Shown: positions 1 through 64,000 of the stretch, piece by piece
Position numbering within the stretch: the stretch's first letter is position 1
Layout of the letters: every line of letters starts with the position of its first letter
From: Bacteroidota bacterium
Lineage (GTDB): Bacteria; Bacteroidota; Ignavibacteria; Kapaibacteriales; UBA2268
NCBI GenBank assembly: GCA_021824625.1
Contig: JAKAKE010000186.1
Span: forward strand, 3,995 to 67,994
Reading direction: 5' to 3'
DNA length: 64,000 bases
Program-made: the position numbers and the translations under genes
The notes under the pieces: generated by a model
Seen by the model: only the letters and a program-made list of their open reading frames with translations
Database searches by the model: none
What the model was told of the DNA's origin: nothing

Positions 1-2
1 CT

Positions 3-209
3 ACACTTGCGATGAAGGAAAATGATTATGCTACTAATATACTACTTCAGTGGTTCATCACAGAGCAGGTCGAAGAAGAAGCTACAGTAACTGAAATAGT
101 AGAGAGGCTGAAGCTTGCAGGAGATTCCAAAAGCAGTTTGTTTATGCTCGACAGCGAACTGAAAACGAGGGTATTTGTGCCTCCTGTTGCTGCGGGAGCG
201 CAAGCGTAA
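3..209 (+). CDS. Ferritin, C-terminal fragment (5' part lies upstream of the window)
   Basis: The frame is open from the window edge. [27 protein letters not shown]...LDSELKTR resembles the C-terminal helices of bacterial FtnA-type ferritins (QW..EQ.EEE...I...L.LAG pattern, from memory). Confidence 0.8.
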
Positions 210-227
210 TTAATTATTAATTATCTT

Positions 228-287
228 TCACCCTGAACGAAGTCGAAGGTCTCCCTTCCTTGAGGAAGGGACGGGGTAGGTGTAAAA
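228..287. repeat. REP-like intergenic element block (TCACCCTGAACGAAGTCGAAGGTCTC module + CCCTTCC-TTGA-GGAAGGG hairpin + GGGTAGGTGTA tail)
   Basis: Perfect 7-bp stem hairpin at 253-270. The hairpin + tail recurs at 38282-38314. Confidence 0.7.
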
Positions 288-324
288 GCACATTTATTTG
301 TTTAATATTTATTATATTTGAGAT

Positions 325-654
325 ATGAAAGTTGATATAATAAATCAGGAGAAAATAACTGAAGTAATAAACAGGATTATTATAGGATTTAATCCTGATA
401 AAATTATATTATTTGGCTCTTATGCTACCGGAAAGCCAAATGAAAACAGTGACCTTGATTTTCTTGTTATTAAAAATTCTGAATTAACAAGACCTGAAAG
501 AGCAAATGAGGTTCGAAGACTTTTATATGGCATGAAAGTTCCAATGGATATATTAGTATATACACCTTCTGAAATCGAAGAATCAATTAATATAAATTAC
601 AGTTTTGTCAATGAAGTCTTCAAAACGGGGAAAACTGTTTATGAGCGAAACTAA
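325..654 (+). CDS. Minimal nucleotidyltransferase (Pol-beta superfamily, MNT-type), no intact HEPN partner adjacent
   Basis: Motif ILFGSYATGKPNENSDLDFLVI (G-S-x10-DxD). Confidence 0.8.
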   Translation: MKVDIINQEKITEVINRIIIGFNPDKIILFGSYATGKPNENSDLDFLVIKNSELTRPERANEVRRLLYGMKVPMDILVYTPSEIEESININYSFVNEVFKTGKTVYERN

Positions 655-673
655 ATAATTACTCATACCCTAT

Positions 674-1432
674 GTGACCACACTAATCCTAAAAATAGAA
701 TATGACGGGACGAATTATGGCGGATGGCAGATTCAGCCTAATGCTCCTTCGATTCAGGAAGAGATTGAAAAAGTACTGACTGGATTGGTCGGAAGCAAAA
801 TTGGTATTGTCGGTGCAGGAAGGACTGATGCGGGTGTACATGCAAGGGGACAGGTGGCTCATGCAAAACTTGGAACAAAATTTCCTGTTCCTGAAAAAAA
901 GATTCCTTATGTACTTAGTTCAAAATTACCAGATGATATTAGAATTGTTGATGCAAAAATCGTTGACTATGATTTTCATGCAAGATTTGATGCAATCGCA
1001 AGAGAATATTCTTATACGATTACTTCGCAAAATTCAGTGTTCAACAGACTCTTTTCGACATTAATAAATTATAAACTTGATTTCAATAAGTTGAAAAAAT
1101 CTGCTGATATTTTTATTGGGAAACATGACTTCACAACTTTTTCCAAATATAATCCTGATACTAAGAGTTATATCTGTGAAGTGAAAAAATGTCAATGGAA
1201 AGAAATATCAGATGGCACATGGAAACTGCAAATACGCGCTGACAGATTTGTTTATGGTATGGTCAGAAGTGTAGTCGGTGCCGTGATTGATATTGCAAGA
1301 GGGAAGAGAACTATAAAAGAAGTAAAATATGCATTAAAGGATTGCGACCGTAAAAAAGTCAGTCCTTTAGCACCTGCAAATGGTCTGGTTCTTGAAAAAA
1401 TATTTTATCCGAAAAAACTTCATATTTTTTAA
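674..1432 (+). CDS. truA: tRNA pseudouridine(38-40) synthase TruA
   Basis: GTG start. IEYDGTNYGGWQIQPN...GAGRTDAGVHARGQVAH catalytic-Asp motif. Typical length of 252 aa. Confidence 0.9.
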   Translation: MTTLILKIEYDGTNYGGWQIQPNAPSIQEEIEKVLTGLVGSKIGIVGAGRTDAGVHARGQVAHAKLGTKFPVPEKKIPYVLSSKLPDDIRIVDAKIVDYDFHARFDAIAREYSYTITSQNSVFNRLFSTLINYKLDFNKLKKSADIFIGKHDFTTFSKYNPDTKSYICEVKKCQWKEISDGTWKLQIRADRFVYGMVRSVVGAVIDIARGKRTIKEVKYALKDCDRKKVSPLAPANGLVLEKIFYPKKLHIF

Positions 1433-1506
1433 GATAATTGCTTTCTTTATTGTCATTTATTATTTTAGTATAAAAAACGACATCATTAGTAATAGATTTT
1501 TTACAA

Positions 1507-2340
1507 ATGTTAGACATTTACACATACTTACGAAAAATTAAAATATTAATCCTTATAGGATTAATGTCGTTTTCATTTTACGGATGTGATGATTTTAATC
1601 CACTCGATTTCAACGCTTTTTCTGTTCAGGATGATGTGGAAATTGGCAGACAGCTTGACTGGCAGATAAAAAGTAATCCTCTAGAATATCCGTTACTAAA
1701 TCAACAATCAGCTATTGATTATGTTCAGAATATAGTCAATCAGATTATTCAATCACCCGTAATTGAATATAGGGGTGTGTTTGTTTATCAGGTAAAAATA
1801 ATCAGAAAAGATAATGTTGTCAACGCTTTTGCGGTACCCGGAGGATATTTATATATATATACCGGATTGCTGAAGTTTGTTGATAATGAGGCTACACTTG
1901 CCGGTATTCTTGCACACGAAGTCGCACATGCCGAAAGGCGGCACAGCACAAAACGTATGACTAAAGCTTATGGTGTTCAGTTTCTACTTGATTTAATTCT
2001 TGGAAGTAATCCTGACCAATATGCAGAACTTGCGGCAAATTTGTTTGCAGGTCTCGCGTTGCTTAAGAACAGCCGTGATGACGAGTATGAAGCTGACGAA
2101 TATTCTTTTAAATATCTGCAATCTTCAATTTGGTATCCCGGTGCTATGAAATATTTCTTTCAAAAGGTCAGTGATAATTCAACAGGAAGCTTTCTTGAGG
2201 AATTGCTCTCGACTCATCCATTGAACGAAAACAGAATTGCCGTTTATGAGCAGTTAATTGCAAATGCTCAATTGGGTCAGCCTGATGAGAATAACCTTTT
2301 TTCGCAGAGGTATCTTCAATTTAAAAATACACTGCCATAA
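1507..2340 (+). CDS. M48-family zinc metallopeptidase lipoprotein (YcaL/LoiP-like), paralogue 1
   Basis: Lipobox-like SFYGC. NAFAVPGGYLYIYTGLL...LAHEVAHAERRH (HExxH). Confidence 0.85.
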   Translation: MLDIYTYLRKIKILILIGLMSFSFYGCDDFNPLDFNAFSVQDDVEIGRQLDWQIKSNPLEYPLLNQQSAIDYVQNIVNQIIQSPVIEYRGVFVYQVKIIRKDNVVNAFAVPGGYLYIYTGLLKFVDNEATLAGILAHEVAHAERRHSTKRMTKAYGVQFLLDLILGSNPDQYAELAANLFAGLALLKNSRDDEYEADEYSFKYLQSSIWYPGAMKYFFQKVSDNSTGSFLEELLSTHPLNENRIAVYEQLIANAQLGQPDENNLFSQRYLQFKNTLP

Positions 2341-2602
2341 TTCAATTCTTTTTTGTAAATTTATATTACTTATTTCCTGTTACGCTAATGGATATTATTA
2401 TTTAAACGGTAAAATATTTAATTTATAATTTAAAATTTATAATGAATTTTTAATTATTAATTATTAAATTTACAAACAAAGAATATAAAGTTGAGATTTG
2501 ATTAAATAGCAGGGAGCATATTGTTCTATTTTAATAATTTTAAATTTTGTTCTTAAATATTCATTGAAAATTGGAAATTGAAAATTTTAAATTAATAGTA
2601 TA

Positions 2603-3418
2603 ATGAGAATATTAAAAAATATATATAAAAAGCTCTTTATTCTTGTGATAATAATTTTCATTGCAGGAATGATGAATAGCTGTGTTGATTTCAACATATA
2701 TCCACCCAGCGAAGATATAAAGCTTGGTAAGAATCTTGATTCGGAAATCAGGAGAAATACAAACGAATATCCCATTTATAATAAGCCCGGTGTGAAAAGT
2801 TATGTCCAGGGGATTGTAAATGATATAATCCGTTCACCAAAGATGGAATACAGGGGACAATTTGCTTATACTGTCGAAATTATTAAGAGAGATGATATTG
2901 TAAATGCCTTCTGCGCCCCCGGAGGTTATATTTATGTTTATACAGGTTTATTAAAATTCATTGACAATGAGGCTACTCTTGCAGGAATACTTGCCCATGA
3001 AATAGCTCATGCTGAAAGAAGACACGCCACTCAAAGAATATCGAAAGCTTATGGAATGCAGCTTCTTTCTGATGCTGCATTCGGCGAGAAAAAAAATAAA
3101 TATGAAGAACTTGGCTCGAATATGTTCAAAGGCCTGTCCCTGCTTAATAACAGCCGCGAAGATGAGTACGAAGCTGATGAGTATTCATTTAAATATTTAC
3201 AATCAACCAAGTGGTATCCCGGTTCAATTAAATTCTTTTTCGACAAAATCAAAAATTCAGTTCAGGATAATGACCTCAAGGTAGTGCTTTCAACTCACCC
3301 GCTTCCGCAGGACAGGTATGACAAAGTGATTGAAATGCTGAAGAAAGCAAACACTCCGCCGCCCAACGAAAAAAACACTCAATATAGAAAATATCTTCTA
3401 TTTAAAAATAATCTATAA
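2603..3418 (+). CDS. M48-family zinc metallopeptidase lipoprotein, paralogue 2
   Basis: Lipobox-like MMNSC. NAFCAPGGYIYVYTGLL...LAHEIAHAERRH. Collinear with the upstream paralogue. Confidence 0.85.
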   Translation: MRILKNIYKKLFILVIIIFIAGMMNSCVDFNIYPPSEDIKLGKNLDSEIRRNTNEYPIYNKPGVKSYVQGIVNDIIRSPKMEYRGQFAYTVEIIKRDDIVNAFCAPGGYIYVYTGLLKFIDNEATLAGILAHEIAHAERRHATQRISKAYGMQLLSDAAFGEKKNKYEELGSNMFKGLSLLNNSREDEYEADEYSFKYLQSTKWYPGSIKFFFDKIKNSVQDNDLKVVLSTHPLPQDRYDKVIEMLKKANTPPPNEKNTQYRKYLLFKNNL

Positions 3419-3510
3419 ACATTAATATAAATATTGATTTAAAATGCAGTGGAGAAAATAACCAAGTGTAAAATAAATTTAAAATAACATTTATATTTTA
3501 ATTTAAAATT

Positions 3511-4299
3511 ATGGATACTTTTGAAAAGTTAAAGAAAGCTCAATCGAAAAACTCTTCTATCTTGTGTGTGGGTCTTGATGTTGATTTAACTAAAGTTCCC
3601 CAGCAATTCAAATCTGTTCCTGACGGATTATTGGAATTTAACGAAGCTATAATTCATTCCACTAAAGATTTTGTATGTGCTTATAAATTAAACTTTGCAT
3701 TTTATGAACAATATGGAATCGAAGGATATGAACTGCTGAAAAAAACCTTTGAATTAATTCCTGAAAATATTGTCTCGATAGCAGATGCCAAACGATGTGA
3801 CATTGGTAATACAATGACGGGTTATGCCAAATCAATTTTTGATTATTTTAATGCCGATGCCGTAACCATAAATCCTTATCTCGGGAAAGATTCATTAGAC
3901 CCGTTTTTTACCTATAAGAAGAAGATGGTTTTTCTTCTGACTTTGACTTCCAATCCCGGTTCTGCAAATTTCCAAAGACTCGAATCCGGAGGTATTCCAT
4001 TGTATAAACATATAATAAAGCAATCTCTGAACTGGGCTGATAAAAGCAATCTTGCTTATGTAATAGGTGCTACTCAGCCTGATGATATTGACAAGTTAAG
4101 AGCTTTGGCACCCAATAACTTTTTCTTAATACCCGGAATCGGAGCCCAGGGAGGCAGTGTGGAGGCCGTAGTAAAGGCTAATGCAAATGGTCCTGCTATT
4201 ATTAATGTGTCGAGAGCTGTTATTTATGCTTCCAAAGAAAAAGACTTTGCCGAAAAAGCGAGAGAAAAAGCAATTAAATATAAATTATCGTTTATGTAA
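3511..4299 (+). CDS. pyrF: Orotidine 5'-phosphate decarboxylase (type 2)
   Basis: ILCVGLDVD...DAKRCDIGNT...IPGIGAQGG motifs. 262 aa. Confidence 0.9.
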   Translation: MDTFEKLKKAQSKNSSILCVGLDVDLTKVPQQFKSVPDGLLEFNEAIIHSTKDFVCAYKLNFAFYEQYGIEGYELLKKTFELIPENIVSIADAKRCDIGNTMTGYAKSIFDYFNADAVTINPYLGKDSLDPFFTYKKKMVFLLTLTSNPGSANFQRLESGGIPLYKHIIKQSLNWADKSNLAYVIGATQPDDIDKLRALAPNNFFLIPGIGAQGGSVEAVVKANANGPAIINVSRAVIYASKEKDFAEKAREKAIKYKLSFM

Positions 4300-4341
4300 T
4301 GTTGTGTCAAGTATAACACCTGACACAGTTTGAATTGAATA

Positions 4342-4528
4342 GATGTCATGCTGAATTTAGTTCAGCATCCACAGCCTTTATCATGTCTGGATTGATTCCT
4401 GACACTGTAGTATGTTGGATGTCATGCTGAATTTAGTTCAGCATCCACAGCCTTTATCATGTCTGGATTGATTCCTGACACTGTAGTATGTTGGATGTCA
4501 GCTGAATTCATTTCAGCATCCATAGCGT
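4342..4528. repeat. Tandem repeat, 76-bp unit, 2 full copies + about 35 bp partial
   Basis: Copies start at 4342, 4418 and 4494. Each opens with the hairpin ATGCTGAA-TTTAG-TTCAGCAT. Confidence 0.9.
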
Positions 4529-4580
4529 AATTTATAAGTAATTTTAATTTCCTATTCCTGGATTCTGAACCAAGTTCAGA

Positions 4581-5642
4581 ATGACATTATTAATTAAAAA
4601 AATAATAAAGTATCCTATGAAAAATTCATCTTCAATGAATGAAAAGAAACTGCAAACCGGAGTTCACAGATTACTTTCCGACCCGTCTAAGATTTACTCA
4701 ACTGCGAGCGGGAAAAGACTTCAGGTGCTTTCACCCGGAAGACTAAATGTCCATGAGGGTCCTGATTTTATTGATATTGCATTACTTTTGCAAGGCAATG
4801 TTATTGTTGCAGACGCAGAATTTCATGTGAAAAGTTCGGAGTGGAACGCTCATAATCATAGTAGCGATGACAATTATAAATCGGTGGTTCTGCATATCGT
4901 TTTCGAGGATGATGTTAAACTTTCATTTCCTTTTGAAACTTTAATAATGAATCGCGATGAAGTTTTAAATGCTTCAGACGATATTTCTTTTGAAATTAAT
5001 ATTCCAGATGTTTTTCCAATCGAAGAGCTTCAGCAGTTTGCATTAATAAGGCTTCTGAGAAAGACATCGGAAGCCAAAAAATATGTGAATCAGCACGGGC
5101 TTGATTCGGGTTTCCAAATGCTTGCCGGTGAGTTTTTGAATAAGTATTTTAACAGTCGAAAAAGGCCTGTTTATACTTCCGAGAGACTTGAACAGATTCT
5201 GCAAATTCTTCCATCTTCACATGTTTTTCAAATCATTAAACAGTTATCTGAAGGTACAGAACTACACATACCGGATATGATGCAAATGTTAATCAAAACA
5301 AAAATCACTGATGAGGGAGCACATTTGAGGAGGGAGCTTGTGTTCAATTCTGTTCTGCCACTTGCTCTATGCCTTGCAAATGAGGAAAGCCGCATTAATT
5401 TATTCCTTTGGTACTGGTCAACTCCGGCACTGCACAGTTATGGAATACTTAAACGAAGATTTAAGGATTTTCCTCAGAATTTCATCTGGCAGCAGCAGGG
5501 AATGTTGGAATACATAAGGAACTACGGAAGTAAGACAATTGTCATATCAGATGTCATAAAAGATTATGGTTTTGCCGAAGTGCTGGATTTCTATTATCTT
5601 GGTGGAAGTCCGTATAAGAAATATCCGTTTGAGGAGAATTAA
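4581..5642 (+). CDS. DUF2851-family protein (the true start is probably ATG 4617 or 4635)
   Basis: GPDFIDIAL...AEFHVKSSEWNAHNHSSDDNYKSVVLHIV matches my memory of the DUF2851 signature. The ATG at 4581 lies inside a REP-like hairpin (4558-4586). Confidence 0.6.
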   Translation: MTLLIKKIIKYPMKNSSSMNEKKLQTGVHRLLSDPSKIYSTASGKRLQVLSPGRLNVHEGPDFIDIALLLQGNVIVADAEFHVKSSEWNAHNHSSDDNYKSVVLHIVFEDDVKLSFPFETLIMNRDEVLNASDDISFEINIPDVFPIEELQQFALIRLLRKTSEAKKYVNQHGLDSGFQMLAGEFLNKYFNSRKRPVYTSERLEQILQILPSSHVFQIIKQLSEGTELHIPDMMQMLIKTKITDEGAHLRRELVFNSVLPLALCLANEESRINLFLWYWSTPALHSYGILKRRFKDFPQNFIWQQQGMLEYIRNYGSKTIVISDVIKDYGFAEVLDFYYLGGSPYKKYPFEEN

Positions 5643-5679
5643 ATTTAATTACTAATTACTTATTAATAGATGAGGTGTT

Positions 5680-7077
5680 ATGTTTTTTAGAAAAATTATA
5701 TTTATTAAAATATCTCTCCTTTTGATTACATTTTGCAGGTTATTTTCACTTGAAACATCTGACTCTAATAATGTTGTGAATAATTTCAATTTCAAAGTCA
5801 AGGGTAGTTCCATAACACAATTTGGAGCAGAAACACAAAATTATATAATACCAAATTTTCTGGCTTTACCTTCTGATTCATATTATTCAAACATCCGAAA
5901 TAGATTGCCCGATAAACTATTGAGGAATGTGACAGACAATCCACTAATTCACGGAGCTGCATACATAGATTTTAATTTGGGATTTAAGTATCACGGTATT
6001 TCAATTTCAACTAATTTAATTGCTGAGCATCGGGGTATTTCTTATGGTCCATTAAGTACAAAAAGTATGATTGTATTTCCGAAATATAAATTTGCCTTTG
6101 ACACAAGCATTGGTTTATTTGATGATAGGATGAAGGTTGGCGGCTCAATTGGCAATTATGATAATCTGAAACTTTATGAGGGCTTGACTATTTACAATAT
6201 GGATTGCCAGGGTGCTGAATTATATTTGAATTGGAAAAATATAAAATTTCAATTTATCTCTGTTGGCGATTTAGTAAATGGTATTGGTCTAAATCTTGAT
6301 GCTACTCTCGATTGGATATTATCTGTTCACAATTTAAAAATAACTGATAATGTTAATATGGATATTCAATTGGGGTATTTTGAAAATCTGTTGGTATTAC
6401 GTTCAAGAAACAGTGACGGGTTTTATATCTCAGCCAATCTATATAATGAGAAAATTCAAATTTATTCGCAATTTTCTGTCAGGGATTTGAATAATCTGAG
6501 TGATTTGAAATGGCGTTCAGCCTTTCTCATTGGAATTAAATCAAATTTTGAGAATGAGAATATGATAATAGGATTGAAGGGTGAAATACGTTATTATGGG
6601 AGTAATTTTAACAAGGATTATTATGACCATACAGTTAGTTTCAGAAAAATGCCCAAAACGTCAGAAGGTATTAACCCGCGTGAATATAGTTATAATAATA
6701 CAATAGGAGATAATCTGTATCCCTTGTATGCTTATGAACGTCCTTTCAGTCAGTGGGCTGTATATACTGAATATCAGAAGAAGAATGCTCTTGGTTTAGT
6801 TTTTCTTATAAACAGTAAATATTATTTTTATGATAAATTATTTGCTAATGCTGATTTTGATTTGAATTTTATAAGAGCAAGTTATGAACCTGGTTTTTGG
6901 TATCCATTTTATAATATCGGCTTGGGTTGGGAGCCGGTAATAAATAATTTCATTAATTTGAGTTTTACGAATAAAGGGATGAACCTTGATAAACATTATC
7001 CTACTTTTTATTTGTATGATTCTCCAAATATAATGATAAACCTGCATTTCGATTTCGAGTTAATAAAAGGGAAATAA
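5680..7077 (+). CDS. Hypothetical secreted, beta-rich (possibly outer-membrane) protein
   Basis: N-terminal hydrophobic signal-like segment. Y/F/N/G-rich alternating pattern throughout. No motif recognised. Confidence 0.45.
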   Translation: MFFRKIIFIKISLLLITFCRLFSLETSDSNNVVNNFNFKVKGSSITQFGAETQNYIIPNFLALPSDSYYSNIRNRLPDKLLRNVTDNPLIHGAAYIDFNLGFKYHGISISTNLIAEHRGISYGPLSTKSMIVFPKYKFAFDTSIGLFDDRMKVGGSIGNYDNLKLYEGLTIYNMDCQGAELYLNWKNIKFQFISVGDLVNGIGLNLDATLDWILSVHNLKITDNVNMDIQLGYFENLLVLRSRNSDGFYISANLYNEKIQIYSQFSVRDLNNLSDLKWRSAFLIGIKSNFENENMIIGLKGEIRYYGSNFNKDYYDHTVSFRKMPKTSEGINPREYSYNNTIGDNLYPLYAYERPFSQWAVYTEYQKKNALGLVFLINSKYYFYDKLFANADFDLNFIRASYEPGFWYPFYNIGLGWEPVINNFINLSFTNKGMNLDKHYPTFYLYDSPNIMINLHFDFELIKGK

Positions 7078-7079
7078 TA

Positions 7080-7934
7080 ATGAATATGAATCAAAAAAAA
7101 TCAGTCTTTTTATTATACATGATAATTACATTCTCTGCAATAATGATTTCATGTGATATTGATAATGTGCCACTTGAATACCGACCTGAATATGAAATAG
7201 TAAATTTTGATGACCTTCTTTTTTATAAATATTTATACCTAAATGACGGATTAATGAAAGTAACAATTCAAAACCTTCCTGAGTTAAATGATAGTACGTT
7301 TAGTCTGGAATTAGAATCAGCCTTTTTTCAATACCAAAATTATAATCAAATTTTTTATACTGATTCCTTTTATGTTGGTGAAGTAAGAATTGATAATATT
7401 AAATTGAATTATTCAGATACAACAAAACAATACTTTTTTAATGATATTTATGGTAAAAATAGTAATGCTATTCCCGTATTTGGAAAAAATTCTTTATGGA
7501 GCTATGAGGGTAATGAGGAAAAAGGTTTCTATCCTCTTGATACTACAATATATGTTCCTGAAATACTGAAAGTCCAGGGAAATTTTAAGAATTTGGATAC
7601 AATAAGTAGAAATTCCGATTTGGTTTTTAACTGGATCAAAGACAATAATTACACAGGCAAGATAGCAGTTTTGGTTGAAACTTATAATATGCCTGATATA
7701 ATTGATGGTGATACAATATTCTATTACTTTAACCAAAAAATGTGGCATAAAGTTATAGAAGATTCAGGCAGTCTTATAATTCCCAAGGGAACAATCCTTC
7801 AACTTATGGATGTTGGAGGGAAAGTTAAAGTTACATTCGGTCGTGGAATCGAAAATATTATTCAGGTAGGTTATATGAATATATATGTTAGTGCATTTGC
7901 AAAGACAAGTTTTATTTACAATTTAAAAGATTAA
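7080..7934 (+). CDS. Hypothetical lipoprotein
   Basis: Signal + lipobox-like IMISC. Start is 2 bp after the upstream stop, suggesting an operon. Confidence 0.45.
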   Translation: MNMNQKKSVFLLYMIITFSAIMISCDIDNVPLEYRPEYEIVNFDDLLFYKYLYLNDGLMKVTIQNLPELNDSTFSLELESAFFQYQNYNQIFYTDSFYVGEVRIDNIKLNYSDTTKQYFFNDIYGKNSNAIPVFGKNSLWSYEGNEEKGFYPLDTTIYVPEILKVQGNFKNLDTISRNSDLVFNWIKDNNYTGKIAVLVETYNMPDIIDGDTIFYYFNQKMWHKVIEDSGSLIIPKGTILQLMDVGGKVKVTFGRGIENIIQVGYMNIYVSAFAKTSFIYNLKD

Positions 7935-8038
7935 TAAAAATAGGTGAAATTATGAAACCAATTCAATCATTTGTAATTTTCAAAATATTATGAAATATTA
8001 ATTTTAATAAATCGTATTTTACTGAAAAATTGTGAATT

Positions 8039-8278
8039 ATGGAAAAGATTTCAATAGCAGATAACGGAACAGATGTTTTCGTATATATGAACAGGAAGAA
8101 ACTCGGGAATAAATTTGTTGATGAGTTTCTAAAAGAAGTTCAGTTATTCTTCATTGATGATTCTCATATTCCTGAAATAAGCGATGAAGAACAAGCCGAA
8201 TTGGAAAAGATTTTAAATTCGATGACCGATGAAGATAAAAAGCCTGCACTTGTGCGAAAGTTAATAATAGGGAACTAA
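8039..8278 (+). CDS. Hypothetical small acidic protein (79 aa)
   Basis: ORF only. No recognised motif. Confidence 0.3.
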   Translation: MEKISIADNGTDVFVYMNRKKLGNKFVDEFLKEVQLFFIDDSHIPEISDEEQAELEKILNSMTDEDKKPALVRKLIIGN

Positions 8279-8348
8279 TAACAAAAGAAGAACAAATAAA
8301 TCACTGGATTACAACAGCTGAATCAGACCTTGAAAAGGATAAATTTAT

Positions 8349-8666
8349 ATGGCTGAAATCTCTACTGAAATAAAAGAACTTATAAATAAATTCATTTATG
8401 AATTGGAAGCAACAAACATTCATGTTCAAAAAGCTGTGCTGTTCGGTTCTTATGCCAGGGGGACAAATGACAAGTGGAGTGATATTGATATTGCAATTGT
8501 TTCTGATAATTTTATTGGTAACAGATATTATGATAATGAGAAAATCAGAAAAGCTAAATTTGCAACGAGCTTTGAATTAGAACCGCTAACCTACCGTCCT
8601 GAAGAATTTAATGAATCCAATCCATTTGTCCGTGAGATTTTAAGACATGGAATAAGTATTATTTAA
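8349..8666 (+). CDS. Minimal nucleotidyltransferase (MNT-type)
   Basis: VLFGSYARGTNDKWSDIDIAIV motif. Confidence 0.8.
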   Translation: MAEISTEIKELINKFIYELEATNIHVQKAVLFGSYARGTNDKWSDIDIAIVSDNFIGNRYYDNEKIRKAKFATSFELEPLTYRPEEFNESNPFVREILRHGISII

Positions 8667-8703
8667 TTACATGAAAATGTGATTAGAATAATTAGGATAT
8701 AAA

Positions 8704-9324
8704 ATGTTTCTTCCAGAACATATTGAAAAACATTACAAAAAAAATAAAAATCGAATCCGGCAAAGACTTCTTGATTTCAAGCATGTTCCCGAATCGGAGT
8801 ATTTTTATGAATTGTGCTTTTGTCTGTGCACACCTCAATCAAAAGCAGAGAATGCTTTAATAGTTGAAGAGAAATTGAAGAAACTCAACTTTCAAAACAA
8901 GAATATCAATCCGGTAAGAATACTGAATGACAAATCGCATTACATTCGCTTCCATAATCAAAAAGCAAAAAACCTTGTTGATATGAAATCTATTTTCCCT
9001 GATTTTTTTTCCGTTTTGAAATCAGAAATGAAACCGATGGAAAAAAGATTATGGCTGGCTGATAATGTGAAGGGTTTGGGAATGAAGGAAAGTTCACATT
9101 TTCTCAGGAATATCGGTTATCGGAACCTCGCCATACTCGACAGGCACATACTGAAGCATCTTGTAGAGTGTAGAGTTTATAAAGAAATTCCAAAAGTCAG
9201 CAGTGTAGCACGATATCTTGAAGTTGAAAAGGAATTTATTAATTTTTCAAAACAAATTAAAATTCCGATGGATGAATTGGATCTTCTATTCTGGAGTTTT
9301 GAAACTGGGCAAATAATTAAATAA
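8704..9324 (+). CDS. ogg: N-glycosylase/DNA lyase, archaeal-type 8-oxoguanine glycosylase (Ogg2 family)
   Basis: HhH-GPD-type GLGMKESSHFLRNIGYRNLAILDRHILKHL. 206 aa, as in Ogg2 enzymes. Confidence 0.75.
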   Translation: MFLPEHIEKHYKKNKNRIRQRLLDFKHVPESEYFYELCFCLCTPQSKAENALIVEEKLKKLNFQNKNINPVRILNDKSHYIRFHNQKAKNLVDMKSIFPDFFSVLKSEMKPMEKRLWLADNVKGLGMKESSHFLRNIGYRNLAILDRHILKHLVECRVYKEIPKVSSVARYLEVEKEFINFSKQIKIPMDELDLLFWSFETGQIIK

Positions 9325-9349
9325 TTACTAATTACTAATTACTAATTAT
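9325..9349. repeat. Heptamer microsatellite (TTACTAA)n
   Basis: About 3.5 units directly after the ogg stop. It is the inverted counterpart of 9710-9764. Confidence 0.85.
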
Positions 9350-9366
9350 TTTATTATGTTTGTTTT

Positions 9367-9723
9367 ATGAAAGAAAATATTATTAAAGAAAAAAGCTTTG
9401 ATTTTGCCAAAAGGATTGTAAGATTATATAAGTTCTTGGTATCCGATAAAAAGGAATATGTGTTAGCCAAGCAATTACTAAAAAGTGGGACATCAATTGG
9501 TGCTAATATTGAGGAGGCATTATGAGCTCAATCAAAAAATGATTTTATATCAAAAATTAGCATATCTTATAAGGAAGCAAGAGAGACACATTATTGGATA
9601 AGGTTACTCTATGAGACAGACTATTTAACAAAAAAGCAAAGTGAATCTTTGCTAAAAGATGTTGAAGAAATCTTGAAGCTTATTACCAGTATTCAAAAAT
9701 CATTAAAAAAAATTAGTAATTAG
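9367..9723 (+). pseudogene. Four-helix-bundle protein (23S rRNA intervening-sequence protein family) with an in-frame TGA
   Basis: MKENIIKEKSFDFAKRIVRLYKFL...SGTSIGANIEEAL*AQSKNDFISKISISYKEARETHYWIRLL. TGA at 9523-9525 sits where homologues have Gly (as I recall). Confidence 0.75.
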
Positions 9724-9764
9724 TAATTAGTATTTAGTAATTAGTAATTAGTAATTAGTAATTA
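9710..9764. repeat. Heptamer microsatellite (AATTAGT)n, about 7.5 units
   Basis: Contains the stop of the pseudogene (TAG 9721-9723) and the stop of the minus-strand HlyD gene (9762-9764). Confidence 0.9.
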
Positions 9765-10667
9765 AAACCTAACCTCTCCCGGCATGCCGATTTTTAATTG
9801 TCCGTCATTCTTCACTTTCACTTTGATTGCATAAACCATATTCACTCTCTCGTCCTTTGTTTGAATGATTTTCGGAGTGAATTCAGATTGTGAAGAAATC
9901 CAACTAATTATTCCTTGGAATGAATTCAGTCCTTTTTTGTCCTTATCAATAATGATTTTGACTTTCTGTCCGATTTCAATTTTCGGAAGCTGGCCTCCGC
10001 TGATGTAAGCCTTCAGGTACATTATGCTGATGTCGGCAATTTTATAAAGCGGTTTTCCTGCTACGGCTATTTCATAGGGCTCGGCATATTTATTCAGCAC
10101 AGTTCCTCCGACAGGATTAATAATCACACTTTTTTTCAGCAGGTCTTCTACTTGTGCAATTTGCGCATCCAGAGATTTCAGTTCATTTATAATCGTTCCA
10201 TTCTGCGTTTCAATCTGATTGATTTGCTTGTTAATGACAATTATGCTTCCGTTTATATCATCAAGCTGTTTCTGTGTAGCGGCTTTGCTATTGAACATAG
10301 CCTCGATTCGCTTCTGGTCTTTTTCAACATTCGCTTTCTGTACTTTCAGTACATTGATTTGAGCAATAACGGAATTGAATTTCGTGCTGATTGCCTTTTT
10401 ACTTGCTTCGAGTTGTTCCTTTTTTAAATAAAGCTGGGTTGTGTCAATCACCCCAACCATTTCACCGGCTTTGAGCGTTTGTCCTTCTTCGATATTGAAA
10501 ACAATAAGATTGCCTGTTGCTTCAGCGGAAATTGTGATTTCAGTTGCTTCAAAATTGCCATAAGCATCTGATAAATCATTCCCATCTGAACAGGCGGATA
10601 ATACCAAACCTATACAAAATAATATTATTTTTAATTTCATATTTATACCCATCAATTTAATTTTCAA
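9762..10667 (-). CDS. HlyD-family periplasmic adaptor (YbhG-like). The likely start is the lipoprotein-type Met at 10640.
   Basis: Signal + LSAC lipobox, long coiled-coil segment, and C-terminal beta-barrel motif GMPGEVRF. Confidence 0.8.
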   Translation of the reverse strand: MKIKLMGINMKLKIILFCIGLVLSACSDGNDLSDAYGNFEATEITISAEATGNLIVFNIEEGQTLKAGEMVGVIDTTQLYLKKEQLEASKKAISTKFNSVIAQINVLKVQKANVEKDQKRIEAMFNSKAATQKQLDDINGSIIVINKQINQIETQNGTIINELKSLDAQIAQVEDLLKKSVIINPVGGTVLNKYAEPYEIAVAGKPLYKIADISIMYLKAYISGGQLPKIEIGQKVKIIIDKDKKGLNSFQGIISWISSQSEFTPKIIQTKDERVNMVYAIKVKVKNDGQLKIGMPGEVRF

Positions 10668-10765
10668 TTTTCAATTTCTAATTTCCAATAAATTTAATAA
10701 TTTTAAATTTTTAATTTTAAAATTCCGCTTCGTTCATTTTGCATTTTTACATTATCAAATATAAT

Positions 10766-12049
10766 TTACATTTTACCCAAAATTGTAAGGTAATTCACCT
10801 TCGTCTTTACTAATTCGATTTTGTGAATTTCCAATGATTGTACGGCAAATGCTTCTGCATTGACCTCTGCGACATATTCAGTTGCTGTTATAATACCGTT
10901 GTCGAGTTGGCTGGAAGTCTGTGCAACAATTTTTTTTCTTAATTCAATTATTTGTTTATCCTTTTCAATCATCCTTTCTAATTTATCAATTTCATTGATA
11001 TGAGTCTGCAATGAAATTGATAAATTCATAGCAAATAATTCTTCCTGGGTATTCAGAATATCTTTCTGAATCTTCAAGGCCTCATTATCGCGGCTTGTTA
11101 TGTTCCAGTTCCATAAGTTCCATGATGCTTTTATACCCACAATGTAAAAAGTCTGAAAATCCGGGTTAAACATATTAAAACCCGGGCGGCCGTACATTGC
11201 CTGTCCGAAAACAGAAAGTTTAGGATAATATTTTGCATTGTTCAATCCCTGGAGAGCATCGAGAGACGTCTTGTTCAATGAGAATAGCTCATATTCTTTT
11301 CTGAATCTGGATGTATCTGGATACGGAGCATACGAAGGAACAGGAAGTTCGAAATCATCTGAAAGTTCATAAGAATTTTTTGTGAGTATATTTAATGAAT
11401 TAATCAGTGAGGCGGCATTTGTGAACAACTCATCTTGTGCCTGTTGTATTTTCAATATTTCAGCTTCGATAATATCGGCATTGCTTTGAAGAAGCACACC
11501 ATTGCTTATTCTTACTTTTATAGTATTCAACTTCTCAAACAAATCGCTTTTAGTGATTTCCAATTGGCCGATTTTTATTCTTATTATTAAAATATTAAAG
11601 TAAATATCATTAATTATTTTTTTCAGATTGTATAAGTCGGCTTCTATGCTTTTTTGAGTAGCCGAGCTTTGAGCCGCTTCAACTTCCTTTGAGTTAGATA
11701 CAATTCCACCATCCCAAATTAACTGGTCAACGCTAATCCCAGCCTTGTACTGGTCTTTATCCTGTTGTGGTATAACGATACCGGGAAAAGGTATTACTAT
11801 TTTGGTAACATCCGACTGATATGTTGCTTGCCCGAAAAGGTTTAATTCAGGAAGATATTTTGAACTGATATTTTCTATTTTCAGTTCTGAAATATTTTTC
11901 TGATATTCAATCTGTTTAACTGTAGGATAGTTCTTTATTGCAGATTCATAGCAGTCATTCAAAGTTACTTTGTTGGCTGAATATAATTGAAACGTAAAAA
12001 TTATTGAAACACTAATTGTAATAAATATTTTCACAATATACTCCATCAC
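10766..12049 (-). CDS. TolC-family outer-membrane efflux protein
   Basis: Signal peptide, two-repeat helical/beta architecture, 427 aa. Overlaps the TetR stop by 4 bp. Confidence 0.8.
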   Translation of the reverse strand: MMEYIVKIFITISVSIIFTFQLYSANKVTLNDCYESAIKNYPTVKQIEYQKNISELKIENISSKYLPELNLFGQATYQSDVTKIVIPFPGIVIPQQDKDQYKAGISVDQLIWDGGIVSNSKEVEAAQSSATQKSIEADLYNLKKIINDIYFNILIIRIKIGQLEITKSDLFEKLNTIKVRISNGVLLQSNADIIEAEILKIQQAQDELFTNAASLINSLNILTKNSYELSDDFELPVPSYAPYPDTSRFRKEYELFSLNKTSLDALQGLNNAKYYPKLSVFGQAMYGRPGFNMFNPDFQTFYIVGIKASWNLWNWNITSRDNEALKIQKDILNTQEELFAMNLSISLQTHINEIDKLERMIEKDKQIIELRKKIVAQTSSQLDNGIITATEYVAEVNAEAFAVQSLEIHKIELVKTKVNYLTILGKM

Positions 12050-12657
12050 TTTTTTCTTAATGATTTCATAACAAATTCAGGAAGATATTTTTTCCTTTCA
12101 ATAATGAACTGCTTAAATTCCTCATCCGATAAACTTAAGCCAATTTGTAAAATCGGCTTTGCCGCAAAAGGGAAAATTGCAAGTGATAATAAACTTACGA
12201 GAATATGCTTCGGGTCTTGTTTTTCAATCCTTCCGTCATCTATTTCATTTTTAATCTGCTTGAGAAATTTCTTTGGAATGGCTTCGATGTTCTTTTTGAA
12301 GAATGACTGTAAACGCTCGGGATTGTGTGCCGCTTCGTGCATAATAAAATTTGGTATATGCGGATTCTTCAAAAGCAAGTCAATGTATTTAGAGAAAAAA
12401 GTATTAATCTTCTTCTCAAATGGTTCGTCAGAATCGAGTATTTCGAGAATTTGCGGCAGAAAAATCTTTAATGAATCGAGAAAAACAGCTTCGAAGATTT
12501 TATCCTTGCTTCGGAAATAATAATGCAGAAGAGCTTTGTTAATACAGGCTTCATCTGCGATTTCCTGCATACGCGTGCCATAAAAGCCACGCCTTAGGAA
12601 AACAGCATGAGCCGCTTTGAGTATTGCTTCCTCCGAATGATGCTCTGTCTGTGCCAT
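12046..12657 (-). CDS. TetR/AcrR-family transcriptional regulator
   Basis: N-terminal HTH ILKAAHAVFLRRGFYGTRMQEIADEACINKALLHYYF. Confidence 0.85.
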   Translation of the reverse strand: MAQTEHHSEEAILKAAHAVFLRRGFYGTRMQEIADEACINKALLHYYFRSKDKIFEAVFLDSLKIFLPQILEILDSDEPFEKKINTFFSKYIDLLLKNPHIPNFIMHEAAHNPERLQSFFKKNIEAIPKKFLKQIKNEIDDGRIEKQDPKHILVSLLSLAIFPFAAKPILQIGLSLSDEEFKQFIIERKKYLPEFVMKSLRKK

Positions 12658-12677
12658 TATTAATTAAATAAAATAAG

Positions 12678-12721
12678 TTTAACCGTATAATTTAACCAAA
12701 ACATTTAACCATTTAGTTAAA
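12678..12721. promoter_or_regulatory. Candidate TetR operator/promoter region: TTTAACC x3 at 13-bp spacing. The last copy forms the palindrome TTTAAC-N6-GTTAAA.
   Basis: TTTAACC at 12678, 12691 and 12704. Inverted GTTAAA at 12716-12721. Located 21-64 bp upstream of the TetR start codon. Confidence 0.3.
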
Positions 12722-12795
12722 TTCAAAATTAATAAATTTCTGTAACCCTGCAAATTTTTTTTATTCTCAATTATCTGATTAGTTTGTAACAATAT

Positions 12796-12930
12796 TTTTC
12801 TCCCTTTATTAAAGGGAGACTAAGAAGGATTATTAACAAAGTTTTCTCCCTTTACAAAAGGGAGACTAAGAGGGATTATTAACAAAGTTTTCTCCCTTTA
12901 TAAAAGGGAGACTAAGAGGGAATATTAATA
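12796..12930. repeat. Tandem repeat, 46-bp unit x about 3, each with a CTCCCTTTA-N-TAAAGGGAG palindrome
   Basis: Unit starts at 12796, 12842 and 12888. Confidence 0.9.
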
Positions 12931-12955
12931 AATATATAACAAAGCGAAATCAAAC

Positions 12956-13870
12956 ATGAATATTATCGAAGGTAGTTACATTAATGCCGGGAAAAAGAAT
13001 TTATATGTGAAAATTCTTGGTGAAGGTTTTCCTGCTGTGGTTATTGAACCTGCATGGGGAGGCTTATCTTCAGAATGGCAGGAAATTCAATATGAGTTGT
13101 CAAAACATACGACTGTTATAACTTATGACCGTGCCGGCTATGGAGAAAGCCCAAAAGGTGAACTGCAGCGTGATGGCAAACACATTGCAACCGAACTTTA
13201 TACAATGCTTTCAAATACTAACATACGTGAGCCATACATCTTTGTAGGTCATTCGGCAGGCGGTCTTTATGTTCAGCTTTATGTTAAAATGTTCCCTATG
13301 GATGTGGCAGGTATTATTCTTGTTGATTCAATAACCGCTGATAATGAAGAATTCGACAAGCTGGATGTCCAGACATATCAATCAACTGTTTCTTTTCCTG
13401 CACGAATGGCAAACATCAGGAAGCTGCTTGAAATAGATAAAGAACAGTTTTCAGCGCAGATATTACCATTGCTTCAAAATCTTTATAACGGAATGGCTGA
13501 TGACATTAAGCAACAGCTAATAGCTTACCAAACTGAGCAGGACTTTTATCAAACTCTGATTGATGAGTATGATGCTTCTTTCGAAACATACAAGCAACTA
13601 AAAGAAATAAAAATGCTTCCTAATTTTCCTCTGAAAGTTCTTTGCAGGGATTATAAAGTTATGCTCGATATTTCTAAGCAAATCGGAATACCTGAAGAAG
13701 AAGCCCGTGCTGTAGAGGAACTTTGGCTTAAACAAAGCAAAAACTTACTGAATCTATCTTCAAACAGTGAATTTTATTTAGTGTCTGACAGCAGTCATTC
13801 AATCCACCAGACGAGACCTGATGCGGTGATTAAAGCGGTTGTAGATATGGTGGAGAAGGTGAGAGGGTAG
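12956..13870 (+). CDS. Alpha/beta-fold hydrolase
   Basis: Nucleophile elbow VGHSAGG. C-terminal SSHSIHQ (His of the triad). Confidence 0.75.
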   Translation: MNIIEGSYINAGKKNLYVKILGEGFPAVVIEPAWGGLSSEWQEIQYELSKHTTVITYDRAGYGESPKGELQRDGKHIATELYTMLSNTNIREPYIFVGHSAGGLYVQLYVKMFPMDVAGIILVDSITADNEEFDKLDVQTYQSTVSFPARMANIRKLLEIDKEQFSAQILPLLQNLYNGMADDIKQQLIAYQTEQDFYQTLIDEYDASFETYKQLKEIKMLPNFPLKVLCRDYKVMLDISKQIGIPEEEARAVEELWLKQSKNLLNLSSNSEFYLVSDSSHSIHQTRPDAVIKAVVDMVEKVRG

Positions 13871-13873
13871 AAT

Positions 13874-14134
13874 TTATACCAAAGGTTCAATCTTTTTTAA
13901 TCCTTTGTGATTTTGAGCTAAATTCCAATTATCCATAAGTTCGTTCTTGTGAATCGCAGCCCACTCCATAACCAAGCCAAGAACCCTTGGTGGCAGATTA
14001 CCGATTATTATATTCAGATCGTTGATTGAAATCTCAGCATTAAATTCATTGTATGTTGCGTGGAAATGTGGCGGCTGATGTTCACTGAAGAACATTGATA
14101 TTATTATTCCGAAAAATCTGCTAATTTGTGGCAT
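13874..14134 (-). CDS. DUF4160-domain protein
   Basis: MPQISRFFGIIISMFFSEHQPPHFHATY signature. Confidence 0.75.
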   Translation of the reverse strand: MPQISRFFGIIISMFFSEHQPPHFHATYNEFNAEISINDLNIIIGNLPPRVLGLVMEWAAIHKNELMDNWNLAQNHKGLKKIEPLV

Positions 14135-14408
14135 ATTCTAACTCGGTTTGTTCCCACTCCCTGAAAGTCATATTTCTTAGTTCCAAATATAGACTATTAG
14201 GACATAATTCAATGATTTTATTCCAGGCAATCGCATTTGTTTCATTACTGATATACACTTTTGAAAATAAATCATTTTCATCCCAATCATTGAATACTCC
14301 TTTATGTGCCAAATGGGATAAATCTAATTCACCTTCGACATCATCGGAATATTTAAGCCAGATTTTATAATTATCAAGTGACTTTACCATTAATGGTTTT
14401 GGGAACAT
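14121..14408 (-). CDS. DUF2442-domain protein
   Basis: Pattern V..L.NYKIWLKYSD...ELDLS...GVF..W...LF..V.I....AIAW. Overlaps the DUF4160 gene by 14 bp. Confidence 0.7.
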   Translation of the reverse strand: MFPKPLMVKSLDNYKIWLKYSDDVEGELDLSHLAHKGVFNDWDENDLFSKVYISNETNAIAWNKIIELCPNSLYLELRNMTFREWEQTELEYATN

Positions 14409-14463
14409 TTTTTCAATTATTTATTGTTAAACATATCAAATTTAGAAACGTTTCTATAATATT

Positions 14464-14504
14464 ATTATTATTGACTTTTTTCCTTTGGTGGTATTGTAAT
14501 GAAG
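14464..14504. repeat. 41-bp junction element, copy 1
   Basis: ATTATTATTGACTTTTTTCCTTTGGTGGTATTGTAATGAAG. 39/41 identical to 15413-15453. Confidence 0.85.
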
Positions 14505-14525
14505 ATGAAATAAGAATAAAGAATA

Positions 14526-14858
14526 TTACAAATACTCTTCTATTTCTTTTTTCAATAGTGGAATATGTTTTAATATAATTCCCCATATAATTTCATCAGA
14601 AATATTATCATATGAATGAATAATCCTATTTCTTAAATCTATAATTTGTCTTGAATTTTGAATTTCAAATCCCGGAGATATTTTTAAAATTCTATTTATT
14701 GCTTCACCGATAATTTCAAGATTTCTTTGTACCGCTCTTTTGGTTTTGATATCCTTGCAGAAATCTGAAAAAATTCTTGGTTTATCTTCAAAATAAGATG
14801 CTATCTCATTAATAGAATTTAATATATCATGTAAATAAGTTCTGATTAATTCATCCAT
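14526..14858 (-). CDS. hepT: HepT-type HEPN (DUF86) toxin
   Basis: RNRIIHSYDNI (Rx4H) motif. 8-bp overlap with the upstream MNT gene. Confidence 0.8.
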   Translation of the reverse strand: MDELIRTYLHDILNSINEIASYFEDKPRIFSDFCKDIKTKRAVQRNLEIIGEAINRILKISPGFEIQNSRQIIDLRNRIIHSYDNISDEIIWGIILKHIPLLKKEIEEYL

Positions 14859-15192
14859 ATATAAGAACCTTGCTATTATCTATTGATTTTATCAAATATG
14901 GATTATTCAATGCCTGTTTTTCGAGTAAATCTATATCTCTTTTCAATAAATCATGTATAGCAAATTTTAAACTGAAATAATTATCCGGATAAGACTCAAG
15001 TTCCATATGTTTGAAACTGACAACAAAGTCATAATCACTATCCTCTCTTAAATTATCTTTCAAGGCTGAACCGAATAAATAGAGTGATTCAACTTTGTGT
15101 AATACACAAAGCTTACGAATATCATCAATAATTTCTTTACTTAAATTCATAATATTATACAAAATCTTTTTTTTCTTTAAATTAAAAAACAA
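14851..15192 (-). CDS. mntA: MntA-type nucleotidyltransferase antitoxin
   Basis: LYLFGSALKDNLREDSDYDFVV motif. Paired with the DUF86 gene. Confidence 0.8.
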   Translation of the reverse strand: MFFNLKKKKILYNIMNLSKEIIDDIRKLCVLHKVESLYLFGSALKDNLREDSDYDFVVSFKHMELESYPDNYFSLKFAIHDLLKRDIDLLEKQALNNPYLIKSIDNSKVLIYG

Positions 15193-15217
15193 AAATAAAA
15201 AATAAAATCTATATGAA

Positions 15218-15409
15218 TTAATTGGACTTAAGAATTACTTCCAGACATCCTCTTATTGCATCTTTGATATTTTCAACTGCTTCTTCGATTGTCTCGCTTT
15301 GTGAATGACATCCGGGTATTGCGGGACAATGTGATACATACCCCAAATCTTCCCCTTCTTCAACTACAATTCTGTAATGCATATTTAAGTCTTTTAATAA
15401 ATTATTCAT
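15218..15409 (-). CDS. HicB-like (UPF0150) antitoxin-fold protein, orphan (no adjacent HicA)
   Basis: YRIVVEEGEDLGYVSHCPAIPGCHSQSETIEEAVENIKDAIRGCLEV parallels the HicB at 19154-19390. Confidence 0.7.
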   Translation of the reverse strand: MNNLLKDLNMHYRIVVEEGEDLGYVSHCPAIPGCHSQSETIEEAVENIKDAIRGCLEVILKSN

Positions 15410-15412
15410 TTC

Positions 15413-15453
15413 ATTGTTATTGACTTTTTTCCTTAGGTGGTATTGTAATGAAG
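15413..15453. repeat. 41-bp junction element, copy 2
   Basis: ATTGTTATTGACTTTTTTCCTTAGGTGGTATTGTAATGAAG. Confidence 0.85.
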
Positions 15454-15488
15454 AAGAGGATTAAAGTATTCTCATTAATTATCAGAAC

Positions 15489-16583
15489 TTAGTTATCAAT
15501 ATCATTAAATACACTATTTGCTTTTGAAATATAAGCTAATTCTGACCCTTCGGATTTAATTTCCAAGTCATGTAATTCAATCTCTTCCTTTTTTAATTGA
15601 AAATTCCATTTGAATAATTCGCTGAAATTACCCTTTAATAAATTTTCTATAAATCCGATACTTCTATAAATTAACTTTTCTTGTTTTAATATTTTGGTTA
15701 GGATTTTATGTTTGATTAAAGAATTCTCGTATTGTATTAAAAGATATTCTATTTTCTCTTCAATTTCGTGAATATTTAGATTGGAGTTTGATATATCATT
15801 AACAAAATTCTTTAAACCTAAAAAATACAAATAAGAATCAGAATCATTTTTAAAATTAAATATATCCTCCCATTGACAATCCTCAGAAGGCATAGGTAAT
15901 TTATTAATAATTATCTTAAGTACTGAATGTTTTTTAGTTTCAATATTTTCAATTGGCAAAATGTTGTTGACTATAGGAACAGAATCATATTCAATATGAT
16001 GATTGAACCATATTGATTCTTCTCTGACTGCAATCTCATGTGCAAGATTAATTATTTCAAAATCTTTATAAAATCCAATTAATTCTTTTCTTTTTGGGAA
16101 ATCATCATTTTTTATAGAACCCTCTTTTAATATTGCCTTCATCTCTTCAATACTTATTGGTGATCCATAAATTTTTCGTATATCTTTACAATAATCTCTA
16201 TTATTTGTATAATTTAATAGATAATTACTAAATTCTCTACTAAGTTTTTGACATTTACTAATATATTTATTATCAATATCAAACATTGTGGCTCTTTTAA
16301 TAATGATTTTATCATTTTCAAGAAGATAATCTAATTCTTTATCTAATTTTTTTATGTTTTCTGGTGAATTATGTTTTTTTGAATTTAGGTATATATAATA
16401 ATAGTAGTCAAATAATATTAAGTTATCAAAAGTTCTTACTTTTTCAAATGGATTTTCATTTTTAACTTCGAATTTCCATTCATTTAATCCAATAATAAAT
16501 AATTTATCAAAAATGAGGTAATCCTGTTTGAGATTTTCAACTGTCAGATTATTTAAGGATCTAATACCGATTAACTTCTTCAT
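15489..16583 (-). CDS. Hypothetical 364-aa protein, no recognisable domain, AT-rich
   Basis: Long uninterrupted ORF in very AT-rich DNA. K/N/I/E-rich, and I could find no nucleotide-binding or nuclease motif. Confidence 0.55.
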   Translation of the reverse strand: MKKLIGIRSLNNLTVENLKQDYLIFDKLFIIGLNEWKFEVKNENPFEKVRTFDNLILFDYYYYIYLNSKKHNSPENIKKLDKELDYLLENDKIIIKRATMFDIDNKYISKCQKLSREFSNYLLNYTNNRDYCKDIRKIYGSPISIEEMKAILKEGSIKNDDFPKRKELIGFYKDFEIINLAHEIAVREESIWFNHHIEYDSVPIVNNILPIENIETKKHSVLKIIINKLPMPSEDCQWEDIFNFKNDSDSYLYFLGLKNFVNDISNSNLNIHEIEEKIEYLLIQYENSLIKHKILTKILKQEKLIYRSIGFIENLLKGNFSELFKWNFQLKKEEIELHDLEIKSEGSELAYISKANSVFNDIDN

Positions 16584-16680
16584 TACAAACCGTCAAAGTT
16601 TATTAAATTAAAAAAATCTTGTGATTTCACATTAAGAGCAGAAAATTAATCTTGATTTATAATAAATCTTTGTTTATTTC

Positions 16681-16890
16681 CTATTCTTCACAAAATTCAA
16701 TAGTTAACTTATTTTTTAATTTGTCATTTTCAACTTTACAATCTTTTATTTTTATTTTAACATTTTTTCTGCCTGTTTTATTTTCAATTTCAGTCTTTAT
16801 TTCGCTTATAGCATTGTTGATTTTTTTTGCAATATCTGGACCATAGTTACCTGTTAAAGCTGTTTGGGAGTCAATTGGAAATTTATTCAT
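16681..16890 (-). CDS. Hypothetical small protein (69 aa from MNKFPIDSQ...)
   Basis: AAGGA RBS-like sequence upstream of ATG 16890. The longer ORF-track start (16953) adds a hydrophobic low-complexity leader. Confidence 0.35.
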   Translation of the reverse strand: MNKFPIDSQTALTGNYGPDIAKKINNAISEIKTEIENKTGRKNVKIKIKDCKVENDKLKNKLTIEFCEE

Positions 16891-17027
16891 ATCATTTTTC
16901 CTTAAATAATAAAAAAACGCAAATTTATAAAAAAAAACAATGATAGTGAACAAATTTAAAAATTTATTTAAAATAACATCTCAATTCCACGTCTATACAA
17001 TAAATGTCTATACAAATAATTTGAAAA

Positions 17028-17477
17028 GTGTGTATGCGGTTGGAAGATGAAATAATGCAGAAGAAGTTCAAGAGTGAGTACCATAAATTGCTGATAAATA
17101 TAATTTTTACAGGTAATTGGGTGAATGCTGAGAGTATTAAATTCCTTAAGCAATTTGGTATTTCACCTCAACAGTATAACCTGATGAGGATACTCAGGGG
17201 GAGGCATCCTGAATCTGCCTCCATTACTCTTCTGACTGAAAGAATGTTGGATAAAATGTCAAATGCAAGCCGCTTAGTTGAGAAATTGAAAAAGAAAAGT
17301 CTTGTCGAGAGAATTGAATGTCCCAACGACAGGCGAAAGGTAGAAGTTACAATTAATGAAAAAGGATTGGAACTTTTGAAAAAAATTGATGATTATGAGT
17401 ATGAAAAGAATTTTAAGAATTTATCGGTAACAGAAGCTAAACTCCTAAATTCATTACTTGATAAATTCAGAGGATAG
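17028..17477 (+). CDS. MarR-family transcriptional regulator (likely start 17055)
   Basis: Winged-HTH ITLLTERMLDKMSNASRLVEKLKKKSLVERIECPNDRRKVEVTINEKG. Confidence 0.8.
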   Translation: MCMRLEDEIMQKKFKSEYHKLLINIIFTGNWVNAESIKFLKQFGISPQQYNLMRILRGRHPESASITLLTERMLDKMSNASRLVEKLKKKSLVERIECPNDRRKVEVTINEKGLELLKKIDDYEYEKNFKNLSVTEAKLLNSLLDKFRG

Positions 17478-17709
17478 TCTATTTAAAAGTATTTAAAATT
17501 TTAAAATTTAAAGTGAATTTTTAATGTAAAAAATTTAAAAAAATAAAAATCATAATGTAGGAACGAACCGATGTGTCAGCCCAATTAAAAATTTAAAATT
17601 TATTAAAAATTGAAAATTATAAATTAATAATTATAATCACGAATAGCTTACTTAAAAATAGAATGTAGGATTAAATATTGTTTGTTAAATAAAAAATGAA
17701 GGAGAAAAT

Positions 17710-18090
17710 ATGGATATATTAAAACATATAGGAAGAATCATTTTTGCAATACCTTTTTTGGTATTCGGAATCAATCATTTCATTTATGCAAAAATGATGG
17801 TTGGATTAGTCCCATCCTTTGTTCCGGGTGGAATATTTTGGGTCTATGCGGTTGGTGTTGGATTAATAGCGGCATCAATAAGTATTGCAATTAACAAGAT
17901 GGTTAAAATATCAGGGTTATTGCTTGCATTATTATTATTGTCATTCGACCTGACCATACATTTGCCGGGTCTTGGTAATCCACAAACTGCACAGATGGCA
18001 ATGGGTGGATTGCTGAAGGATACCGCATTGTTGGGCGGAGCAATTATGGCATCTGCATTTTTTGGAAATTGGGAAAAGAAATCATTTTAA
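17710..18090 (+). CDS. DoxX-family membrane protein
   Basis: Four TM segments. 126 aa. AGGAG RBS. Confidence 0.65.
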   Translation: MDILKHIGRIIFAIPFLVFGINHFIYAKMMVGLVPSFVPGGIFWVYAVGVGLIAASISIAINKMVKISGLLLALLLLSFDLTIHLPGLGNPQTAQMAMGGLLKDTALLGGAIMASAFFGNWEKKSF

Positions 18091-18096
18091 AAGGGG

Positions 18097-18699
18097 GTGT
18101 CTATGGATACGGTGACGAGGCCGAGAGATTGGGAAGAAGTATATAAGAACAGTAAGGTTGATGAACTGCCCTGGTTCAGAAAAAAGCTGGACCAAGATGT
18201 AAGTAACGAACTGAAAGAAAGAAAAATGAATAGTGGGGCAGTACTTGACCTTGGTACCGGTCCCGGGACACAGGCATTGGAATTGTTGAAACACGGATTT
18301 GAAGTTACAGCGACTGATGTATCGAAAAATGCAATCAAAGAAGCAAAGAAATTAAGCGATGATATTGATTTTGTCGTTGATGATATTCTGGATACCAGGA
18401 TTAATAAGAAATTCGATTTGATTTTTGACAGAGGCTGTTTTCATACAATTGAGCCTGAAGATAGAAAAATATACATCCGAAATATAAAGAAACTGCTAAA
18501 TAGAAATGGATTGTTGTTTCTCAAGTGCTTCAGCGACAGAGAACCTGAGACAGGTACAGGGCCTTATAGAATATCGGAATCTATATTGAAAGATTTATTT
18601 AATAAAGATTTTCTGATAGAAGAAATTGTTCACACTGAATTCAAAGGGAAAAGAAAGCCAAATCCCAAAGCATTGTTTGCCGTGATGAAAAAGAAATGA
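18097..18699 (+). CDS. Class I SAM-dependent methyltransferase
   Basis: Motif I VLDLGTGPGTQALEL. Confidence 0.8.
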   Translation: MSMDTVTRPRDWEEVYKNSKVDELPWFRKKLDQDVSNELKERKMNSGAVLDLGTGPGTQALELLKHGFEVTATDVSKNAIKEAKKLSDDIDFVVDDILDTRINKKFDLIFDRGCFHTIEPEDRKIYIRNIKKLLNRNGLLFLKCFSDREPETGTGPYRISESILKDLFNKDFLIEEIVHTEFKGKRKPNPKALFAVMKKK

Positions 18700-18771
18700 T
18701 AAAGTTGTTAATTTCTTAAAATTCCTTCATAAAGATTTTTGCCTGAAAGCACATATCGTAGTCGTTCCATA

Positions 18772-18957
18772 TCAGGTCACTAAGCTCAATTTTGAATGCT
18801 TGAATAAATCCTTTTTAAGATACCTCTTTTCGTTTGGATATGTAGAGGACTTCAATAATTTTGAAAAATCAATAATCTTGGATTCATCGTTATTGAATAC
18901 AAGTAATATTTTATAATCTGAAATATATTTGGCTTCATTTATTTTTACAATTTTCAT
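18772..18957 (-). CDS. DUF2442-like protein, C-terminally short (possible remnant)
   Basis: MKIVKINEAKYISDYKILLVFNNDESKIIDFSKLL resembles the DUF2442 N-terminus. 61 aa versus 95 aa for the copy at 14121-14408. Confidence 0.45.
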   Translation of the reverse strand: MKIVKINEAKYISDYKILLVFNNDESKIIDFSKLLKSSTYPNEKRYLKKDLFKHSKLSLVT

Positions 18958-19082
18958 TTTAATCTCCTTGTTATGATTTGGGATTTAATATCTTTCTTCC
19001 AAACAAAGTAATCTACCCATTTTTCAACAATCTTTTTAGAATAATGACGAACAAAGGATTCAAAATCTTTTCTTAATAGCAT
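18954..19082 (-). CDS. 42-aa ORF, possible C-terminal remnant of a DUF4160 partner
   Basis: ATGA overlap with the downstream DUF2442-like gene. Translates as MLLRKDFESFVRHYSKKIVEKWVDYFVWKKDIKSQIITRRLK. Below the ORF-track cutoff. Confidence 0.25.
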   Translation of the reverse strand: MLLRKDFESFVRHYSKKIVEKWVDYFVWKKDIKSQIITRRLK

Positions 19083-19153
19083 AACATTTAATCAGTAGTA
19101 TTTATATTTAATATCAACAATTTTAGTATTTTGTTTACGTTACAAAAGAATAA

Positions 19154-19390
19154 ATGTTATTTAATTCAGGAAATTTTATGACGAGAGAAATTCCAATAAT
19201 TATTGAAAGAGATGAAGAAGGATATTATGTTGGCTCAGTTCCATCATTAAAAGGCTGTCACACACAGGCAAAATCACTCGATGAGCTTATAGAAAGAATA
19301 AAAGAAGCAATTGAATTATGCCTTGAAGTCGGAGAAGAAGATTTTTCAAATCGTTTTGTCGGTATTCAGCAGGTTTCTGTTGAAGTATGA
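19154..19390 (+). CDS. hicB: HicB-family antitoxin (likely start 19178)
   Basis: IPIIIERDEEGYYVGSVPSLKGCHTQAKSLDELIERIKEAIELCLEV. 4-bp overlap with hicA. Confidence 0.8.
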   Translation: MLFNSGNFMTREIPIIIERDEEGYYVGSVPSLKGCHTQAKSLDELIERIKEAIELCLEVGEEDFSNRFVGIQQVSVEV

Positions 19391-19590
19391 GTAATATACC
19401 CTCATTAACAGGAACAGAAATTATCCGAATACTGAATTCATTAGGATTTAAGGTGATAAGGATAAAAGGTAGTCAGCATATCCTAAAACTTCCCGATAAA
19501 AGAACTACTGTTATACCAGTTCATAAGGGTGAAGCAATAGGTCCAGGCTTACTATTAAAAATTCTGAAAGATTGCAAACTAACTAAATAA
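19387..19590 (+). CDS. hicA: HicA-family mRNA interferase toxin
   Basis: LTGTEIIRILNSLGFKVIRIKGSQHIL...TVIPVHKGEAIGPGLLLKILKD. Confidence 0.8.
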   Translation: MSNIPSLTGTEIIRILNSLGFKVIRIKGSQHILKLPDKRTTVIPVHKGEAIGPGLLLKILKDCKLTK

Positions 19591-19616
19591 GAATTTAAAG
19601 AATTATTGTAGAAAAT

Positions 19617-20300
19617 ATGTGCGGTCGCTTTGCTTTATCAGCCAAAACAAAAAGCATAGAAAAGCTTTTACCTAAGGTGAAAATTCCTGAAGAAATGAAA
19701 GCGAGGTACAACATAGCACCTACTCAAAATGTAGCAGTGGTGCTGAATGACGGGAATAATGAAGTAACTTTCGCTAAATGGGGATTAATTCCGTTTTGGG
19801 CAAAAGATACTTCAATGGGGAATAAAATGATTAATGCAAGAGCAGAAACACTCCTTGAAAAACCCTCATTTAAGAATCAATTCAAAAATAAAAGGTGCAT
19901 CATCCTTACAGATGGTTTCTATGAATGGCAAAAGCAAGGTGGAAAAACCAGAAATGTTCCTTATTTGATAAAAATGAAAACAGGTGTGCCTTTTGCTTTA
20001 GCGGGATTGTGGGATACATGGACAGATAAATCAACAGGTGAGACAATAACTTCAACAGTCATAATCACGACTGACCCAAACGAATTGATGATGAATATAC
20101 ATAACAGAATGCCGGTGATTATACCACCTGACAAAATTGATTTGTGGCTTGAAAAAGATGATGCTAATTTGCCTGAACTTGGAAGTCTGATGAAACCTTA
20201 TCCGGCAGATGAGATGGAAGCTTATCCGGTAGCATTTACTGTCAACAATCCGTCTGTGGATGATATAACTTGCATTCAGCCGGTAAATTCAATATTTTAG
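19617..20300 (+). CDS. SOS response-associated peptidase (SRAP/YedK family)
   Basis: N-terminal MCGRFAL (catalytic Cys2). NARAETL...FYEW motifs. Confidence 0.85.
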   Translation: MCGRFALSAKTKSIEKLLPKVKIPEEMKARYNIAPTQNVAVVLNDGNNEVTFAKWGLIPFWAKDTSMGNKMINARAETLLEKPSFKNQFKNKRCIILTDGFYEWQKQGGKTRNVPYLIKMKTGVPFALAGLWDTWTDKSTGETITSTVIITTDPNELMMNIHNRMPVIIPPDKIDLWLEKDDANLPELGSLMKPYPADEMEAYPVAFTVNNPSVDDITCIQPVNSIF

Positions 20301-20304
20301 TTGA

Positions 20305-21693
20305 TTGTTAATTAAACAATTCGATTTTGTGGTAGCAGAATTAATTTTTCTTGGTGGAGTTGGCGAGCTTGGTGCAAATTCTGTTTATTTATACATAGAC
20401 GGGACAGGTATAATCATTGATGCGGGATTGCATCCAAGGAAAAGAGATAAAAATGCTTTTCCTGCTTATGAATCCATTATTGGTAAACCTGTTGATTTAC
20501 TCATATTGACACATGCCCATACAGACCATATCGGAGCAATTCCATATCTGCTGAAATTTTTTCCTCACACAAAAATCATAATGACAAAAGCGACAAGGGA
20601 TTTAGCGGAAATAATGTTGAAAGACACAGCAAAACTATTGCAAACAGACCTTGTAGCAGAATATTCAATAGATACTTTATCTCTCTATAAACCGGAAGTC
20701 CTCGAAAATATTTGGATGCTCATGGATGGATATGATTATTATGAAGAAATTGCTTTTTGCGGGTATGCCGGAAGAAGCGAAATTACAATAGCATTTTATC
20801 CTTCGGGACATATACTGGGTTCAGCTTCGGTTAAAATGGATTTTGCCGGTAAAACTTTACTGCATAGCGGGGATGTTCAATTTATCAATCAAGCCGTTAT
20901 TGCCGGTGCAGACTTACCGAAACATCACCTTGATTATATGATAATTGAATCTACAAACGCGGGAGAAACAAACCTGCCGGATTATAATGAAGAAATAAAA
21001 CGTTTTGCCCGCTTTATTAATCAAATTGCAGATAAAAATGGCTCCATACTTATCCCTGCCTTTGCTTTGGGAAAAACCCAGGAAATTTTGAAAATAATTT
21101 TTTCGTTAATGCAAAAGAATTCAATACCTAATTTACCAATTTATACCGGTGGCTTAGGAAAAATCATATCCCGGTTCTATGATAAATACTGTTACTCAGT
21201 ACCAATGGTAAAACCCGGTTTTGAGATTTCGGATATACCTCAGGAGGATATTATTTGGGATGAATTAATGACCGGTAAATATTTCAAAGAGCCTTCAATT
21301 GTAGTAGCATCCAGCGGAATGATGAACACAGGTACTGCTTCGCACCAACTTGCACAAAGATGGATGAGATTAAAGAATTATGGTATCGCATTTATAGGTT
21401 ATCTGGATGAATTATCTCCCGGATTTGAACTACTAAATTCGGATTTGAATAAGGATTTTAAATTTGGAAAAATAAATGAAAGAAGGTTGTGTGATGTACA
21501 AAATTTCAGATTTACATCACATGCTTATCTCAGGGACATACTCAACTATATTTACGGAATTAAGCCGAATTATATTTTTATCAATCATGGTGAATTATTA
21601 TCTGCAGAAAACCTTTCGGTGAAAATTCCACTGAATTTCGATTATGCACAAATCTATTTACCTGAAAAGAAAAAAACTTATCAACTTTTGTAA
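20305..21693 (+). CDS. MBL-fold beta-CASP nuclease (start is TTG 20305 or GTG 20329)
   Basis: LILTHAHTDHIGAIPYL, SGHILGSA, HSGDV, PAFALGKTQEIL, TSHAY and INHGE match MBL motifs 2-4 and beta-CASP motifs A-C. Confidence 0.8.
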   Translation: MLIKQFDFVVAELIFLGGVGELGANSVYLYIDGTGIIIDAGLHPRKRDKNAFPAYESIIGKPVDLLILTHAHTDHIGAIPYLLKFFPHTKIIMTKATRDLAEIMLKDTAKLLQTDLVAEYSIDTLSLYKPEVLENIWMLMDGYDYYEEIAFCGYAGRSEITIAFYPSGHILGSASVKMDFAGKTLLHSGDVQFINQAVIAGADLPKHHLDYMIIESTNAGETNLPDYNEEIKRFARFINQIADKNGSILIPAFALGKTQEILKIIFSLMQKNSIPNLPIYTGGLGKIISRFYDKYCYSVPMVKPGFEISDIPQEDIIWDELMTGKYFKEPSIVVASSGMMNTGTASHQLAQRWMRLKNYGIAFIGYLDELSPGFELLNSDLNKDFKFGKINERRLCDVQNFRFTSHAYLRDILNYIYGIKPNYIFINHGELLSAENLSVKIPLNFDYAQIYLPEKKKTYQLL

Positions 21694-21813
21694 ATCTTCA
21701 TATAATGAATTAATTTAGAAGATTATTCAAAGGGTTATTTTATTTAATCAGTTTAAAATAATATAAATATTAATTGAAACTATTTCCAATTAGAATAAAT
21801 TTATAGGAAGAAA

Positions 21814-23409
21814 ATGGCAAAAGGGAAGATTTTAATTGTTGAGGACCAAGCGGTAGTTTCTCAGAATATAAAGCTGATGCTTAAGTATAATGGCTATGAG
21901 GTAAGTGGAATTGCAGCTACGGCAGATGAAGCGATTCAGATGATAAGTGAAGAAAAACCCGATTTAATTGTTATGGACATAGCCCTTCCGGGCAAACTCG
22001 ATGGGATTGACGCTACGAATATTATCACCGAAAAATGGAATATTCCTATTATTTATCTCACTGCACATTCTGATGAAACAACACTTCAGAGAGCAAAAAA
22101 TACTCATAATTATGGCTTCATTATCAAAGATATTGACCTGAAATCACAGATTCCAATCTTTATTGAATTTGCATTATTCAAACATAAGCTAATCGAAGAA
22201 CAGCAAAATGCCTCCAAAGCCTTGTCAGAAAATGAAGAAAAGTTCAGAATGATTGTTAATTCGGCAAGAGACGGCATTATTTTCATTGATAAAATGGGAT
22301 TAATATCTTTCTGGAACAACGCTTCTTTGGAAAAATTCGGTTATAATGATATAACATCTGAGAATGTTTTCTTTTGGCAGATTATCTCAATTCCCAAAAT
22401 TAAACTTTACCAGGAAAAGTTTGCTGATATTGGTGCAAAAGGCGAAAGCGGACTTGTCGGTAAAATGGTTGAATTTGTTGCTATAAGGAAGGATGGCTCG
22501 ACTTTCCCCGTTGAAATTATTTTTTATCCGATAAAAATCCAAAACAACTGGTACACTTGCTGTATTATTCGTGATATAACAGTTCGCAAGGAAGCAGAAG
22601 AAGAAAATGCTAAACTCATCGAGGAATTGCGAATATCGAGGGAAATGGTTGAGCAGAATGCTAATGAATTATTGCTTGCTAACGAAAAATTATACGAATC
22701 GGAAGAAAGCCTAAAAATCCTGAATGCTAATAAAGACAGATTCTTTTCTATACTTGCTCATGACCTTCGTGGACCTTTTCAGGGCTTGCTCGGCTTTTCA
22801 AATATACTGCATAAAGACTTTAAAAAAATGAAAACAGAAGAAGTACAGGATATAGTTGATGACCTTTATCATTCTGCAGAGCAAATTTACAAATTACTTG
22901 ACCATCTGCTTCTGTGGTCAAGAATACAAAGGGGGGTACTTGAATTTAAACCTGAACCCTGCAGTCTGAATAATATTGTCGGAGTCAATATTGATTTATT
23001 GAAATACCTGGCAAACCGAAAAAACATCGAATTAATATCGGAAATTAATGAAAATTTTGAATTCACTTCCGACCCGAACATGATTAATACCGTCCTTAGG
23101 AATTTGATTTCTAATGCTATTAAATTCACCGGAAGCGGCGGTAAAATTATAATATCTGCTAAAGACACAAAAGACGGTTTCTTTTTAGTTGGTGTCAGCG
23201 ACGATGGAATTGGTATTCTTGAAGAAGATTTGCAGAAACTTTTTAAGATTGACATGTATTTTACCAGTCCCGGAACTTCGGGAGAAAAAGGAACAGGATT
23301 AGGATTGGTTTTGTGTAAGGATTTAATTGAAAAATGCAAGGGTGAGATATTTGTCGAAAGCCAGGTTGGCAAAGGTACGACCTTTTCTTTTAAAATTCCG
23401 TTTAAATAG
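21814..23409 (+). CDS. Hybrid sensor: receiver + PAS + HisKA + HATPase_c
   Basis: KILIVEDQ...DLIVMDIALPG receiver. PAS-like middle region. SILAHDLRGPF H-box. GTGLGL G2 box. Confidence 0.85.
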   Translation: MAKGKILIVEDQAVVSQNIKLMLKYNGYEVSGIAATADEAIQMISEEKPDLIVMDIALPGKLDGIDATNIITEKWNIPIIYLTAHSDETTLQRAKNTHNYGFIIKDIDLKSQIPIFIEFALFKHKLIEEQQNASKALSENEEKFRMIVNSARDGIIFIDKMGLISFWNNASLEKFGYNDITSENVFFWQIISIPKIKLYQEKFADIGAKGESGLVGKMVEFVAIRKDGSTFPVEIIFYPIKIQNNWYTCCIIRDITVRKEAEEENAKLIEELRISREMVEQNANELLLANEKLYESEESLKILNANKDRFFSILAHDLRGPFQGLLGFSNILHKDFKKMKTEEVQDIVDDLYHSAEQIYKLLDHLLLWSRIQRGVLEFKPEPCSLNNIVGVNIDLLKYLANRKNIELISEINENFEFTSDPNMINTVLRNLISNAIKFTGSGGKIIISAKDTKDGFFLVGVSDDGIGILEEDLQKLFKIDMYFTSPGTSGEKGTGLGLVLCKDLIEKCKGEIFVESQVGKGTTFSFKIPFK

Positions 23410-23448
23410 GGATTAGGGATTTTGGGAACAGGGAATGAGGATTTGGGG
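23409..23448 (+). other. G-quadruplex-type motif (GGG-N4-GGG-N5-GGG-N4-GGG plus GG/GGGG)
   Basis: GGGATTAGGGATTTTGGGAACAGGGAATGAGGATTTGGGG starts at the last base of the kinase stop codon. Confidence 0.5.
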
Positions 23449-23575
23449 TTAGCATTTCCAGCCCCCGGCCCCTGTCCACCATACCCTTCTTTATGTAGAA
23501 TGTAAAATGTAAAATACAGGGGCAGAATATTTTCTACCCAATTAAAACGAAATATGATAAAATAAATATAAACCA

Positions 23576-24379
23576 ATGAAAATCATTTCATGGAATATAA
23601 ACGGATACAGGGCTATTACGGGACAAAATCCGAGTAAAAGATTTGATAAGGTAACTAAGGAAAATAAATTATTCAGGTTTATTGATTCCGAAAAGCCCGA
23701 TATAATTTGCCTTCAAGAGACAAAAGCATCACCCGAACAAATTGATGAAGAACTGCTTTGCCCAAACGGGTATGAATACTACTACAATTCTTCAATTGAA
23801 AAAAAAGGGTATAGCGGTGTAGCTGTATTTACTAAGGTGAAGCCAAAAAAAGTTAATTACTCAGTAAATGAAAAAAGGTTTGATGCCGAAGGCAGGATTA
23901 TTGAAATGCACTTTGATGATTTTATACTATTTAATGTTTACTTTCCCAAAGGATATGCGGATTCGGAGAGATTAACCTACAAACTGGAATTCTATGATAC
24001 CTTTTTTAATTACGTTCAAAAATTAAATCAGATGAGTAAAAAAGTAATCGTTACGGGAGATTATAATACAGCCCATCACGAGATAGACCTTGCAAGGCCT
24101 AAAGAAAATATAAACATTTCCGGATTTATGCCGGTTGAAAGGGAAAAATTAGATTTGATTGAAAACCTTGGATATGTTGATACGTTTCGCCTGTTCCATA
24201 AAGACGGAGGCCATTATACATGGTGGAGCCAGAGGGGAAGGGCAAGGGAGAATAACATTGGCTGGAGGATTGATTACTTCTTTGTTACAAAGAAAGTTTT
24301 ATCATTGGTAAAGAATTCCTACCATAAACCTGATGTATTAGGTTCGGACCACTGCCCGATTTTCCTGGAATTAGTTTGA
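23576..24379 (+). CDS. xth: Exodeoxyribonuclease III
   Basis: MKIISWNINGYRA...ICLQETK...GSDHCPI motifs. Confidence 0.9.
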   Translation: MKIISWNINGYRAITGQNPSKRFDKVTKENKLFRFIDSEKPDIICLQETKASPEQIDEELLCPNGYEYYYNSSIEKKGYSGVAVFTKVKPKKVNYSVNEKRFDAEGRIIEMHFDDFILFNVYFPKGYADSERLTYKLEFYDTFFNYVQKLNQMSKKVIVTGDYNTAHHEIDLARPKENINISGFMPVEREKLDLIENLGYVDTFRLFHKDGGHYTWWSQRGRARENNIGWRIDYFFVTKKVLSLVKNSYHKPDVLGSDHCPIFLELV

Positions 24380-24715
24380 AATGTGATTTATGTGATTAAT
24401 ATGATTATGATTAACCTCACACTTTAGTGTTTGGGGGTATAAATGCAGCAATCGTCTCATCTCGTATCTCAACCTTCATGCTGAAGCATTGGGTTATTCT
24501 AATTCCATCACACTTGAATAATTTCCCAGGAATTATCTCCCTTTTTTTTTAAAGCAGGAAACTGATGGTCATTATGCTCCTCTCAGTATGACAATTCTGT
24601 GTTTACTTACTATTTCTTGGAATAATGGATGTTTTTTCGTAATTATGTATGTTATAATATAATTGCGGGTTTATGGTTTCTGTCAAAATTCGGTTTGTTA
24701 ATTCAATAATTTAAT

Positions 24716-25912
24716 ATGCGTTTTTTATCTTTTGATAATATAATTACAACAGGGGTAATCTTACTTATCCTTAAGTTTTTCTTTGTGATATTCCAGATTG
24801 ATTTTCTAAATCAGTTGAATAATCAGATTCAGGATTTTCAGATTAATGATATAGTGTTTTCGAGACTGAAGGACAAGAATGCCGTTGAGCCTGATACTAA
24901 TATTGTGATTGTAAATATAGGAGAGTTGAAAAGAGATAAGATTGCAGAACAGATAAATATTATTAACCGTTTTGAACCGAAAATGATAGCATTAGATGTG
25001 GCTTTTTCGAAGGTAAAAGGTGATGAATTGGACAAACCTCTTGCGGAAGCTCTTTCAAAAGTTAAGACACTTGTACTTGTGAGCAGGCTCTCTTATGATA
25101 AAGATAGAGATGAAATAAATCTCATGAAATCAATTCCGTTGTTTACACAATATGCACAGTGTGGCTTTGCAAATTTTATTGATGAGGAAGATTTCAGGAC
25201 AGTGAGGAAATTCAGTCCGAGAGAGTATGTTAATAAGGACCCTGTAATGGCTTTCAGTGTGAAAGTTGCAGAATTATACTACCCGCCTGCCGTGAAGAAA
25301 CTTTTCGACCGTAATAATGAATCGGAGATTATTTATTTTGAAAGGAATTTGAATAAATACAGGGTGATTGACTGTGAGGAAGTTTTTAGCAAGAGGGACG
25401 GTTTTGGTTTTGTTAAGGGTAAAATTGTTCTTTTCGGATATCTTGGCCCTGATGTTAAAACTTTAAGCACTGAGGATAATTTTTATACGCCGATGAATTC
25501 TAATTATATCGGCAAATCCTATCCCGATATGTATGGGGTTGTAGTTCATGCAAACATTATATCAATGCTGTTGAATGGGAGATATATTAATGCGATGCCG
25601 GAAATTTATGTGTTAATTCTGACAATTGTATTGGCATATCTGACAATGGCGGCGTTTTCATATCTCAGGTATAGATTTGCCGAGGCTTATGAGAGCTTAA
25701 GTCTTGTTTTCATTTTAGCAGAATCGGCATTTTTTTTCTTTGTAATGTTTTCATTGTTGTATTATTTTAATTATTATCTGAATCTGAAAAATATGTTTTT
25801 TGTTCTTGCCATATCCGAAATGATATCGGAATCTTATTTCGGTTCAATAAAACCTTTGACAAAAAGAGTTATTGATAAAATCGGAAGTAAATTTAAACCG
25901 ACAAAAATGTAG
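24716..25912 (+). CDS. CHASE2-domain membrane protein without output domain, paralogue A
   Basis: One N-terminal TM helix, then an extracytoplasmic block of about 280 aa (IVIVNIGE...MIALDVAF...CGFANFIDEEDFRTVRKF...GKIVLFGYLG...YGVVVHANIISMLL), three C-terminal TM helices, then the stop. Confidence 0.7.
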   Translation: MRFLSFDNIITTGVILLILKFFFVIFQIDFLNQLNNQIQDFQINDIVFSRLKDKNAVEPDTNIVIVNIGELKRDKIAEQINIINRFEPKMIALDVAFSKVKGDELDKPLAEALSKVKTLVLVSRLSYDKDRDEINLMKSIPLFTQYAQCGFANFIDEEDFRTVRKFSPREYVNKDPVMAFSVKVAELYYPPAVKKLFDRNNESEIIYFERNLNKYRVIDCEEVFSKRDGFGFVKGKIVLFGYLGPDVKTLSTEDNFYTPMNSNYIGKSYPDMYGVVVHANIISMLLNGRYINAMPEIYVLILTIVLAYLTMAAFSYLRYRFAEAYESLSLVFILAESAFFFFVMFSLLYYFNYYLNLKNMFFVLAISEMISESYFGSIKPLTKRVIDKIGSKFKPTKM

Positions 25913-25969
25913 AATGTTAAATGTCGAATACAAAATGCAAAATGTAAAATTGATAATGAATAATGTAAA

Positions 25970-27220
25970 ATGAAATTAAAAAGAAAGTATATTGACACTG
26001 ATCCGATGATGAGCACGATACTTGTATTTGTTACTTTGGTATTGCTGCCCTTGTTCCTGAGTTTTAATTTCTTTTTACCCTTAAAGAATGCTTTTTATGA
26101 TTTTGCAATGACAGACATCAATTATGCAAAGCTTCGTTCGCCGGAAAAGGAACTGGCTGACACAAATATTGTATTGATTGATATAGGCGGAATGTCAAAT
26201 TCAGAGTTATCGGATTTACTCAATATACTCAACCAAAATGAGCCGAGAGTGATTGGCATTGATAAGGAGTTGAGGGATGATGATGATACGGCAGCTAATA
26301 ATAGTCTGGCTAAAGCTCTGTCGAATGTGAACAGGCTCGTTTTAAGCAACAGGTTAATATATAATGAAGATACCAAGTTATTCGATTCAATATCCGAATC
26401 TTCCGGGATTTTTACAAAATATGGAATTTCAGGATTTACGAATCAGATTACGATTGATGACAGAAGCCATGAAACAGTCAGAACATTCAAAATATACACA
26501 AAGGTATATGCAGGTGCAGATTCACAACTTGCCCGAAAAGAAACAGGTTCACAGCTTGTCCTGAAGGATTCTATTGTGCATCCTTTTCCGGTTGAAGTTG
26601 TTCTCATGTTTGACCCTGAAAAGGTACAAAATCTGTATTCCAGGAATAATGCTGAAGAGATTATTAATTTCAGGGGATACTTTAACAAGTATTTTTTCAT
26701 AGCCGGTGAACAGGTGCTGAACTATGAATTTAATCCTAATTTGTTTAATGGGAAAATTTTACTGCTCAGTTATTTTGACCCGTTCAATACAAGCCCGTTA
26801 TTTGGATATAAATACTATAGTCCCTTGGATTCAAATTACACCGGCAAGTCATTTCCCGATATGTATGGAATCGAAATCCATGCAAATGTTATATCAATGA
26901 TAATAAATGAAAATTATTTTAACATAATCCCGTCTTGGTTAGCTATAGTATTAGCTTTTATATTGTGTTACCTGATGATAGTTGCGTACAAATACATTGA
27001 CGGGAAATATCAGACCTGGTATGAATTATTAAGTCTTGTAATTTTTGTTATGGTATCTTTGATTTTGTTGGGAGCTAATTATTATTCTTACCATCTTTTG
27101 ATGTTGGACTTGAACCTTAATTATGCACTATTTGCTATAATATTGGCAAGTCCAATTTATGAAGCTTATACTAAGTCAATCAAACCTCTTTTACTAAGAA
27201 TTTTTAAAAATAAATCGTAG
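25970..27220 (+). CDS. CHASE2-domain membrane protein without output domain, paralogue B
   Basis: Same layout as paralogue A: IVLIDIGG...VIGIDKEL...SGFTNQITIDDRSHETVRTF...GKILLLSYFD...YGIEIHANVISMII, then 3 TM helices. Confidence 0.7.
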   Translation: MKLKRKYIDTDPMMSTILVFVTLVLLPLFLSFNFFLPLKNAFYDFAMTDINYAKLRSPEKELADTNIVLIDIGGMSNSELSDLLNILNQNEPRVIGIDKELRDDDDTAANNSLAKALSNVNRLVLSNRLIYNEDTKLFDSISESSGIFTKYGISGFTNQITIDDRSHETVRTFKIYTKVYAGADSQLARKETGSQLVLKDSIVHPFPVEVVLMFDPEKVQNLYSRNNAEEIINFRGYFNKYFFIAGEQVLNYEFNPNLFNGKILLLSYFDPFNTSPLFGYKYYSPLDSNYTGKSFPDMYGIEIHANVISMIINENYFNIIPSWLAIVLAFILCYLMIVAYKYIDGKYQTWYELLSLVIFVMVSLILLGANYYSYHLLMLDLNLNYALFAIILASPIYEAYTKSIKPLLLRIFKNKS

Positions 27221-27228
27221 AGGTATAT

Positions 27229-28200
27229 ATGCACAAAATATACGGAATTTTAAAATTTACTGTTATTTTAATTCTATTGATTTATACTACTTCTTCTCAG
27301 GCGAATGAATTCAGGATATTAGCTGCAAAGGGACAGGTTCTAATTCAAAAGAATAGTAAAGGAAATTGGGAAAAAATCTATACAGGCGGGCTAATCAATG
27401 CTAATGACAAAATTAAGCTTATGCCCGGCTCCTACCTGGGTTTAGTACACAGCAAAGGTAGAACAATCGAGTTGAAGAAGGATGGCATATATTCGGCAAT
27501 TAAGCTTTCCAAAGAGCTTGCCGGTATGAAATCAACCATGACCGGTCAACTTGCCAATCTAATAGTAAACGAGGTGGGAAGCTCATCCGGTTTTTTATCC
27601 AATAAGGATAGTAATAAATCAATGAATCAAACCGGTGCCGTCAATAGAAATATTGACTCAGATTTAATCAAATCAAACTCATTACTGGTTTCTGCCGACA
27701 AAATACTTATTCTGTCTCCAATCAAAGAACACTTGCTTAATCAGATAGTCGTTTTCGAATGGAAAAGATTACCATCCGAAAAGGAATATGAATTTTATCT
27801 GACAGACCGATTTGACAGACTTGAGTTTTCGAAAACAACTTCAGATTCCTTTCTTTTGGTCGATACAAAACAATTGAAACTTGATAAAGGTATGTATTAT
27901 TTTTGGAGAGTAGTTGTCAAAAATAAGCCTGAATTTAAATCCGGCGAAGCCTGTTTTATGATTTTAACCGACCCTGAAATATCAGGATTAAACGATACAT
28001 TGAAGCTTCTTAAAGAAGAATTAGGAAGCGAACAAACCGCTACATCAAAACTTATGTATGCAGTATTTTTTGAGAAATATAATCTTATCAGTGAAGCTAA
28101 GGCTTCTTATCTCGATGCTTTAAGAATCGCTCCGGATGTCGAGGTTTATAACACCCTTTATAATAATTTCCTGAGAAGGCATTATCAGTCAGGATATTAA
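27229..28200 (+). CDS. Secreted FecR-like + DUF928-like protein, paralogue 1
   Basis: Signal peptide (..SSQA/NEF). FRILAAKGQV...SYLGLVHSKGRTIELKKDGIY. YEFYLTDRFDRL...LKLDKGMYYFWRVVV...EACFMIL. C-terminal helical APDVEVYNTLYNNFL. Confidence 0.6.
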   Translation: MHKIYGILKFTVILILLIYTTSSQANEFRILAAKGQVLIQKNSKGNWEKIYTGGLINANDKIKLMPGSYLGLVHSKGRTIELKKDGIYSAIKLSKELAGMKSTMTGQLANLIVNEVGSSSGFLSNKDSNKSMNQTGAVNRNIDSDLIKSNSLLVSADKILILSPIKEHLLNQIVVFEWKRLPSEKEYEFYLTDRFDRLEFSKTTSDSFLLVDTKQLKLDKGMYYFWRVVVKNKPEFKSGEACFMILTDPEISGLNDTLKLLKEELGSEQTATSKLMYAVFFEKYNLISEAKASYLDALRIAPDVEVYNTLYNNFLRRHYQSGY

Positions 28201-28237
28201 TTATTTTGTATGTTTAAATAATTATGGAAATAAGAAA

Positions 28238-29167
28238 ATGAAGAAAATATTATTTTACATTTCTCTATTGCTCATATTATTTGTTTTTACTGCCTCAGCC
28301 AAAGATTTTAAATTCTGTGTTCTTGGTAAAAAGGGAACAGTTCAGGTAAAATCTTCAAAATCTAAAAAACTTGAAGATGTCAAGACAGGTGATAAATTGT
28401 TCTTGAATGACAATCTTGTTCTGGTAGAAGGTTCATATATCGGTTTGGTTCATTGTAACGGCAAAACGATTGAAATTACCAAACCCGGGAATTACAAAAT
28501 ATCTGCTTTATCGAATACCGCAGAAGGCAAAAAGACTTCGGTTTTACCTAGAATTGCAGATATGATTTTTCATAATGTAAGTAGAAATAACGAGCTGTTG
28601 TCTGACAAAGACCAAAAAACCCAGATGAAATCCGGAGGTTATATTGAAAGAGGAATAGGTGAAGTAACATTACCGATTATCTCACCGTTGAAAAACCATT
28701 ATATCAATAAAAATATTTCACTTTGCTGGAACAGTTACCATGGCAATCCTGATTTTGAGTTCAAGCTTATGAACAGATTTAATAAAGTTTTGTTGACCAA
28801 AACATCAACTGATACATGTATCAACTTCGATGCCGAATCTCTTAAACTTGAAAAAGGAACTTATTATTTTTGGACCGTAAATCTTGCAAATGATGATGAT
28901 TACAAATCGCAGGAGGCATGTTTCAAGCTGTTGACTGACAATGATATTTCATTATTAAATGATACTCTTAAACTGCTTCAGGAGGAGTTGGGTAACGATA
29001 ATTCTGCACCGTCTGAAATTGTTTATGCCTATTTCTTCGAGCAGTATAATCTTTATGACGAAGCTATAAATGCCTATCGTCAAGCAATTAAATTAGCTCC
29101 GGATATATATGATTATGTTGTGTTATATGAAAACTTTTTAACAAGAGCAAAATTTTCCGGAAGGTGA
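28238..29167 (+). CDS. Secreted FecR-like + DUF928-like protein, paralogue 2
   Basis: Signal (..ASA/KDF). FKFCVLGKKGTV...SYIGLVHCNGKTIEITKPGNY. FEFKLMNRFNKV...LKLEKGTYYFWTV. APDIYDYVVLYENFL. Confidence 0.6.
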   Translation: MKKILFYISLLLILFVFTASAKDFKFCVLGKKGTVQVKSSKSKKLEDVKTGDKLFLNDNLVLVEGSYIGLVHCNGKTIEITKPGNYKISALSNTAEGKKTSVLPRIADMIFHNVSRNNELLSDKDQKTQMKSGGYIERGIGEVTLPIISPLKNHYINKNISLCWNSYHGNPDFEFKLMNRFNKVLLTKTSTDTCINFDAESLKLEKGTYYFWTVNLANDDDYKSQEACFKLLTDNDISLLNDTLKLLQEELGNDNSAPSEIVYAYFFEQYNLYDEAINAYRQAIKLAPDIYDYVVLYENFLTRAKFSGR

Positions 29168-29178
29168 AATAATTTTCT

Positions 29179-30117
29179 TTGAAAAAAAAAGGGTCAAACA
29201 TGAGGTTATTATTTATTTTACTTTTTATTGTTTTGTTACTTAACCCTCTTCAGGCACAAAACTATGATTTTTGTGTGCTTGGTAAAGTGGGGACAGCACT
29301 TGTTCAATTAAACGGGAACAAGGATTGGACTGAATTGAAAACCGGAGACCAGTTAAAGCGAAATGATATTATTTCAATAAAAGACAATTCCTACCTCGGA
29401 CTTGTCCACTCTTCCGGTAAAACTATCGAGTTAAGACAATCCAGCCAATATAAAGTATCCAAGCTGGATGATGATTTATCAGAGAGCACAACTTCAATTC
29501 TCCCTAATCTTATCGAAGTAATCTTCGGAAAAAAATCCAACATCAAAGATATTTTGGAATCGAGGCGTAATAAAAAAGTTTTTTCAAAAGGTGCTATTGA
29601 GAGAAGCATTGAAAACGAACAAATAACCATACTTTCTCCAAAAAAAATCATTCTAATTGCCGATGATGTCGCATTATTATGGAGTAAGTTCACTGCAGAA
29701 GGTAAATATGAAATCAAGATAACCGACAGATTCAACAAGCTCATTTTCTCAAGAGCTGTTGATGACACTACTATTTCAATAAATCAGAAAGAGTTGAATT
29801 TAGACAGAGACCAGTATTATTTTTGGCGGGTGAATTTATTATCAAATCCTGAAATCAGGTCAGATGAAGGTTGTTTCCTGTTCTTATCCGATAAGAGAAT
29901 TGCAGAGATTAAGAAAAATATCGAACAAATGAAAAAGGAAATAGGAGGTAAAGAGACTTCGGTATCGAAGATTCTTATGGCATTCTATTACGAAAACAAT
30001 CTTCTTGTGAATGAAGCAGACAAAGAATTCAGGGAGGCATTAAACATGTCTCCGGATGTTGCCGATTACATTGATTTATACGATGCATTTAAAATGAGAA
30101 TGAATATTCGGAGGTAG
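29179..30117 (+). CDS. Secreted FecR-like + DUF928-like protein, paralogue 3
   Basis: Signal (..LQA/QNY). FCVLGKVGTA...SYLGLVHSSGKTIELRQSSQY. YEIKITDRFNKL...LNLDRDQYYFWRV. SPDVADYIDLYDAF. Confidence 0.6.
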   Translation: MKKKGSNMRLLFILLFIVLLLNPLQAQNYDFCVLGKVGTALVQLNGNKDWTELKTGDQLKRNDIISIKDNSYLGLVHSSGKTIELRQSSQYKVSKLDDDLSESTTSILPNLIEVIFGKKSNIKDILESRRNKKVFSKGAIERSIENEQITILSPKKIILIADDVALLWSKFTAEGKYEIKITDRFNKLIFSRAVDDTTISINQKELNLDRDQYYFWRVNLLSNPEIRSDEGCFLFLSDKRIAEIKKNIEQMKKEIGGKETSVSKILMAFYYENNLLVNEADKEFREALNMSPDVADYIDLYDAFKMRMNIRR

Positions 30118-30124
30118 TAAAAAT

Positions 30125-31162
30125 ATGAAATTTAAAAATATTATTATGATGATGATTATTTTGTTATCATATTTAAGCTTAAATGCCCAGGAGCCGGAAT
30201 TTAGAGTTCTTGGAAAAAAAGGAAATGTTAATTATCAGTCAAAAAGCAGTGGCTGGACGGATGTAAAAACCGGAGATAAACTTTTTAAAAATGACAAGGT
30301 CAAAGTAAGCGGAAATTCTTACTTGGGCCTTGTTCACTCATCAGGTAAAACTGTTGAAATAAAAAAAGAAGGCACATATAATATTTCAAAATTGGCTAAG
30401 GATGTTTCTTCATTCCGAAGTTCAACCACCCAGCGATTTGCTAAATTTGTCGTTGATGAAATAACTTCAGGAGATGATTTGCTCAAACAAAAGAAATATA
30501 AAAGGAGCATGGAAAATACCGGTGCAGTCGACAGAGCGACAGGCGGGGATATTAGTTATATGGCAACTTTTTCTTCTTTGTCCGGTACCGACCTTTCGCA
30601 ATATTCTGCATTAAACGAGGCTATTGACTGCCTGGTTAAAACCGATAAAAATTCCATCAGGATTAAATATCCGAGGACTTCTTATGTAATTAGCAGTGAT
30701 GTTGACTTTGTCTGGTTTAAGAATAATACTGTCTCAATTTATGAATTTGTAATAGTTGACAGGAATGATAATATATTATATTCAACCAAAACATCGGATA
30801 CAACACTCCAAATTAATCTTTCCGGGTTAAAACTTTTAAAGGGCATGAATTATTACTGGTTTCTTCGAAGCAATGATTTGAAATCAGACCAGTATTGCAT
30901 CAATTGGATAAATGATTATGACATGAAGAGGCTCGATGAAGATTTGGAGCCTTTGCTGGACGGAATGGCAAAAGGTAAGGATGCAGTAACCCTGATGCTG
31001 CTAGCTTCGATTTATGAAGATGAGAATATAATGAACAAGGCTATTGATGCGTATCAAGAGGCTCTGCGCCTCGAACCTGATGTTGACGGATACAGAACCT
31101 TATATGCACGATATCTGAGCCGTATCGGGTTAGATGATGAAGCAATCAGAATATTGAAATGA
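30125..31162 (+). CDS. Secreted FecR-like + DUF928-like protein, paralogue 4 (carries an extra insertion of about 35 aa)
   Basis: Signal (..LNA/QEP). FRVLGKKGNV...SYLGLVHSSGKTVEIKKEGTY. YEFVIVDRNDNI...LKLLKGMNYYWFL. EPDVDGYRTLYARYLSRIGLDDEA. Confidence 0.6.
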   Translation: MKFKNIIMMMIILLSYLSLNAQEPEFRVLGKKGNVNYQSKSSGWTDVKTGDKLFKNDKVKVSGNSYLGLVHSSGKTVEIKKEGTYNISKLAKDVSSFRSSTTQRFAKFVVDEITSGDDLLKQKKYKRSMENTGAVDRATGGDISYMATFSSLSGTDLSQYSALNEAIDCLVKTDKNSIRIKYPRTSYVISSDVDFVWFKNNTVSIYEFVIVDRNDNILYSTKTSDTTLQINLSGLKLLKGMNYYWFLRSNDLKSDQYCINWINDYDMKRLDEDLEPLLDGMAKGKDAVTLMLLASIYEDENIMNKAIDAYQEALRLEPDVDGYRTLYARYLSRIGLDDEAIRILK

Positions 31163-31163
31163 T

Positions 31164-32432
31164 TTACAATGCTTTTTTACCTATATCTTTTCTGAAATAC
31201 ATGTTTGAGAAATTTATTTTTCTAACGGCATTGTAGGCTTGCTCTAAAGCTGTTTTCAGTGTGGTACTTACACCGGTAACACCAAGAACTCTTCCTCCGT
31301 CACTAAGGAGTTTCCCTTCATTTAGTCTTGTACCTGAATGATAAACTATTGCTCCTGTTTTTTCAACTTCTTCGATACCTGTTATTTCAAATCCTTTTTC
31401 GTATTCATCGGGATAACCCTCGGAAGCAAGGATAACACAGCAGGCATGTTTGTTTGAAGAGTTTTTAATTGCTGATGTATCAATCTTTCCGCATGCTGCC
31501 GAATAAAGCAGTTTGGCAAAGTCTCCTTCGAATATTGACAAAACAGACTGGGTCTCGGGGTCACCGAAACGAACATTGAATTCTACAACTTTTGGTTCTT
31601 CGTCATGTATCATCAATCCCGCATACAAACAACCGGTGAAAGGAAATCCTTCTGCTCTCATGCCTTCAATTGCCGGTCTGAGAATTTTCTCATGGACTTT
31701 ATTCATAACACTTTCTGTAACAATTGGAGCAGGTGAGTAAGCACCCATGCCTCCGGTGTTTTTCCCGAGGTCATCATCCATGGCTCTCTTATGGTCTTGC
31801 GATGACGGTAGAGTGATGTAGTCTTTACCATCACAAATTGCAAGTATGGAAGCTTCAACACCCAATAAAAACTCTTCTATAACAACTGTTTTACCGGCAT
31901 CGGAAAACAATCCATCAAACATGCTGTCAAGTGTTTGCTGTGCTGATTGTATTTCCTGGGCAATGATTACACCTTTGCCTGCGGCGAGTCCGTCTGCTTT
32001 GAGGACAAGAGGAAATTTACAGGTATTAAGATATTCATCGGCAGTCTTTTTGTCTTCTTCTGAAAATATTTTATATTTGGCAGTTGGAATGTTGTGCCTT
32101 GCCATGAAATCTTTAGCGAAACCTTTTGACGATTCGAGCCTGGCGGCTTGTTTTGAGGGACCGAACACTTTAATTCCATTTTCAATTAATATATCGGTTA
32201 TACCGTCGGCAAGTGGTTTTTCGGGGCCAACAACAACTAAATTTATATTATTAGATTTACAAAAATCTATAATGAAATTAAAATCAAATTTTTGAATTTC
32301 TGCTTTAGGTGCAAACTGCCAAATCCCGGGATTACCCGGATAACTGTATAAGTTGTCCGATGAAGGCGATAGCCTTAAGGCACGTGCTATTGCATGTTCC
32401 CTGCCGCCACCGCCTATTAATAAAATATTCAT
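31164..32432 (-). CDS. purD: Phosphoribosylamine-glycine ligase
   Basis: MNILLIGGGGREHAIA...VLKADGLAAGKGV...ATP-grasp motifs. 422 aa. Confidence 0.92.
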   Translation of the reverse strand: MNILLIGGGGREHAIARALRLSPSSDNLYSYPGNPGIWQFAPKAEIQKFDFNFIIDFCKSNNINLVVVGPEKPLADGITDILIENGIKVFGPSKQAARLESSKGFAKDFMARHNIPTAKYKIFSEEDKKTADEYLNTCKFPLVLKADGLAAGKGVIIAQEIQSAQQTLDSMFDGLFSDAGKTVVIEEFLLGVEASILAICDGKDYITLPSSQDHKRAMDDDLGKNTGGMGAYSPAPIVTESVMNKVHEKILRPAIEGMRAEGFPFTGCLYAGLMIHDEEPKVVEFNVRFGDPETQSVLSIFEGDFAKLLYSAACGKIDTSAIKNSSNKHACCVILASEGYPDEYEKGFEITGIEEVEKTGAIVYHSGTRLNEGKLLSDGGRVLGVTGVSTTLKTALEQAYNAVRKINFSNMYFRKDIGKKAL

Positions 32433-32779
32433 TCGTTTCCTTAATATTAAATAATGGGAAAAACCAAAATTAATGACATTTAAACCTTATTCAAAGATTT
32501 AGGCTAACCAAATATTATAATTTAAATGAATTTTACTTTATACTTTGAATATTTTTGTTTAGATTGATAAATTGATTTTAATTATTGGTTTGAAATTTGA
32601 TTGTGGGATTGTTATTTATTATATGATTATCAGTAATTGATTTTACACTGAATAACATTGAAGTAAGACTATGCCAATGTGGATGAGCTTAATAATAAGA
32701 CGGATTGGGTGCATATCTTGCTACAATCCCTGAATAGATAAGTAAAGTGTATAGGTTAATACTTTAAAAATAATAAAAA

Positions 32780-35227
32780 GTGATTGACAGTAGGATGGAG
32801 CCTGAGTACAAAGGTATTGTTCCGAAAGGGCCGATGATTGATATTGAAAGGTTTATTTCTGAAAGAAGGAATGCCCAAGATTTTCTTCAGTATTCCGGGG
32901 AGATGCACAGAACTTTTTTCGATGATTTACCGATAGGTGCTTACAGAACTACTGAAGACGGGAAGTTTTTAAGCGTGAATAAATCATTAGCTTTACTTCT
33001 GGGGTTTGATAACACGGAAGAGATAAAAAATTATAATGCGGGGGATTTTTATTTAAGGTCTGAAGACAGGACAGCACTGATTAAGAAGCAAAAGAAGGTT
33101 TATGGTATTGTTAAAGCAGAATATAAAGTAAAGCGTATGGATGGAGATGTAATTTGGGTCAGGGATAATGGAAAAGTAATTTATAAGGATGACGGCAGTG
33201 TTGATTACCTGGAAGGTGTCATTGAAGATATCACAAGCCAAAAATTAGCACATGAATCGTTAATCGAAAGCGAAGTTAAGTATAGAAAACTTTTTGAAAA
33301 TTTATATGATATATATTTCAGTTTAACCATTGACGGAGAATTCACTGAAATGTCTCCGTCAGCCGAACCAATTTTAGGATTCGGAATAGAGGAAATAATT
33401 GGTAAATCAATTTTTGATTTTGTAGATAACAGGCAATTCCTGAATGATGCTTTATCTGATTTAAAAAAATCATTCAAAGTACTTAATCGCACCCTCCAGA
33501 TAAAAAATAAAAAGGGAGAAATAATTCACCTTCTTGTGAATGCTTATTTCTATAATGATTATATTAGAAATAAAAAAAGCATTGCAGGAATTGCAAGAGA
33601 TATAACAAGACAAAAGCAAAATGAGATTGACTTACTTGAAGCACGTGAATATGCCGAATTGATTAACCGTGTTACTCCAAGTTGTACTTTTACTATTGAT
33701 AAACTTGGGAATGTTACAAGTTGGAATGAAAGAACTGCCATCATAACAGGTTATCCTGCTTCAGAAATTATTGGGAAGAAATGTACTCTCTGTCTATGGA
33801 ATAACCATGAGAAGCAATGCGCATTTTTTAATGATAAAATCAAAAAACCGGTTTTTGGCAGAGAAGTGGAAATCAAAACCAAGAGTGGTGAAGTGAGAAT
33901 AATTGCAGTCAATTTAGATTTACTTCGTAATTCTTTTGGTGAAGTAATCGGAGGCATCGAAAGTTTCGATGATATCACCGACAGGATAAGAACTGAAGAG
34001 GCTTTATTCTGGCAGGCAGGTGTTAATCATGCTATTGCTGATTTATCCAAAGCGATTATTTCCTTACCACTGGTTAAAGATACCTCAAAACTAATTCTTG
34101 AACATGCGAGAAGACTTACTAATTCTACTTTCGGTTTTATTTCGGTTTTTAATCAAGAAACTTTGAAATTCGAGATTTCGGCAATAATGACAAAGCAGAA
34201 CAAGGATTATATTCATTGGGATTATTATCCTGATGATGTTGAATTTAATGAGTTCTGGTATTGGACTTATATTAATAAAAATTATATTATGACTTCATCA
34301 ATTAAATCTGATGAAAGACTTAACTCGATTTATCAATACAATAAAGATATTGAACATTTTATTTCAGTACCTTTGGTATCCAACTCTGAAGTTATAGGTA
34401 TAATATCAATTGGTACAAAGGAAAAAGGTTATGGGGAAGATGACCTCGAAATTTTAAACCGCATGGCATCTTTGTTTACTGTTGTCCTTCAAAGATTTAA
34501 AGCAGAGGAGGACATAAAAGCCGCATTAGCAAAAGAACAAGAGTTGAGTGAATTGAAATCGCGTTTTATTTCTATGATTTCCCATGAGTATAGAACTCCT
34601 CTGACAGCTATTGCTTTAACAAAAGATTTGCTTAAGGAGCATTGGGACAGAATTGATTTTCAGACGAGAGCAGAGCAGTTGGATAAAATTCAATACTCGA
34701 TTGACGTAATGAATTCACTGCTGGATGATATTATTATGTACAGCAAAGTCGAGGTAGGAAGGCAGATTTACAGGCAAAGGAAAATTAATTTAAGCCAGTT
34801 TTGCCTCGATATTGTTAATGAAATGCAATATACTGCTAAGTACAAGGTGAAAGTCAATTACAAATTTGAAGGTGATAATAAAATCGTTTATTCCGATGAA
34901 AACCTTGTCAGGCAAATTATAAGGAATCTGATTTCAAATGCAATTAAATTTTCTTCTCACGGGTCTGAAGTTGATTTTAATATCGTTTCAAATGATAATC
35001 AGATACTTTATACTGTTACCGATTATGGTATTGGAATTCCCGATGATGACAAGGAAAATATATTTGAACCCTTCTTCAGGGGGAAAAATATTGTTACAAC
35101 ATCGGGTACTGGCTTAGGCTTGTCAATTGTCAAGAATGCTGTAAATATTCTCGGGGGCAATGTTTCATTTAATAGTGAAATTGGCAAGGGGACTTCATTC
35201 ACAGTAGTAATTCCAGGTAAAAAGTAG
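32780..35227 (+). CDS. Multi-PAS/GAF sensor histidine kinase
   Basis: Several PAS-like blocks, a GAF-like block, H-box SMISHEYRTPL, N box NLISNAIKFS, and GTGLGLSIV. Confidence 0.85.
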   Translation: MIDSRMEPEYKGIVPKGPMIDIERFISERRNAQDFLQYSGEMHRTFFDDLPIGAYRTTEDGKFLSVNKSLALLLGFDNTEEIKNYNAGDFYLRSEDRTALIKKQKKVYGIVKAEYKVKRMDGDVIWVRDNGKVIYKDDGSVDYLEGVIEDITSQKLAHESLIESEVKYRKLFENLYDIYFSLTIDGEFTEMSPSAEPILGFGIEEIIGKSIFDFVDNRQFLNDALSDLKKSFKVLNRTLQIKNKKGEIIHLLVNAYFYNDYIRNKKSIAGIARDITRQKQNEIDLLEAREYAELINRVTPSCTFTIDKLGNVTSWNERTAIITGYPASEIIGKKCTLCLWNNHEKQCAFFNDKIKKPVFGREVEIKTKSGEVRIIAVNLDLLRNSFGEVIGGIESFDDITDRIRTEEALFWQAGVNHAIADLSKAIISLPLVKDTSKLILEHARRLTNSTFGFISVFNQETLKFEISAIMTKQNKDYIHWDYYPDDVEFNEFWYWTYINKNYIMTSSIKSDERLNSIYQYNKDIEHFISVPLVSNSEVIGIISIGTKEKGYGEDDLEILNRMASLFTVVLQRFKAEEDIKAALAKEQELSELKSRFISMISHEYRTPLTAIALTKDLLKEHWDRIDFQTRAEQLDKIQYSIDVMNSLLDDIIMYSKVEVGRQIYRQRKINLSQFCLDIVNEMQYTAKYKVKVNYKFEGDNKIVYSDENLVRQIIRNLISNAIKFSSHGSEVDFNIVSNDNQILYTVTDYGIGIPDDDKENIFEPFFRGKNIVTTSGTGLGLSIVKNAVNILGGNVSFNSEIGKGTSFTVVIPGKK

Positions 35228-35248
35228 GGACAGAACATTGTTCTGTCC
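35228..35248. terminator. Bidirectional hairpin between convergent genes (GGACAGAAC-ATT-GTTCTGTCC)
   Basis: Perfect 9-bp stem starting at the last base of the kinase stop codon (TAG 35226-35228). T/A-rich flanks. Confidence 0.55.
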
Positions 35249-35276
35249 TTAATTTATTCAGTTTCTATATTGCATT

Positions 35277-36521
35277 TTATCTATCAGCAGCAGTTTGTCT
35301 GATATTTTTTATTCTCTCATAAACAGTAGGATGGGAGTAATTAAGATAAACATAGAAAGGATGTGGTGTCAGGTTTGACAAATTATCCTTTGATAATTTC
35401 TTCAGGGCTGATATTAAATCCTCGCTCTTACCCGAGGTTTCTGCGGCAAACTTGTCTGCTTCGTATTCATTTTTTCTCGATAATATATTCATTAGTAAAG
35501 ATAAAATAGTTTCAATAGGTGTATAAAGCATTCCAAAGAATATTAATCCTGCATAAATTGGCATATCATGCATATAAAATGCTTCGAACAATCCCTTTTT
35601 GCTGAGGAAAATCGAAAGTAAATAAAATATAACTCCATTATGAATGAAACCAATTAACATTCCATATAATATGTGTTTCATCTTGAAATGGCCTATTTCA
35701 TGTGCCAATATAGAAACAATTTCATTCGTCGTATGTTTATTAATCAATGTATCAAACAAGGCTATTCTTTTATATTTTCCGAAACCTGTGAAGAACGCAT
35801 TGCTTTTGGAGCTGCGCCTCGAACCATCTATTACAAAGATGTTCTTAAGTGAATATTTCACACTCTTTGCATAATCTGTTATTGCTTCTCTCAATTCACC
35901 TTCCCCGAGAGGAGTGAATTTATTAAATATGGGCATGAGCCATCTTGGTGCTATGAATTGAATGAGTAAAGAAATTATTGTCAATCCCAGCCAGCCATAA
36001 AGCCAAGCATAAGCACCTGTGAATTCCAGAACGTATAATATACCTGCTAATATCGGAATACCAATTACTGTACCTAATGCTAAAGATTTGAGTATATCAA
36101 GTATAAATGTCTTGAAAGTGGTTTTGTTGAATCCGAATTTTTCTTCAATCACAAAAGTTGAATAAATTGAAAATGGGAGTGATATGATTGAATTTGCAAC
36201 TATCAAAACACCTATAAAAATTATACCTTTTATAATGCTGCTGTCTGATACCTGGTTTATAATATTATTGAGATATGGGAATCCACCACAGAACCAGAAC
36301 AGCAGCATCACAACTAAACTGAAAATGGTTGATACATAACCAAACTTGGTTCTTACCTTTAAATAATTTTGCGATTTTGTATAAGTTTCGCTGTCGAATG
36401 TGTCTTTAAATTCTTCCGGTAATTCTGTTTTTAGGTTTTTAATATTAAGGTAATCAGCAACAGCATCAAGTATAAAACTTAATATTATGGTTGATAAAAT
36501 TATTATTGCATATTTATTCAT
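35277..36521 (-). CDS. Ste24-type M48 metallopeptidase (integral membrane)
   Basis: Multiple TM helices. LAHEIGHFKMKH (HExxH). C-terminal HP..YER motif. Confidence 0.85.
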   Translation of the reverse strand: MNKYAIIILSTIILSFILDAVADYLNIKNLKTELPEEFKDTFDSETYTKSQNYLKVRTKFGYVSTIFSLVVMLLFWFCGGFPYLNNIINQVSDSSIIKGIIFIGVLIVANSIISLPFSIYSTFVIEEKFGFNKTTFKTFILDILKSLALGTVIGIPILAGILYVLEFTGAYAWLYGWLGLTIISLLIQFIAPRWLMPIFNKFTPLGEGELREAITDYAKSVKYSLKNIFVIDGSRRSSKSNAFFTGFGKYKRIALFDTLINKHTTNEIVSILAHEIGHFKMKHILYGMLIGFIHNGVIFYLLSIFLSKKGLFEAFYMHDMPIYAGLIFFGMLYTPIETILSLLMNILSRKNEYEADKFAAETSGKSEDLISALKKLSKDNLSNLTPHPFYVYLNYSHPTVYERIKNIRQTAADR

Positions 36522-36604
36522 TCTGTTTCCTGTAAAAAATTTCAGATTTCAATTATTGCATAAGCGTTTTTCTTTGGAACTTATTTTCCTTCATTAATAT
36601 TAAA

Positions 36605-37777
36605 ATGAATATTAACTTGCATTTTATTATTAATGTAAATTACAAAAGAAAAATTATGAAAAAGGTAGTCGTATTCGGTGCCGGTATGGTAGGTTCGGCA
36701 ATGGCTCTCGATTTATCCCAAGAGCATCAGGTTACTTGTGTTGATATTAATCAAAATAATCTTCAACCTCTCAAAGAAAAAAATATTAATGTTATATCAT
36801 CAGATTTTAATGATTCCGAAAAGATTAAAGCGATTGCTTCACAACACGACCTTATAATTGCTGCTGTTCCCGGATTCCTGGGATTTAATTTTTTAAAAGA
36901 AATTATCTCAGCAGGAAAAAACATTGTTGATATTTCTTTCTTCCCCGAAGATGCTTTTTTGCTTGATGATTTAGCAAAAAAAAATGATATAACGGCAGTT
37001 GTTGACTGTGGTGTTGCTCCCGGAATGAGTAATATCATACTTGGATATCATAACCCAAGAATGAAAGTCGAAAGTTTTGAATGTTATGTTGGTGGTTTGC
37101 CTTTTGAAAGAGTTTTGCCATTCCAGTATAAAGCCCCGTTTTCACCTATTGACGTAATCGAAGAATACACACGCCCTGCACGTATTGTTATTGACAGCAA
37201 GGAAGTCATCATGGAAGCCCTCTCAGAGCCTGAATATATTGATTTCCCTCATATTGGTACCTTACAAGCTTTCAATACAGATGGTTTAAGGAGCCTGATT
37301 AAGACTATGAATATACCAAATATGAAGGAAAAAACTCTCAGGTATCCCGGTCATATTGACAAAATAAAATTCCTGAAAGAATCAGGTTTCTTCAGTGATG
37401 ATGATGTTGTTGTTAATGCTCAGAAAGTCAAACCTATAGCTCTAACTGCAAAATTACTTTTTGACAAATGGAAACTTGGAAAAGAAGAAGAAGAATTTAC
37501 AGTGATGAGGATAATAATTAAGGGAGTTGAAAATAATAAACCCAAGACATATCAATACGACCTTTTTGATAAATATGACCCTGTAACAAATACATCCTCG
37601 ATGGCAAGAACCACCGGCTACACAGCCACAGCAGTAGCCAATTTAATCTTGCAGGGAAAATACGACAGGAAAGGCATCATCCCACCCGAATACATAGGCG
37701 AAGACGAAAACTGCTTTAATTCAATCCTTTCCTATCTCACCGAAAGAAATGTAATATATAGATTAAAGAAATCGTGA
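36605..37777 (+). CDS. Saccharopine dehydrogenase-family NAD(P)-binding protein (likely start 36656)
   Basis: MKKVVVFGAGMVGSAMALDL Rossmann motif. C-terminal Sacchrp_dh-like region. Confidence 0.7.
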   Translation: MNINLHFIINVNYKRKIMKKVVVFGAGMVGSAMALDLSQEHQVTCVDINQNNLQPLKEKNINVISSDFNDSEKIKAIASQHDLIIAAVPGFLGFNFLKEIISAGKNIVDISFFPEDAFLLDDLAKKNDITAVVDCGVAPGMSNIILGYHNPRMKVESFECYVGGLPFERVLPFQYKAPFSPIDVIEEYTRPARIVIDSKEVIMEALSEPEYIDFPHIGTLQAFNTDGLRSLIKTMNIPNMKEKTLRYPGHIDKIKFLKESGFFSDDDVVVNAQKVKPIALTAKLLFDKWKLGKEEEEFTVMRIIIKGVENNKPKTYQYDLFDKYDPVTNTSSMARTTGYTATAVANLILQGKYDRKGIIPPEYIGEDENCFNSILSYLTERNVIYRLKKS

Positions 37778-37830
37778 ATTCTGAATGTTGAATAGCTGGA
37801 AGCCGGAAGTTGGAAGTCGTTTGAAAAAAT

Positions 37831-38167
37831 GTCATTCTGAACTTGGTTCAGAATCCATATTATCGTCATTTTTAGCAACGCGAAGAATCTTCGAAAATCT
37901 TAATTCGTTAATCCTTGTTCTTAAATCCTGATTGTCATTCTGAACTTGGTTCAGAATCCATATTATCGTCATTTTTAGCGAAGCGAAGAATCTTCGAAAA
38001 TCTTAATTCGTTAATCCTTATTCTTAAATCCTAATTGTCATTCTGAACTTGGTTCAGAATCCATAGTATCGTCATTTTTAGCGAAGCGAAGAATCTTCGA
38101 AAATCTTAATTCGTTAATCCTTATTCTTAAATCCTGATTGTCATTCTGAACTTGGTTCAGAATCCAT
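37831..38167. repeat. Tandem repeat, 103-bp unit x about 3.3
   Basis: Units start at 37831, 37934, 38037 and 38140, with only a few mismatches between them. Each begins with the hairpin ATTCTGAAC-TTG-GTTCAGAAT. Confidence 0.95.
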
Positions 38168-38840
38168 TGTCTGAACAGGATTAAACAGATTACAGGATTA
38201 TAGGATTTTTTTTCACACAAAAACGCTAAGAATGTCATTCCTGCGAAATTAGGAATCAATAGTGTATTACGAACATAAATTTCCCTTCCTTGAGGAAGGG
38301 TTTGGGTAGGTGTATAAATTTAAAACCATTTCAAAACCATTTTCTTTTTATATCAATCCTTCCAGTTTATCTTTGTCCCGCCTGTTCTTTGAAATCGCCT
38401 TGTTAGAAGTCCCTCTCCTCTTGTAGAGGGATTTAGGGTGAGGTAATAATTCATTGAAAATTCTAAATTTAAAATTTAAAATTGAGCAGATTGTTTCTCT
38501 TTTGGTGCATAAATTTTAATACACACAGCTACATTCAAACTATTAATAAATAAAGAATTAAAACATGATTTTGGGCAATGAAAAAATCATGTCAAACCTG
38601 CTCAAAATGCCCAATTCTGCCCAATTTCGGCTCAATATAACCAAAAAACTCTGCGCCTTTGCTGCTCTGCGTGAAAAAAAATCCTGCAATCCATTAATCA
38701 TATAAATCCTGTTCAGACACATTGCGTTTTTTTACGAGAAAAAAATCCTGTATTCCTTTAATCTCCTTAATCCTTTTCAGACAATGTTGAGATCCTTCGG
38801 CAACGCTCAGCATGACAATTCAATTATCAATTTTCAATTA
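38168..38840. repeat. Non-coding tract packed with dispersed REP-like modules
   Basis: Contains GTCATTCCTGCGAAATTAGGAATC, CCCTTCCTTGAGGAAGGG, CCCTCT..AGAGGG, AATCCTGTTCAGAC modules, the inverted GTCATGCTGAGCGTTGCCGAAGGATCTC, and a (CAATTAT)n tail. No credible ORF. Confidence 0.7.
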
Positions 38841-40355
38841 TCAATTATCAATTAATTTCCCGTTGATAAAAGTTGCAACCGCTTTTGTTTTTGCAATGTC
38901 ATTTTCATTACAGACTAGTAAATTATTATTGAGAATAGTTAAATCAGCAGTCATGTCAACCAGATTTTCAGAATATTGAAAATCATTATCAAAAATTTGA
39001 TGAGGCGCGATGCAATAAGCTTCCAATGCTTCAATTCGGCTTAGTCTTTCTTCAGGATACCAACTATCATTTCTGTCGAAAGGAATTCTTCTGACAAAAG
39101 CATCAATTCCTATAAATGGATTATGACTTTCTATCGGAAAATCAGAACCTGCGGCTAATCTTCCTCCACTATTCAAAATGGATTTCCATGGATAAGCATA
39201 TTTGCAATTATCTCCAAGCCGTTTCTCCGCCATCGGTGCATCGCTGAGACAATGTATCGGTTGAATAGAAGTAATAATATTATCATGTTCCAAATATTTC
39301 AAATCTTCAGTTCGAATCGTTTGTGCATGTTCCAGCCGCAGTATTGAATCTTTATTTGTAATACCTTCTTTTATCAATCTTGAATATGTCTTCAACACCA
39401 TCGAATTTGCTCCATCACCGATAGCATGTGTTGCAATATGAAATCCTTTTTCCAAGCCAATTTTGGCTTTTTGAAATAACTCATCCGGCTCGATTAGTAA
39501 TAGTCCTTTTGTATCGGAATCATTGTATTTGTCAAACATTGCCGCACCTCTCGAACCGAGAGCTCCATCAGCATAAAATTTCAATCCGCAAATTGAAAAG
39601 TTATTGAAAGTTGAGGGTAAATAATCATAATTCTTCCATTCGTCTTTTTGAGATGATAAGTAAGATTTAATTTTTATCGGAAGTTTATTTTCTCTGTCAA
39701 GTTCAATAAAAACTTTTACGTTTTCGGGATGCAAATCAGCTTCATGCACTTGAGTCAACCCATGAGATGCAAGATTATGACATGCTTTTAAAATCAGTTC
39801 ACTTAATTGTTCTTTCTCATACTTTGGAATATTTTTCTTTACCAAATCCATGGCATTGTCAATCAAAACCCCTGTTGGATTGCCGCTTTTATCTTTAATT
39901 ATCATTCCACCTTTTGGGTCTTGTGTGAATTTGTCCACTCCGGCAAGTTGTAAGGCTTTTGAGTTCACCCATGCTGAATGCCCGTCAACTCTTGAAAGAT
40001 AAACAGGAATATCGGGATAATAAAAATCAAGAATATTTAAGTCGGGAAATGTTTGAGTTGCCCATAACTCCTCATTCCACCCTCTCCCTGTCAGCCATAT
40101 ACCTCTAAACCCCGGATTCAGTAAAGACCATTCAATACATTCTTCAGCACTTCTGCATTTGCTTAAGTCAAGTTCAGACAGCTTTGAACCAAGTGCCGCA
40201 ACATGTCCATGGCAATCCACAAATCCGGGATAAGCCCAGGCATTTTTAAATTCTGCGAAAGTATTATCATTAATAATTATGACACTACCCGGAATCCATT
40301 CAATTGATTCAATCCTGTTTTTCTTTAATATTATTTTACCCTGAAATGGTTTCAT
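38841..40355 (-). CDS. Amidohydrolase-family metal-dependent hydrolase (Amidohydro_3-like)
   Basis: PGFVDCHGHV metal-binding HxH. HAIGD. Distal GSDFP. 504 aa. Confidence 0.75.
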   Translation of the reverse strand: MKPFQGKIILKKNRIESIEWIPGSVIIINDNTFAEFKNAWAYPGFVDCHGHVAALGSKLSELDLSKCRSAEECIEWSLLNPGFRGIWLTGRGWNEELWATQTFPDLNILDFYYPDIPVYLSRVDGHSAWVNSKALQLAGVDKFTQDPKGGMIIKDKSGNPTGVLIDNAMDLVKKNIPKYEKEQLSELILKACHNLASHGLTQVHEADLHPENVKVFIELDRENKLPIKIKSYLSSQKDEWKNYDYLPSTFNNFSICGLKFYADGALGSRGAAMFDKYNDSDTKGLLLIEPDELFQKAKIGLEKGFHIATHAIGDGANSMVLKTYSRLIKEGITNKDSILRLEHAQTIRTEDLKYLEHDNIITSIQPIHCLSDAPMAEKRLGDNCKYAYPWKSILNSGGRLAAGSDFPIESHNPFIGIDAFVRRIPFDRNDSWYPEERLSRIEALEAYCIAPHQIFDNDFQYSENLVDMTADLTILNNNLLVCNENDIAKTKAVATFINGKLIDN

Positions 40356-40374
40356 ATTTCAATTGCTTTTTTAC

Positions 40375-40408
40375 ATAAAAAAAGCCGGTGAAATAAAATA
40401 CCGGCTTT
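40375..40408 (-). terminator. Rho-independent terminator downstream of the ferredoxin gene
   Basis: On the minus strand, AAAGCCGG-12 nt loop-CCGGCTTT is followed by a T run. Confidence 0.7.
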
Positions 40409-40442
40409 AACAATAAATTAGTTAATTGACAATGCAAATTTC

Positions 40443-40649
<207 letters not shown>

Positions 40650-40731
40650 CTATTAAATCATTAAACAATTGCAATTATTCATATTTTAAAAATCAAACTT
40701 AATTATTTTTTTCCTGTTAAAAAAACATATT

Positions 40732-41562
40732 TCAAGTTTTATCGAATAGTTGGTACCAGTCTATTGAAGGTGCTAAATGTTTACTGTCCATATGTGTAGC
40801 TATTGAAGGCACAGGAATCCATAACTTCCACCTTTTTCCAAAGAGTAATTGATTCCGGTTATGGATCCACCCTTTAACGAATACTTTTGCCATCCGCTTG
40901 TCAATAAATAAGTATTTAAAAAAATTCAGGGGATTTAACAGTTTGTAATTAGTCAGACTGAGCCACAGGCTTGTATCATAATTTTTTCTTGTATAAGTTC
41001 TGAATGTCTTCTCATTTTCTATCATTATTTTTTTGGTAGTCAGAAATGTCATGCAGGTAGTTGCTCCGGTTCTCCACTTTTTATTTGAAAAGGACTTTAC
41101 TTCATATTTATTATTATGTATGTGATATTCATAATAATCAGGATGGTTGTATGGAGAAACAAAATGGACATCTTCATTGTTTTTCATAAAATCAATAAGT
41201 TCGTAAAAATGGTCTGGTAGATAAAAATAATCATCTTCGGCAAAGTAAATATATTCGGAATCATTCTGTTTGAGCAATAAATCCATTTGTTTTGCAAATG
41301 TTTCTGAATTACCAACACCAGGCAGGTTAATAAATTCAATGCCATCATCAGGAATATATTTTTTAAATAAATCAGTATATTCATCGGGACAATTATCAAG
41401 AATAATCCAAAATTTAACTTTCATTGTGCCTAATGATTTAATAAATGATTTAAGGCATAATTCGGATAATTTGTATTTGTCATCTGCAAAAACAGGAGGT
41501 GTTTTGGAAACTTTAGGATAAATCCTATAAGCTACTGCGAGGTCATACTTTGTTTCAGCCAT
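40732..41562 (-). CDS. Putative GT-A-fold glycosyltransferase
   Basis: YIYFAEDDYFY (DxD-like) after a Rossmann-like N-terminus. Family assignment is tentative. Confidence 0.4.
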   Translation of the reverse strand: MAETKYDLAVAYRIYPKVSKTPPVFADDKYKLSELCLKSFIKSLGTMKVKFWIILDNCPDEYTDLFKKYIPDDGIEFINLPGVGNSETFAKQMDLLLKQNDSEYIYFAEDDYFYLPDHFYELIDFMKNNEDVHFVSPYNHPDYYEYHIHNNKYEVKSFSNKKWRTGATTCMTFLTTKKIMIENEKTFRTYTRKNYDTSLWLSLTNYKLLNPLNFFKYLFIDKRMAKVFVKGWIHNRNQLLFGKRWKLWIPVPSIATHMDSKHLAPSIDWYQLFDKT

Positions 41563-41569
41563 AGCACAA

Positions 41570-42775
41570 TTAATTATCTATTCCGTAATCATCAAGTTTC
41601 CTGTAAAGGGTTCTCTCGCTGATGCCGAGTGCCTGTGCGGCTTGGCGGCGATTACCGTTAAATCTGTCCAAAGCAATAGTAATTAGTTTCTTCTCCATAT
41701 CCTCCAAACGAATAATATTATCTTCAATCTTAAAATCATCCTTGTCATCCGTATATGAAATTACAGGTTCAGGCATTAAAATTTTATCTTTTAAGTCTTC
41801 AAGTTTAGCATTTAATGTTATGAAATATCTTTTCAAATCAGTTATGTCATTTTTTATTTCGAGTAAAGTCCTGAAAATCAGTTCCAGCTCGATATTTCTC
41901 GGTTCGGCATACTCCCTTAACGGTATCATTGAAACTTCTGTCGCAAGGGGTTCTCTGCTTCCGGGTGGCAGGGCAGGAGCTATATGCCTTCTCAATACAT
42001 CAGGAGAAATATATGTTGCCTGTTCGAGTGTAATCAATGTCTCAATAAGATTTCTAAGTTCTCTGACATTTCCAGCCCAGTTCATTCCCTGGAGTATTTT
42101 AACTGCATCATCAGAAATACCGTCATATTTCAGGGATAATTTATCCGATACTTTTTGAGCAAAATATTCAACTAATAAAGGAATGTCTTCAATATGTTGA
42201 CGTAATGAGGGAAGTTCAATCTTAACGGAATTTAAACGGAAGAATAAATCTTGTCTGAAGTTTCCTTCCCTTACTTCATAAGTGAGGTCTCTGTTCGTTG
42301 CAGCAATTACCCTGACGTCAACTTTTCTCAATGCTGAAGAACCGAGTCTGGAAAATTCTCCTGACTCGAGAATACGAAGTAGTTTCACCTGCGTTCCAAC
42401 CGGCATCTCACCGATTTCATCCAGAAAAATAGTTCCTTTGTCTGCTGACTCGAAAAACCCTTTTCTTTGTTCAATAGCTCCTGTAAAAGCACCTTTTTCA
42501 TGTCCGAAAAGTTCGGACTCAAGTAAAGTTTCAGGTATAGCTCCACAATTAACACTTATAAATGAGGATTTATTTCTGTTGCTTAATCCATGAAGTGCTT
42601 TAGCAAAAATCTCTTTGCCTGTTCCTGTCTCACCTGTTATTAATACTGTTAAATCGGTAGGTGCCGCCTGAACTAACTTTTGAATAACTTCAGTCATGAG
42701 CCTGGATTTCCCAATGATTCCATACCTCATCTGAAGCATATTATAAATATTTTTATCGCTGCTTATATTATTCAT
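41570..42775 (-). CDS. Sigma-54-dependent transcriptional activator (AAA+ + Fis-type HTH, no N-terminal sensor domain)
   Basis: Walker A GETGTGKE, GAFTGA loop (EKGAFTGA), and C-terminal RRQAAQALGISERTLYRKL. Confidence 0.9.
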   Translation of the reverse strand: MNNISSDKNIYNMLQMRYGIIGKSRLMTEVIQKLVQAAPTDLTVLITGETGTGKEIFAKALHGLSNRNKSSFISVNCGAIPETLLESELFGHEKGAFTGAIEQRKGFFESADKGTIFLDEIGEMPVGTQVKLLRILESGEFSRLGSSALRKVDVRVIAATNRDLTYEVREGNFRQDLFFRLNSVKIELPSLRQHIEDIPLLVEYFAQKVSDKLSLKYDGISDDAVKILQGMNWAGNVRELRNLIETLITLEQATYISPDVLRRHIAPALPPGSREPLATEVSMIPLREYAEPRNIELELIFRTLLEIKNDITDLKRYFITLNAKLEDLKDKILMPEPVISYTDDKDDFKIEDNIIRLEDMEKKLITIALDRFNGNRRQAAQALGISERTLYRKLDDYGIDN

Positions 42776-42927
42776 GTTTTCTCGCAGTTACATTTTACAG
42801 GTGCTGCTTAATTAAAATTATAAATTACAAAAATAAATTACAACATTTATGGGGTAAAAATATGTGTATGCCCGGCAACTGTTTATGTCCTTTTTTACGT
42901 TATTAAATCCAAATTTGCGGGTGAAAA

Positions 42928-43527
42928 TTATAATTGATGATTTTTCAGCCATTCTTCCCAGCCCCCGGAATATAAAAATACACGCTGAAAGCCAAAGCTA
43001 AGCATAATGTTAATAACATCATGGCTAAGGTCGCAGGTGCCGCCGTCACAATACACAACATAAGTTTTATCTCTGTCGAGTGAAGCAATTTTTCCAATAT
43101 GTGCATCCCCCTCCTCATAAGGATATATGTTTATTGCTTTGCCAATGTGAGCTTTGGTGTAATTATCAGGATTTCGTGCATCAATGAAGATAACATCATG
43201 CCTGCCAAGTAGTTTAACAACCTGTTGATATGTAATTTGTTTAATCCCATCAATTGCTTTTGTGGATTTTATTGTATCTTTATTAACAATATTATTATCG
43301 GTTGTTACTTTTTTTGATGTATCATTTACAACAACAATACTATCTTTGATTTTGACTGAATCAGTGTTTTTTTGTAAGCCGCCGAATAAGACAGAGTCAC
43401 TCACAAATATGTTCTCTTTACCATTTGGAATCAATGGAAGAGGCTTATCCGAAAAGAAATTATACACGAGTCCAAGCAAACAAGCCAGACAAACTATTAT
43501 TATTACTTCTTTAAATGTTTTATTCAT
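42928..43527 (-). CDS. Membrane-anchored rhodanese-domain protein
   Basis: N-terminal TM helix. VIFIDARNPDNY...VVYCDGGTCDLS active-site loop. Confidence 0.7.
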   Translation of the reverse strand: MNKTFKEVIIIVCLACLLGLVYNFFSDKPLPLIPNGKENIFVSDSVLFGGLQKNTDSVKIKDSIVVVNDTSKKVTTDNNIVNKDTIKSTKAIDGIKQITYQQVVKLLGRHDVIFIDARNPDNYTKAHIGKAINIYPYEEGDAHIGKIASLDRDKTYVVYCDGGTCDLSHDVINIMLSFGFQRVFLYSGGWEEWLKNHQL

Positions 43528-43612
43528 ATATTTTTTTGAATCCTCGGTCCATTTACAAAAATTATCAATTCATTATGTTATACTGACACTCAGGCTTGCC
43601 TCTGTATCCTGC

Positions 43613-43726
43613 ATTTTACATTTTACATTTTGCATTTTACATTTTGGATTTTACATTTTACATTTTGGATTTTGGATTTTACATTTTACATTTTTCAATT
43701 ATCAATTATCAATTATCAATTAATTA
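43613..43726. repeat. 7-bp-period microsatellite: (ATTTTAC/ATTTTGC/ATTTTGG) x about 12, then (AATTATC) x3-4
   Basis: Read directly from the sequence. The distal end supplies the stop codon of the J-domain gene. Confidence 0.9.
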
Positions 43727-44184
43727 AATCCCCTATAATTCTTAATCATATCATAAGCTTTATTTATTTGTTGAGTTTTTTGTTCCGCTAATTGTTTCAA
43801 CTCAACGCCGAGGCTCGCAACCCTGTCAGGATGATATTCCTTGACCTTCTGCTTATATGCTGATTTTATCTCTTCAATTGTTACACTTGAATTTATGCTT
43901 AGAGTAGCGTATGCATCATCTATTGTAAAGACTTTTTTTTCATTATTTTGGGCATCATTATTTTTTGTGTTATAACCCGGTTGTTCTTTACTTGTTTTGT
44001 CTTTATTAAGCTCATCTATTATTTTCTTTAATTCCTCATCTGAATCATCAAGGTATGGATGTGTAGCGACAGAACCAAGGTCTGTCTCCACAACATCTTT
44101 GATCTCAGATTTTATAAACCGTGATATTCTATTAAAAAGCTGTCCCAATGTATATTGTTTTAAATTAAATATTAAAAAAACCAA
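43720..44184 (-). CDS. J-domain protein (C-terminal DnaJ domain)
   Basis: IEEIKSAYKQKVKEYHPDRV (HPD motif). Confidence 0.75.
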   Translation of the reverse strand: MVFLIFNLKQYTLGQLFNRISRFIKSEIKDVVETDLGSVATHPYLDDSDEELKKIIDELNKDKTSKEQPGYNTKNNDAQNNEKKVFTIDDAYATLSINSSVTIEEIKSAYKQKVKEYHPDRVASLGVELKQLAEQKTQQINKAYDMIKNYRGFN

Positions 44185-44251
44185 GTATTTGCTAACAGAA
44201 GACGAAATTGGATAATTTTATTTATATAAGTCTGTACAAGCTATTAAAAAG

Positions 44252-46966
44252 TTACATCTTCAAACCAATACTGAAGTATCCAAGGAATGGCCCCCATTTA
44301 ACCCCATTTGGCTCTCTGATAAAATAGAAACTTTTACCTAATGAAAATTTAGCAGGGCCTGCCGGAGTATCAAATGAAACCGAGCCTCCAATACCATGTT
44401 TGAAATCTTCAAATTTGATGTCTTCAGTTACTTCCCATACAGCACCGACATCATACCTAATTGAAAGATATGTATCAAAAAATAATTTTACCGGCAATTT
44501 CAATCTGTAGCCGAGAGAACCTTTAACAATCTGCCTCCCCCTTTCTTCTTCTTCACGCATACCAAAAAAATTATCCTGGCCGCCGAGGCCGAAAAATTCG
44601 GGTAATGGGAGTGTTATATCTGCAAATCCGAAAATTACTTCGGGTCTTATTGTGTGAACACCAAGGGAATAATTTTCGGATATGGATAATAGAGCTTTGG
44701 AAAAACTGATTGAATCTTTTGTCGGGAACAAAGAAGTTTCTAATGATAAATCAATTAATCCTCCTTTTGTAGGAAAGTCTGCACGGTTTTCCGAATCGAA
44801 AATTGTTCCGATTTTAATTGTATTTAAACTTTTAAATGGTCCGGCAATTGTGTCCTTACTAAAAAATCTTTGTTTTTCTAAGCGAAGCTCGAAAGTCATT
44901 GTACCATTCTTTTCTATCTGAGTACCAAACCCGCTTTTTAATCCGAAATTTTCTTCTGTCAATTCTCCTTTTCTTTCTCTTTCAAATCTGCCCGGGGGCA
45001 AATTTACTAAATTGAAGTATTTATAAATATCTCTTTTATTATAATAACCCCGAATGTTGAATGTTAGCATCGTTTCAAATATTCTTGGCACCTGGAAACT
45101 TATTGTTGAATGATAATTTCTGCTTCCGCCCGTTACTCTGGCATCAATTCTATCACCAAGATTTAACAAATTATCCTGTATTAAGTCTAAGCCAAGCTGT
45201 CCGAATCTTTCATTATCAACTCTTCCTGATAATCTTATGGTTTGCGTTCCCAATTCTTTGACAATCACATTCAAGTCAACTCCCCTTTTATCGGATTGTT
45301 TATTCAATTCAATCCCGACATCGCTGAATAACCCGCAGGAAATGAGGTTTTCCCATCCGTCAATGACTTTAACAATGTTTAAAGATTTGCCAATTTTTAC
45401 ATTTATATCTCTCAGTATAAGAAAATCACTTGTGCCTACGTTACCGCTAATATTGATTGTATTAAGCATCCCCTTATCGAAGAATAATGTGAGTTTCCCG
45501 GTCTTTTCATCAAATATTCCCTTTTCGAGTGAAGATACGGAATAATTCTCTTTTCTTAATTCCATGAGTATAAATTCAACTATTTGGGATTTCGTTTGTT
45601 TGTTATAAATCTCATTACCTAATCCTAAATCCTGTGTCAGATTATTCAATCTTATTATTTGATTGTCAGACCACCTGGCTTCGGTTGATATGAGAAAGGG
45701 AAATTGAATTGCTTTCAGCCGCAAAACCGTGTTTTTGTCTGAATTAACAATTTCATAATCAATCTGCTTATACTGCTCCGGCGGCAATTTCCATAAATAC
45801 TCTAATATATTTTTAAAATAAATTCCATTTTTCTGTATATAATCAATCAGTACAATTGAATCCTGCCGGGTGAAACCTGTTAATTCAACATTGCTGAATG
45901 AAATCTTAGATTGTAAATCTTCCACCGGTTTAATGTATTTCGTATAATAAATCGAATCTAATTTCCCCTTAATTATTTTTTCTATTTCAGGCATAAGCTT
46001 CTTTGTTGAAGTTTCACCAATCGAAATCAGTGAGTCGAGATGAGTGAAATCAGAATTTGAATGTTCCTTGATATCAGGTGTTATTAATATATCTGCATTT
46101 TGTGAAGATAGTTTGCTGAAATACATCATTAAAATTGATACAACCTGGTCCGCAAGATTCCACGGCTTGCTTAGTTCTTCGGCAGGAAGTAAGGGTGATA
46201 TAGTATTGACGGCTATAATTAAATCCGGCTTAAATTCTTTGGCAGCCTCCACCGGTATGTTTGCCATCAAACCGCCGTCAACAAGAATCATCGAATCAAT
46301 TCTGACAGGGGTATATCTTAGTGGTACAGCCGCACTGGCTCTCATTGCCGTAACTAAATTTCCCGATTTTAGCGATACAGTCCTTCCTTTTACCAAATCG
46401 GATGTTATCGAACGGAACGGATATTTCAAATTATCAAAATCTCCGTTACTCTGATAAAGTGCGTTCCAGACTAATTTCTGAAGAAAAGCATTGAATTTTG
46501 TTCCAAGAGAAATGGCTTCGGGTACGACAAATTGAAAATTATTAAATCTTAATGTTATTAAGCTCCTGTCCTGTATTACCTTTTGGTCTAAGAAAAGCTC
46601 GCTTCTGTCCTGCTCGCTTCCCAAAGAAAGAATATCATCCCAGTCAGTATTGACCATTATTGAATCTAATTCTTCGGGGCTGTATCCAACGGCATATAAA
46701 CCACCGATTATAGCCCCGATACTGGTTCCTATAATATAATCAGTCGGAATTCCCGATTTTACCAACTCTTTCATTACACCGATTTGTGCAATTCCCCGCG
46801 CTCCGCCTCCGCTTAGAACAATAGCGATTTTTGGATGTATATCTGCAAAAGCCGGTATTGTATTTTTGAAAATAACCGAATCCTTATTCGCTGATCCACC
46901 TGACATTAATTCAATTGGTTCAAGAATTGTCCCAATTACCAGTAAATATAATAATAGTCTTTTCAA
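44252..46966 (-). CDS. Patatin-like phospholipase fused to an Omp85/surface-antigen beta-barrel (PlpD/type Vd-like)
   Basis: VLSGGGARGIAQIG oxyanion motif, GTSIGA nucleophile, and VDGG Asp. C-terminal Omp85-type strands (..RYDVGAVW..GIGGSVSFDTPAGPAKFSLG). Confidence 0.8.
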   Translation of the reverse strand: MKRLLLYLLVIGTILEPIELMSGGSANKDSVIFKNTIPAFADIHPKIAIVLSGGGARGIAQIGVMKELVKSGIPTDYIIGTSIGAIIGGLYAVGYSPEELDSIMVNTDWDDILSLGSEQDRSELFLDQKVIQDRSLITLRFNNFQFVVPEAISLGTKFNAFLQKLVWNALYQSNGDFDNLKYPFRSITSDLVKGRTVSLKSGNLVTAMRASAAVPLRYTPVRIDSMILVDGGLMANIPVEAAKEFKPDLIIAVNTISPLLPAEELSKPWNLADQVVSILMMYFSKLSSQNADILITPDIKEHSNSDFTHLDSLISIGETSTKKLMPEIEKIIKGKLDSIYYTKYIKPVEDLQSKISFSNVELTGFTRQDSIVLIDYIQKNGIYFKNILEYLWKLPPEQYKQIDYEIVNSDKNTVLRLKAIQFPFLISTEARWSDNQIIRLNNLTQDLGLGNEIYNKQTKSQIVEFILMELRKENYSVSSLEKGIFDEKTGKLTLFFDKGMLNTINISGNVGTSDFLILRDINVKIGKSLNIVKVIDGWENLISCGLFSDVGIELNKQSDKRGVDLNVIVKELGTQTIRLSGRVDNERFGQLGLDLIQDNLLNLGDRIDARVTGGSRNYHSTISFQVPRIFETMLTFNIRGYYNKRDIYKYFNLVNLPPGRFERERKGELTEENFGLKSGFGTQIEKNGTMTFELRLEKQRFFSKDTIAGPFKSLNTIKIGTIFDSENRADFPTKGGLIDLSLETSLFPTKDSISFSKALLSISENYSLGVHTIRPEVIFGFADITLPLPEFFGLGGQDNFFGMREEEERGRQIVKGSLGYRLKLPVKLFFDTYLSIRYDVGAVWEVTEDIKFEDFKHGIGGSVSFDTPAGPAKFSLGKSFYFIREPNGVKWGPFLGYFSIGLKM

Positions 46967-46995
46967 TTTATTATTTCAAAATTTTGTTCTTGGTT

Positions 46996-47295
46996 CTACC
47001 TTATCTCAAATCCATCAAACTCACTCGCCGGTTGATTGTATTCAACCTGAATTGATTCAACATGTGCCATCACGGGTCCTCTCTTAAGCTCTTTATGCAG
47101 CTGCTCTACAGCCTGTTTGCCACCTTCAACAATTGTATATACTTTACCGTCCCACAAATTTCGCGTATAACCTCTTAATCCGAGAGAGACAGCATTTTGA
47201 TAAACAAAATATCTGAATCCGACACCCTGCACAAGCCCTGAAACAATGAATTCCGCCCTGATATTTTCTTCCATTCCTATTCTTATTGGTAACAA
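46996..47295 (-). CDS. acyP: Acylphosphatase
   Basis: VSGLVQGVGFRYF...GYTRNL.DG.V. Confidence 0.85.
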   Translation of the reverse strand: MLPIRIGMEENIRAEFIVSGLVQGVGFRYFVYQNAVSLGLRGYTRNLWDGKVYTIVEGGKQAVEQLHKELKRGPVMAHVESIQVEYNQPASEFDGFEIR

Positions 47296-47299
47296 TTAA

Positions 47300-47884
47300 T
47301 TAATCAAGTACAATATCCTGTGCAATTTTTATTGCTGTTTCAGGGTTAATCAATAATTCAACTAAATATAATGCAAATTCAAAGGCAGTTCCGGGGCCCC
47401 TGCCGGTGATGATGCCATAATCATAAATCACTCTTTGCTCCTGATAAGAATAAGTGATTAACGATTCCATGACAGAGGGATGGCTTGTCAGTTTTTGTCC
47501 GGGTTTCAACAAGTTATGCTCTGCAAGTATTAAAGGAGCGGCACATATTGCACCGATTAATCCATTGCGGGAACTGTGTTTTTTTAATATTTCAAGTAAA
47601 ATTTCATTTTTTAATAAATTAGTAGTGCCTTTCATGCCCCCGGGTAAAATGACAGCATCAAATACTTCATTTATGTCAATGTTGGCAATGAGAATGTCGG
47701 GAATCATCTTAACTCCGCGTGAGCATGTAACTATTTCATGTTCTCCGGCTATCTTAACGTTTATGCCGGCCCTTCGCAGTATATCAGCGATAATAACAAC
47801 TTCCATTTCTTCGCTGCCATGAGCGATTGGCAATAATACATTTTTTGACATAATTTCCCTGAATAAATAATTATAATAGAACAA
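47300..47884 (-). CDS. DJ-1/PfpI-family protein (likely start 47851)
   Basis: GAICAAP nucleophile-elbow Cys. GG..G motif. Confidence 0.8.
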   Translation of the reverse strand: MFYYNYLFREIMSKNVLLPIAHGSEEMEVVIIADILRRAGINVKIAGEHEIVTCSRGVKMIPDILIANIDINEVFDAVILPGGMKGTTNLLKNEILLEILKKHSSRNGLIGAICAAPLILAEHNLLKPGQKLTSHPSVMESLITYSYQEQRVIYDYGIITGRGPGTAFEFALYLVELLINPETAIKIAQDIVLD

Positions 47885-48050
47885 AAAAAGGAAAAAAATT
47901 CCTTATTATAAAGAAATTTATATTAACTCATTAATAAACTAAGCAAAAAGACGATAATAAATATATAAAAAGGTATTTTGTAATTATATTTGCCTTGTAT
48001 TTCGGACAATTTGTTTTAATTCATAGTTTTAATTCATAAGAAAATATATA

Positions 48051-49343
48051 ATGACAACTGAAGAATATATTGAAAAAGGGGATTTAGCGGCTAAAAACGA
48101 AGAAGTTGAAAAAGCACTTGAATTCTACTCAAAAGCTATCGAACAAAACCCGCGTTCATCATTTGCTTTTTTTAAAAGAGGTTCTTTATTGACAAGAGCT
48201 CGGATTTTGAATGAAGCTCTTTCGGATTTCGGTAGTTGTATTTTATTGAATAATGAATTTTCCTTTGCATACTTCAAACGGGGTGTTGTCTATCAATTAA
48301 TGAAACAATTTAAAAAATCCATTGAAGATTTCAATATTGCAATTGAATTGAATAACGAATTTTCACTGGCATTTTTCAAAAGAGGATACTCCTACTTGAT
48401 TCTTAAGCAATTTGAAAAAGCACATGAGGATTTTAACAAGGCAATCGAATTGAACCCTACATTTCCTCAGGCTTATTTTCAAAGGGGCAATGCTTATTTT
48501 GTGAAAAAGGATTATAATGAAGCTATTGCAAATTATACACGTGTAATAAGACTGGATTCGAAGAATATGAAGGCTTTGACATCGAGGGGAATTGCCTATA
48601 CTAATATAAAGAATAACAAGGATGGCCTTAACGATTTATCGAGAGCATTGCTGATAAATCCTGATTATGTACCTGCTCTGCTTCAGAGAGGATTGATATA
48701 CAACAAGGTGAGGCATTTCGATTTGGCATTGATGGATTTCAACAGAGTTATTGAGATTAATCCAAATCTTGGAGATGGATACAATAACCGCGCTCTGACC
48801 TACTTTTGCATGAAGGATTATGATAAAGCAATTATTGATTATGACAAGGCTGTTATTCTGCGTCCTAACTCTGCTAACGTTTATTGTAACAGGGGGAATG
48901 CTTTTTACGGTTTAAGAAAATACAGGGAAGGGATGTTGGATTATGATAAGGCAATTGCACTGAATCATACCCTCGAAGCGGCTCATTTGGGTAAGGGTAA
49001 TATTTACGCAAGTATTGGCAGGCATAGTGAAGCTATTAAAAATTATTCAAAGGCTATTACGATTAATCCTAAGTTTATTCAGGCTTATATTGGCAGGGGA
49101 AACGTGTTTATGAAGATGAAATATTTTCTGAAGGCACTCGAGGATTTTACTCTTGCTATTGAAATAAATCCTGAGCATGCTTTTGCATATTTGTACAGGG
49201 GGATAGCATTTAAACAGGAGGATAGGTTTGAACTGGCTGGTAAAGACTTTAATGATTTTCTGAGGCTGCATAGCAGGAGAGACCAGGCAAACGTACAGGT
49301 AAGGAAATGGCTGAGGAAGATGGATATGGAACCTATGTATTAA
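48051..49343 (+). CDS. Tetratricopeptide-repeat protein (about 11 TPRs)
   Basis: Repeated A..DF..AIELNP....AYF.RG units. Confidence 0.8.
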   Translation: MTTEEYIEKGDLAAKNEEVEKALEFYSKAIEQNPRSSFAFFKRGSLLTRARILNEALSDFGSCILLNNEFSFAYFKRGVVYQLMKQFKKSIEDFNIAIELNNEFSLAFFKRGYSYLILKQFEKAHEDFNKAIELNPTFPQAYFQRGNAYFVKKDYNEAIANYTRVIRLDSKNMKALTSRGIAYTNIKNNKDGLNDLSRALLINPDYVPALLQRGLIYNKVRHFDLALMDFNRVIEINPNLGDGYNNRALTYFCMKDYDKAIIDYDKAVILRPNSANVYCNRGNAFYGLRKYREGMLDYDKAIALNHTLEAAHLGKGNIYASIGRHSEAIKNYSKAITINPKFIQAYIGRGNVFMKMKYFLKALEDFTLAIEINPEHAFAYLYRGIAFKQEDRFELAGKDFNDFLRLHSRRDQANVQVRKWLRKMDMEPMY

Positions 49344-49495
49344 ATTTTTTGCATAAGAATATCATTCTTGTTTATCAAATCACCAATTAATATTCATAAA
49401 AATTACATCATTATTATTATTTTAATTTGCTCGAATAATTTTTTTTGCTTACATTGAAATTTTAACTTGATTGTGGAATTTAACTTTTAAAGAAT

Positions 49496-52384
49496 ATGAA
49501 AAATATTAATATCAAATTTTGGTTAGCCTGCATTTCTGTGAATTTGTTTTTTTTTACCTCCCATAACCTTTATTCACAGCCACCTTCAACACCCGTGACA
49601 CCGATGGCTACAACTGACGGGATTGTTAGCTGCGTAGTAAGGTCGGGTAATACAATATATATTGGCGGTTCTTTTATGATGCTGAAGAATCCTGATAATT
49701 CAATCGCTCTGAGAAATAATATAGCGGCTATTGATGCGACGACCGGTTTCGCAACATCATGGAATCCAAATTCTGATGGGGCTGTTCTGACTATGGCTTT
49801 GTCGGGCAGTGTCCTTTATGTGGGCGGAGGGTTCACAAGTATAGGTGGGCAATCAAGGAATAATATAGCGGCATTGAAAACAGACACGGATTTTTTTATT
49901 GCGAACACATGGAATCCGAATGCGAATGATGTGGTAACAAAGATTATTTTGTCAGGAACGAATATTTATTGTGCGGGGAGTTTTACCAACATAGGTGGAG
50001 CAAACCGAGCCGGACTTGGTGCTGTTACGACGATGATGGACGGGAATAATGCAACGGCATGGAATCCGGCTTCGAATGGTACTGTGAATGATATTTTGCT
50101 TGCTGGTTCTAAAATGTATGTCGCAGGTTCTTTTTCTACAATCGGTGGACAGAGCAGGAATAATTTAGCAGCAGTGAATACAAGCGATAACAATGCAACG
50201 GCGTGGAATCCTAATGCTAATAATACGGTCATGGCTATATCAAACCTGGGTAATACCCTGTATGCGGCAGGAAGTTTTACTACAATAGGGGGACAGACTC
50301 GCATAAGAATTGCTGCTTTGGATATGTTAATAAATACCAATAATGCAACATTGTGGAACCCTGATGTGAATGGGACTATTAATGCCCTGAAAGCCTTTGA
50401 CGGACGTGTATATATTGGGGGTACTTTTTCGATTGTGAATAGTGAGGCGAGGAATTTTATTGCATCAATTGATGTATTATTAAATAAAAATAATTCAACT
50501 TCATGGTATCCAATTCTTAATTCCTTTGTAGAGAAAATCAATATTCAGGATTCGATTGTTTATTTAGGGGGAAATTTTTCTACGATAAATGGATTAAGCC
50601 GGCCTCATTTTGCTGTGTTTCAGCCGGTGCTTCCTACTCTGACGACTAATTATGTATCAAATATAACAATAAGTAGTGCAGTCAGCGGAGGAAATATCAC
50701 TGCAGACGGTGGTCCTGCCGTAATCAGACGCGGTGTATGCTGGAGCCTAAATCCTAACCCGACAATTGAAGATGATACAACTATTAGCGGTTTGGGAATC
50801 GGCAGTTTTGCAAGCACAATGACAGGACTAAGCATATACAGCAACTATAAAGTTAGGGCTTATGCAACGAGTGCAATAGGCACAGCTTATGGTAATGAAA
50901 TTTCATTTTATACACTTCCTGCCGTTTATACAGGCACAATATCCTCTAATCAGTTCTGTGCGGGAGATAGCGTAGTTGTCCCTTACGATGCTACCCCGGG
51001 TTTTGAGGTTGCTAATTATTTCATTGCTCAGCTATCCGACCACCTCGGAAGTTTTGCAAATCCGGTTGTACTGGATTCCATACATAGCAAGGAATCGGGT
51101 GAGATTCATACAATCATTCCCTTAAGCAGCCCCTTTGGGATTTATTACAGATTCAGGGTTATTGCAACACAACCTTCTTCTACTCTCAGGGACAATAGCG
51201 TTGATTTACAAATAAACGAATTACCTGATGTTTCACTAAGTTCTTTTCCTGATGTATGTATTGGCATTCCTGTTATGGATATGACAGGCGGTACTCCTGT
51301 CGGCGGGACATATACCGGGGTTGGTGTTCTAAATAATCAATTTGATGCTTCGGTTGCCGGTGTTGGCTCTCATACAATTACTTATACCTACAGCGATGGA
51401 TTCGGATGTTTTAATAAGTCTGTTTCGATAATCAAAGTGAATCCATTACCGGTTGTCAGCATACAAATACAGCCTGATATTTGCATTGATGCTCAGCCGA
51501 TAAACATTACAGGAGGTTCACCATCGGGAGGCACATATTCAGGAAACGGAGTAGCCGGTTCAACTTTTAATCCGAAAACTGCGGGTGTAGGTACTCATAC
51601 GATTGCTTATACTTATACTGACCCAAACGGATGCACAAATTCTGATTCTGTTGATATTAATGTTAATCCGCTGCCTGTTGTTTCTCTTTCAAATTTCAAT
51701 GATGTGTGCCTGAATACAGCATCATTCCGGCTCACGGGTGGTACACCCGGCGGGGGAGACTTTACCGGAACAGGAGTGATTAATAATGAATTTGACCCAT
51801 CCGTTGCCGGAGTCGGTATTCATATAGTTCAATATTCTTTTACAGATAGCAAAGGCTGTGCCGATAGTGCAACAAACACCATTAAGGTAAAACCAATTCC
51901 TCCGAAACCCGTTATAACCCAGGTTGACTACCGTACTCTCAGTTCCAGTGCTGAAAATGGCAATCAATGGTATCTTAACGGAATAATACTGCCCGCTGAT
52001 ACCTCAAAATTAATCCACCCCAAAGCTTCAGCCCGTTTTACAGTTCAGGTTAAAGGTGATAACGGATGTTTATCTGATATATCCGATGAATTTGTTTTTC
52101 ATTCACTCGCTGTTGAAGATTTGAATTTAGCATATAATATTTCTATATATCCCATTCCGGCAGATAATGAATTATTCGTTCGGATTAATTCCGATTTTAT
52201 TTCACAATTGAATATTTCAATTAACAATTTGCTCGGTGAAAAAATCATATCGAAATTAATATCAGGAATTGATGGTAACAGAATTGAAAAAATTAATACA
52301 AACATGCTTTCAGATGGTATTTATATAGTAAATATCACAGTGGGGAATGAATCTTTCATCAGAAAAATCATTATTCAAAGATGA
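49496..52384 (+). CDS. T9SS cargo: beta-propeller-type repeats + Ig-like repeats + C-terminal sorting domain
   Basis: About 8 repeats of WNPNANG.V..I...G..LY.GG.FT.IGGQ.RN.IAA, 3 repeats of GGTY(S/T)G.GV...F(D/N)..VAGVG.H.I.Y.Y, and the C-terminus IYPIPADNELFV...GIYIVNITVGNESFIRKIII. Confidence 0.8.
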   Translation: MKNINIKFWLACISVNLFFFTSHNLYSQPPSTPVTPMATTDGIVSCVVRSGNTIYIGGSFMMLKNPDNSIALRNNIAAIDATTGFATSWNPNSDGAVLTMALSGSVLYVGGGFTSIGGQSRNNIAALKTDTDFFIANTWNPNANDVVTKIILSGTNIYCAGSFTNIGGANRAGLGAVTTMMDGNNATAWNPASNGTVNDILLAGSKMYVAGSFSTIGGQSRNNLAAVNTSDNNATAWNPNANNTVMAISNLGNTLYAAGSFTTIGGQTRIRIAALDMLINTNNATLWNPDVNGTINALKAFDGRVYIGGTFSIVNSEARNFIASIDVLLNKNNSTSWYPILNSFVEKINIQDSIVYLGGNFSTINGLSRPHFAVFQPVLPTLTTNYVSNITISSAVSGGNITADGGPAVIRRGVCWSLNPNPTIEDDTTISGLGIGSFASTMTGLSIYSNYKVRAYATSAIGTAYGNEISFYTLPAVYTGTISSNQFCAGDSVVVPYDATPGFEVANYFIAQLSDHLGSFANPVVLDSIHSKESGEIHTIIPLSSPFGIYYRFRVIATQPSSTLRDNSVDLQINELPDVSLSSFPDVCIGIPVMDMTGGTPVGGTYTGVGVLNNQFDASVAGVGSHTITYTYSDGFGCFNKSVSIIKVNPLPVVSIQIQPDICIDAQPINITGGSPSGGTYSGNGVAGSTFNPKTAGVGTHTIAYTYTDPNGCTNSDSVDINVNPLPVVSLSNFNDVCLNTASFRLTGGTPGGGDFTGTGVINNEFDPSVAGVGIHIVQYSFTDSKGCADSATNTIKVKPIPPKPVITQVDYRTLSSSAENGNQWYLNGIILPADTSKLIHPKASARFTVQVKGDNGCLSDISDEFVFHSLAVEDLNLAYNISIYPIPADNELFVRINSDFISQLNISINNLLGEKIISKLISGIDGNRIEKINTNMLSDGIYIVNITVGNESFIRKIIIQR

Positions 52385-52475
52385 TTTTGGAAAACACCGG
52401 ATGAACAGCCAATATCTTTATATAGTGGAGTAAATGATACACGATAATTATGATTTTAGTCACTTACTTGTTTAT

Positions 52476-52502
52476 AAGTGGATAAATCCACTTGTTTTTT
52501 TA
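52476..52502 (+). terminator. Rho-independent terminator after the T9SS cargo gene
   Basis: AAGTGGA-TAAA-TCCACTT followed by GTTTTTTT. Confidence 0.65.
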
Positions 52503-52554
52503 CCCATAATCAAAACCACTACTTAAAAGTGGCGGCTGTTCGTTAAAAAAAAAT

Positions 52555-53565
52555 TCACTCCATCTCTTTAATCAATTTCAACCCAATCGCCATTGCCCCC
52601 TCAAGTGCTGTACCTTTTGGTTGAACTCTTTTGAATATTTTATGTTTCTTTATTTCCTTGTCGAGCATTTTTTCTAGCATTGTGTTGTTTTCGATTATTC
52701 CACCCATCAAAGCTACATTAATAACTTTAGATTTGTAATTTTTTCTCAAAGCATGTAAAAGTTCCATCAGATGCAACGATGCTCTTTGCAATATATCAAT
52801 ACACACTTCATCCCCTTTTTCGGCACATTGCATTACGACCGGCGTCAGCATTTGGTATTCAAACGAACGGTCAGCATAAGCTTTGACAATTGTTCTTGGT
52901 TGTTTTATATCAATAGTGGGAAATAATCCTGTAAGCTGGTTTGTGAGTTTAGTGGCTTTTCCTCTTCCGTCAATAGCACGTACTACGGCAGTCAAACCTT
53001 CCCTGCCAATCCAGGCACCGCTTCCTTCGTCGTCAATCTCGATTCCCCAGCCGCCGCACCTGGCCAGGTTTTCTTTTCCTACTTTACCTAATGATATGGA
53101 ACCTGTGCCGACAATCATCACAATACCTTCGGTACCTCCGAAAGCACCTTCCAATGCAAGTTCGGCATCGCTTGTAACAAGCAGGTCATTAAGTACTAAC
53201 TTCTGACTTCTGGCTAATGTTTTGAGCAACTGGGCTGACCTTCGCTTTTCATCCTCGAGCCAGACACCTGCCAAACCTATGATAATTGCGTCCAGTTCGG
53301 TGGATTCAATTTCTGCCTGTTCGCATAAATCCTCTATTATATTCAGAAGTCTCTCGCATGATTCTCCTACACCTACCGTTCCGACACGTGTCGTTCCTGC
53401 AAATGTCTTACCTGCTATTTTTCCTTCTCTCTGTAAAATACCGCGTGTCCTTGTTCCGCCTCCGTCAATTCCTATTATCGTAAAATCATTCTTAACTGCC
53501 ATCAAATTTTCCTGTTTTTTTGAAATTTTTACTTTCAACAAATATTGGCAAATTTTATGCCACAA
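52555..53565 (-). CDS. BadF/BadG/BcrA/BcrD-type ATPase (N-acetylglucosamine kinase-like). Likely start 53502.
   Basis: IGIDGGGTRTRG phosphate-1 motif. MIVGTGS. The longer start would include a promoter-like motif. Confidence 0.75.
   Translation of the reverse strand: MWHKICQYLLKVKISKKQENLMAVKNDFTIIGIDGGGTRTRGILQREGKIAGKTFAGTTRVGTVGVGESCERLLNIIEDLCEQAEIESTELDAIIIGLAGVWLEDEKRRSAQLLKTLARSQKLVLNDLLVTSDAELALEGAFGGTEGIVMIVGTGSISLGKVGKENLARCGGWGIEIDDEGSGAWIGREGLTAVVRAIDGRGKATKLTNQLTGLFPTIDIKQPRTIVKAYADRSFEYQMLTPVVMQCAEKGDEVCIDILQRASLHLMELLHALRKNYKSKVINVALMGGIIENNTMLEKMLDKEIKKHKIFKRVQPKGTALEGAMAIGLKLIKEME
53547..53562 (-). promoter_or_regulatory. Candidate sigma-54 promoter (TGGCAT-N5-TTGC on the minus strand)
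   Basis: Minus-strand TGGCATAAAATTTGCC with correct GG-N10-GC spacing, about 45 nt upstream of ATG 53502. It is also a TGGCA-N7-TGCCA palindrome, so it could instead be an operator. Confidence 0.35.
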
Positions 53566-53775
53566 CCTTAAAACAATAACGAACTACAAATTATGAATTA
53601 CAAATTACGAATTAATATTTTGCAATAACCATAACGCGTTTGCACGGGGTTGAAAATAATCAATACCTGCAATTTACCATATAGACACATTGCATTGTGT
53701 CGCTACATTATATAATATCATCGTTTTATTTTTATATGACAGAGAATACCCTGCCCCTACATTTTATATTTTGCA

Positions 53776-54012
53776 TTAACCATAATATTCATCAATGAAA
53801 TCCCTTTCCCTGCCTGCAGATTCAACTTTGTTATCATCTACTGGAAGAACATATATCTCCAAAAGCTTGTTTACATATTCTTTGGGAAGTTTAATTAAAA
53901 CTTCCTCCGATTCTGTGACTTCTATTGTTCTATACATTTTATTTTCCTCATTTATAATTAAATGCTTTAACATTTCAGATAATTTGATATTTGTCATGCT
54001 GTTTTTATCCAA
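53776..54012 (-). CDS. Hypothetical small protein (possibly antitoxin-like)
   Basis: ORF only. The KLPKEYVNKLLEIYVLPVDD segment resembles SpoVT/AbrB-like antitoxin tails. Weak. Confidence 0.25.
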   Translation of the reverse strand: MDKNSMTNIKLSEMLKHLIINEENKMYRTIEVTESEEVLIKLPKEYVNKLLEIYVLPVDDNKVESAGRERDFIDEYYG

Positions 54013-54547
54013 AGCAATATATGCTTGAACAAAAAAAAAGCACGAGCTTTTTCCGAAAAAAATTCGGAATAAAAACTATTTTTGATTTATTTGATTATTT
54101 AATTGAAATCTGTTGGTTTATTTAGGCATCTGCCTATGCATGTAACAATGCTGGTGTTTGGAATATTTTTTGGTAGATACAAAGGAAGAATAAGAAGAAT
54201 TTGCAAATGTAAAATTGCCGGCAATAAAGCCGTTCGCAGGTGCATCCAGCTCCGAAGGAGCATCAGCCGCAGGGAATAGGTAAGGTAACATATTATTACT
54301 CCTAGAAAAATTAAGTAAAATAATTTAACAGAAACCATAAACGAACTTTGTTTGGGATTATTTTATTTATTAATTCATGTTGACTTTTAAAAGAATTTAT
54401 TTATTAAACTATTACCATGTCCATCTTGATTTTAAAAATCGTATGTAAATATTTCCAGATTATCAGTAGGTAAACTTGATAGAGAAAATTTAAAAAAAAT
54501 TATCCTAATTTAATTTTACTCATTCGTAAAACCTTCTTATTTTTGAA

Positions 54548-54565
54548 TTGTGAAAAAAATCACAA
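54548..54565 (+). promoter_or_regulatory. Rex operator (TTGTGAA-N4-ATCACAA)
   Basis: One mismatch to the TTGTGAA-N4-TTCACAA Rex box. Overlaps the GTG/ATG alternative starts immediately upstream of rex. Confidence 0.6.
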
Positions 54566-55209
54566 TGCAAATAAGAACAAGTTTTTTTATGAAAAGAATA
54601 GCTGAAAATACAATCAATAGGCTAATAGTCTATAAGAAGGAACTGGAGAGGCTCCGCAAGGATGATGTCAGGAATGTTTTTTCTCATAAGCTGGCTTTTC
54701 TTTCTGGTTTTCCCTCCCATCTCGTCAGGCGCGACCTGATGAATGTCGGCTACAATGGTTCTCCGGCACACGGCTATGATGTAGTTGAACTTGAAAAATG
54801 TATTGCAGATTTTCTCTGTACACCGGGATCAGTCCGTGTTATTTTAATCGGTGTCGGTAATCTCGGCAGAGCCATTCTGGATTACTGCCAACAGCAGAAT
54901 CATAAGATTTCAATGGTAGCGGCTTTCGACAGCGACAAGAATAAAGTCAATAAGGTTTATCATGGAATTTATACTTTTCACATTGACAGCATTAAAAATT
55001 TCATCAAAGAAAATGATATTAAAGTTGCAATTATAACCGTTCCGGCATCCGATGCTCAGGAAATTGCCTCGGCTCTTGTTGAATCAGGTGTCCGAGGAAT
55101 TGTGAATTTTACACCTGCGCGTCTGCAATTAAATGAAGAAGTATATATAGAAAATCTGGATATGATGTTAGGTTTAGAAAAGGTAGTATATTTTGTTGAT
55201 GGCGGTTAA
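54550..55209 (+). CDS. rex: Redox-sensing transcriptional repressor Rex (likely start ATG 54589)
   Basis: RLIVYKKELERL...DLMNVGYNGSPAHGYDV...LIGVGNLGRAILDY Rossmann motif. Confidence 0.85.
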   Translation: MKKITMQIRTSFFMKRIAENTINRLIVYKKELERLRKDDVRNVFSHKLAFLSGFPSHLVRRDLMNVGYNGSPAHGYDVVELEKCIADFLCTPGSVRVILIGVGNLGRAILDYCQQQNHKISMVAAFDSDKNKVNKVYHGIYTFHIDSIKNFIKENDIKVAIITVPASDAQEIASALVESGVRGIVNFTPARLQLNEEVYIENLDMMLGLEKVVYFVDGG

Positions 55210-55258
55210 ATGATTAAGGTATGAAGTTAAGAAATAGGTATTCATTATATTCGGACAT

Positions 55259-55305
55259 CCTGAATCATATTGGTATAACAGCCTTGTGATTCAGGATTTT
55301 TTTTC
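55259..55305 (+). terminator. Rho-independent terminator after rex
   Basis: CCTGAATCA-17 nt loop-TGATTCAGG followed by A + T9. Confidence 0.7.
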
Positions 55306-55704
55306 TCTTTCCTCATTTGTAAAATGAGGATTGCAGAGTTTAACACAGATCCGCCCGGGCATCCGCTGACAAGCTTACCATTTTTGAATATAATGACAGT
55401 GATAAGGTATCATTTAATGACATACATTGATTTGTCTTAATTTTTGAAATCACCGGAATCCGGCTGGGAAAAATTAAGAAATATATCAGATGAACAGTTT
55501 TTTTTATTCAAACCTGGGTAGGGGTGGTTTTTTTTTATCATGAAATACCTTTTCGGTTTCTCAATTTTTTTACTGTGGTTTTCATCTAATTTTGGTTTTT
55601 ATCGGACAACAATGAATTAAAATCATTATTCTGGATTATTTGTTAATATATAAAGTAATATTAAATTACTTTCGTCTAAATAATCGGATGTAATTAAACC
55701 ATAC

Positions 55705-56634
55705 TTGGAGTTTATGAAGAATTCGTCAAAGAAGTTCATTTTAACAATAGCTTTGTTTGTATTTATTTCTATTCTGTTGTCTGGTCAACCTTCAGTTGTA
55801 GGGGTTCAAAATTTTGAACCCCTACCGGAAGTTGAAAGGATTCAAGATATTGAACCCCTACTAGCTGGTGAAAGGGCACAAAATAATGAACCCCTACAAC
55901 AGGGGACATCTGCTACATTACGTGCAATACCAAATGAAGCTTTCGGTTTCGGTGAAAAACTCGATTACAAAGTCGGATATAAATTTATTACTGCAGGAAC
56001 AGGATATTTCTGGATTCAACCGAAGCCGGTTATACGTGGGGATAATCATCAATGCTATGACATACGATTCAGGGTGCAATCGCTCGAAAGCCTTCGTTGG
56101 GTTTACAAGGTAGATGACAATTATAAAACAGTCCTCGACGTTGACGGCATTTTCCCATGGGAATTTGAACAGCATGTGAGGGAAGGGAATTATAGAAAGG
56201 ATGCAAAGGCTGTGTTCGACCAAGTTAATAATTTTGCTTATGCAAATGATAAAAAGTACAATGTTCCTCCTTATGCCCATGACATTGTCTCTGCTTTTTA
56301 CTATGTTCGCACACAAGACTTAAGCTCTATGAAAAAGGGGCATATTTTTTATTTACAAAACTTTTTCGAGGACACAACTTACAACCTTGGTGTTAAGATT
56401 ATGGGAAGAGAGATAATTGAGGTAGATGCCGGAAAATTTAGATGTATCGTTATTCAGCCTCTTGTCGTGCAGGGCGGCTTATTCAAAAGCGAAGGGAATA
56501 TTTATATTTGGCTGACTGATGACGAAAGAAAAATTCCGGTTAAGGTAGCAACAAAGATAATTATTGGTTATGTCGGTGCCGAACTTATTAAATACAGCGG
56601 CATCCGCGGTCCTATAAATGCAAAAATTGATTAA
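55705..56634 (+). CDS. DUF3108-domain protein with signal peptide (probable start ATG 55714)
   Basis: FGFGEKLDYKVGYKFITAGTGYFWIQ... is a DUF3108-like core. The N-terminal linker contains REP-like palindromes. Confidence 0.65.
   Translation: MEFMKNSSKKFILTIALFVFISILLSGQPSVVGVQNFEPLPEVERIQDIEPLLAGERAQNNEPLQQGTSATLRAIPNEAFGFGEKLDYKVGYKFITAGTGYFWIQPKPVIRGDNHQCYDIRFRVQSLESLRWVYKVDDNYKTVLDVDGIFPWEFEQHVREGNYRKDAKAVFDQVNNFAYANDKKYNVPPYAHDIVSAFYYVRTQDLSSMKKGHIFYLQNFFEDTTYNLGVKIMGREIIEVDAGKFRCIVIQPLVVQGGLFKSEGNIYIWLTDDERKIPVKVATKIIIGYVGAELIKYSGIRGPINAKID
55798..55825. repeat. Perfect 28-bp palindrome GTAGGGGTTCAAAATTTTGAACCCCTAC inside the DUF3108 ORF
   Basis: Read directly. Two degenerate copies follow at 55831-55861 and 55868-55896. 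Confidence 0.9.
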
Positions 56635-56650
56635 AAAAATAATATAAAGG

Positions 56651-57286
56651 ATGAATGGTATGAGAAATTTTTTTAAAGTTTTAGCGATTCTAATGATTAT
56701 AAACATAAGTGTTTTATATTCACAAACTCCCGATAAGGATGAATGTTTCAAACATCTTATTGAAAAATATGGTAAAATGAACTCAGTATCATTTAAATTT
56801 ACATCCCCGGAATCAAAAAATTTTCAGGGTTCACTTATAGCTATGAAAGGCGGCAAATATGTGATTGATACAAAGGACAGGGTTGTGTATTGCAACGGGG
56901 AAACTGTTTGGAATAATTCAATCTCTGACAATAAAGTAATCATCAACAGTTATGATAACACTTATTCCAATCCGATGTCAATCGAGAAATTCTTTTTCAA
57001 TTTTCTCGAACAATATGCACCAACCGAGCTAACCGAATCAACTTCTTCGTCTGGTACAAAATCTTATGTTCTTCAGTTAACTCCAAAATCCGAAAAATCA
57101 TTCAACATTGATGATTTAAAAATCTGGATTGACCCTAAAAATTATATTATCAGGTCTATCAAACTGAAAATTGGAGGTAAAATTCAAACCTTGATTATTG
57201 ATGATTTGGTAATTGACAAAAAATATTCTGATAAAACTTTTGTATTTGTTCCAACAGGTAAAGAACAAGTTATTGATTTCAGGTAA
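56651..57286 (+). CDS. LolA-like outer-membrane lipoprotein carrier/sorting protein
   Basis: Signal peptide. F.F......F.G.L....GKY.ID....V.CNGETVWN....NKV.I pattern. Confidence 0.55.
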   Translation: MNGMRNFFKVLAILMIINISVLYSQTPDKDECFKHLIEKYGKMNSVSFKFTSPESKNFQGSLIAMKGGKYVIDTKDRVVYCNGETVWNNSISDNKVIINSYDNTYSNPMSIEKFFFNFLEQYAPTELTESTSSSGTKSYVLQLTPKSEKSFNIDDLKIWIDPKNYIIRSIKLKIGGKIQTLIIDDLVIDKKYSDKTFVFVPTGKEQVIDFR

Positions 57287-57401
57287 GATTGTTTTAAATA
57301 AATCGGAATTTACATTCTGGAATGTTATTTTACTGCTATGTCTTTTTTATATACTAAAGTTAACATCCCATTAAATAAGAAACCAACTGTCAAGTTTACA
57401 G

Positions 57402-57435
57402 AAATCCATGTATTAAAAATCATGGATTTTTTTTT
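57402..57435 (+). terminator. Rho-independent terminator after the LolA-like gene
   Basis: AAATCCATG-10 nt loop-CATGGATTT followed by a T run. Confidence 0.7.
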
Positions 57436-57541
57436 AAATGATCAGACCTGTTTTTTTTTGAGAGATGTTAAGATAGTATATTTGCAGGTTTAAAAAATAA
57501 TAAAGCAATTTTTTTTATAACGAAAGTTTTAGAGGAGTATT

Positions 57542-59494
57542 ATGCTAAAGTTTTTTTATTTAAATTTCTTAATATGTATCTTTTTTATTCAAACAGCATA
57601 TTCAAAAACAGACAGTTCCAATAATCCCAAAATATTTATTATGGATAGCATTGTTGTTACTGCCAGCAGGATACCAGCATTATATTCATCAACTCTAAGA
57701 ATAGTTCATAACATATCAAACAATGAAATAATAAATTCGCCTGTTCAAAGCATTAATTGTTTACTTAAAAATATTCCAAATGTCGATGTAAGGCAAAGGG
57801 GACCTTTTGACGTACAATCAGATATTGGAATCAGAGGAGGAACTTTTGACCAAACATTAATTCTGGTTAATGGAATTAAGGTAAACGATGCTCAAACAGG
57901 CCACCATAATTTGGACTTACCTCTCTCAATATTTGATATTGAAAAAATTGAGGTACTTGAAGGTTCCGGTTCACGAGTTCTTGGGCCTAATGCTTTTGGT
58001 GGTGCTATTAATTTTATAACGAAAGAAGTAAAGGAAAATGAATTGAGCTTAAACATATCCGGAGGTGAGTTTGGTTTTTTCAATTTATCAGGTTCACTTT
58101 CTTATAATATTGGCAATTTAAATAACTATTTATCATTAGCAAAAACAGGCTCAAGTGGTTACATTACTGATACCGATTTTCAGAATTGGAATATTTTTTA
58201 CCAGGGTGGAATTAGCACAGCTGTAGGTAATTTCAATGCTAATATAGGTTACACAAAAAAAGATTTTGGTGCTAATAGTTTTTATACTCCTGCTTTTCCT
58301 AATCAATATGAATCAACAAATACTCTCTTTGTTTCAGCTAAATACTCAACCGGGGATAAATTGAAATATACAGTTAATCTTTATTACAGGCAACACAGTG
58401 ACAAGTTTGAACTTTTTCGAAATTATCCAGAAAGTTGGTACCCGGGCCATAACTATCATTTGACAAATAATATTGGCGGCAGTTCTGATTTTTCACTTGG
58501 CTGGCTCGGAGGCAATACCTCCTTTGGTGTGGAATTACATAACGAAAACATTAACAGCAACGTTCTCGGAAATGCAACCGGTGATTCAATTAATGTGCCG
58601 GGAGAACCAGGGGCATACTTTACAAAGTATGCATCGAGAGATAATTTAAGCTTATTCTTTGAACACAATGTGAATCTAAAGAACTTTTACCTATCAGGAG
58701 GTTTTATGATTAATTGGATAACTGATTACAATTGGGAAACTTACGGTGGTTTTGATGCCGGTTATAAAATCAATGATAAGCTGCACATCATTTCTTCAAT
58801 CAATCAATCATTTCGAGTACCAACTTTTACTGATTTATACTATAGTGGGCCATCAAATATCGGGAATCCGAAACTAAAACCTGAAGAAGCCGTTACTTAT
58901 GAAGTTGGAATAAAATATCTCAATGAAAATACAAATTCTTTTTTAACATTATTCCACAGAGATGGGAAAGATATAATTGACTGGATTCGTTCTGCCGATA
59001 CGCTTCTCTGGCAAAGTATGAATTTAACAAATGTATCGAGTATAGGAACCGAATTTTCATTTTCTTATTATCCAACAGAAAAAATATTAAATATACTGCC
59101 TATTAAGTCTGTTATGTTAAGTTATACTTATATCTGGATGTCAAAACAAAGCGGAAATTTTCTTTCAAATTATGTTCTTGACTACCTTAAACATAAACTG
59201 ACATTTAACCTTCAATATATGCTCTATGATGATTTGGGTGTGAATTGGAAGGTGCTTCTTGAAAGCCGTGAGGGGACATATCTTGATGCAGCTTCGAACA
59301 CTGAGAAAGATTATCAGCCATTCTTATTACTTGATGCTCAAATATATTATAATTTTAAATCTTTCAGATTTTATGTTGAGGGGACCAACCTTCTGAATAC
59401 TTTTTATCGTGACCACAGCTATGTACCAACTCCTGGCAGATGGCTCATTTGCGGCTTTTCTCACAACTTAAAATTGGATGACAATGGTAATTAA
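57542..59494 (+). CDS. TonB-dependent receptor
   Basis: Plug-domain motifs DSIVVTASR, VDVRQRG......IGIRGG and LILVNGIKVND. Beta-barrel with a C-terminal aromatic-rich end. Confidence 0.85.
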   Translation: MLKFFYLNFLICIFFIQTAYSKTDSSNNPKIFIMDSIVVTASRIPALYSSTLRIVHNISNNEIINSPVQSINCLLKNIPNVDVRQRGPFDVQSDIGIRGGTFDQTLILVNGIKVNDAQTGHHNLDLPLSIFDIEKIEVLEGSGSRVLGPNAFGGAINFITKEVKENELSLNISGGEFGFFNLSGSLSYNIGNLNNYLSLAKTGSSGYITDTDFQNWNIFYQGGISTAVGNFNANIGYTKKDFGANSFYTPAFPNQYESTNTLFVSAKYSTGDKLKYTVNLYYRQHSDKFELFRNYPESWYPGHNYHLTNNIGGSSDFSLGWLGGNTSFGVELHNENINSNVLGNATGDSINVPGEPGAYFTKYASRDNLSLFFEHNVNLKNFYLSGGFMINWITDYNWETYGGFDAGYKINDKLHIISSINQSFRVPTFTDLYYSGPSNIGNPKLKPEEAVTYEVGIKYLNENTNSFLTLFHRDGKDIIDWIRSADTLLWQSMNLTNVSSIGTEFSFSYYPTEKILNILPIKSVMLSYTYIWMSKQSGNFLSNYVLDYLKHKLTFNLQYMLYDDLGVNWKVLLESREGTYLDAASNTEKDYQPFLLLDAQIYYNFKSFRFYVEGTNLLNTFYRDHSYVPTPGRWLICGFSHNLKLDDNGN

Positions 59495-59692
59495 AATTAC
59501 TAAGAGAGCCTCACTTCAATTGTTTTTTAATCAATGATGGATAAATCTTTGTCGGTAAATAACATTGACTTGTAAAGAATTTACTAACTATTGACGATTA
59601 ATTTTATGAATCAATGTCTGAAAAGATTATTTGTATTTTATATATACAATAATTGGTTTTAATTTTGTTTAAAGGAGATAAATATTTATTAA

Positions 59693-60319
59693 ATGTACAA
59701 ATTTTATTTTTATATTATTTTAACTTGCTTTTTAGGGATTGTATCCTGTTCCTCTGTCAGGACAAATACTTCTGCAAAAAAGGCACCACCCCAAAAATCT
59801 TTAACGTTAAAAAAAACTGATACAAAAATTCAGGAACAGATAAAACCGGTAACAAAACCGAAATCCAGATTTACCGATACAACAAAAGTTGTGATTAAAC
59901 CCAATATAAGAACAACGCACGTTTCAATAAATTCACAGCTCGACACAGCCATTGTTAATTTTGAAAAAGCAAGTGAAGAACAGGATGTTGAAAAACTCGA
60001 CGAAGCCTGCCTCGAAATTAAATCTTTTGGGGAAACATTTGCCGAAGGGGATTCATTGAAGTTTGAAGCAATGTTTTATAAGAGTGAATGTCTGATATTA
60101 AAACAAGATTTCGAAGAAGCCGAAAAGGTATTGTCCGATATTGCAAAAGATAAGTTAGTCCCAAATTCTGTTCTTGAAAAATCCCTTGTAAGACTTGGAC
60201 AGGTTTATTGTGCATTGGACAGAAAGAAAGATGCTCAATCAATGTTTTCAAAATTCAGGAAAAAATTTCCCGACTCAATATATAAGGAGATTGCAAATTG
60301 CGAGGCAATCCGCCAGTAA
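59693..60319 (+). CDS. Lipoprotein with a C-terminal TPR/YbgF-like helical domain
   Basis: Lipobox GIVSC. K/T/P-rich linker. Helical repeat tail. Confidence 0.45.
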   Translation: MYKFYFYIILTCFLGIVSCSSVRTNTSAKKAPPQKSLTLKKTDTKIQEQIKPVTKPKSRFTDTTKVVIKPNIRTTHVSINSQLDTAIVNFEKASEEQDVEKLDEACLEIKSFGETFAEGDSLKFEAMFYKSECLILKQDFEEAEKVLSDIAKDKLVPNSVLEKSLVRLGQVYCALDRKKDAQSMFSKFRKKFPDSIYKEIANCEAIRQ

Positions 60320-60325
60320 ATTTGA

Positions 60326-61408
60326 TTAAAGAATTTCCCTTCTCAATGGATAATTTTTTCTCAACATATCAAATACATCAGTATTTGTGTTTCTTTCATT
60401 CATAATTTCCTTTAAATTCCTTGTGTCTTCATCAATTTCTCTTGATTTTTGCAAAAGGCTGTATAGTTTATCGCAATCAGAAAAGAAAATTGGAGGCAAT
60501 GGCTTATATTGAGATAAATCCTGATTTATTTCTGTATAATCAGGTTCAAGTCCTGTGAACTCTTTGAAAGAATCAGCCATAATTTTAGCACCCCTGATTT
60601 TTCCGTCTCTTGAATAACCCGCAATATGAGGAGTGGCTATGATTGCTTTGTTCAGAAATTCTTTGTTTATTTTTGGTTCATTTGCCCAGACATCAATAGC
60701 AATATAAATCAAATCAACTTCATGCCTGGCTAATAGTGCTTTTTCATCAACAACTCCTCCCCGTGAAGTATGAATAAATAATGAACCGGGTTTTATTAAT
60801 TTAATATTTTGTTCATTGAAAAGATTATGTGTTGGATAAGAACCAACAATTGTAAGCGGCACATGGTTGGTAATAATATCTGACCTAGCGATTAATTCAT
60901 CCAGCCCGGTGTATTCAACATATTCCGGAAAATCGCAGCCGCTATCCTTCAACGGAGGGTCATTCACAAGTATTTTCATTCCCATATAATTTGAATATCT
61001 CGCAACGATTTTACCAATATTGCCAAATCCCACAATTCCAATTGTTTTATTTTCAATTTCGGATTGGATTAAACTTCGCCATTTCAAAATTGAATAAACA
61101 ACATACTCAGCAACTGAATTGGCATTTGAACCGGGAGCAAAGGTAAAGGTTATATTATTTATTTTCAGATATTCGACATCAACATGGTCTATTCCAGAAG
61201 TTGCAGTTCCTATAAATTTAACGGAAGTTCCTTCAATCAAGGTAGAATCAATCTTCGTAGTTGACCTCACAAAAAGTGATGAACAGCTTGATTTTATCAA
61301 TTCATGTTTCGATAACTCTCTTCCTGAGTAACCGGTTATTTTGCCGCAAGGTCTCAGAGCTTCTGCGAGCAAGGGTATATTTTCATCAACTAAGATAATT
61401 TGCTTCAT
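60326..61408 (-). CDS. pdxB: 4-phosphoerythronate dehydrogenase
   Basis: ILVDENIP...FVRS.TK....L......KFIGTATSGIDHVD. GIVGFGNIG. C-terminal FDMLRKNYPLRRE, as in E. coli PdxB. Confidence 0.85.
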   Translation of the reverse strand: MKQIILVDENIPLLAEALRPCGKITGYSGRELSKHELIKSSCSSLFVRSTTKIDSTLIEGTSVKFIGTATSGIDHVDVEYLKINNITFTFAPGSNANSVAEYVVYSILKWRSLIQSEIENKTIGIVGFGNIGKIVARYSNYMGMKILVNDPPLKDSGCDFPEYVEYTGLDELIARSDIITNHVPLTIVGSYPTHNLFNEQNIKLIKPGSLFIHTSRGGVVDEKALLARHEVDLIYIAIDVWANEPKINKEFLNKAIIATPHIAGYSRDGKIRGAKIMADSFKEFTGLEPDYTEINQDLSQYKPLPPIFFSDCDKLYSLLQKSREIDEDTRNLKEIMNERNTNTDVFDMLRKNYPLRREIL

Positions 61409-61774
61409 AATATTACTAAACTAATCATAAATTTAATAACAGATTTAACCTCTGTAATAGTAATTACATTGTAACAGAATTTTCAATTTATTATTTTCAA
61501 TTTTTATTGAATTATTAATGAGCAAAATATCAAATATTTAATTTATAAAATGAATATCTAATTTAATCAGATAATAAATTGGTCGAACACATATAGTTAA
61601 TTCCTTTTTTACATTGGAAAATTTGCAAAATTCATTGATAATAGCAAAATTGAAAATTATAAATTAAAGTTTTTAGAAATAATAATTTATAAGTGATACA
61701 ATTTAATAATTAATAATTATTTTGTAAATTAGCTTTGATGTATTTATTTTCAAAAATTATTTAATTTTAACAGA

Positions 61775-62602
61775 ATGGATTACGCCGCAGGCTCAGACCA
61801 GGTATTTCGTAAAGTAACGACACTCCGTTTATTGGAGATGAAAAAAGCAGGAATAAAAATCTCCTGTCTGACAGCTTATGATGCTCTTATAGCAAGGATA
61901 TTGGACGAATCGGGCATAGATTTGATTCTAGTTGGCGATTCTCTTGGAAACGTAGTTCAGGGCAAGGAAACAACATTACCCGTAACTATTGAAGAGACAA
62001 TCTATCATACAAAGGCAGTCCTTCAGGGAGCCAAAAGACCCTTAGTCGTTGCCGATATGCCTTTCATGAGTTTCCAGGTATCACCTGAAGAAGCATTCCG
62101 CAATGCCGGTAAAATTATGAAAGAAACAGGATGTTCGGCATTAAAGCTTGAGGGTGGTAAACTCGTTGTTGATGCTATTGCACGTATGACAGAGGCAGGT
62201 ATTCCTGCTATGGGCCATCTCGGTTTAACACCTCAGAGTATAAACAGATTTGGGACTTATAAAGCGAGGGGTACTACTAAGGATGAAGCAGACCAAATTC
62301 TTAATGATGCAAAATTATTGGAGGAAGCTGGTGTTTTTGCAATTGTCCTTGAAAAAATTCCCTCGGAGCTTGGAAAAAAAATAACAGAATCCCTGGCTAT
62401 ACCAACAATTGGAATAGGTGCAGGCCCCTATTGTGACGGACAGATTCTTGTTTATACCGATATGCTTGGACTGACGATTGATTTCAGTCCCAGATTTGTC
62501 CGCCGCTATGCCCGGTTATATGATGGAATCAAAGATGCAACCATAAAATACACAGAAGATGTTAAGAACAAAAATTTTCCCAATGAACAAGAAAGTTATT
62601 GA
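61775..62602 (+). CDS. panB: 3-methyl-2-oxobutanoate hydroxymethyltransferase
   Basis: LTAYDA...[13 protein letters not shown]...ADMPF...KLEGG motifs. Confidence 0.92.
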
Positions 62603-63018
62603 TGAGATTAAAAATATATTATATTGGTATAATATTTTCTTTTTTATTCTTTATTAAGTTGGTTGTCGGTTGTGGGACTGAATCCATTGGACCCGATACA
62701 AATATAGTATTTCCGGATTCATTAGTCAGCTATATACATAATGTTGAGCCTTTTATGAGGATAAAATGTGCTTATAGCGGTTGTCATTGTGACCCTCCCT
62801 ATAATTATTCTGCTTCGACAATGACAAATTATTTTTCATTGTTCAGTCCCGATAATCTTGGTTTAGTCATTGCAGATAAGCCCGATAATAGTGTATTAAT
62901 CCAAATTTTGGATGGGAGACTACCGCACTCATACTATCTGTTTCCACAGGGATATATAACTCCAAACCAAATTAAAGGCATGAGGAAATGGATTGAAGAA
63001 GGAGCTAAAAACAATTAA
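62599..63018 (+). CDS. Lipoprotein with a cytochrome-c-like (PSCyt1-type) domain and an atypical CX4CH motif
   Basis: Lipobox [19 protein letters not shown]...[12 protein letters not shown]...[17 protein letters not shown] follows the planctomycete-type cytochrome c domain pattern as I recall it. ATGA overlap with panB. Confidence 0.4.
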
Positions 63019-63076
63019 TTTTGCTAATAGATAAAGATAAATATTTTTTAAATATATTTAAGTATTATGGAGTTAT

Positions 63077-64000
63077 TATGAAAAAATTGTTAACACTTTT
63101 ATCTCTTTTTTTTATTGCTTTATTACTTTGGAACTGCACACCCAAAGCCGAGCCCGAAGAAATTACGGGAATGACTGAATATCAAGACCCTGTCGTGAAA
63201 TTTTCGCTCAAACTTCCGCAAAATTGGATAATTATACCTACAATTGGAAGCAGGGTTACTGCCTTTTCATCAAAAGGCTCCAAAGACAGGTTTCTCCAAT
63301 ATGACGCTGAAGGCAGGGCAGGTGCTAAAATTGACCTTTATGCCAAGAAGCTCGATTCAGGTAAAACATTCGAAGTATTTATGGCTAAAACGAAAAATTT
63401 CCAACCACAGATTTATTCCAAGCCTGTGGTCGTGAAATTAGACGGTGTGGATGCCTATAAACAAACTTACTCTTTCGAATTGTCTGATGGTATGTTGGAA
63501 GGTGAAGTTTACTATGCTACAAAAGACGGTAAATATGCTACTGCTCTATTTATTGAAGCATTTGGAGGCACACTGCACGGATACCATAAGTATATTGAAG
63601 AAATACTTGCGTCGGTAAAGCTGGCTTACGAACCTGAATCGAAAAAAACCGATACTGTCAAAGTCGAAGCAGAACCTCCTTCACAAAATTTAACAACAAG
63701 AGGTGGAGATGGTTATACAATTTCTATTCCCGATAACTTTACCTCGACAACAGGTTCTGCAAGGGATGCCTTGAGTTCAAGAAACTATATAGGAGACCGC
63801 AGGGCTGATTGCAATATTCAGGTTGATGTTCTTGATGCAACAAAACAACAAGACCTGAAAAAAATTGTTGACGATAGTAAAAATAAAGCAAAGTATGGAA
63901 ATTCTTCTGCATCAGCAACATCTCTTGGAGGACAGTCAGCTTATGTATTCAGCTACACTCCGGGCAGGAATGTTCAAAGCCGTGTTTTCTTTGTTATAAA
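63077..64000 (+). CDS. Hypothetical lipoprotein, 3'-truncated by the window end
   Basis: ATG 63077, lipobox LLLWNC. The frame stays open to position 64000 (translated by hand). It is absent from the ORF track because it is open-ended. Two similar halves of about 140 aa. Confidence 0.6.

Follow-up and report, generated by a model that had tools for sequence, protein, structure and literature searches.

Defence islands and islets at chromosomal hotspots are an established genomic kind. A short, AT-rich and strain-variable stack of modules, accompanied by unknown genes and placed between core genes, is also seen in the window, the whole stretch of 64,000 nucleotides that was analysed, which comes from a Bacteroidota bacterium of a mine-drainage lineage. 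The islet in the window differs in that it has no recognised defence system (PADLOC scan) and only toxin-antitoxin-type modules. It contains a gene for a 364-aa protein with an inverted repeat at its ends.

The described families closest to the 364-aa protein are themselves obscure. DUF6236 (PF19749) is similar in size (approximately 300-360 aa) and also uncharacterised, and no paper mentioning DUF6236 or PF19749 was found in the literature searched. Its link to the window protein is distant and visible through relatives only. DUF6236 is matched by four of 72 relatives at E<=0.01 (best E 6.7e-6), whereas the window protein lies below the gathering threshold and gives no match even at E<=1. The PHROGs family phrog_23128, of no known function, is matched by eight of the 72 relatives (best E 7.1e-7), and one family member comes from an IMG/VR prophage contig, where it sits in the accessory end, but the window protein itself has no match.

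The repeat resembles the ends of known mobile elements. Like integron cassettes and transposon or MITE termini, the locus combines small, promoter-less-looking modules in one orientation with a junction sequence that recurs, and one of its genes has an inverted repeat at its two ends. Unlike integron attC sites, however, the junction sequence has no attC-type hairpin and there is no IntI near. Unlike transposon or MITE termini, one arm is coding sequence, target-site duplication is absent and the homologues lack the repeat. A further resemblance, used as a lead only, is to hok-type fold-back locks: here too, the leader and start codon have their complement immediately 3' of the ORF. The known fold-back systems (hok/sok-type loci) concern short mRNAs for small peptides. 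The window ORF is 1.1 kb long and encodes a soluble 364-aa protein rather than a small membrane peptide; there is no known antisense RNA here, and the 16 homologous loci compared lack the pairing.

Taken jointly, the locus is best read as a real family gene in a variable islet, with a repeat that is not a pair of cassette termini and with a conflict-type role inferred for the protein. We put the probability of this joint reading at about 0.6.

A large protein family with a conserved helical domain

The 364-aa ORF is a real protein-coding gene. It belongs to a widespread family of large size, functionally uncharacterised and distantly related to DUF6236. The first-pass annotation, made by eye, had described it as an orphan. 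An exhaustive phmmer search instead recovered 1,547 representative clusters at E<=1e-3, 858 of them at E<=1e-10. Thus, a gene that appears to be an orphan by eye and in curated profile libraries ceases to be one under exhaustive search. Clustered at 50% identity, the family spreads over Acidobacteriota, Proteobacteria, Bacteroidota/Kapabacteria and some prophages, and its members are typically about 310 aa long; the homologue of Nitrosomonas oligotropha Nm75 is an example of such a shorter protein. The closest homologue, at locus L006, has 67% amino acid identity, and DNA similarity to it is confined to the coding sequence. The N-terminal M-K-K/E/N is native to the family.

The window protein consists of a small N-terminal alpha/beta part, two lineage-specific insertions (residues ~41-75 and ~121-170) and a conserved C-terminal helical domain (~175-360). 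This domain of about 180 aa is common to the homologous clusters. The conserved columns kept in the window protein are W238, E239, D247, E273, Y285, H292, E313, F328, E341, G346, E348 and Y351. AlphaFold2 (AF2) gave a confident model (pLDDT 88, pTM 0.84), for which Foldseek found no fold match in PDB or BFVD (best E>1). The earlier statement that the ORF has no assignable motif also holds in profile searches. No Pfam, NCBIfam or PADLOC family (PADLOC-DB v2, 5,027 defence-protein models) matches the protein, and no hit below E 0.1 came from the PDB profile search. HEPN, P-loop NTPase, PD-(D/E)xK and HNH have no profile or fold match in it (Pfam, NCBIfam, PDB, BFVD). Homology to a housekeeping family was not found in Pfam, PADLOC, NCBIfam, DUF6236 and the relatives, or the PDB profile searches. 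With tblastn, the protein had no match in 50,697 phage records or 72,556 plasmids. A profile search of a set of 5.8 billion proteins with the family alignment gave at least six proteins, none of them new among the matches listed.

An islet of small accessory modules

Together with several other small accessory modules, all independent of one another, the gene lies stacked in a strain-variable islet of 3.06 kb with 25.6% GC (Table 1). Every islet gene is on the minus strand. According to family searches and gene calls, the islet contains a DUF4160/DUF2442 pair, a HepT/MntA pair, a lone HicB-like gene, the 364-aa gene and a 69-aa ORF. The relative L017 has the identical backbone, TetR-hydrolase ... 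MarR-DoxX-methyltransferase-SRAP, with a 642-bp DUF2283/DUF4258 toxin-antitoxin pair where the window has the 3.06 kb. The 364-aa gene is not constant at the locus, as L017 lacks it in the syntenic slot. The islet fills a variable slot between the conserved chromosomal hydrolase and MarR genes.

Table 1. Positions of the genes, the junction element and the repeat arms in and beside the islet
Feature	Position	Strand	Basis or remark
Alpha/beta hydrolase	12956..13870	+	Conserved left islet flank
Strain-variable AT-rich islet	13872..16931	.	DNA homology to L017 ends at 13871 and restarts at 16932; GC values
DUF2442 (14121-14408) + DUF4160 (13874-14134), overlapping gene pair	13874..14408	-	PF10387, PF13711
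Element copy 1	14459..14508	+	Between HepT stop codon and DUF2442 start codon
HepT-like HEPN ribonuclease toxin, 110 aa	14526..14858	-	PF01934, E 8e-20
MntA-type nucleotidyltransferase, antitoxin of the HepT/MntA pair, 99 aa from ATG	14851..15150	-	PF18765 / PF01909; gene call in L007
HicB-like antitoxin-family gene, 63 aa	15218..15409	-	PF15919, E 5.8e-10; no adjacent HicA partner
Element copy 2	15408..15457	+	Between 364-aa stop codon and HicB-like start codon
Left repeat arm, GGTATTGTAATGAAGAAG	15439..15456	+	Exact core 15443-15456; begins 32 nt past the 364-aa stop codon; end of element copy 2
364-aa gene, large uncharacterised DUF6236-like family	15489..16583	-	1,547 homologous clusters; AF2 model
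Right repeat arm, GGTTTGTAATGAAGAAG on the - strand	16575..16591	-	8 nt of leader + ATG AAG AAG (M-K-K) of the 364-aa gene
69-aa ORF (putative coding)	16681..16890	-	97 bp upstream of the 364-aa gene; ATG, AAGGA 8 nt upstream
MarR-family regulator	17028..17477	+	Conserved right islet flank

The composition of the gene deviates strongly from that of the window. Its GC content is 22.9% vs 33.7% for the window (sd 3.3 over 1095-bp windows), and its GC3 is 17% vs 33-37% for the flanking genes. The gene falls in the lowest 1% of 1095-bp windows by GC and includes the window minimum, i.e. the most AT-rich 1.1 kb. The first-pass annotation had thus been right that the gene is visibly more AT-rich than its neighbourhood, and its idea of an insertion agrees with a location in horizontally acquired, strain-variable DNA. 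However, the low-GC tract covers the entire islet, from about 14200 to 16950, and not the gene alone. What was acquired is the 3-kb toxin-antitoxin islet as a whole rather than this single gene. The islet may have been assembled through horizontal acquisition and recombination at a hotspot.

Some further observations concern the same region. The mechanical ORF of MntA, taken from a TTG, extends to 15192. A second islet of the same sort is found at 18708-19616. Three metatranscriptomes from the same study contain no contig from 9-24 kb, and hence nothing on this region.

Gene neighbourhoods and possible function

The gene neighbourhoods suggest that the 364-aa protein could be a conflict protein that acts alone, in phage defence or abortive infection, a reading that is plausible but tentative. 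It is plausible because about half of the 18 family neighbourhoods read contain restriction, OLD-nuclease, toxin-antitoxin, Schlafen or prophage genes. One has an MmeI-like type IIG restriction enzyme with AAA_21/OLD-TOPRIM, and a member in Nitrosomonas has MntA/HepT as neighbours. A prophage-end locus carries Schlafen-AlbA_2, a deaminase and an integrase. DUF3800, FRG, Uma2/HNH/DUF433-DUF5615 and an RHS toxin locus are further neighbours. Against a conflict role, about half of the neighbourhoods offer nothing beyond housekeeping or unannotated genes, among them ThiG, AlaRS, ProRS and RecA. In PADLOC, the 72 relatives gave scattered weak single matches, and neither the window protein nor ten unannotated neighbours of family members had a match. 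An all-against-all comparison of neighbours across about 17 loci revealed no conserved partner gene of any sort.

If the protein acts in conflict, its fast-diverging N-terminal alpha/beta part and variable insertions may serve in sensing or specificity. The conserved C-terminal helical bundle, which bears W238, E239, D247, E273, Y285, H292, E313, E341, G346, E348 and Y351, would then be the effector or oligomerisation part. The effector chemistry would fall outside the known nuclease, NTPase, TIR, SIR2 or HEPN effectors. Neither a catalytic motif nor a fold analogue favours any one chemistry. Should the defence reading be true, this large family, which has neither a Pfam model of its own nor a structural analogue, would represent a new stand-alone immunity gene.

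Alternatively, the protein may have an ordinary cellular role, be it regulatory, structural or metabolic-accessory, to which the toxin-antitoxin islet would be an incidental setting. We regard this as plausible too, though less likely than not. At least two divergent Acidobacteria share a ThiG/NAD-epimerase slot for the family gene, which in one of them overlaps the epimerase gene. This conserved position is equally compatible with a vertically inherited cellular function. The neighbours AlaRS, ProRS, RecA and a PLP enzyme, as well as the missing PADLOC match, point the same way. However, the family proteins at the shared slot have only 34% identity, against 48-87% for the flanking proteins, which indicates fast divergence. 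Occurrence is patchy, with solitary genes at unrelated positions across phyla, and the close relative L017 lacks the gene in its syntenic slot. Its strongly foreign composition, its occurrence in a prophage accessory region and the PHROG matches of its relatives also argue against an ordinary role.

A more far-reaching joint reading than the one preferred here is unlikely. It holds that the family is a new, widespread single-gene anti-phage system of the abortive-infection type, with at least 1,500 clusters at 50% identity and a fold that has no counterpart in PDB or BFVD. Translation of the gene in the window would also be restrained by pairing between its start region and the 3' element.

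The inverted repeat and the junction element

The inverted repeat had been noted as an 11-bp exact match over the start codon. TTGTAATGAAG is indeed found at 15443-15453 on the plus strand and its exact reverse complement at 16578-16588, with a third plus-strand copy at 14494-14504. The match is longer than first noted: the exact inverted match is 14 bp, TTGTAATGAAGAAG (15443-15456 / 16575-16588), and with one bulged base it reaches 17/18, GGT(A)TTGTAATGAAGAAG (15439-15456 / 16575-16591). The repeat is locally unusual, yet it was singled out post hoc. The odds vary with the test. In dinucleotide shuffles, 19% contain any exact 14-bp inverted pair at most 2 kb apart in 13801-17100, vs 0.7% when the search is restricted to two 150-bp zones at the gene ends, and the predicted RNA duplex energy described below is reached by 0/2000 shuffles. 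The arms do bracket the 364-aa gene, as had been claimed, but the 69-aa ORF, included in the same claim, falls beyond the right arm.

The left arm is the end of a direct repeat of approximately 46-50 bp (noted as 41 bp in the first-pass annotation). Its two copies in the islet are 90% identical and surround the 949-bp HicB-like/MntA/HepT unit. A third copy with other flanks is present in a 383-nt contig of run X2. The element thus exists in at least three copies, each just upstream of a small minus-strand gene or ORF start. A low-depth joint in run X5, skipping from 14500 to 16970, was considered as an empty site or deletion variant; it is really the third copy with its own AT-rich flank. On the plus strand, the letters of the element include TTGACT-N18-TGTAAT, as well as AGGTGG-N7-ATG followed by ORFs of 3-14 codons. 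A sigma-70 promoter or a Shine-Dalgarno start on this strand was not called by the scan. A loose Shine-Dalgarno motif precedes only 8 of the 43 window genes.

The repeat is probably a local match between the start region of the gene (leader + ATG-AAG-AAG) and the end of the ~46-bp element, being either fortuitous or at most a local pairing at the RNA level. "Fortuitous" is not secure, since the targeted test gives 0.7% of shuffles and the duplex has a z of about -4.9. One rival account makes the pairing functional: if a minus-strand transcript continued past the end of the gene and into the element, its 3' sequence CUUCUUCAUUACAA(U)ACC would pair with the leader and start codon, GGUUUGUAAUGAAGAAG, and block translation of a possibly toxic product. 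This would be comparable to the 5'-3' locks of type I toxin mRNAs, and the RNA of element copy 1 or 3 could act in trans instead. We consider such a fold-back improbable. The predicted duplex between the start-codon region and the 3' flank has an energy of -26.8 kcal/mol, the first among 68 window ORFs; it includes the start codon, and the stretch from the gene to the element has no predicted intrinsic terminator. However, another window gene reaches -26.7, and 16 homologous loci have no 5'-3' complementarity (z -1.7 to +2.2). Moreover, 1.1 kb separates the arms, and ribosomes would thus already be loaded by the time the 3' arm is transcribed.

Less probable still is the proposal of the first-pass annotation that the 364-aa gene is a discrete mobile cassette ended by the inverted repeat, here extended to movement by a transposase or recombinase in trans. 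In its favour are a repeat of this length at both gene ends, the 0.7% of the targeted shuffle test, a left arm belonging to an element that recurs at module junctions, and the location in variable DNA of foreign composition. The right arm, however, lies inside the gene, on the start codon and two family-native codons. The sequence outside the arms (…CCTTAGGTGGTA on one side and ACCGTCAAAG… on the other) does not form direct repeats, i.e. there is no target-site duplication. Neither of the other two element copies has an inverted partner, which had been noticed for one of them, and the 69-aa ORF is outside the bracket. The same termini were not found elsewhere: 15 homologous loci have only chance-level end matches of 6-9 bp, L006 has neither the repeat nor the element, and scans of JGI metagenomes and IMG/VR gave no further copies. 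A transposon or MITE was rejected because a target-site duplication, copies elsewhere and repeats at homologues are all missing.

An integron gene cassette with an attC site was likewise rejected. Both element copies, folded single-stranded on both strands, gave no hairpin (-2.7 to -5.2 kcal/mol, z -0.8 to +1.1), and none of the ORFs scanned at 8.7-24.4 kb has an IntI or another integrase, transposase or recombinase domain, and no mobility gene was seen within +/-10 kb. The dyad-symmetric 11-6-11 structure of Xer/dif-modules was not seen in the element by eye. We infer that the inverted repeat is not of the transposon or cassette type, and a short inverted repeat over a start codon should not be taken for the terminus of a mobile element.

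A two-gene toxin-antitoxin or sensor-effector pair made up of the 69-aa ORF and the 364-aa gene is highly unlikely and already largely refuted: the two are on the same strand, 97 bp apart, in a variable islet among toxin-antitoxin pairs, but the conserved adjacency across genomes expected of a type II pair was not found, there being no conserved partner at the ~17 loci compared and no 69-aa homologue beside any family member (tblastn on homologous loci gave the identical contig only), in the phage collection or in IMG/VR viral contigs. The 69-aa protein has no family match in Pfam, NCBIfam or PADLOC, and its AF2 single-sequence model is of low confidence (pLDDT 62.8). A length of 69 aa is also the call in the identical contig L007. 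A 90-aa version of the ORF with a TTG start would extend into the conserved MarR-side flank.

A large protein family and its predicted fold

The 364-aa protein matches no family in Pfam, NCBIfam, or PADLOC, and a word-indexed search returned only five relatives, at 67%, 50%, 40%, 39%, and 38% identity. An exhaustive phmmer search against 1.84 billion cluster representatives yielded 1,547 homologous clusters at E<=1e-3 (858 at E<=1e-10), most of them aligned over residues ~175-360. The gene, called an orphan in the first-pass annotation, is therefore not one. It is a genuine gene of a large family, with a protein product that is predicted to fold. Family members, labelled "hypothetical protein" in the source databases, are mostly 300-330 aa long (median 313); in the window protein, lineage-specific insertions occur at two places, about 41-75 and 121-170. 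Among the columns that at least 88% of 154 members conserve are K19, F25, L87, R187, P230, P232, W238, E239, and D247, followed by L257, E273, L281, Y285, H292, E313, F328, L337, E341, G346, E348, and Y351. Ties to known families are weak. Pfam DUF6236 was matched by four of 72 relatives (best E 6.7e-6) and the function-less phrog_23128 by eight; no convincing match was found in PADLOC for these 72 relatives or among PDB sequences. Within the collection of papers searched, neither DUF6236 nor PF19749 is mentioned.

The AlphaFold2 model, built on a 72-sequence alignment, is confident (pLDDT 88, pTM 0.84). It combines a small alpha/beta part of three strands (3-9, 27-31, and 199-204) with a C-terminal bundle that includes a 47-residue helix (271-317). 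Foldseek gave no match to the model at E<1 in the PDB or BFVD. Since all homologues begin with M-K-K/E/N-(L/I)-I-G, the annotated start is right, and the ATG-AAG-AAG within the right repeat arm is native coding sequence. The finding is moderately interesting in that it offers a candidate for functional screens of a large family not covered by any Pfam model.

The strain-variable islet

The gene does lie in AT-rich DNA, as first reported. Its GC content is 22.9%, whereas the window averages 33.7% (sd 3.3). No other kilobase of the window is richer in AT, and among 1095-bp windows the gene ranks in the bottom 1% for GC; its GC3 is 17%, compared with 33-37% in neighbouring conserved genes. A relative with the same flanking genes (L017/L018; hydrolase 73% identical) shares a backbone of TetR and hydrolase, then MarR, a 126-aa DoxX-like protein, methyltransferase, and SRAP. 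DNA similarity between the two stops at 13871 and restarts at 16932. The slot holds 3.06 kb in the window and 642 bp with a DUF2283/DUF4258 pair in the relative. An identical islet is present in the same strain from mine-tailings and mine-drainage metagenomes. No recombinase, transposase, or integrase domain was found in any ORF scanned at 8.7-24.4 kb, and ordinary chromosomal genes lie around the islet (Ogg, HlyD/OEP efflux, beta-CASP nuclease, histidine kinase). What was acquired is therefore not a single gene but several small modules stacked at a hotspot. The proposed insertion holds for the whole islet but not for the 364-aa gene as a single unit. The HicB-like (UPF0150-type) gene of the islet has no adjoining HicA and lies directly upstream of MntA/HepT; it may act as an antitoxin without a partner or belong to the MntA/HepT module as a third component.

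Positions and contents of features in the window and at related loci
Feature	Position	Strand	Content
46-nt tandem units	12796-12933		three units
Islet	13872-16931	-	DUF4160/DUF2442, element copy 1, HepT/MntA, HicB-like, element copy 2, 364-aa gene, 69-aa ORF
Element copy 1	14459-14508		~46-50 bp, direct repeat, 90% identical to copy 2
HicB-like gene	15218-15409	-	63 aa
Element copy 2	15408-15457		~46-50 bp, direct repeat
Left repeat arm	15439-15456	+	begins 32 nt past stop codon; end of element copy 2
364-aa gene	15489-16583	-	
Right repeat arm	16575-16591	-	8-nt leader and ATG-AAG-AAG, codons 1-3 of the 364-aa ORF
Second islet	18708-19616		strain-variable, between methyltransferase and SRAP genes; absent from L017
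Truncated DUF2442 ORF, second islet	18772-18957	-	
HicB, second islet	19154-19390		
HicA, second islet	19387-19590		
42-aa ORF, second islet			
401-aa ORF	41570-42775	-	control
L001/L002 (Kapabacteria MAG)	2025-7892		MmeI-like type IIG restriction-modification gene, unannotated 319-aa gene, family gene; upstream side, AAA_21 ATPase and OLD-TOPRIM pair
L030 (IMG/VR UViG_3300049432_000210)	1982-11274		prophage-like contig end: Schlafen AlbA_2, family member, WDGH-domain protein, tyrosine integrase
Family member, L030	5563-6450		
L009 family gene (Acidobacteria)	7665-8615		ThiG/epimerase slot
L024 family gene (Acidobacteria)	6001-7026		ThiG/epimerase slot

Family neighbourhoods and a putative conflict role

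The survey covered 18 distinct family neighbourhoods. No conserved partner gene was found across those compared, and the 364-aa gene travels alone; the DNA that holds it is acquired and variable, with toxin-antitoxin modules on hand. Besides this islet, the conflict-type neighbourhoods are the MmeI-like type IIG locus with AAA_21/OLD-TOPRIM (Kapabacteria), the prophage end in L030, an RHS polymorphic-toxin locus, one with Uma2, HNH, and DUF433/DUF5615 together, and those with DUF3800, MntA/HepT (Nitrosomonas oligotropha), or FRG. The 319-aa protein next to the Kapabacteria family gene has no Pfam or PADLOC match. In the prophage-like contig L030, a 297-aa cytidine/dCMP-deaminase-domain protein is encoded 16 nt downstream of the family member; the two might form a pair, an arrangement seen once only.

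We tentatively read the 364-aa protein as a stand-alone conflict or defence protein (probability roughly 0.35), and its initial description as defence or Abi-type is a reasonable guess for a putative function. Specificity would come from the variable N-terminal part and the insertions, and the conserved helical C-terminal domain, lined with acidic, His, and Tyr residues, would act as an effector or assembly module. As the protein matches no known catalytic domain or fold, no chemistry can be assigned to it. A non-defence role in the cell is nearly as likely; the remaining neighbourhoods hold housekeeping genes (ThiG, AlaRS, ProRS, RecA, PLP enzyme) or unannotated ones, and of ten unannotated neighbours scanned, PADLOC matched none. 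Two Acidobacteria carry the family gene in a shared ThiG/epimerase slot, where the family proteins are only 34% identical and the flanking proteins 48-87%. Within this block, the family gene is thus the one that evolves fastest or is replaced most, and these identities point to rapid evolution, or to replacement of alleles, at a fixed site.

The inverted repeat and the repeated element

The sequence observations of the first-pass annotation were largely correct. The 11-mer TTGTAATGAAG occurs at 15443-15453 (+) and its exact reverse complement at 16578-16588, as claimed, and the + strand holds a further copy, the third, at 14494. Exact inverted matching extends beyond the 11 bp first noted, to 14 bp (TTGTAATGAAGAAG, 15443-15456 / 16575-16588), and 17 of 18 positions match over the full arms when one bulged base is allowed. 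Some exact 14-bp inverted pair within 2 kb arose in 19% of dinucleotide shuffles (13801-17100), and in 0.7% when restricted to two 150-bp gene-end zones. The energy predicted for RNA pairing of the start region with the 3' flank (-26.8 kcal/mol, z ~ -4.9) was reached by 0 of 2000 shuffles and ranks first among 68 window ORFs, the second gene being at -26.7. The 401-aa control ORF has a predicted start/3'-flank complementarity of -26.7 kcal/mol, with a GC-rich CUGCGAG/CUCGCAG core. Whether the repeat exceeds chance varies with the question asked; it is locally unusual, yet it was picked post hoc out of a 64-kb window.

At the locus of the 67%-identical homologue (L006), DNA similarity is confined to window positions 15478-16585, approximately the coding sequence, and the flanks contain neither the repeat nor the element. 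At 15 homologous loci, inverted matches at the gene ends reach only 6-9 bp, the chance level, and 5'-3' complementarity is absent at 16 loci (z -1.7 to +2.2). The repeat is most reasonably regarded as coincidental at this locus or as locus-specific RNA pairing of its arms; the latter, which the duplex energy favours, is itself improbable. A mobile-element terminus, which the placement of the arms at both gene ends recalls, is less probable still, with no target-site duplication in the bases outside the arms. An integron attC-like site was rejected, as the element forms no such hairpin when folded. Together, these results leave the proposed bracketed cassette unsupported, and the 69-aa ORF falls outside the repeat bracket.

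The element copies flank a 949-bp HicB-like/MntA/HepT unit as direct repeats. A third copy, with other flanks, is found in a 383-nt contig of a mine-drainage run (X2) from the same community, where, as with copy 2, an ATG-AAT-AA... start on the - strand lies directly downstream of it. The element therefore recurs as a junction or leader sequence with small modules of the - strand, and its meeting with the 3' end of the 364-aa gene looks incidental. Searches of JGI metagenomes and IMG/VR returned no copy of it. Its + strand contains TTGACT-N18-TGTAAT, as well as AGGTGG-N7-ATG ahead of a 3-14-codon ORF, resembling a promoter or Shine-Dalgarno start; a promoter scan makes no call on it, and Shine-Dalgarno use is rare in this genome (loose motif in 8 of 43 genes).

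The 69-aa ORF lies inside the variable islet (ATG at 16890, AAGGA 8 nt upstream), and a longer, TTG-start version would reach into the conserved flank. The protein has no family match and no homologue adjoining any family member, in the phage collection, or in IMG/VR viral contigs, and its single-sequence model is of low confidence (pLDDT 62.8). Neither its status as a coding gene nor a link to the 364-aa gene has support.

Outside the islet, the three tandem 46-nt units lie between the divergent TetR and hydrolase genes, and every unit includes the 21-nt palindrome TCTCCCTTTAnnAAAGGGAGA. Contigs of two metagenome runs (X3 and X5) have a "goes back 33" joint at these repeats, which suggests that the units vary in copy number; they may be operator or REP-like repeats.

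Follow-up and report, generated by a model that had tools for sequence, protein, structure and literature searches.

Organisation of the gene cluster

CHASE2 proteins lacking an output domain and their MtxA-like partners constitute a strongly conserved gene cassette of Ignavibacteria and Cytophagales. In the 64-kb window (i.e. the whole stretch of DNA analysed), this cassette comprises six genes (Table 1), which are best explained as one operon-like unit with two kinds of product, CHASE2 membrane proteins (ORF1 and ORF2) and secreted MtxA-like proteins (ORF3-ORF6). All six genes are located on the + strand between positions 24716 and 31162, with successive spacers of 57, 8, 37, 11 and 7 bp. 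A gap of 336 bp separates ORF1 from an upstream xth-like gene, and a convergent purD gene (31164-32432, minus strand; GARS domains by Pfam) lies 1 bp past the end of ORF6. Coordinates, strands, spacers and flanks all reproduced those of a first-pass annotation of this DNA. No convincing terminator-like site was found between the cluster genes. The block upstream of ORF1, conserved in two related genomes, ends in a perfect TATAAT (24653-24658), 58 nt from the ORF1 ATG, and may act as a promoter; no Rfam family was matched in a search of this upstream region. For ORF5, a start at the ATG at 29200 is more likely, giving a product of 305 aa and a spacer of 32 bp, the orthologues being 305-306 aa in length.

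Table 1. Positions of the cassette genes, their domains and the upstream block
Feature	Positions	Strand	Evidence
Candidate promoter-like block	24615..24658	+	near-invariant in alignment with orthologous intergenic regions of L005 and L006
ORF1, CHASE2-A, inner-membrane, 398 aa	24716..25912	+	Pfam CHASE2 E 2.4e-24, residues 23-307
ORF1 residues 255-284	25478..25567	+	top-conserved stretch of output-less CHASE2 family; overlaps low-confidence loop
ORF1 residues 296-393, three C-terminal TM helices and short juxtamembrane tail	25601..25894	+	AF2 helices, conservation
ORF2, CHASE2-B, 416 aa, topology as ORF1	25970..27220	+	Pfam CHASE2 E 6.1e-18
ORF3, secreted MtxA-like paralogue 1, 323 aa	27229..28200	+	family HMM E 2e-93; 1:1 orthologues in L005-L007
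ORF4, secreted MtxA-like paralogue 2, 309 aa	28238..29167	+	AF2 pLDDT 87.4, pTM 0.82
ORF4 residues 24-87, small all-beta N-domain	28307..28498	+	strands in AF2 model
ORF4 residues 152-231, Ig/FN3-like beta-sandwich	28691..28930	+	model strands; FN3 and MtxA-Big matches
ORF4 residues 234-303, TPR-like four-helix C-terminal domain	28937..29146	+	model helices
ORF5, secreted MtxA-like paralogue 3, 312 aa (TTG start)	29179..30117	+	ORF coordinates, orthologue lengths
ORF6, secreted MtxA-like paralogue 4, 345 aa	30125..31162	+	ORF3-6 alignment, NJ tree

CHASE2 proteins without an output domain

The CHASE2 identity proposed earlier for ORF1 and ORF2 was confirmed by Pfam. The two proteins share 33% identity (E about 1e-65 to 7e-65), indicating paralogy far above chance. 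Hydropathy placed transmembrane (TM) segments at residues ~3-34 and 291-351 of ORF1 and ~10-39 and 315-394 of ORF2. An AF2 model of ORF1 (pLDDT 83.7, pTM 0.82) contains a periplasmic alpha/beta CHASE2 domain and helices at residues 6-25, 296-320, 325-351 and 358-393, with the chain terminating at residue 398. Each protein has one N-terminal and three C-terminal TM helices and nothing beyond the last helix; this topology stands as first described, with the extracytoplasmic block shortened from ~280 to ~250-270 aa. The output-less type is a large family in Bacteroidota and Ignavibacteria. Homologues number >700 at E <= 0.001; the 120 top-scoring ones measure 367-454 aa, with CHASE2 as the sole Pfam domain. 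Orthologues of ORF1 at loci L005-L007 exhibited 76-88% identity. The A/B pair is present in all Ignavibacteria-type loci, and ORF1 and ORF2 probably act as an A/B heteromer.

Conservation is highest in residues 255-284 of ORF1 (consensus TPlN..yaGk.nPDMyGvVvHANi.SMI), peaking at 0.81 over residues 261-280, with low pLDDT at residues 259-271. Eight columns of this stretch are invariant in the output-less family (i.e. P259, G266, D271, M272, G274, H278, A279 and N280 in ORF1 numbering). This stretch may form the interface with a partner or ligand; no solved structural relative of the CHASE2 ectodomain was found to guide a model of it. The juxtamembrane tail is also conserved (lagd.lEvyygv.kn, with E372 invariant), and the protein stops thereafter.

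Secreted MtxA-like paralogues

Pairwise identities among ORF3-6 were 29-39% (E 5e-43 to 8e-78), indicating paralogy well above chance, and their alignment contained the three common blocks noted previously. ORF3-5 each have a single hydrophobic, signal-like N-terminal segment by hydropathy; the N-terminus of ORF6 fell under the cutoff, yet is signal-like in sequence, and the Sec signals proposed for all four were upheld. The linker of ORF6 is lengthened by an insertion of ~30 aa, and among the four paralogues ORF6 lies nearest to single-copy Cytophagales genes in an NJ tree without support values.

In the ORF4 model, a helical linker joins a small beta N-domain to an Ig/FN3-like domain, which is followed by a TPR-like domain. 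The N-domain holds the top-conserved motif of the family (nsYlGLVHsSGkt.El; conservation peak 0.79); weakly but recurrently (29 of 51 members), it matched the LapA retention-module model, each time under the cutoff. The Ig/FN3-like domain exhibited the lowest conservation (0.37-0.46). For both partners, CHASE2 and MtxA-like, the top-conserved segments coincide with low-pLDDT stretches of the monomer models. The family profile matched TPR proteins in the PDB (E 9e-7), and Pfam TPR matches in ORF3-6 and family members were sub-threshold. A Foldseek search with the ORF4 model returned the C-terminal domain of MtxA (4z29) as the top PDB match (E 5e-6, probability 1.0, TM 0.56, 164 columns); 4z29 was not recovered in the family profile search. 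Pfam MtxA_C was the commonest non-TPR weak match (17/145 and 4/51 family members). On the basis of the predicted fold, ORF3-6 are better described as MtxA-like proteins, in which Ig-like and TPR-like domains come after a beta N-domain.

The uncharacterised magnetotaxis protein MtxA (MGR_0208) of Magnetospirillum gryphiswaldense is secreted and 313 aa long; it combines Ig-like and TPR-like domains with a beta N-region and a signal peptide. A CHASE2-adenylate-cyclase gene is next downstream, and deletion of mtxA produced no detected phenotype (PMC4439547). ORF3-6 share with MtxA a length of ~310 aa, a cleavable signal peptide, a beta-rich N-terminal region, a flexible linker and a gene adjoining that of a CHASE2 membrane protein, and ORF4 shares the Ig-like and TPR-like C-terminal half. 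As the MtxA N-domain has no solved structure, comparison of the N-terminal halves rests on the published secondary-structure description. Sequence similarity between MtxA and ORF3-6 is under every threshold. The systems also differ in output (adenylate cyclase with MtxA, no cyclase or other output here), in gene order (mtxA first in Magnetospirillum, CHASE2 first here) and in copy number (one plus one versus two CHASE2 and four MtxA-like genes). The first-pass description of the system as undescribed holds only in part, the MtxA/CHASE2 gene pair being already known from magnetotactic bacteria (PMC4439547).

Conservation, linkage and co-evolution

In 56 of 69 decidable loci from Ignavibacteria and Cytophagales, an output-less CHASE2 gene is immediately followed by a co-oriented MtxA-like gene, and all four reciprocal CHASE2-centred look-ups exhibited the same arrangement; the linkage is kept in related and distant genomes. 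The arrangement is also present on a Bernardetia plasmid. The MtxA-like gene has no adjoining CHASE2 gene in the other 13 loci, and pairing in cis is therefore not obligatory. In Cytophagales, the cassette behaves as a single-copy core locus with stable synteny.

Mirror-tree analysis of 38 loci indicated co-evolution of the two families. The correlation between CHASE2 and MtxA-like proteins was 0.886, and the partial correlation was 0.77 once the neighbouring MeaB had been controlled for; the value for MtxA-like and MeaB given CHASE2 was only 0.05. Correlations of this kind are inflated, both because the distances are not independent and because CHASE2 and MtxA-like proteins are fast-evolving envelope proteins. 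No conserved candidate for a partner in trans was found near the cassette: a REC-PAS-HK gene flanks some Ignavibacteria loci only, and meaB takes this place in Cytophagales.

Other CHASE2 systems with periplasmic neighbours

As a general rule, dedicated periplasmic neighbours accompany other CHASE2 sensors as well. The occurrence of FecR, DUF928 and CHAT genes in such neighbourhoods, given as background at first pass, was substantiated by examples in Eleftheria terrae, Calothrix, Nostoc 7120 and Gloeothece. The Burkholderiales 'BiofilmReg' operon consists of a response regulator, a LysM-FecR protein and a CHASE2 histidine kinase, with or without DUF4136 (PMC5192318), and the same order of response regulator, LysM+FecR and CHASE2 histidine kinase occurs in Eleftheria terrae. 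As here, a secreted accessory gene is directly beside the CHASE2 gene in the same orientation, and the N-domain of ORF3-6 contains a motif (G.V.V...W..vKtGd.L...D.i) that is similar, as a motif, to the FecR-type pattern. The BiofilmReg accessory, however, passes Pfam FecR (E 6e-13) and carries LysM, neither of which applies to ORF3-6, and the CHASE2 protein, unlike ORF1 and ORF2, is equipped with PAS-HisKA-HATPase outputs and paired with a cognate response regulator.

CHASE2 genes adjoin DUF928 genes in Calothrix PCC 7716, Nostoc PCC 7120 (pCC7120alpha) and Gloeothece PCC 7424, with CHAT in two of these. In these clusters too a small secreted protein (220-260 aa) is encoded beside CHASE2, the DUF928 proteins bear a weak collinear resemblance to the Ig-like and helical half of ORF3-6, and the Nostoc CHASE2 protein lacks a C-terminal output. 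The DUF928 proteins differ in having no beta N-domain, and the cyanobacterial clusters in having CHAT proteases, either as proteins of their own or as N-terminal fusions to CHASE2, and in many cases kinase outputs, both absent from the present cluster.

A Campylobacterota cluster encodes a CHASE2-adenylate cyclase, a phosphodiesterase, a FecR-domain protein and a TPR protein (PMC9239204). Beta (there FecR-type) and TPR accessory modules accompany CHASE2 in both cases, in separate proteins there and in one polypeptide here; that cluster encodes an output (cAMP synthesis and degradation) whereas the cassette encodes none. In Sinorhizobium meliloti, the outer-membrane protein NsrA relays a protein signal to the CHASE2 cyclases CyaD1, CyaD2 and CyaK (PMC13001267). 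This is the only system with a known signal route among those compared, and in it a separate envelope protein conveys the signal to CHASE2, rather than a small molecule binding directly. The relay there is an outer-membrane beta-barrel rather than an MtxA-like periplasmic protein, and the cyclase is fused to CHASE2.

Proposed mechanism and alternatives

We tentatively favour a mechanism in which MtxA-like periplasmic co-receptors would dock on a CHASE2 membrane module signalling in trans. The MtxA-like proteins would be Sec-exported co-receptors or adaptors for CHASE2, with the conserved N-domain (SYLGLVHSSGKT) and the linker motif TGAVER as a constant handle docking on the top-conserved loop of the CHASE2 ectodomain (TPLN..Y.GK..PDMYG..HAN). 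The variable Ig-like domain would be a head binding envelope or external ligands, and the four paralogues may provide four specificities for one common membrane module; the conservation values of the two domains follow this pattern of constant handle and variable head. From the CHASE2 heteromer, a conformational change would be relayed by way of the TM helices and the short conserved tail behind them to a receiver encoded elsewhere (e.g. a kinase, cyclase or protease). If true, the heteromer is an accessory membrane sensor acting in trans. The domain identities, predicted folds, kept adjacency and co-evolution described above are the observed basis of this proposal. Counting against it are the lack of a conserved candidate partner in trans near the cassette, the 13 of 69 loci with no CHASE2 gene beside the MtxA-like gene, and the normal phenotype seen on deletion of mtxA in Magnetospirillum.

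Rather unlikely, in our assessment, is a non-signalling envelope complex, in which CHASE2 proteins are membrane anchors or scaffolds and MtxA-like proteins periplasmic adaptors or chaperones, serving assembly or tethering of outer membrane, peptidoglycan or surface polymers; an output would be absent because none is needed. Consistent with such a complex are the absence of an output domain from all listed CHASE2 homologues and of a conserved signalling neighbour from the cassette loci, the core-like behaviour of the cassette in Cytophagales, the generic protein-protein interaction character of Ig-like and TPR modules (PMC4439547) and the weak resemblance of the N-domain to the LapA retention module, a periplasmic plug domain. 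However, CHASE2 is fused to a kinase, cyclase or CHAT in the other characterised or annotated contexts examined (PMC13001267), and output-bearing CHASE2 sensors too have MtxA-like, FecR or DUF928 neighbours, so that the pair looks like a sensory unit. Moreover, no catalytic or transport signature was seen, and CHASE2 proteins at large do not universally have the residues that are invariant in the output-less family.

Signalling in trans might alternatively be modulatory: output-less CHASE2 proteins would heteromerise with full-length CHASE2 kinases or cyclases whose genes lie elsewhere in the genome and, as subunits, would act in a dominant-negative manner or change specificity, MtxA-like proteins serving as shared ligand adaptors. 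The CHASE2 fold and TM arrangement do match those of output-bearing sensors, and the adjacent retention of two diverged paralogues in Ignavibacteria suggests that heteromerisation is normal for the output-less family. Such a role is nevertheless very unlikely, as the 64-kb window contains no CHASE2 gene beyond ORF1 and ORF2, the family is well apart from cyanobacterial and proteobacterial sensors (19-24% identity), and its own invariant residues argue for an autonomous function.

Relationship of ORF3-6 to FecR and DUF928

ORF3-6 had originally been read as FecR + DUF928 fusions, which would make them divergent true members of these Pfam families. This is highly improbable: no threshold was reached with Pfam or hhalign, and neither family was found at E <= 1 in any of the four proteins. 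DUF928 was weakly matched by 8 of 196 family members (best E 7e-4), but all scores were ~10-12 bits, far under the 26-bit cutoff. The family consensus was collinear with DUF928 (residues 52-175 against positions 62-177 of the 184-position model, E 0.2), and within the Ig domain hhalign aligned 85 columns that contain the common LSP...F.W and Y.W.V motifs; the hhalign probabilities were, however, 0.2-0.4%, with non-significant E values of 0.35 for the DUF928 alignment and 0.19 for a genuine FecR protein. FecR was absent from the tables of the 25 commonest families for both the 145- and 51-member sets, so that fewer than two of 145 members match it. The model of LipL45, a FecR-domain lipoprotein, was weakly matched by 2 of 51 members. 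DUF928 and FecR genes do adjoin CHASE2 genes elsewhere, but MtxA_C is the more frequent weak match and the MtxA C-terminal domain the significant structural match.

A reading of ORF1 and ORF2 as pseudogenes, left over from kinase or cyclase fusions by 3' truncation, was rejected as having essentially no prospect of being correct, with zero points found in its support: the listed homologues share the length (394-454 aa) and the CHASE2-only architecture, the C-terminal tail is conserved, the next genes start 57 and 8 bp after the stop codons, and orthologues are intact in L005-L007 and distant lineages, the output-less state being the native architecture of the family.

Organization of the six-gene cluster

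The first-pass annotation described six same-strand ORFs separated by 57, 8, 37, 11 and 7 bp, preceded by a 336-bp gap and followed, 1 bp past ORF6, by a convergent purD gene. ORF listing returned exactly these coordinates, and Pfam identified GARS domains in the purD product. ORF1 and ORF2 are paralogues (33% identity, E ~1e-65), as are ORF3-6 (pairwise identities of 29-39%, E 5e-43 to 8e-78), and the three sequence blocks reported for the latter were seen in all four proteins in the alignment. Examination of positions 29179-29202 revealed an alternative ATG start for ORF5 at 29200, giving a 305-aa product; this is probably the correct start because the orthologues are of 305-306 aa, and the true ORF4-ORF5 spacer is then probably 32 bp. 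A block of ~44 nt at 24615-24658, 5' of ORF1, is near-invariant in two loci from other genomes (i.e. L005 and L006), ends in a perfect TATAAT (24653-24658) and is likely to be a promoter. Promoter and terminator scans were uninformative in this AT-rich DNA. An Rfam search of the 336-bp leader produced zero family matches, leaving the idea of a riboswitch or leader RNA unsupported.

Genes of the cluster (nucleotide positions in the window) and domains of the ORF4 protein (residues)
Feature	Position	Strand	Source
ORF1	24716-25912	+	ORF list of window
ORF2	25970-27220	+	ORF list of window
ORF3	27229-28200	+	ORF list of window
ORF4	28238-29167	+	ORF list of window
ORF5	29179-30117	+	ORF list of window, TTG start at 29179
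ORF6	30125-31162	+	ORF list of window
ORF4 signal helix	N-terminus		AF2 model
ORF4 small all-beta N-domain	residues 24-87		AF2 model
ORF4 helical linker, disordered stretch	residues 125-140 (disordered)		AF2 model
ORF4 Ig/FN3-like sandwich	residues 152-231		AF2 model
ORF4 TPR-like domain, four helices	residues 234-303		AF2 model

ORF1 and ORF2 are output-less CHASE2 proteins

Both ORF1 and ORF2 exceeded the Pfam CHASE2 cutoff (PF05226, 26.3 bits) by a wide margin, scoring 86.8 and 65.7 bits and covering positions 7-252 and 2-255, respectively, of the 257-position model, indicating that they had been correctly recognized as CHASE2 proteins. No other Pfam domain was matched by either protein. 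An AF2 model of ORF1 (59-sequence alignment, pLDDT 83.7, pTM 0.82) contained an alpha/beta ectodomain followed by a bundle of three C-terminal TM helices, with helices at residues 6-25, 296-320, 325-351 and 358-393. Hydropathy and this model agreed on the proposed topology of one TM helix, an extracytoplasmic domain and three TM helices, after which the proteins end. The ectodomain is extracytoplasmic as claimed, with a size of 250-270 aa rather than 280. Classical CHASE2 sensors (i.e. those associated with cyclases or histidine kinases) carry an output domain after the last TM helix, whereas only five residues in ORF1 and a few in ORF2 lie past this point and a fused cytoplasmic output (cyclase, kinase, GGDEF etc.) is absent.

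Screening 5.8 billion proteins with a profile built from four sequences retrieved >700 homologues of these proteins; the hosts of the CHASE2-only forms were Ignavibacteria and Bacteroidota, including Fulvivirga, Rhodocytophaga and Cyclobacteriaceae. The best 120 of the >700 homologues were 367-454 aa long with CHASE2 as their sole Pfam domain. The output-less form is therefore native to a large family, and the alternative that ORF1 and ORF2 are truncated remnants of kinase or cyclase fusions is refuted.

Conservation in the CHASE2 family was maximal at ORF1 residues 258-284 (TPlN..yaGk.nPDMyGvVvHAN), a stretch overlapping a low-confidence loop (259-271) of the AF2 model, and a conserved tail (lagd.lEvyygv.kn) was found beyond the last TM segment. 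A structure search with the ORF1 model detected no PDB neighbours below E 0.01, and the CHASE2 sequence profile had zero matches to solved structures. A caspase- or periplasmic-binding-protein-like fold for the ectodomain was checked against the PDB and not seen.

ORF3-6 belong to a large MtxA-like family

ORF3-6 were below the cutoff of every Pfam and NCBIfam model. A profile search recovered 61 homologues of ~300 aa, none with Pfam annotation, and HMMER, run exhaustively on 1.84 billion representatives (E <= 1e-30), extended the family to at least 677 clusters (50% identity). The 150 of these 677 clusters that were listed were all full-length at ~300 aa and, among the matches listed, nothing connected the family to other architectures or fused it to CHASE2. 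All four proteins had been described as secreted. This held for ORF3-5, whose hydrophobic N-terminal signal-like segments have cleavage contexts of the Ala/Gln type and lack a lipobox cysteine; ORF6 fell below the hydropathy cutoff and its N-terminus was judged signal-like by reading.

The AF2 model built for ORF4 from a 51-sequence alignment (pLDDT 87.4, pTM 0.82) was compared with the PDB using Foldseek. The top match was 4z29_A, the C-terminal domain of the secreted protein MtxA of Magnetospirillum gryphiswaldense (E 5.3e-6, probability 1.0, TM (target) 0.56, 164/176 columns), followed by generic FN3 domains, with matches to the Ig and TPR half dominating this full-length search. According to its published description (PMC4439547), MtxA is 313 aa long; a 24-residue signal peptide precedes a beta-rich region (25-110), and the C-terminal half combines Ig-like and TPR-like domains. 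In that study, mtxA is followed by a gene encoding CHASE2 and adenylate cyclase domains, and deleting mtxA caused no detectable phenotype. The ORF4 model exhibits the Ig-like plus TPR-like fold of this C-terminal half, and the signal peptide, beta-rich N-region and length of ~310 aa correspond to the published description. In addition, an MtxA-like gene adjoins that of a CHASE2 membrane protein both in the window and in 56 of 69 related loci. ORF3-6 therefore resemble MtxA in their length, in the order of their domains, in carrying an export signal and in their genomic partner.

At the sequence level there is only a hint of this tie. ORF3-6 missed the threshold for MtxA_C (Pfam PF22121) and had no match at E <= 1; weak matches were obtained for 17 of 145 family members (best E 0.0018) and 4 of 51 (best E 0.0083), making MtxA_C the commonest non-TPR weak Pfam match of the family. 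The family profile did not retrieve 4z29, and searching the sequences of solved structures yielded TPR proteins only. These included the TPRs of OGT (E 9e-7). TPR Pfam models were all sub-threshold on ORF3-6 (best 24.3 bits versus a cutoff of 27.8) and, with four C-terminal helices in the ORF4 model, the C-terminus corresponds to one or two TPR-like units and not to an array. The N-terminal part produced recurrent, sub-threshold matches to the LapA-type retention module (NCBIfam NF033682; 11.8-17.7 bits for ORF3-6 versus a cutoff of 50), in the same region throughout (residues ~32-96, model positions 10-68) and in 29 of 51 family members (best E 4e-4). Two further sub-threshold N-domain matches in the family were to the model for LipL45, a FecR-domain lipoprotein.

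FecR, DUF928 and CHASE2 neighbourhoods in other bacteria

The first-pass annotation had interpreted ORF3-6 as fusions of FecR and DUF928 domains. Membership of either family is rejected as all comparisons, both by Pfam (proteins, 51 and 145 members, consensus) and by hhalign, were sub-threshold. For FecR (PF04773, 24 bits), no match at E <= 1 was found with ORF3-6 or the N-domain consensus, the domain was outside the 25 commonest Pfam families for the 51 and for the 145 members, and hhalign of the family against a genuine LysM-FecR protein gave E 0.19 (probability 0.3%). For DUF928 (PF06051, 26 bits), ORF3-6 again had no match at E <= 1; weak matches occurred in 4/51 and 4/145 members, and the family consensus scored 10-12 bits versus 106-191 bits for genuine DUF928 proteins. 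An hhalign comparison of the ORF3-6 alignment with a 13-sequence DUF928 alignment built from a Calothrix protein gave E 0.35 (probability 0.2%). The 85 aligned columns were collinear over the Ig-like domain, and DUF928 alignments reproduced the LSP...F.W and Y.W.V motifs noted initially, making a remote kinship of DUF928, MtxA_C and the ORF3-6 family plausible but unproven.

Genuine FecR and DUF928 examples were obtained from annotated plasmids. Gene orders were response regulator, CHASE2 kinase, DUF928 (E 2e-30) and CHAT in Calothrix PCC 7716; CHAT-CHASE2 then DUF928 (E 1.5e-56) in Nostoc 7120 pCC7120alpha; CHAT, DUF928 and CHASE2 in Gloeothece 7424; and response regulator, LysM-FecR (E 6e-13) and CHASE2-PAS-HK in Eleftheria terrae. 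These four examples show that FecR, DUF928 and CHAT genes had rightly been cited as neighbours of CHASE2 genes. The Nostoc protein (L083:3837-6179) has a caspase-like CHAT domain (E 1.4e-15) before TM1, no C-terminal output and the DUF928 gene next to it, indicating that a protease-type module can be linked to CHASE2 on its N-terminal side. An anti-phage defence reading of the cluster, suggested by the cyanobacterial CHAT link, was rejected using PADLOC, which gave one marginal match in the linker region of ORF3 (E 9e-4) and none for the other five proteins.

Conservation and co-evolution of the CHASE2/MtxA-like linkage

A scan for the family motif using one genome per species identified 74 loci in Ignavibacteria and Cytophagales, the latter including Imperialibacter, Chryseolinea, Fulvivirga, Sporocytophaga, Thermonema rossianum DSM 10300 and Shiella aurantiaca; the last four of these, together with Bernardetia, are cultured carriers of the cassette. 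Six-frame ORFs of the loci were searched with HMMs of both families. Of the 69 loci that could be decided, 56 had an MtxA-like gene immediately 3' of, and co-oriented with, an output-less CHASE2 gene, so the linkage seen in the window is conserved. In the remaining 13, the MtxA-like gene occurs without CHASE2. Reciprocally, all four CHASE2-centred look-ups and a Bernardetia plasmid had an MtxA-like gene directly downstream. Cytophagales carry one CHASE2 and one or two MtxA-like genes, and Ignavibacteria two CHASE2 and one to four MtxA-like genes; L005-L007 share the 2+4 layout of the window, their genes being 1:1 orthologues within identical flanks. In a neighbour-joining tree (no support values), ORF6 was nearest to Cytophagales genes and ORF3-5 fell within an expansion specific to Ignavibacteria.

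Pairwise distances of CHASE2 and adjacent MtxA-like proteins were correlated across 38 Cytophagales loci (r = 0.886). Using the neighbouring MeaB as a proxy for phylogeny, the partial correlation was 0.77, and that between MtxA-like proteins and MeaB with CHASE2 controlled was 0.05. These values are suggestive of functional coupling and fall short of proof because the distances are non-independent and both proteins are fast-evolving envelope proteins.

No conserved signalling partner was found in the gene neighbourhoods of the Ignavibacteria and Cytophagales loci. The cluster in the window lies between genes for two histidine kinases that appear to be cytoplasmic (21814-23409, REC-PAS-HisKA-HATPase; 32780-35227, multi-PAS-GAF-HisKA-HATPase). 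Both are kept in L005-L007. The first is also found in L011 but is absent from L008 and L009 and, therefore, is not a universal partner. The only recurrent neighbour in Cytophagales was meaB (47/66 loci; next neighbours <= 16/66), encoding a methylmalonyl-CoA-mutase-associated G3E GTPase. In these 47 Cytophagales loci (within L010-L077; e.g. L002:5602-6591(-), L085:3909-4886(-) and L081:3565-4581(-)), the gene is adjacent to and divergent from the CHASE2/MtxA-like pair; it stays beside the MtxA-like gene in 8 of the 13 loci that lost CHASE2, and is absent from the window. Some loci also contain cobalamin-related genes (CobU/T/S/C, TonB-dependent receptor, Peripla_BP_2, SucD) and Nramp.

A model for sensing through a periplasmic partner

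We infer a mechanism of signalling in trans, whose main weakness is that no conserved partner is encoded nearby. Conservation of the MtxA-like family peaks in the N-domain (0.79) and is lowest in the Ig-like domain (0.37-0.46); the N-domain and linker motif could act as a constant docking handle and the Ig-like domain as a variable ligand-binding head. The CHASE2 loop at 258-284 would provide a docking or ligand site, ORF1 and ORF2 would form a heteromer, and the four secreted paralogues would confer four input specificities. The signal would then exit via the CHASE2 TM bundle and the conserved tail, reaching a partner whose gene lies at another locus. Sensing through a separate partner has a precedent in S. 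meliloti, where the CHASE2 signal arrives via a distinct envelope protein, NsrA (PMC13001267), and the FecR, TPR, DUF928 and MtxA genes that recur beside output-bearing CHASE2 sensors (PMC5192318, PMC9239204) point the same way. The main rival is that the cassette is a non-signalling scaffold, for which the lack of a conserved trans partner nearby also speaks; the next is that the output-less CHASE2 proteins have a decoy role.

The CHASE2 domain was defined in 2003 and the identity of the sensed signal has been open since. In two lineages, this widespread bacterial sensor domain forms a conserved membrane protein of its own, which is nearly always encoded alongside a co-evolving MtxA-like periplasmic protein. 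Such pairing, taken with the presence of MtxA, FecR and DUF928 genes beside output-bearing sensors, supports a testable general model in which CHASE2 reads its signal through a dedicated periplasmic partner and not directly. It is plausible that MtxA itself is a CHASE2 co-receptor with a role unrelated to magnetotaxis. A stronger proposal, which we consider rather unlikely, is that the cassette is a self-contained envelope sensor using a new, lateral CHASE2 route by which the signal would reach an unlinked partner by way of the TM bundle and tail, with MtxA-like, DUF928 and FecR-type proteins as general obligate co-receptors; if true, these co-receptors would explain what CHASE2 domains 'sense'.

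The system had been put forward as a candidate for an undescribed one. CHASE2 and MtxA pairs and CHASE2 neighbourhoods with FecR or DUF928 were already known, although uncharacterised, and a literature search for CHASE2 in Bacteroidota yielded nothing relevant, while DUF928 came up in just one paper. As far as the literature is searchable, three aspects are new: the output-less CHASE2 partner as a family trait of Ignavibacteria and Cytophagales, the 2+4 paralogue expansion, and the recognition of the large unannotated ORF3-6 family as MtxA-like.

Variation among related loci

The intergenic region before the first CHASE2 gene of L005 (1716-2406) is ~350 bp longer than that of the window, the extra sequence appearing as an insertion in the alignment with the window and L006. 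In a Cyclobacteriaceae MAG (L019:4473-5729), the CHASE2 gene is split into ORFs of 88 and 307 aa by either a frameshift or pseudogene formation. Three MAGs titled 'uncultured Hyphomicrobiales bacterium' (L008, L011 and L017) exhibit Ignavibacteria-type synteny (beta-CASP gene, xth, two CHASE2, MtxA-like) and encode proteins 40-63% identical to those of the window; their taxon labels are probably wrong. In more distant Ignavibacteria-type loci (L008:2708-3510, L011:2581-3403 and L014:2726-3541), xth (exonuclease III) ends 4-16 bp before the first CHASE2 gene, as compared to the 336-bp gap in the window, and may be co-transcribed with the cassette.

Follow-up and report, generated by a model that had tools for sequence, protein, structure and literature searches.

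A six-gene array of CHASE2 and paralogous protein genes

Within the 64,000-nucleotide stretch of DNA analyzed here (hereafter the window), four tandem paralogous ORFs, all on the forward strand and together spanning positions 27229-31162, follow two genes encoding CHASE2 membrane proteins (Table 1). Gaps along this run, from CHASE2-A to paralogue 4, measure 57, 8, 37, 11, and 7 bp, the last three being the spacers between paralogues and the second separating the CHASE2-B stop from the start of paralogue 1; the two CHASE2 genes and four paralogues probably form a single six-gene operon. For CHASE2-A, hydropathy indicates an N-terminal transmembrane (TM) helix, a periplasmic CHASE2 domain, and C-terminal TM helices, while CHASE2-B, 36% identical to it, has a single N-terminal TM segment and three more at its C-terminal end. 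CHASE2-A is without a cytoplasmic output domain, and CHASE2-B likewise lacks an output domain. These two upstream genes were not mentioned in the initial annotation of the locus. Neighbors in the window also include histidine kinases, an exonuclease, and purD, and neither an ECF sigma factor nor a TonB-dependent receptor gene, the usual genomic partners of FecR, adjoins the array there. The length of paralogue 3 in Table 1 is counted from a TTG codon; an alternative ATG at 29200 yields 305 aa, the same length as its orthologues, and is the probable true start.

Table 1 Features of the array, with nucleotide positions in the window or residue numbers within the protein.
Feature	Position	Strand	Description
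CHASE2-A	24716..25912	+	398 aa membrane protein; Pfam CHASE2 E 2.4e-24, residues 23-307
CHASE2-B	25970..27220	+	416 aa membrane protein; Pfam CHASE2 E 6.1e-18
Paralogue 1	27229..28200	+	323 aa; MtxA-like periplasmic protein (AF2 model and Foldseek)
Paralogue 1, signal peptide	residues 1-24		AF2 model
Paralogue 1, beta-sandwich	residues 26-96		AF2 model
Paralogue 1, helix	residues 104-124		AF2 model
Paralogue 1, disordered linker	residues 121-154		AF2 model
Paralogue 1, Ig/Fn3	residues 160-245		AF2 model
Paralogue 1, TPR-like	residues 248-318		AF2 model
Paralogue 1, hairpin motif	27430..27465	+	N-domain; S-Y-L-G-L-V-H-S-x-G-[KR]-T
Paralogue 1, linker motif	27631..27648	+	TGAVNR
Paralogue 2	28238..29167	+	309 aa; architecture as paralogue 1, its closest paralogue (40% identity)
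Paralogue 2, hairpin motif	28433..28468	+	Equivalent segment
Paralogue 2, linker motif	28634..28651	+	GGYIER
Paralogue 3	29179..30117	+	312 aa from TTG start
Paralogue 3, hairpin motif	29389..29424	+	Equivalent segment
Paralogue 3, linker motif	29587..29604	+	KGAIER
Paralogue 4	30125..31162	+	345 aa
Paralogue 4, hairpin motif	30317..30352	+	Equivalent segment
Paralogue 4, linker motif	30518..30535	+	TGAVDR
Paralogue 4, linker insertion	30551..30655	+	35 aa, residues 143-177

Divergence and selection of the four paralogues

The four products align end to end with pairwise identities of 40.1, 33.4, 32.5, 33.4, 31.5, and 30.9%, and the family HMM matches each of them at E ~1e-100, a similarity far beyond chance. 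Orthologues of every paralogue occur in three other Ignavibacteria-type genomes, and each paralogue constitutes its own orthologue group across the four genomes. Synonymous divergence (dS) is saturated among the paralogues, and comparison with the nearest orthologues gives dN/dS values of 0.08-0.11 in each case. The duplications are thus old, and each copy is under purifying selection. These values bear out the initial annotation, which had judged by eye that the products are partly identical and stem from old, retained duplications. Divergence is uneven along the proteins, with identities of 37-53% in the N-domain, 24-42% in the Ig domain, and 11-37% in the helix and linker, which are the most variable parts; the initial annotation had named the linker. 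The insertion of about 35 aa described for paralogue 4 was located within this linker (Table 1), and genes of this same length (~345 aa) occupy the fourth position in related genomes as well.

Domain architecture of the family

The paralogues belong to an unnamed family that has no entry in Pfam or NCBIfam and comprises at least 685 clusters when grouped at 50% identity. Two sets of members (62 and 146, 208 in total) were searched against Pfam, and conservation was counted on the 146 representatives. Based on the AF2 model of paralogue 1 (pLDDT 85, with block means of ~87-97 over residues 160-318), the predicted family layout consists of a Sec signal peptide, a small beta-sandwich, a helix, a disordered linker, an Fn3/Ig domain, and TPR-like helices. 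This agrees with the earlier description of secreted, modular proteins with an N-terminal beta domain, a variable motif-bearing linker, and a beta-sandwich middle block, and Foldseek comparison of the model supports an Ig/Fn3 sandwich for the middle block. The C-terminal TPR region was not noted in the initial annotation. These helices match TPR proteins by sequence profile (E 2e-8 to 4e-8), with family profiles matching OGT and designed-TPR chains at E 2e-8 to 1e-7, whereas single sequences remain below the thresholds of the Pfam TPR models.

Conservation peaks in the N-domain, where 10 of 71 columns reach at least 90%, and is lowest in the Ig domain, where 2 of 88 do so. Of all structured segments in the family, a hairpin motif in the N-domain (Table 1) is the best conserved. 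The linker motif recognized in the initial annotation has an equivalent in each of the four paralogues. Its family consensus is [ML]-x-[AV]-T-G-[AS]-V-x-R-[GAS], the arginine being found in 146/146 diverse representatives, its glycine in 139/146, its valine in 131/146, and its threonine in 124/146; in the paralogue 1 model, it falls in a segment with pLDDT <50. When the N-domain model was searched with Foldseek, the sole notable solved structure in the top 50 hits was the RTX-adhesin plug 5IX9 (E 3.5e-3, probability 1.0; TM 0.77 normalized to the target, rmsd 1.4 Å, 66 columns). In MpIBP, this structure forms the periplasmic plug, a RIN domain that LapA-like adhesins have in common; the modeled N-terminal beta-sandwich has the same RIN fold.

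Resemblance to MtxA

The best Foldseek match of the paralogue 1 model, to its C-terminal half, was the C-terminal domain of MtxA (4Z29; E 3.7e-7, probability 1.0), with a TM-score of 0.59 normalized to the target over 165 columns and ~13% identity in the structural alignment, the remaining matches being Fn3 domains. MtxA of Magnetospirillum gryphiswaldense (MGR_0208) comprises 313 aa, with a signal peptide (1-24), a beta-rich region (25-110), and a flexible linker cut by trypsin before L142, followed by an Ig-like and then a TPR-like domain; downstream of mtxA lies a gene for a CHASE2 adenylate cyclase (PMC4439547). Both MtxA and the window paralogues combine a Sec signal peptide, a length of ~310 aa, an N-terminal beta-rich domain, a flexible linker (protease-sensitive in MtxA, disordered in our model), an Ig/Fn3-like domain preceding a TPR-like helical domain, and an adjoining CHASE2 gene. 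In Pfam searches, MtxA_C (PF22121) had no match at E≤1 in the four window paralogues, but, generic TPR models aside, it was the family matching most family members, always below threshold (4/62 and 16/146, i.e., 20/208; best E 0.0018). Family profiles did not match the 4Z29 sequence even at E≤10. Because the PF22121 threshold was not reached and 4Z29 was not found by sequence, the case for homology to MtxA draws on fold, layout, genomic context, and matches below threshold, which together suggest that the family is probably a distant relative of the Magnetospirillum protein.

Clear differences accompany this resemblance. Where MtxA has the "histidine corner" L-x-P-G-x-H, the corresponding window strand reads L-K-L-D-K-G-M-Y-Y-F-W, with tyrosine replacing histidine. 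The KDDND motif of MtxA orthologues is absent from the window paralogues, and the MtxA combination of KDDND/MRPLLI and the histidine corner was not found in them. The CHASE2 neighbor of mtxA is downstream and an adenylate cyclase, whereas those in the window are upstream and without any output domain. Unlike MtxA, the window family also forms arrays of 2 or 4 paralogues, and its hosts are Ignavibacteria and Cytophagales rather than magnetotactic Alphaproteobacteria. Deletion of mtxA produced no phenotype (PMC4439547), so that MtxA itself is a reference protein without known function.

Conserved pairing with CHASE2 genes

Across Ignavibacteria and Cytophagales, the latter order supplying most of the loci surveyed, a CHASE2-only gene was found directly 5' of family genes at 66 of 74 informative loci. 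These 66 upstream ORFs have a median length of 434 aa (maximum 478) and a median gap of 55 bp to the family gene, and the two gene types occur as one CHASE2 gene with one family gene in 45 loci, one with two in 16, and two with four in 3. The arrangement of two CHASE2 genes and four paralogues seen in the window is also present at loci L004 (where the flanking genes are the same too), L006, and L007, all three with a CHASE2-A orthologue in the same position. The pairing extends to the divergent family member P0359, which overlaps the end of a CHASE2 gene by 4 bp. The other 8 of the 74 loci, mostly from one clade, have a family gene without an adjoining CHASE2 gene.

The two adjoining CHASE2 genes are the main clue to the function of the window paralogues. 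In Burkholderia, the gene for a periplasmic accessory protein (LysM-FecR) lies beside a CHASE2 sensor gene (PMC5192318), and in S. meliloti the accessory protein SMc02177 is encoded beside CHASE2, with perception also requiring the outer-membrane protein NsrA (PMC5498481, PMC13001267). Like these proteins, the window family is secreted and encoded next to CHASE2, and by analogy its role may be comparable to that of such FecR-domain neighbors, although the CHASE2 partners of the latter carry kinase or cyclase outputs and those of the window do not.

Alternative interpretations

The initial annotation regarded each paralogue as a FecR-family sensor domain fused to DUF928, joining two families that are separate in cyanobacteria and Leptospira. 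By eye, the N-domain does show an alternating-hydrophobic hairpin pattern like that of FecR-type domains, yet FecR (PF04773) matched none of the four paralogues at E≤1 and neither the family nor the N-domain consensus at E≤10. In neither member set did it rank among the 25 families matched most often at E≤1, and the top 50 Foldseek hits of the N-domain included no FecR or PupR structure, in contrast to FecR-domain proteins encoded beside CHASE2 sensors. For DUF928 (PF06051), also unmatched in the window paralogues, a sub-threshold hint was obtained from the family consensus (E 0.03-0.11; 12.7-14.3 bits vs a cut-off of 26; profile positions 72-176 of 184), from P0359 (13.7 bits, positions 32-98), and from 8/208 members (best E 7e-4, never reaching the gathering score). 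These repeated, collinear matches to the 184-position model fall on the C-terminal Ig and helical half, with none over the N-terminal sandwich or linker. DUF928 proteins, which are mostly cyanobacterial, resemble the family in genomic context as well, as illustrated by Nostoc punctiforme, in which one gene cluster is reported to contain both a DUF928 gene and a gene for a CHASE2 sensor (PMC5587647), and FecR-domain proteins elsewhere likewise adjoin CHASE2 genes. However, MtxA_C was matched by more members than DUF928 (20/208 vs 8/208) and provided the best structural match, and since MtxA already has the same layout (PMC4439547) and the family is large, the window architecture is not a new fusion. 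The modular organization and the Ig/Fn3 middle block of the original domain assignment thus stand, its FecR label is not supported, and its DUF928 label amounts to a sub-threshold hint; we consider a FecR-DUF928 origin of the paralogues distinctly unlikely.

The RIN fold of the N-domain points to another interpretation, in which the paralogues would be envelope anchoring or processing modules instead of sensors: the sandwich would function as a periplasmic plug or anchor, comparable to the LapA and MpIBP retention domain, the linker motif would be a protease site releasing the Ig-TPR part, and CHASE2 would serve as a scaffold or cleavage regulator. Consistent with this, NCBIfam retention_LapA (NF033682) matches all four paralogues in the same place, the flexible segment after the domain is shared with LapA retention modules and contains an invariant arginine, the equivalent MtxA linker is readily cut by trypsin, and neither CHASE2 protein carries an output domain. 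The retention_LapA scores are nevertheless weak (E 0.003-0.2) and far under the cut-off (11.8-17.7 vs 50 bits), and RTX adhesins are type 1 secreted proteins of thousands of residues, whereas the window proteins are ~300 aa with Sec signal peptides and contain neither RTX repeats nor a type 1 secretion signal. Nor is the linker motif the LapG site T-A-A-G, and no protease or TolC-like gene was found among the annotated neighbors at L001, L003, L004, L005, and L086, making this interpretation unlikely overall. Very unlikely, in our estimate, is a role of the paralogues as generic TPR adaptors or chaperones of the periplasm, their position next to CHASE2 reflecting an inherited order of genes rather than a common function. 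The clade of orphan genes, in which the family gene lies between MeaB and PAP2 with no adjoining CHASE2, would fit such inheritance, as would the presence of MeaB beside the pair at L001 and the predominance of Cytophagales among the loci. Against it, the pairing recurs in Ignavibacteria, Cytophagales, the P0359 locus, and Magnetospirillum MtxA, the flanking genes differing in every case; moreover, the genes are separated by short gaps or overlap, and their copy numbers scale together (1+1, 1+2, and 2+4).

Putative accessory partners of output-less CHASE2 proteins

Taken together, the resemblance to MtxA and the adjacency to CHASE2 point to a probable accessory role of the paralogues in sensing, and not to a new fusion of FecR with DUF928. 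We favor, with a probability of roughly 60%, a reading in which these MtxA-related periplasmic proteins are putative accessory partners of the two output-less CHASE2 proteins, probably expressed from one operon. As co-sensor or adaptor subunits, they would dock on the periplasmic CHASE2 domain through a constant end formed by the conserved N-terminal sandwich and linker motif, while the more variable Ig and TPR surfaces would recognize a different ligand or partner protein in each paralogue. Such a specificity family, differing paralogue by paralogue as the initial annotation proposed, is plausible; the group-specific fixed positions are few (15, including 8 in the Ig domain), and the different specificities are putative. 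Output-less CHASE2 proteins fit poorly with the classical sensor model: since they lack a cytoplasmic output, any signal would have to reach other proteins by passing sideways in the membrane; alternatively, the complex would have an envelope role instead of a signaling one.

A broader generalization, which we offer as possible but doubtful, is that CHASE2 domains in general sense through dedicated periplasmic partners built on one plan (beta-sandwich, flexible linker, Ig, and TPR), of which MtxA, the DUF928 proteins, and the window family would be versions. If so, the nearly invariant T-G-A-V-x-R motif of the linker would either dock into CHASE2 or be cleaved at it, and the combination of the widespread output-less CHASE2 proteins with one, two, or four partners in Ignavibacteria and Cytophagales would represent a previously undescribed envelope module, either signaling laterally in the membrane or not signaling through a cytoplasmic enzyme at all, to which the paralogue arrays would give combinatorial specificity.

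The four paralogues are old, retained duplicates downstream of two CHASE2 genes

The initial annotation had described four tandem, partly identical genes whose products align end to end, and a full-length alignment bears this out, with pairwise identities of 31-40%. Its reading of the linker also holds: the motifs TGAVNR, GGYIER, KGAIER and TGAVDR are found in paralogues 1-4, respectively, paralogue 4 carries a 35-residue insertion, and the helix and linker form the most variable region (11-37% identity among paralogues). In the same per-domain comparison, conservation peaks in the N-terminal domain (37-53%). The ORF listed for paralogue 3 probably starts 7 codons too early (29179-29202 region), its true start most likely being the ATG at 29200, which yields 305 aa as in all orthologues.

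The same four genes occur in the same order in three related genomes, namely a 'Bacteroidetes' MAG (loci L004/L008), Ignavibacteria RIFOXYC2 (L006), and an Ignavibacteriae MAG (L007), and the genes flanking the window array are also present in L004. Each paralogue of the window clusters with its positional counterparts in a neighbour-joining tree, forming four orthologue groups, which makes the duplications older than the divergence of these genomes. The two-copy arrays of Cytophagales have a separate origin in this tree. Window paralogues show dN/dS values of 0.08-0.11 against their closest orthologues, while dS between paralogues is saturated. The saturated dS and the four orthologue groups rule out a recent near-identical duplication and, with the low dN/dS, agree with the earlier proposal of old, retained duplications; the array is otherwise an ordinary case of such paralogues.

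Overlooked at first were two CHASE2 genes directly upstream of paralogue 1 (see table). Their products are paralogous (36% identical) and lack a cytoplasmic output domain. Gaps in the run from CHASE2-A to paralogue 4 are 57, 8, 37, 11, and 7 bp, the second separating CHASE2-B from paralogue 1 and the last three separating successive paralogues, and the run ends against a convergent purD. These short gaps and the convergent purD suggest that the six genes likely constitute a single operon. The stops of paralogue 4 and purD are 1 bp apart (31162-31164), leaving no space for a separate terminator. Two histidine-kinase genes flank the cluster; both are syntenic in L004, not in Cytophagales loci. 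Neither a tRNA scan nor an Rfam scan gave a hit in the window.

Features of the locus and of the paralogue 1 model (nucleotide positions in the window unless given as residues)
Feature	Position	Strand	Description
Hybrid response-regulator/PAS/histidine-kinase gene	21814-23409		flanks the cluster
CHASE2-A	24716-25912	+	398 aa, CHASE2 domain between transmembrane helices
CHASE2-B	25970-27220	+	416 aa, CHASE2 domain between transmembrane helices
Paralogue 1	27229-28200	+	323 aa ORF
Paralogue 2	28238-29167	+	309 aa ORF
Paralogue 3	29179-30117	+	312 aa ORF as listed, TTG start
Paralogue 4	30125-31162	+	345 aa ORF
Linker motif T-G-[AS]-V-x-R	27631-27648, 28634-28651, 29587-29604, 30518-30535		most conserved element of the family
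purD	31164-32432	-	convergent
Multi-PAS/GAF histidine-kinase gene	32780-35227		flanks the cluster
Signal peptide	paralogue 1 residues 1-24		AlphaFold2 model
Beta domain	paralogue 1 residues 26-96		AlphaFold2 model
Helix	paralogue 1 residues 104-124		AlphaFold2 model
Segment with pLDDT <50	paralogue 1 residues 121-154		AlphaFold2 model
Beta-sandwich	paralogue 1 residues 160-245		AlphaFold2 model
Four helices	paralogue 1 residues 248-318		AlphaFold2 model

Pairing with CHASE2 genes recurs across the family

A scan with one genome per species identified 80 loci, from Ignavibacteria-type MAGs and many Cytophagales (Cyclobacteriaceae, Fulvivirga, Roseivirgaceae, Imperialibacter, Chryseolinea, and Chryseosolibacter). 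Of the 74 loci with sufficient flanking sequence, 66 have a CHASE2-only ORF immediately upstream in the same orientation (median ORF length 434 aa, maximum 478; median gap 55 bp). One CHASE2 gene accompanies one family gene in 45 loci and two in 16, and two CHASE2 genes accompany four family genes in 3 loci plus the window. The gene of a divergent member, P0359, shares 4 bp with the end of a CHASE2 gene (locus L086, 3959-6004) whose product has 681 aa. In that product, about 350 residues past the CHASE2 domain match no Pfam family; they may represent an output or membrane region not yet characterised.

One clade has no adjacent CHASE2 gene (loci L003, L039, L077, and L082-L085, gene near position 6000 or 8000); its conserved gene order is MeaB (reverse strand), family gene, PAP2 phosphatase, and a riboflavin-synthase-like gene. 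Since MeaB also flanks the CHASE2 pair in locus L001, CHASE2 appears to have been lost from this position. Locus L009 (contig CAZXYS010000006.1) has a CHASE2 gene, two family genes, and a second CHASE2 gene. It was rejected as a bridge to Proteobacteria despite its label 'uncultured Hyphomicrobiales': with 38% GC and neighbouring proteins bearing type IX secretion-like C-terminal tails, the contig probably belongs to the Bacteroidota/Ignavibacteriota group and was mis-binned.

Predicted fold and conservation point to MtxA-like periplasmic proteins

All four paralogues carry an N-terminal signal sequence and no other hydrophobic segment, and lipoprotein status is ruled out by the absence of a lipobox cysteine after all four signal peptides. 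For the AlphaFold2 model of paralogue 1 (62-sequence alignment, mean pLDDT 85), the top Foldseek match in the PDB was the MtxA C-terminal domain (4Z29; E 3.7e-7, probability 1.0, 165 columns, TM 0.59 normalised to target), followed by many Fn3 domains. The middle block is thus predicted to be an Ig/beta-sandwich, as had been anticipated, and sequence profiles identify the C-terminal helices as TPR (OGT TPR region, E about 2e-8 to 4e-8).

Of the proteins encoded next to CHASE2 genes, MtxA is to our knowledge the sole one with a solved structure, and its function is not known. It is 313 aa long, with a signal peptide (residues 1-24), a beta-rich region (25-110), a flexible linker cleaved by trypsin before L142, and a C-terminal unit of Ig-like and TPR-like domains; mtxA is followed by a gene for an adenylate cyclase with a CHASE2 domain, its deletion gave no phenotype, and almost no homologues were known at the time of description (PMC4439547). 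The window proteins agree with MtxA in size, in the order of their domains, and in having a flexible linker and a CHASE2 neighbourhood; the kind, an MtxA-type periplasmic protein encoded next to CHASE2, is already known. Unlike MtxA, however, this family does not reach the Pfam threshold for MtxA_C (PF22121), has CHASE2 partners that lack output domains, occurs in arrays of two and four paralogues, and is hosted by Ignavibacteria and Cytophagales. Generic TPR models aside, MtxA_C is the Pfam family with the largest number of matching members, all at sub-threshold level (4/62 and 16/146, best E 0.0018), with DUF928 next (4/62 and 4/146, best E 7e-4). In sequence, the link to MtxA is weak but consistent. 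We conclude that the family is distantly related to MtxA; the locus also suggests that the Pfam families MtxA_C and DUF928 may form one group.

Searching 1.84 billion cluster representatives exhaustively with HMMER gave 685 proteins at E<=1e-30, with 1488 at E<=1e-10; at 50% identity, the family has no fewer than 685 clusters. The best 150 matches are all close, full-length, and about 300 aa long, and the members listed bear neither a functional name nor any precomputed Pfam domain. Among 146 diverse representatives, columns conserved at >=90% number 10/71 in the N-terminal beta domain, 6/75 in the TPR-like domain, and 2/88 in the Ig domain. The linker motif ([ML]-x-[AV]-T-G-[AS]-V-x-R-[GAS]) lies in a predicted-disordered segment, its R being present in 146 representatives, G in 139, V in 131, and T in 124; the entire alignment has just three invariant columns, R140 among them. 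Placed in a flexible segment, a motif of this kind may serve as docking peptide or processing site. The trypsin site of MtxA is at about the same position.

Alternative readings

The initial annotation had read these proteins as FecR-DUF928 fusions, which we now consider quite improbable, since HMM and fold tests weigh against it. Pfam and NCBIfam scans gave nothing significant for any of the four paralogues and neither FecR nor DUF928 among their matches, which were confined to sub-threshold TPR hits at the C-termini and weak LapA retention module (retention_LapA) hits at the N-termini. FecR is outside the 25 most frequent Pfam families in both member sets (62 and 146), and no FecR or PupR structure is among the top 50 Foldseek matches of a separate N-domain model (pLDDT 84), so the FecR label is without support. 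For DUF928, no window paralogue matches, but the family consensus is collinear with profile positions 72-176 of 184 (E 0.03-0.11), and P0359 aligns with positions 32-98; a relation is possible, if unproven. Searches with the N-domain or the C-terminal half alone against a 5.8-billion-protein collection, intended to reach proteins annotated FecR, DUF928, or MtxA_C, returned just fragments or same-family members, none Pfam-annotated, and an N-domain HMM matched nothing outside the family among all ORFs of 86 loci and the window. PDB sequence-profile searches with four family alignments returned TPR proteins only, and never 4Z29 or 5IX9.

The single notable Foldseek match of the N-domain model was 5IX9 (E 3.5e-3, probability 1.0, TM 0.77 normalised to target, rmsd 1.4 A, 66 columns), the periplasmic RIN 'plug' domain of a Marinomonas ice-binding RTX adhesin. 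LapA-like adhesins have this domain conserved as well. The 5IX9 match and the invariant linker arginine would fit an anchoring or processing module, in which a RIN-like domain is combined with cleavage at the linker motif, but neither a type 1 secretion context nor a protease gene is found nearby, and we regard this reading as unlikely. That the proteins are generic TPR adaptors, adjacent to CHASE2 genes without functional meaning, is very doubtful given that the pairing recurs in unrelated contexts.

A candidate partner system for CHASE2 sensors

We favour, at a probability of about 0.6, a reading of the family as MtxA-like, CHASE2-linked periplasmic partner proteins, the descriptive part (MtxA-like, CHASE2-linked) being much firmer than the mechanistic one. 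In the latter, the paralogues would act in the periplasm as partners of the CHASE2 proteins encoded with them: the conserved N-terminal sandwich and linker motif would make a common contact with CHASE2, while the variable Ig and TPR surfaces would bind ligands or partner proteins differing from one paralogue to another. In Burkholderia, a LysM-FecR protein gene adjoins a CHASE2 kinase gene (PMC5192318), and in S. meliloti, FecR-domain SMc02177 and periplasmic SMc02178 are targets of a cAMP pathway driven by CHASE2 cyclases, for which signal perception also requires the outer-membrane protein NsrA (PMC5498481, PMC13001267). These cases provide a precedent for CHASE2 sensors with accessory proteins.

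CHASE2 is a common extracellular sensor domain in bacterial kinases and cyclases, whose signals and mechanism are largely unknown. The window locus places MtxA-like proteins within a large unnamed family that, in two lineages, is closely tied to minimal CHASE2 proteins lacking output domains. Candidate contact points are a very conserved linear motif and the conserved N-terminal domain, and a membrane protein with one to four soluble partners represents a simple testable system for finding out what CHASE2 binds.
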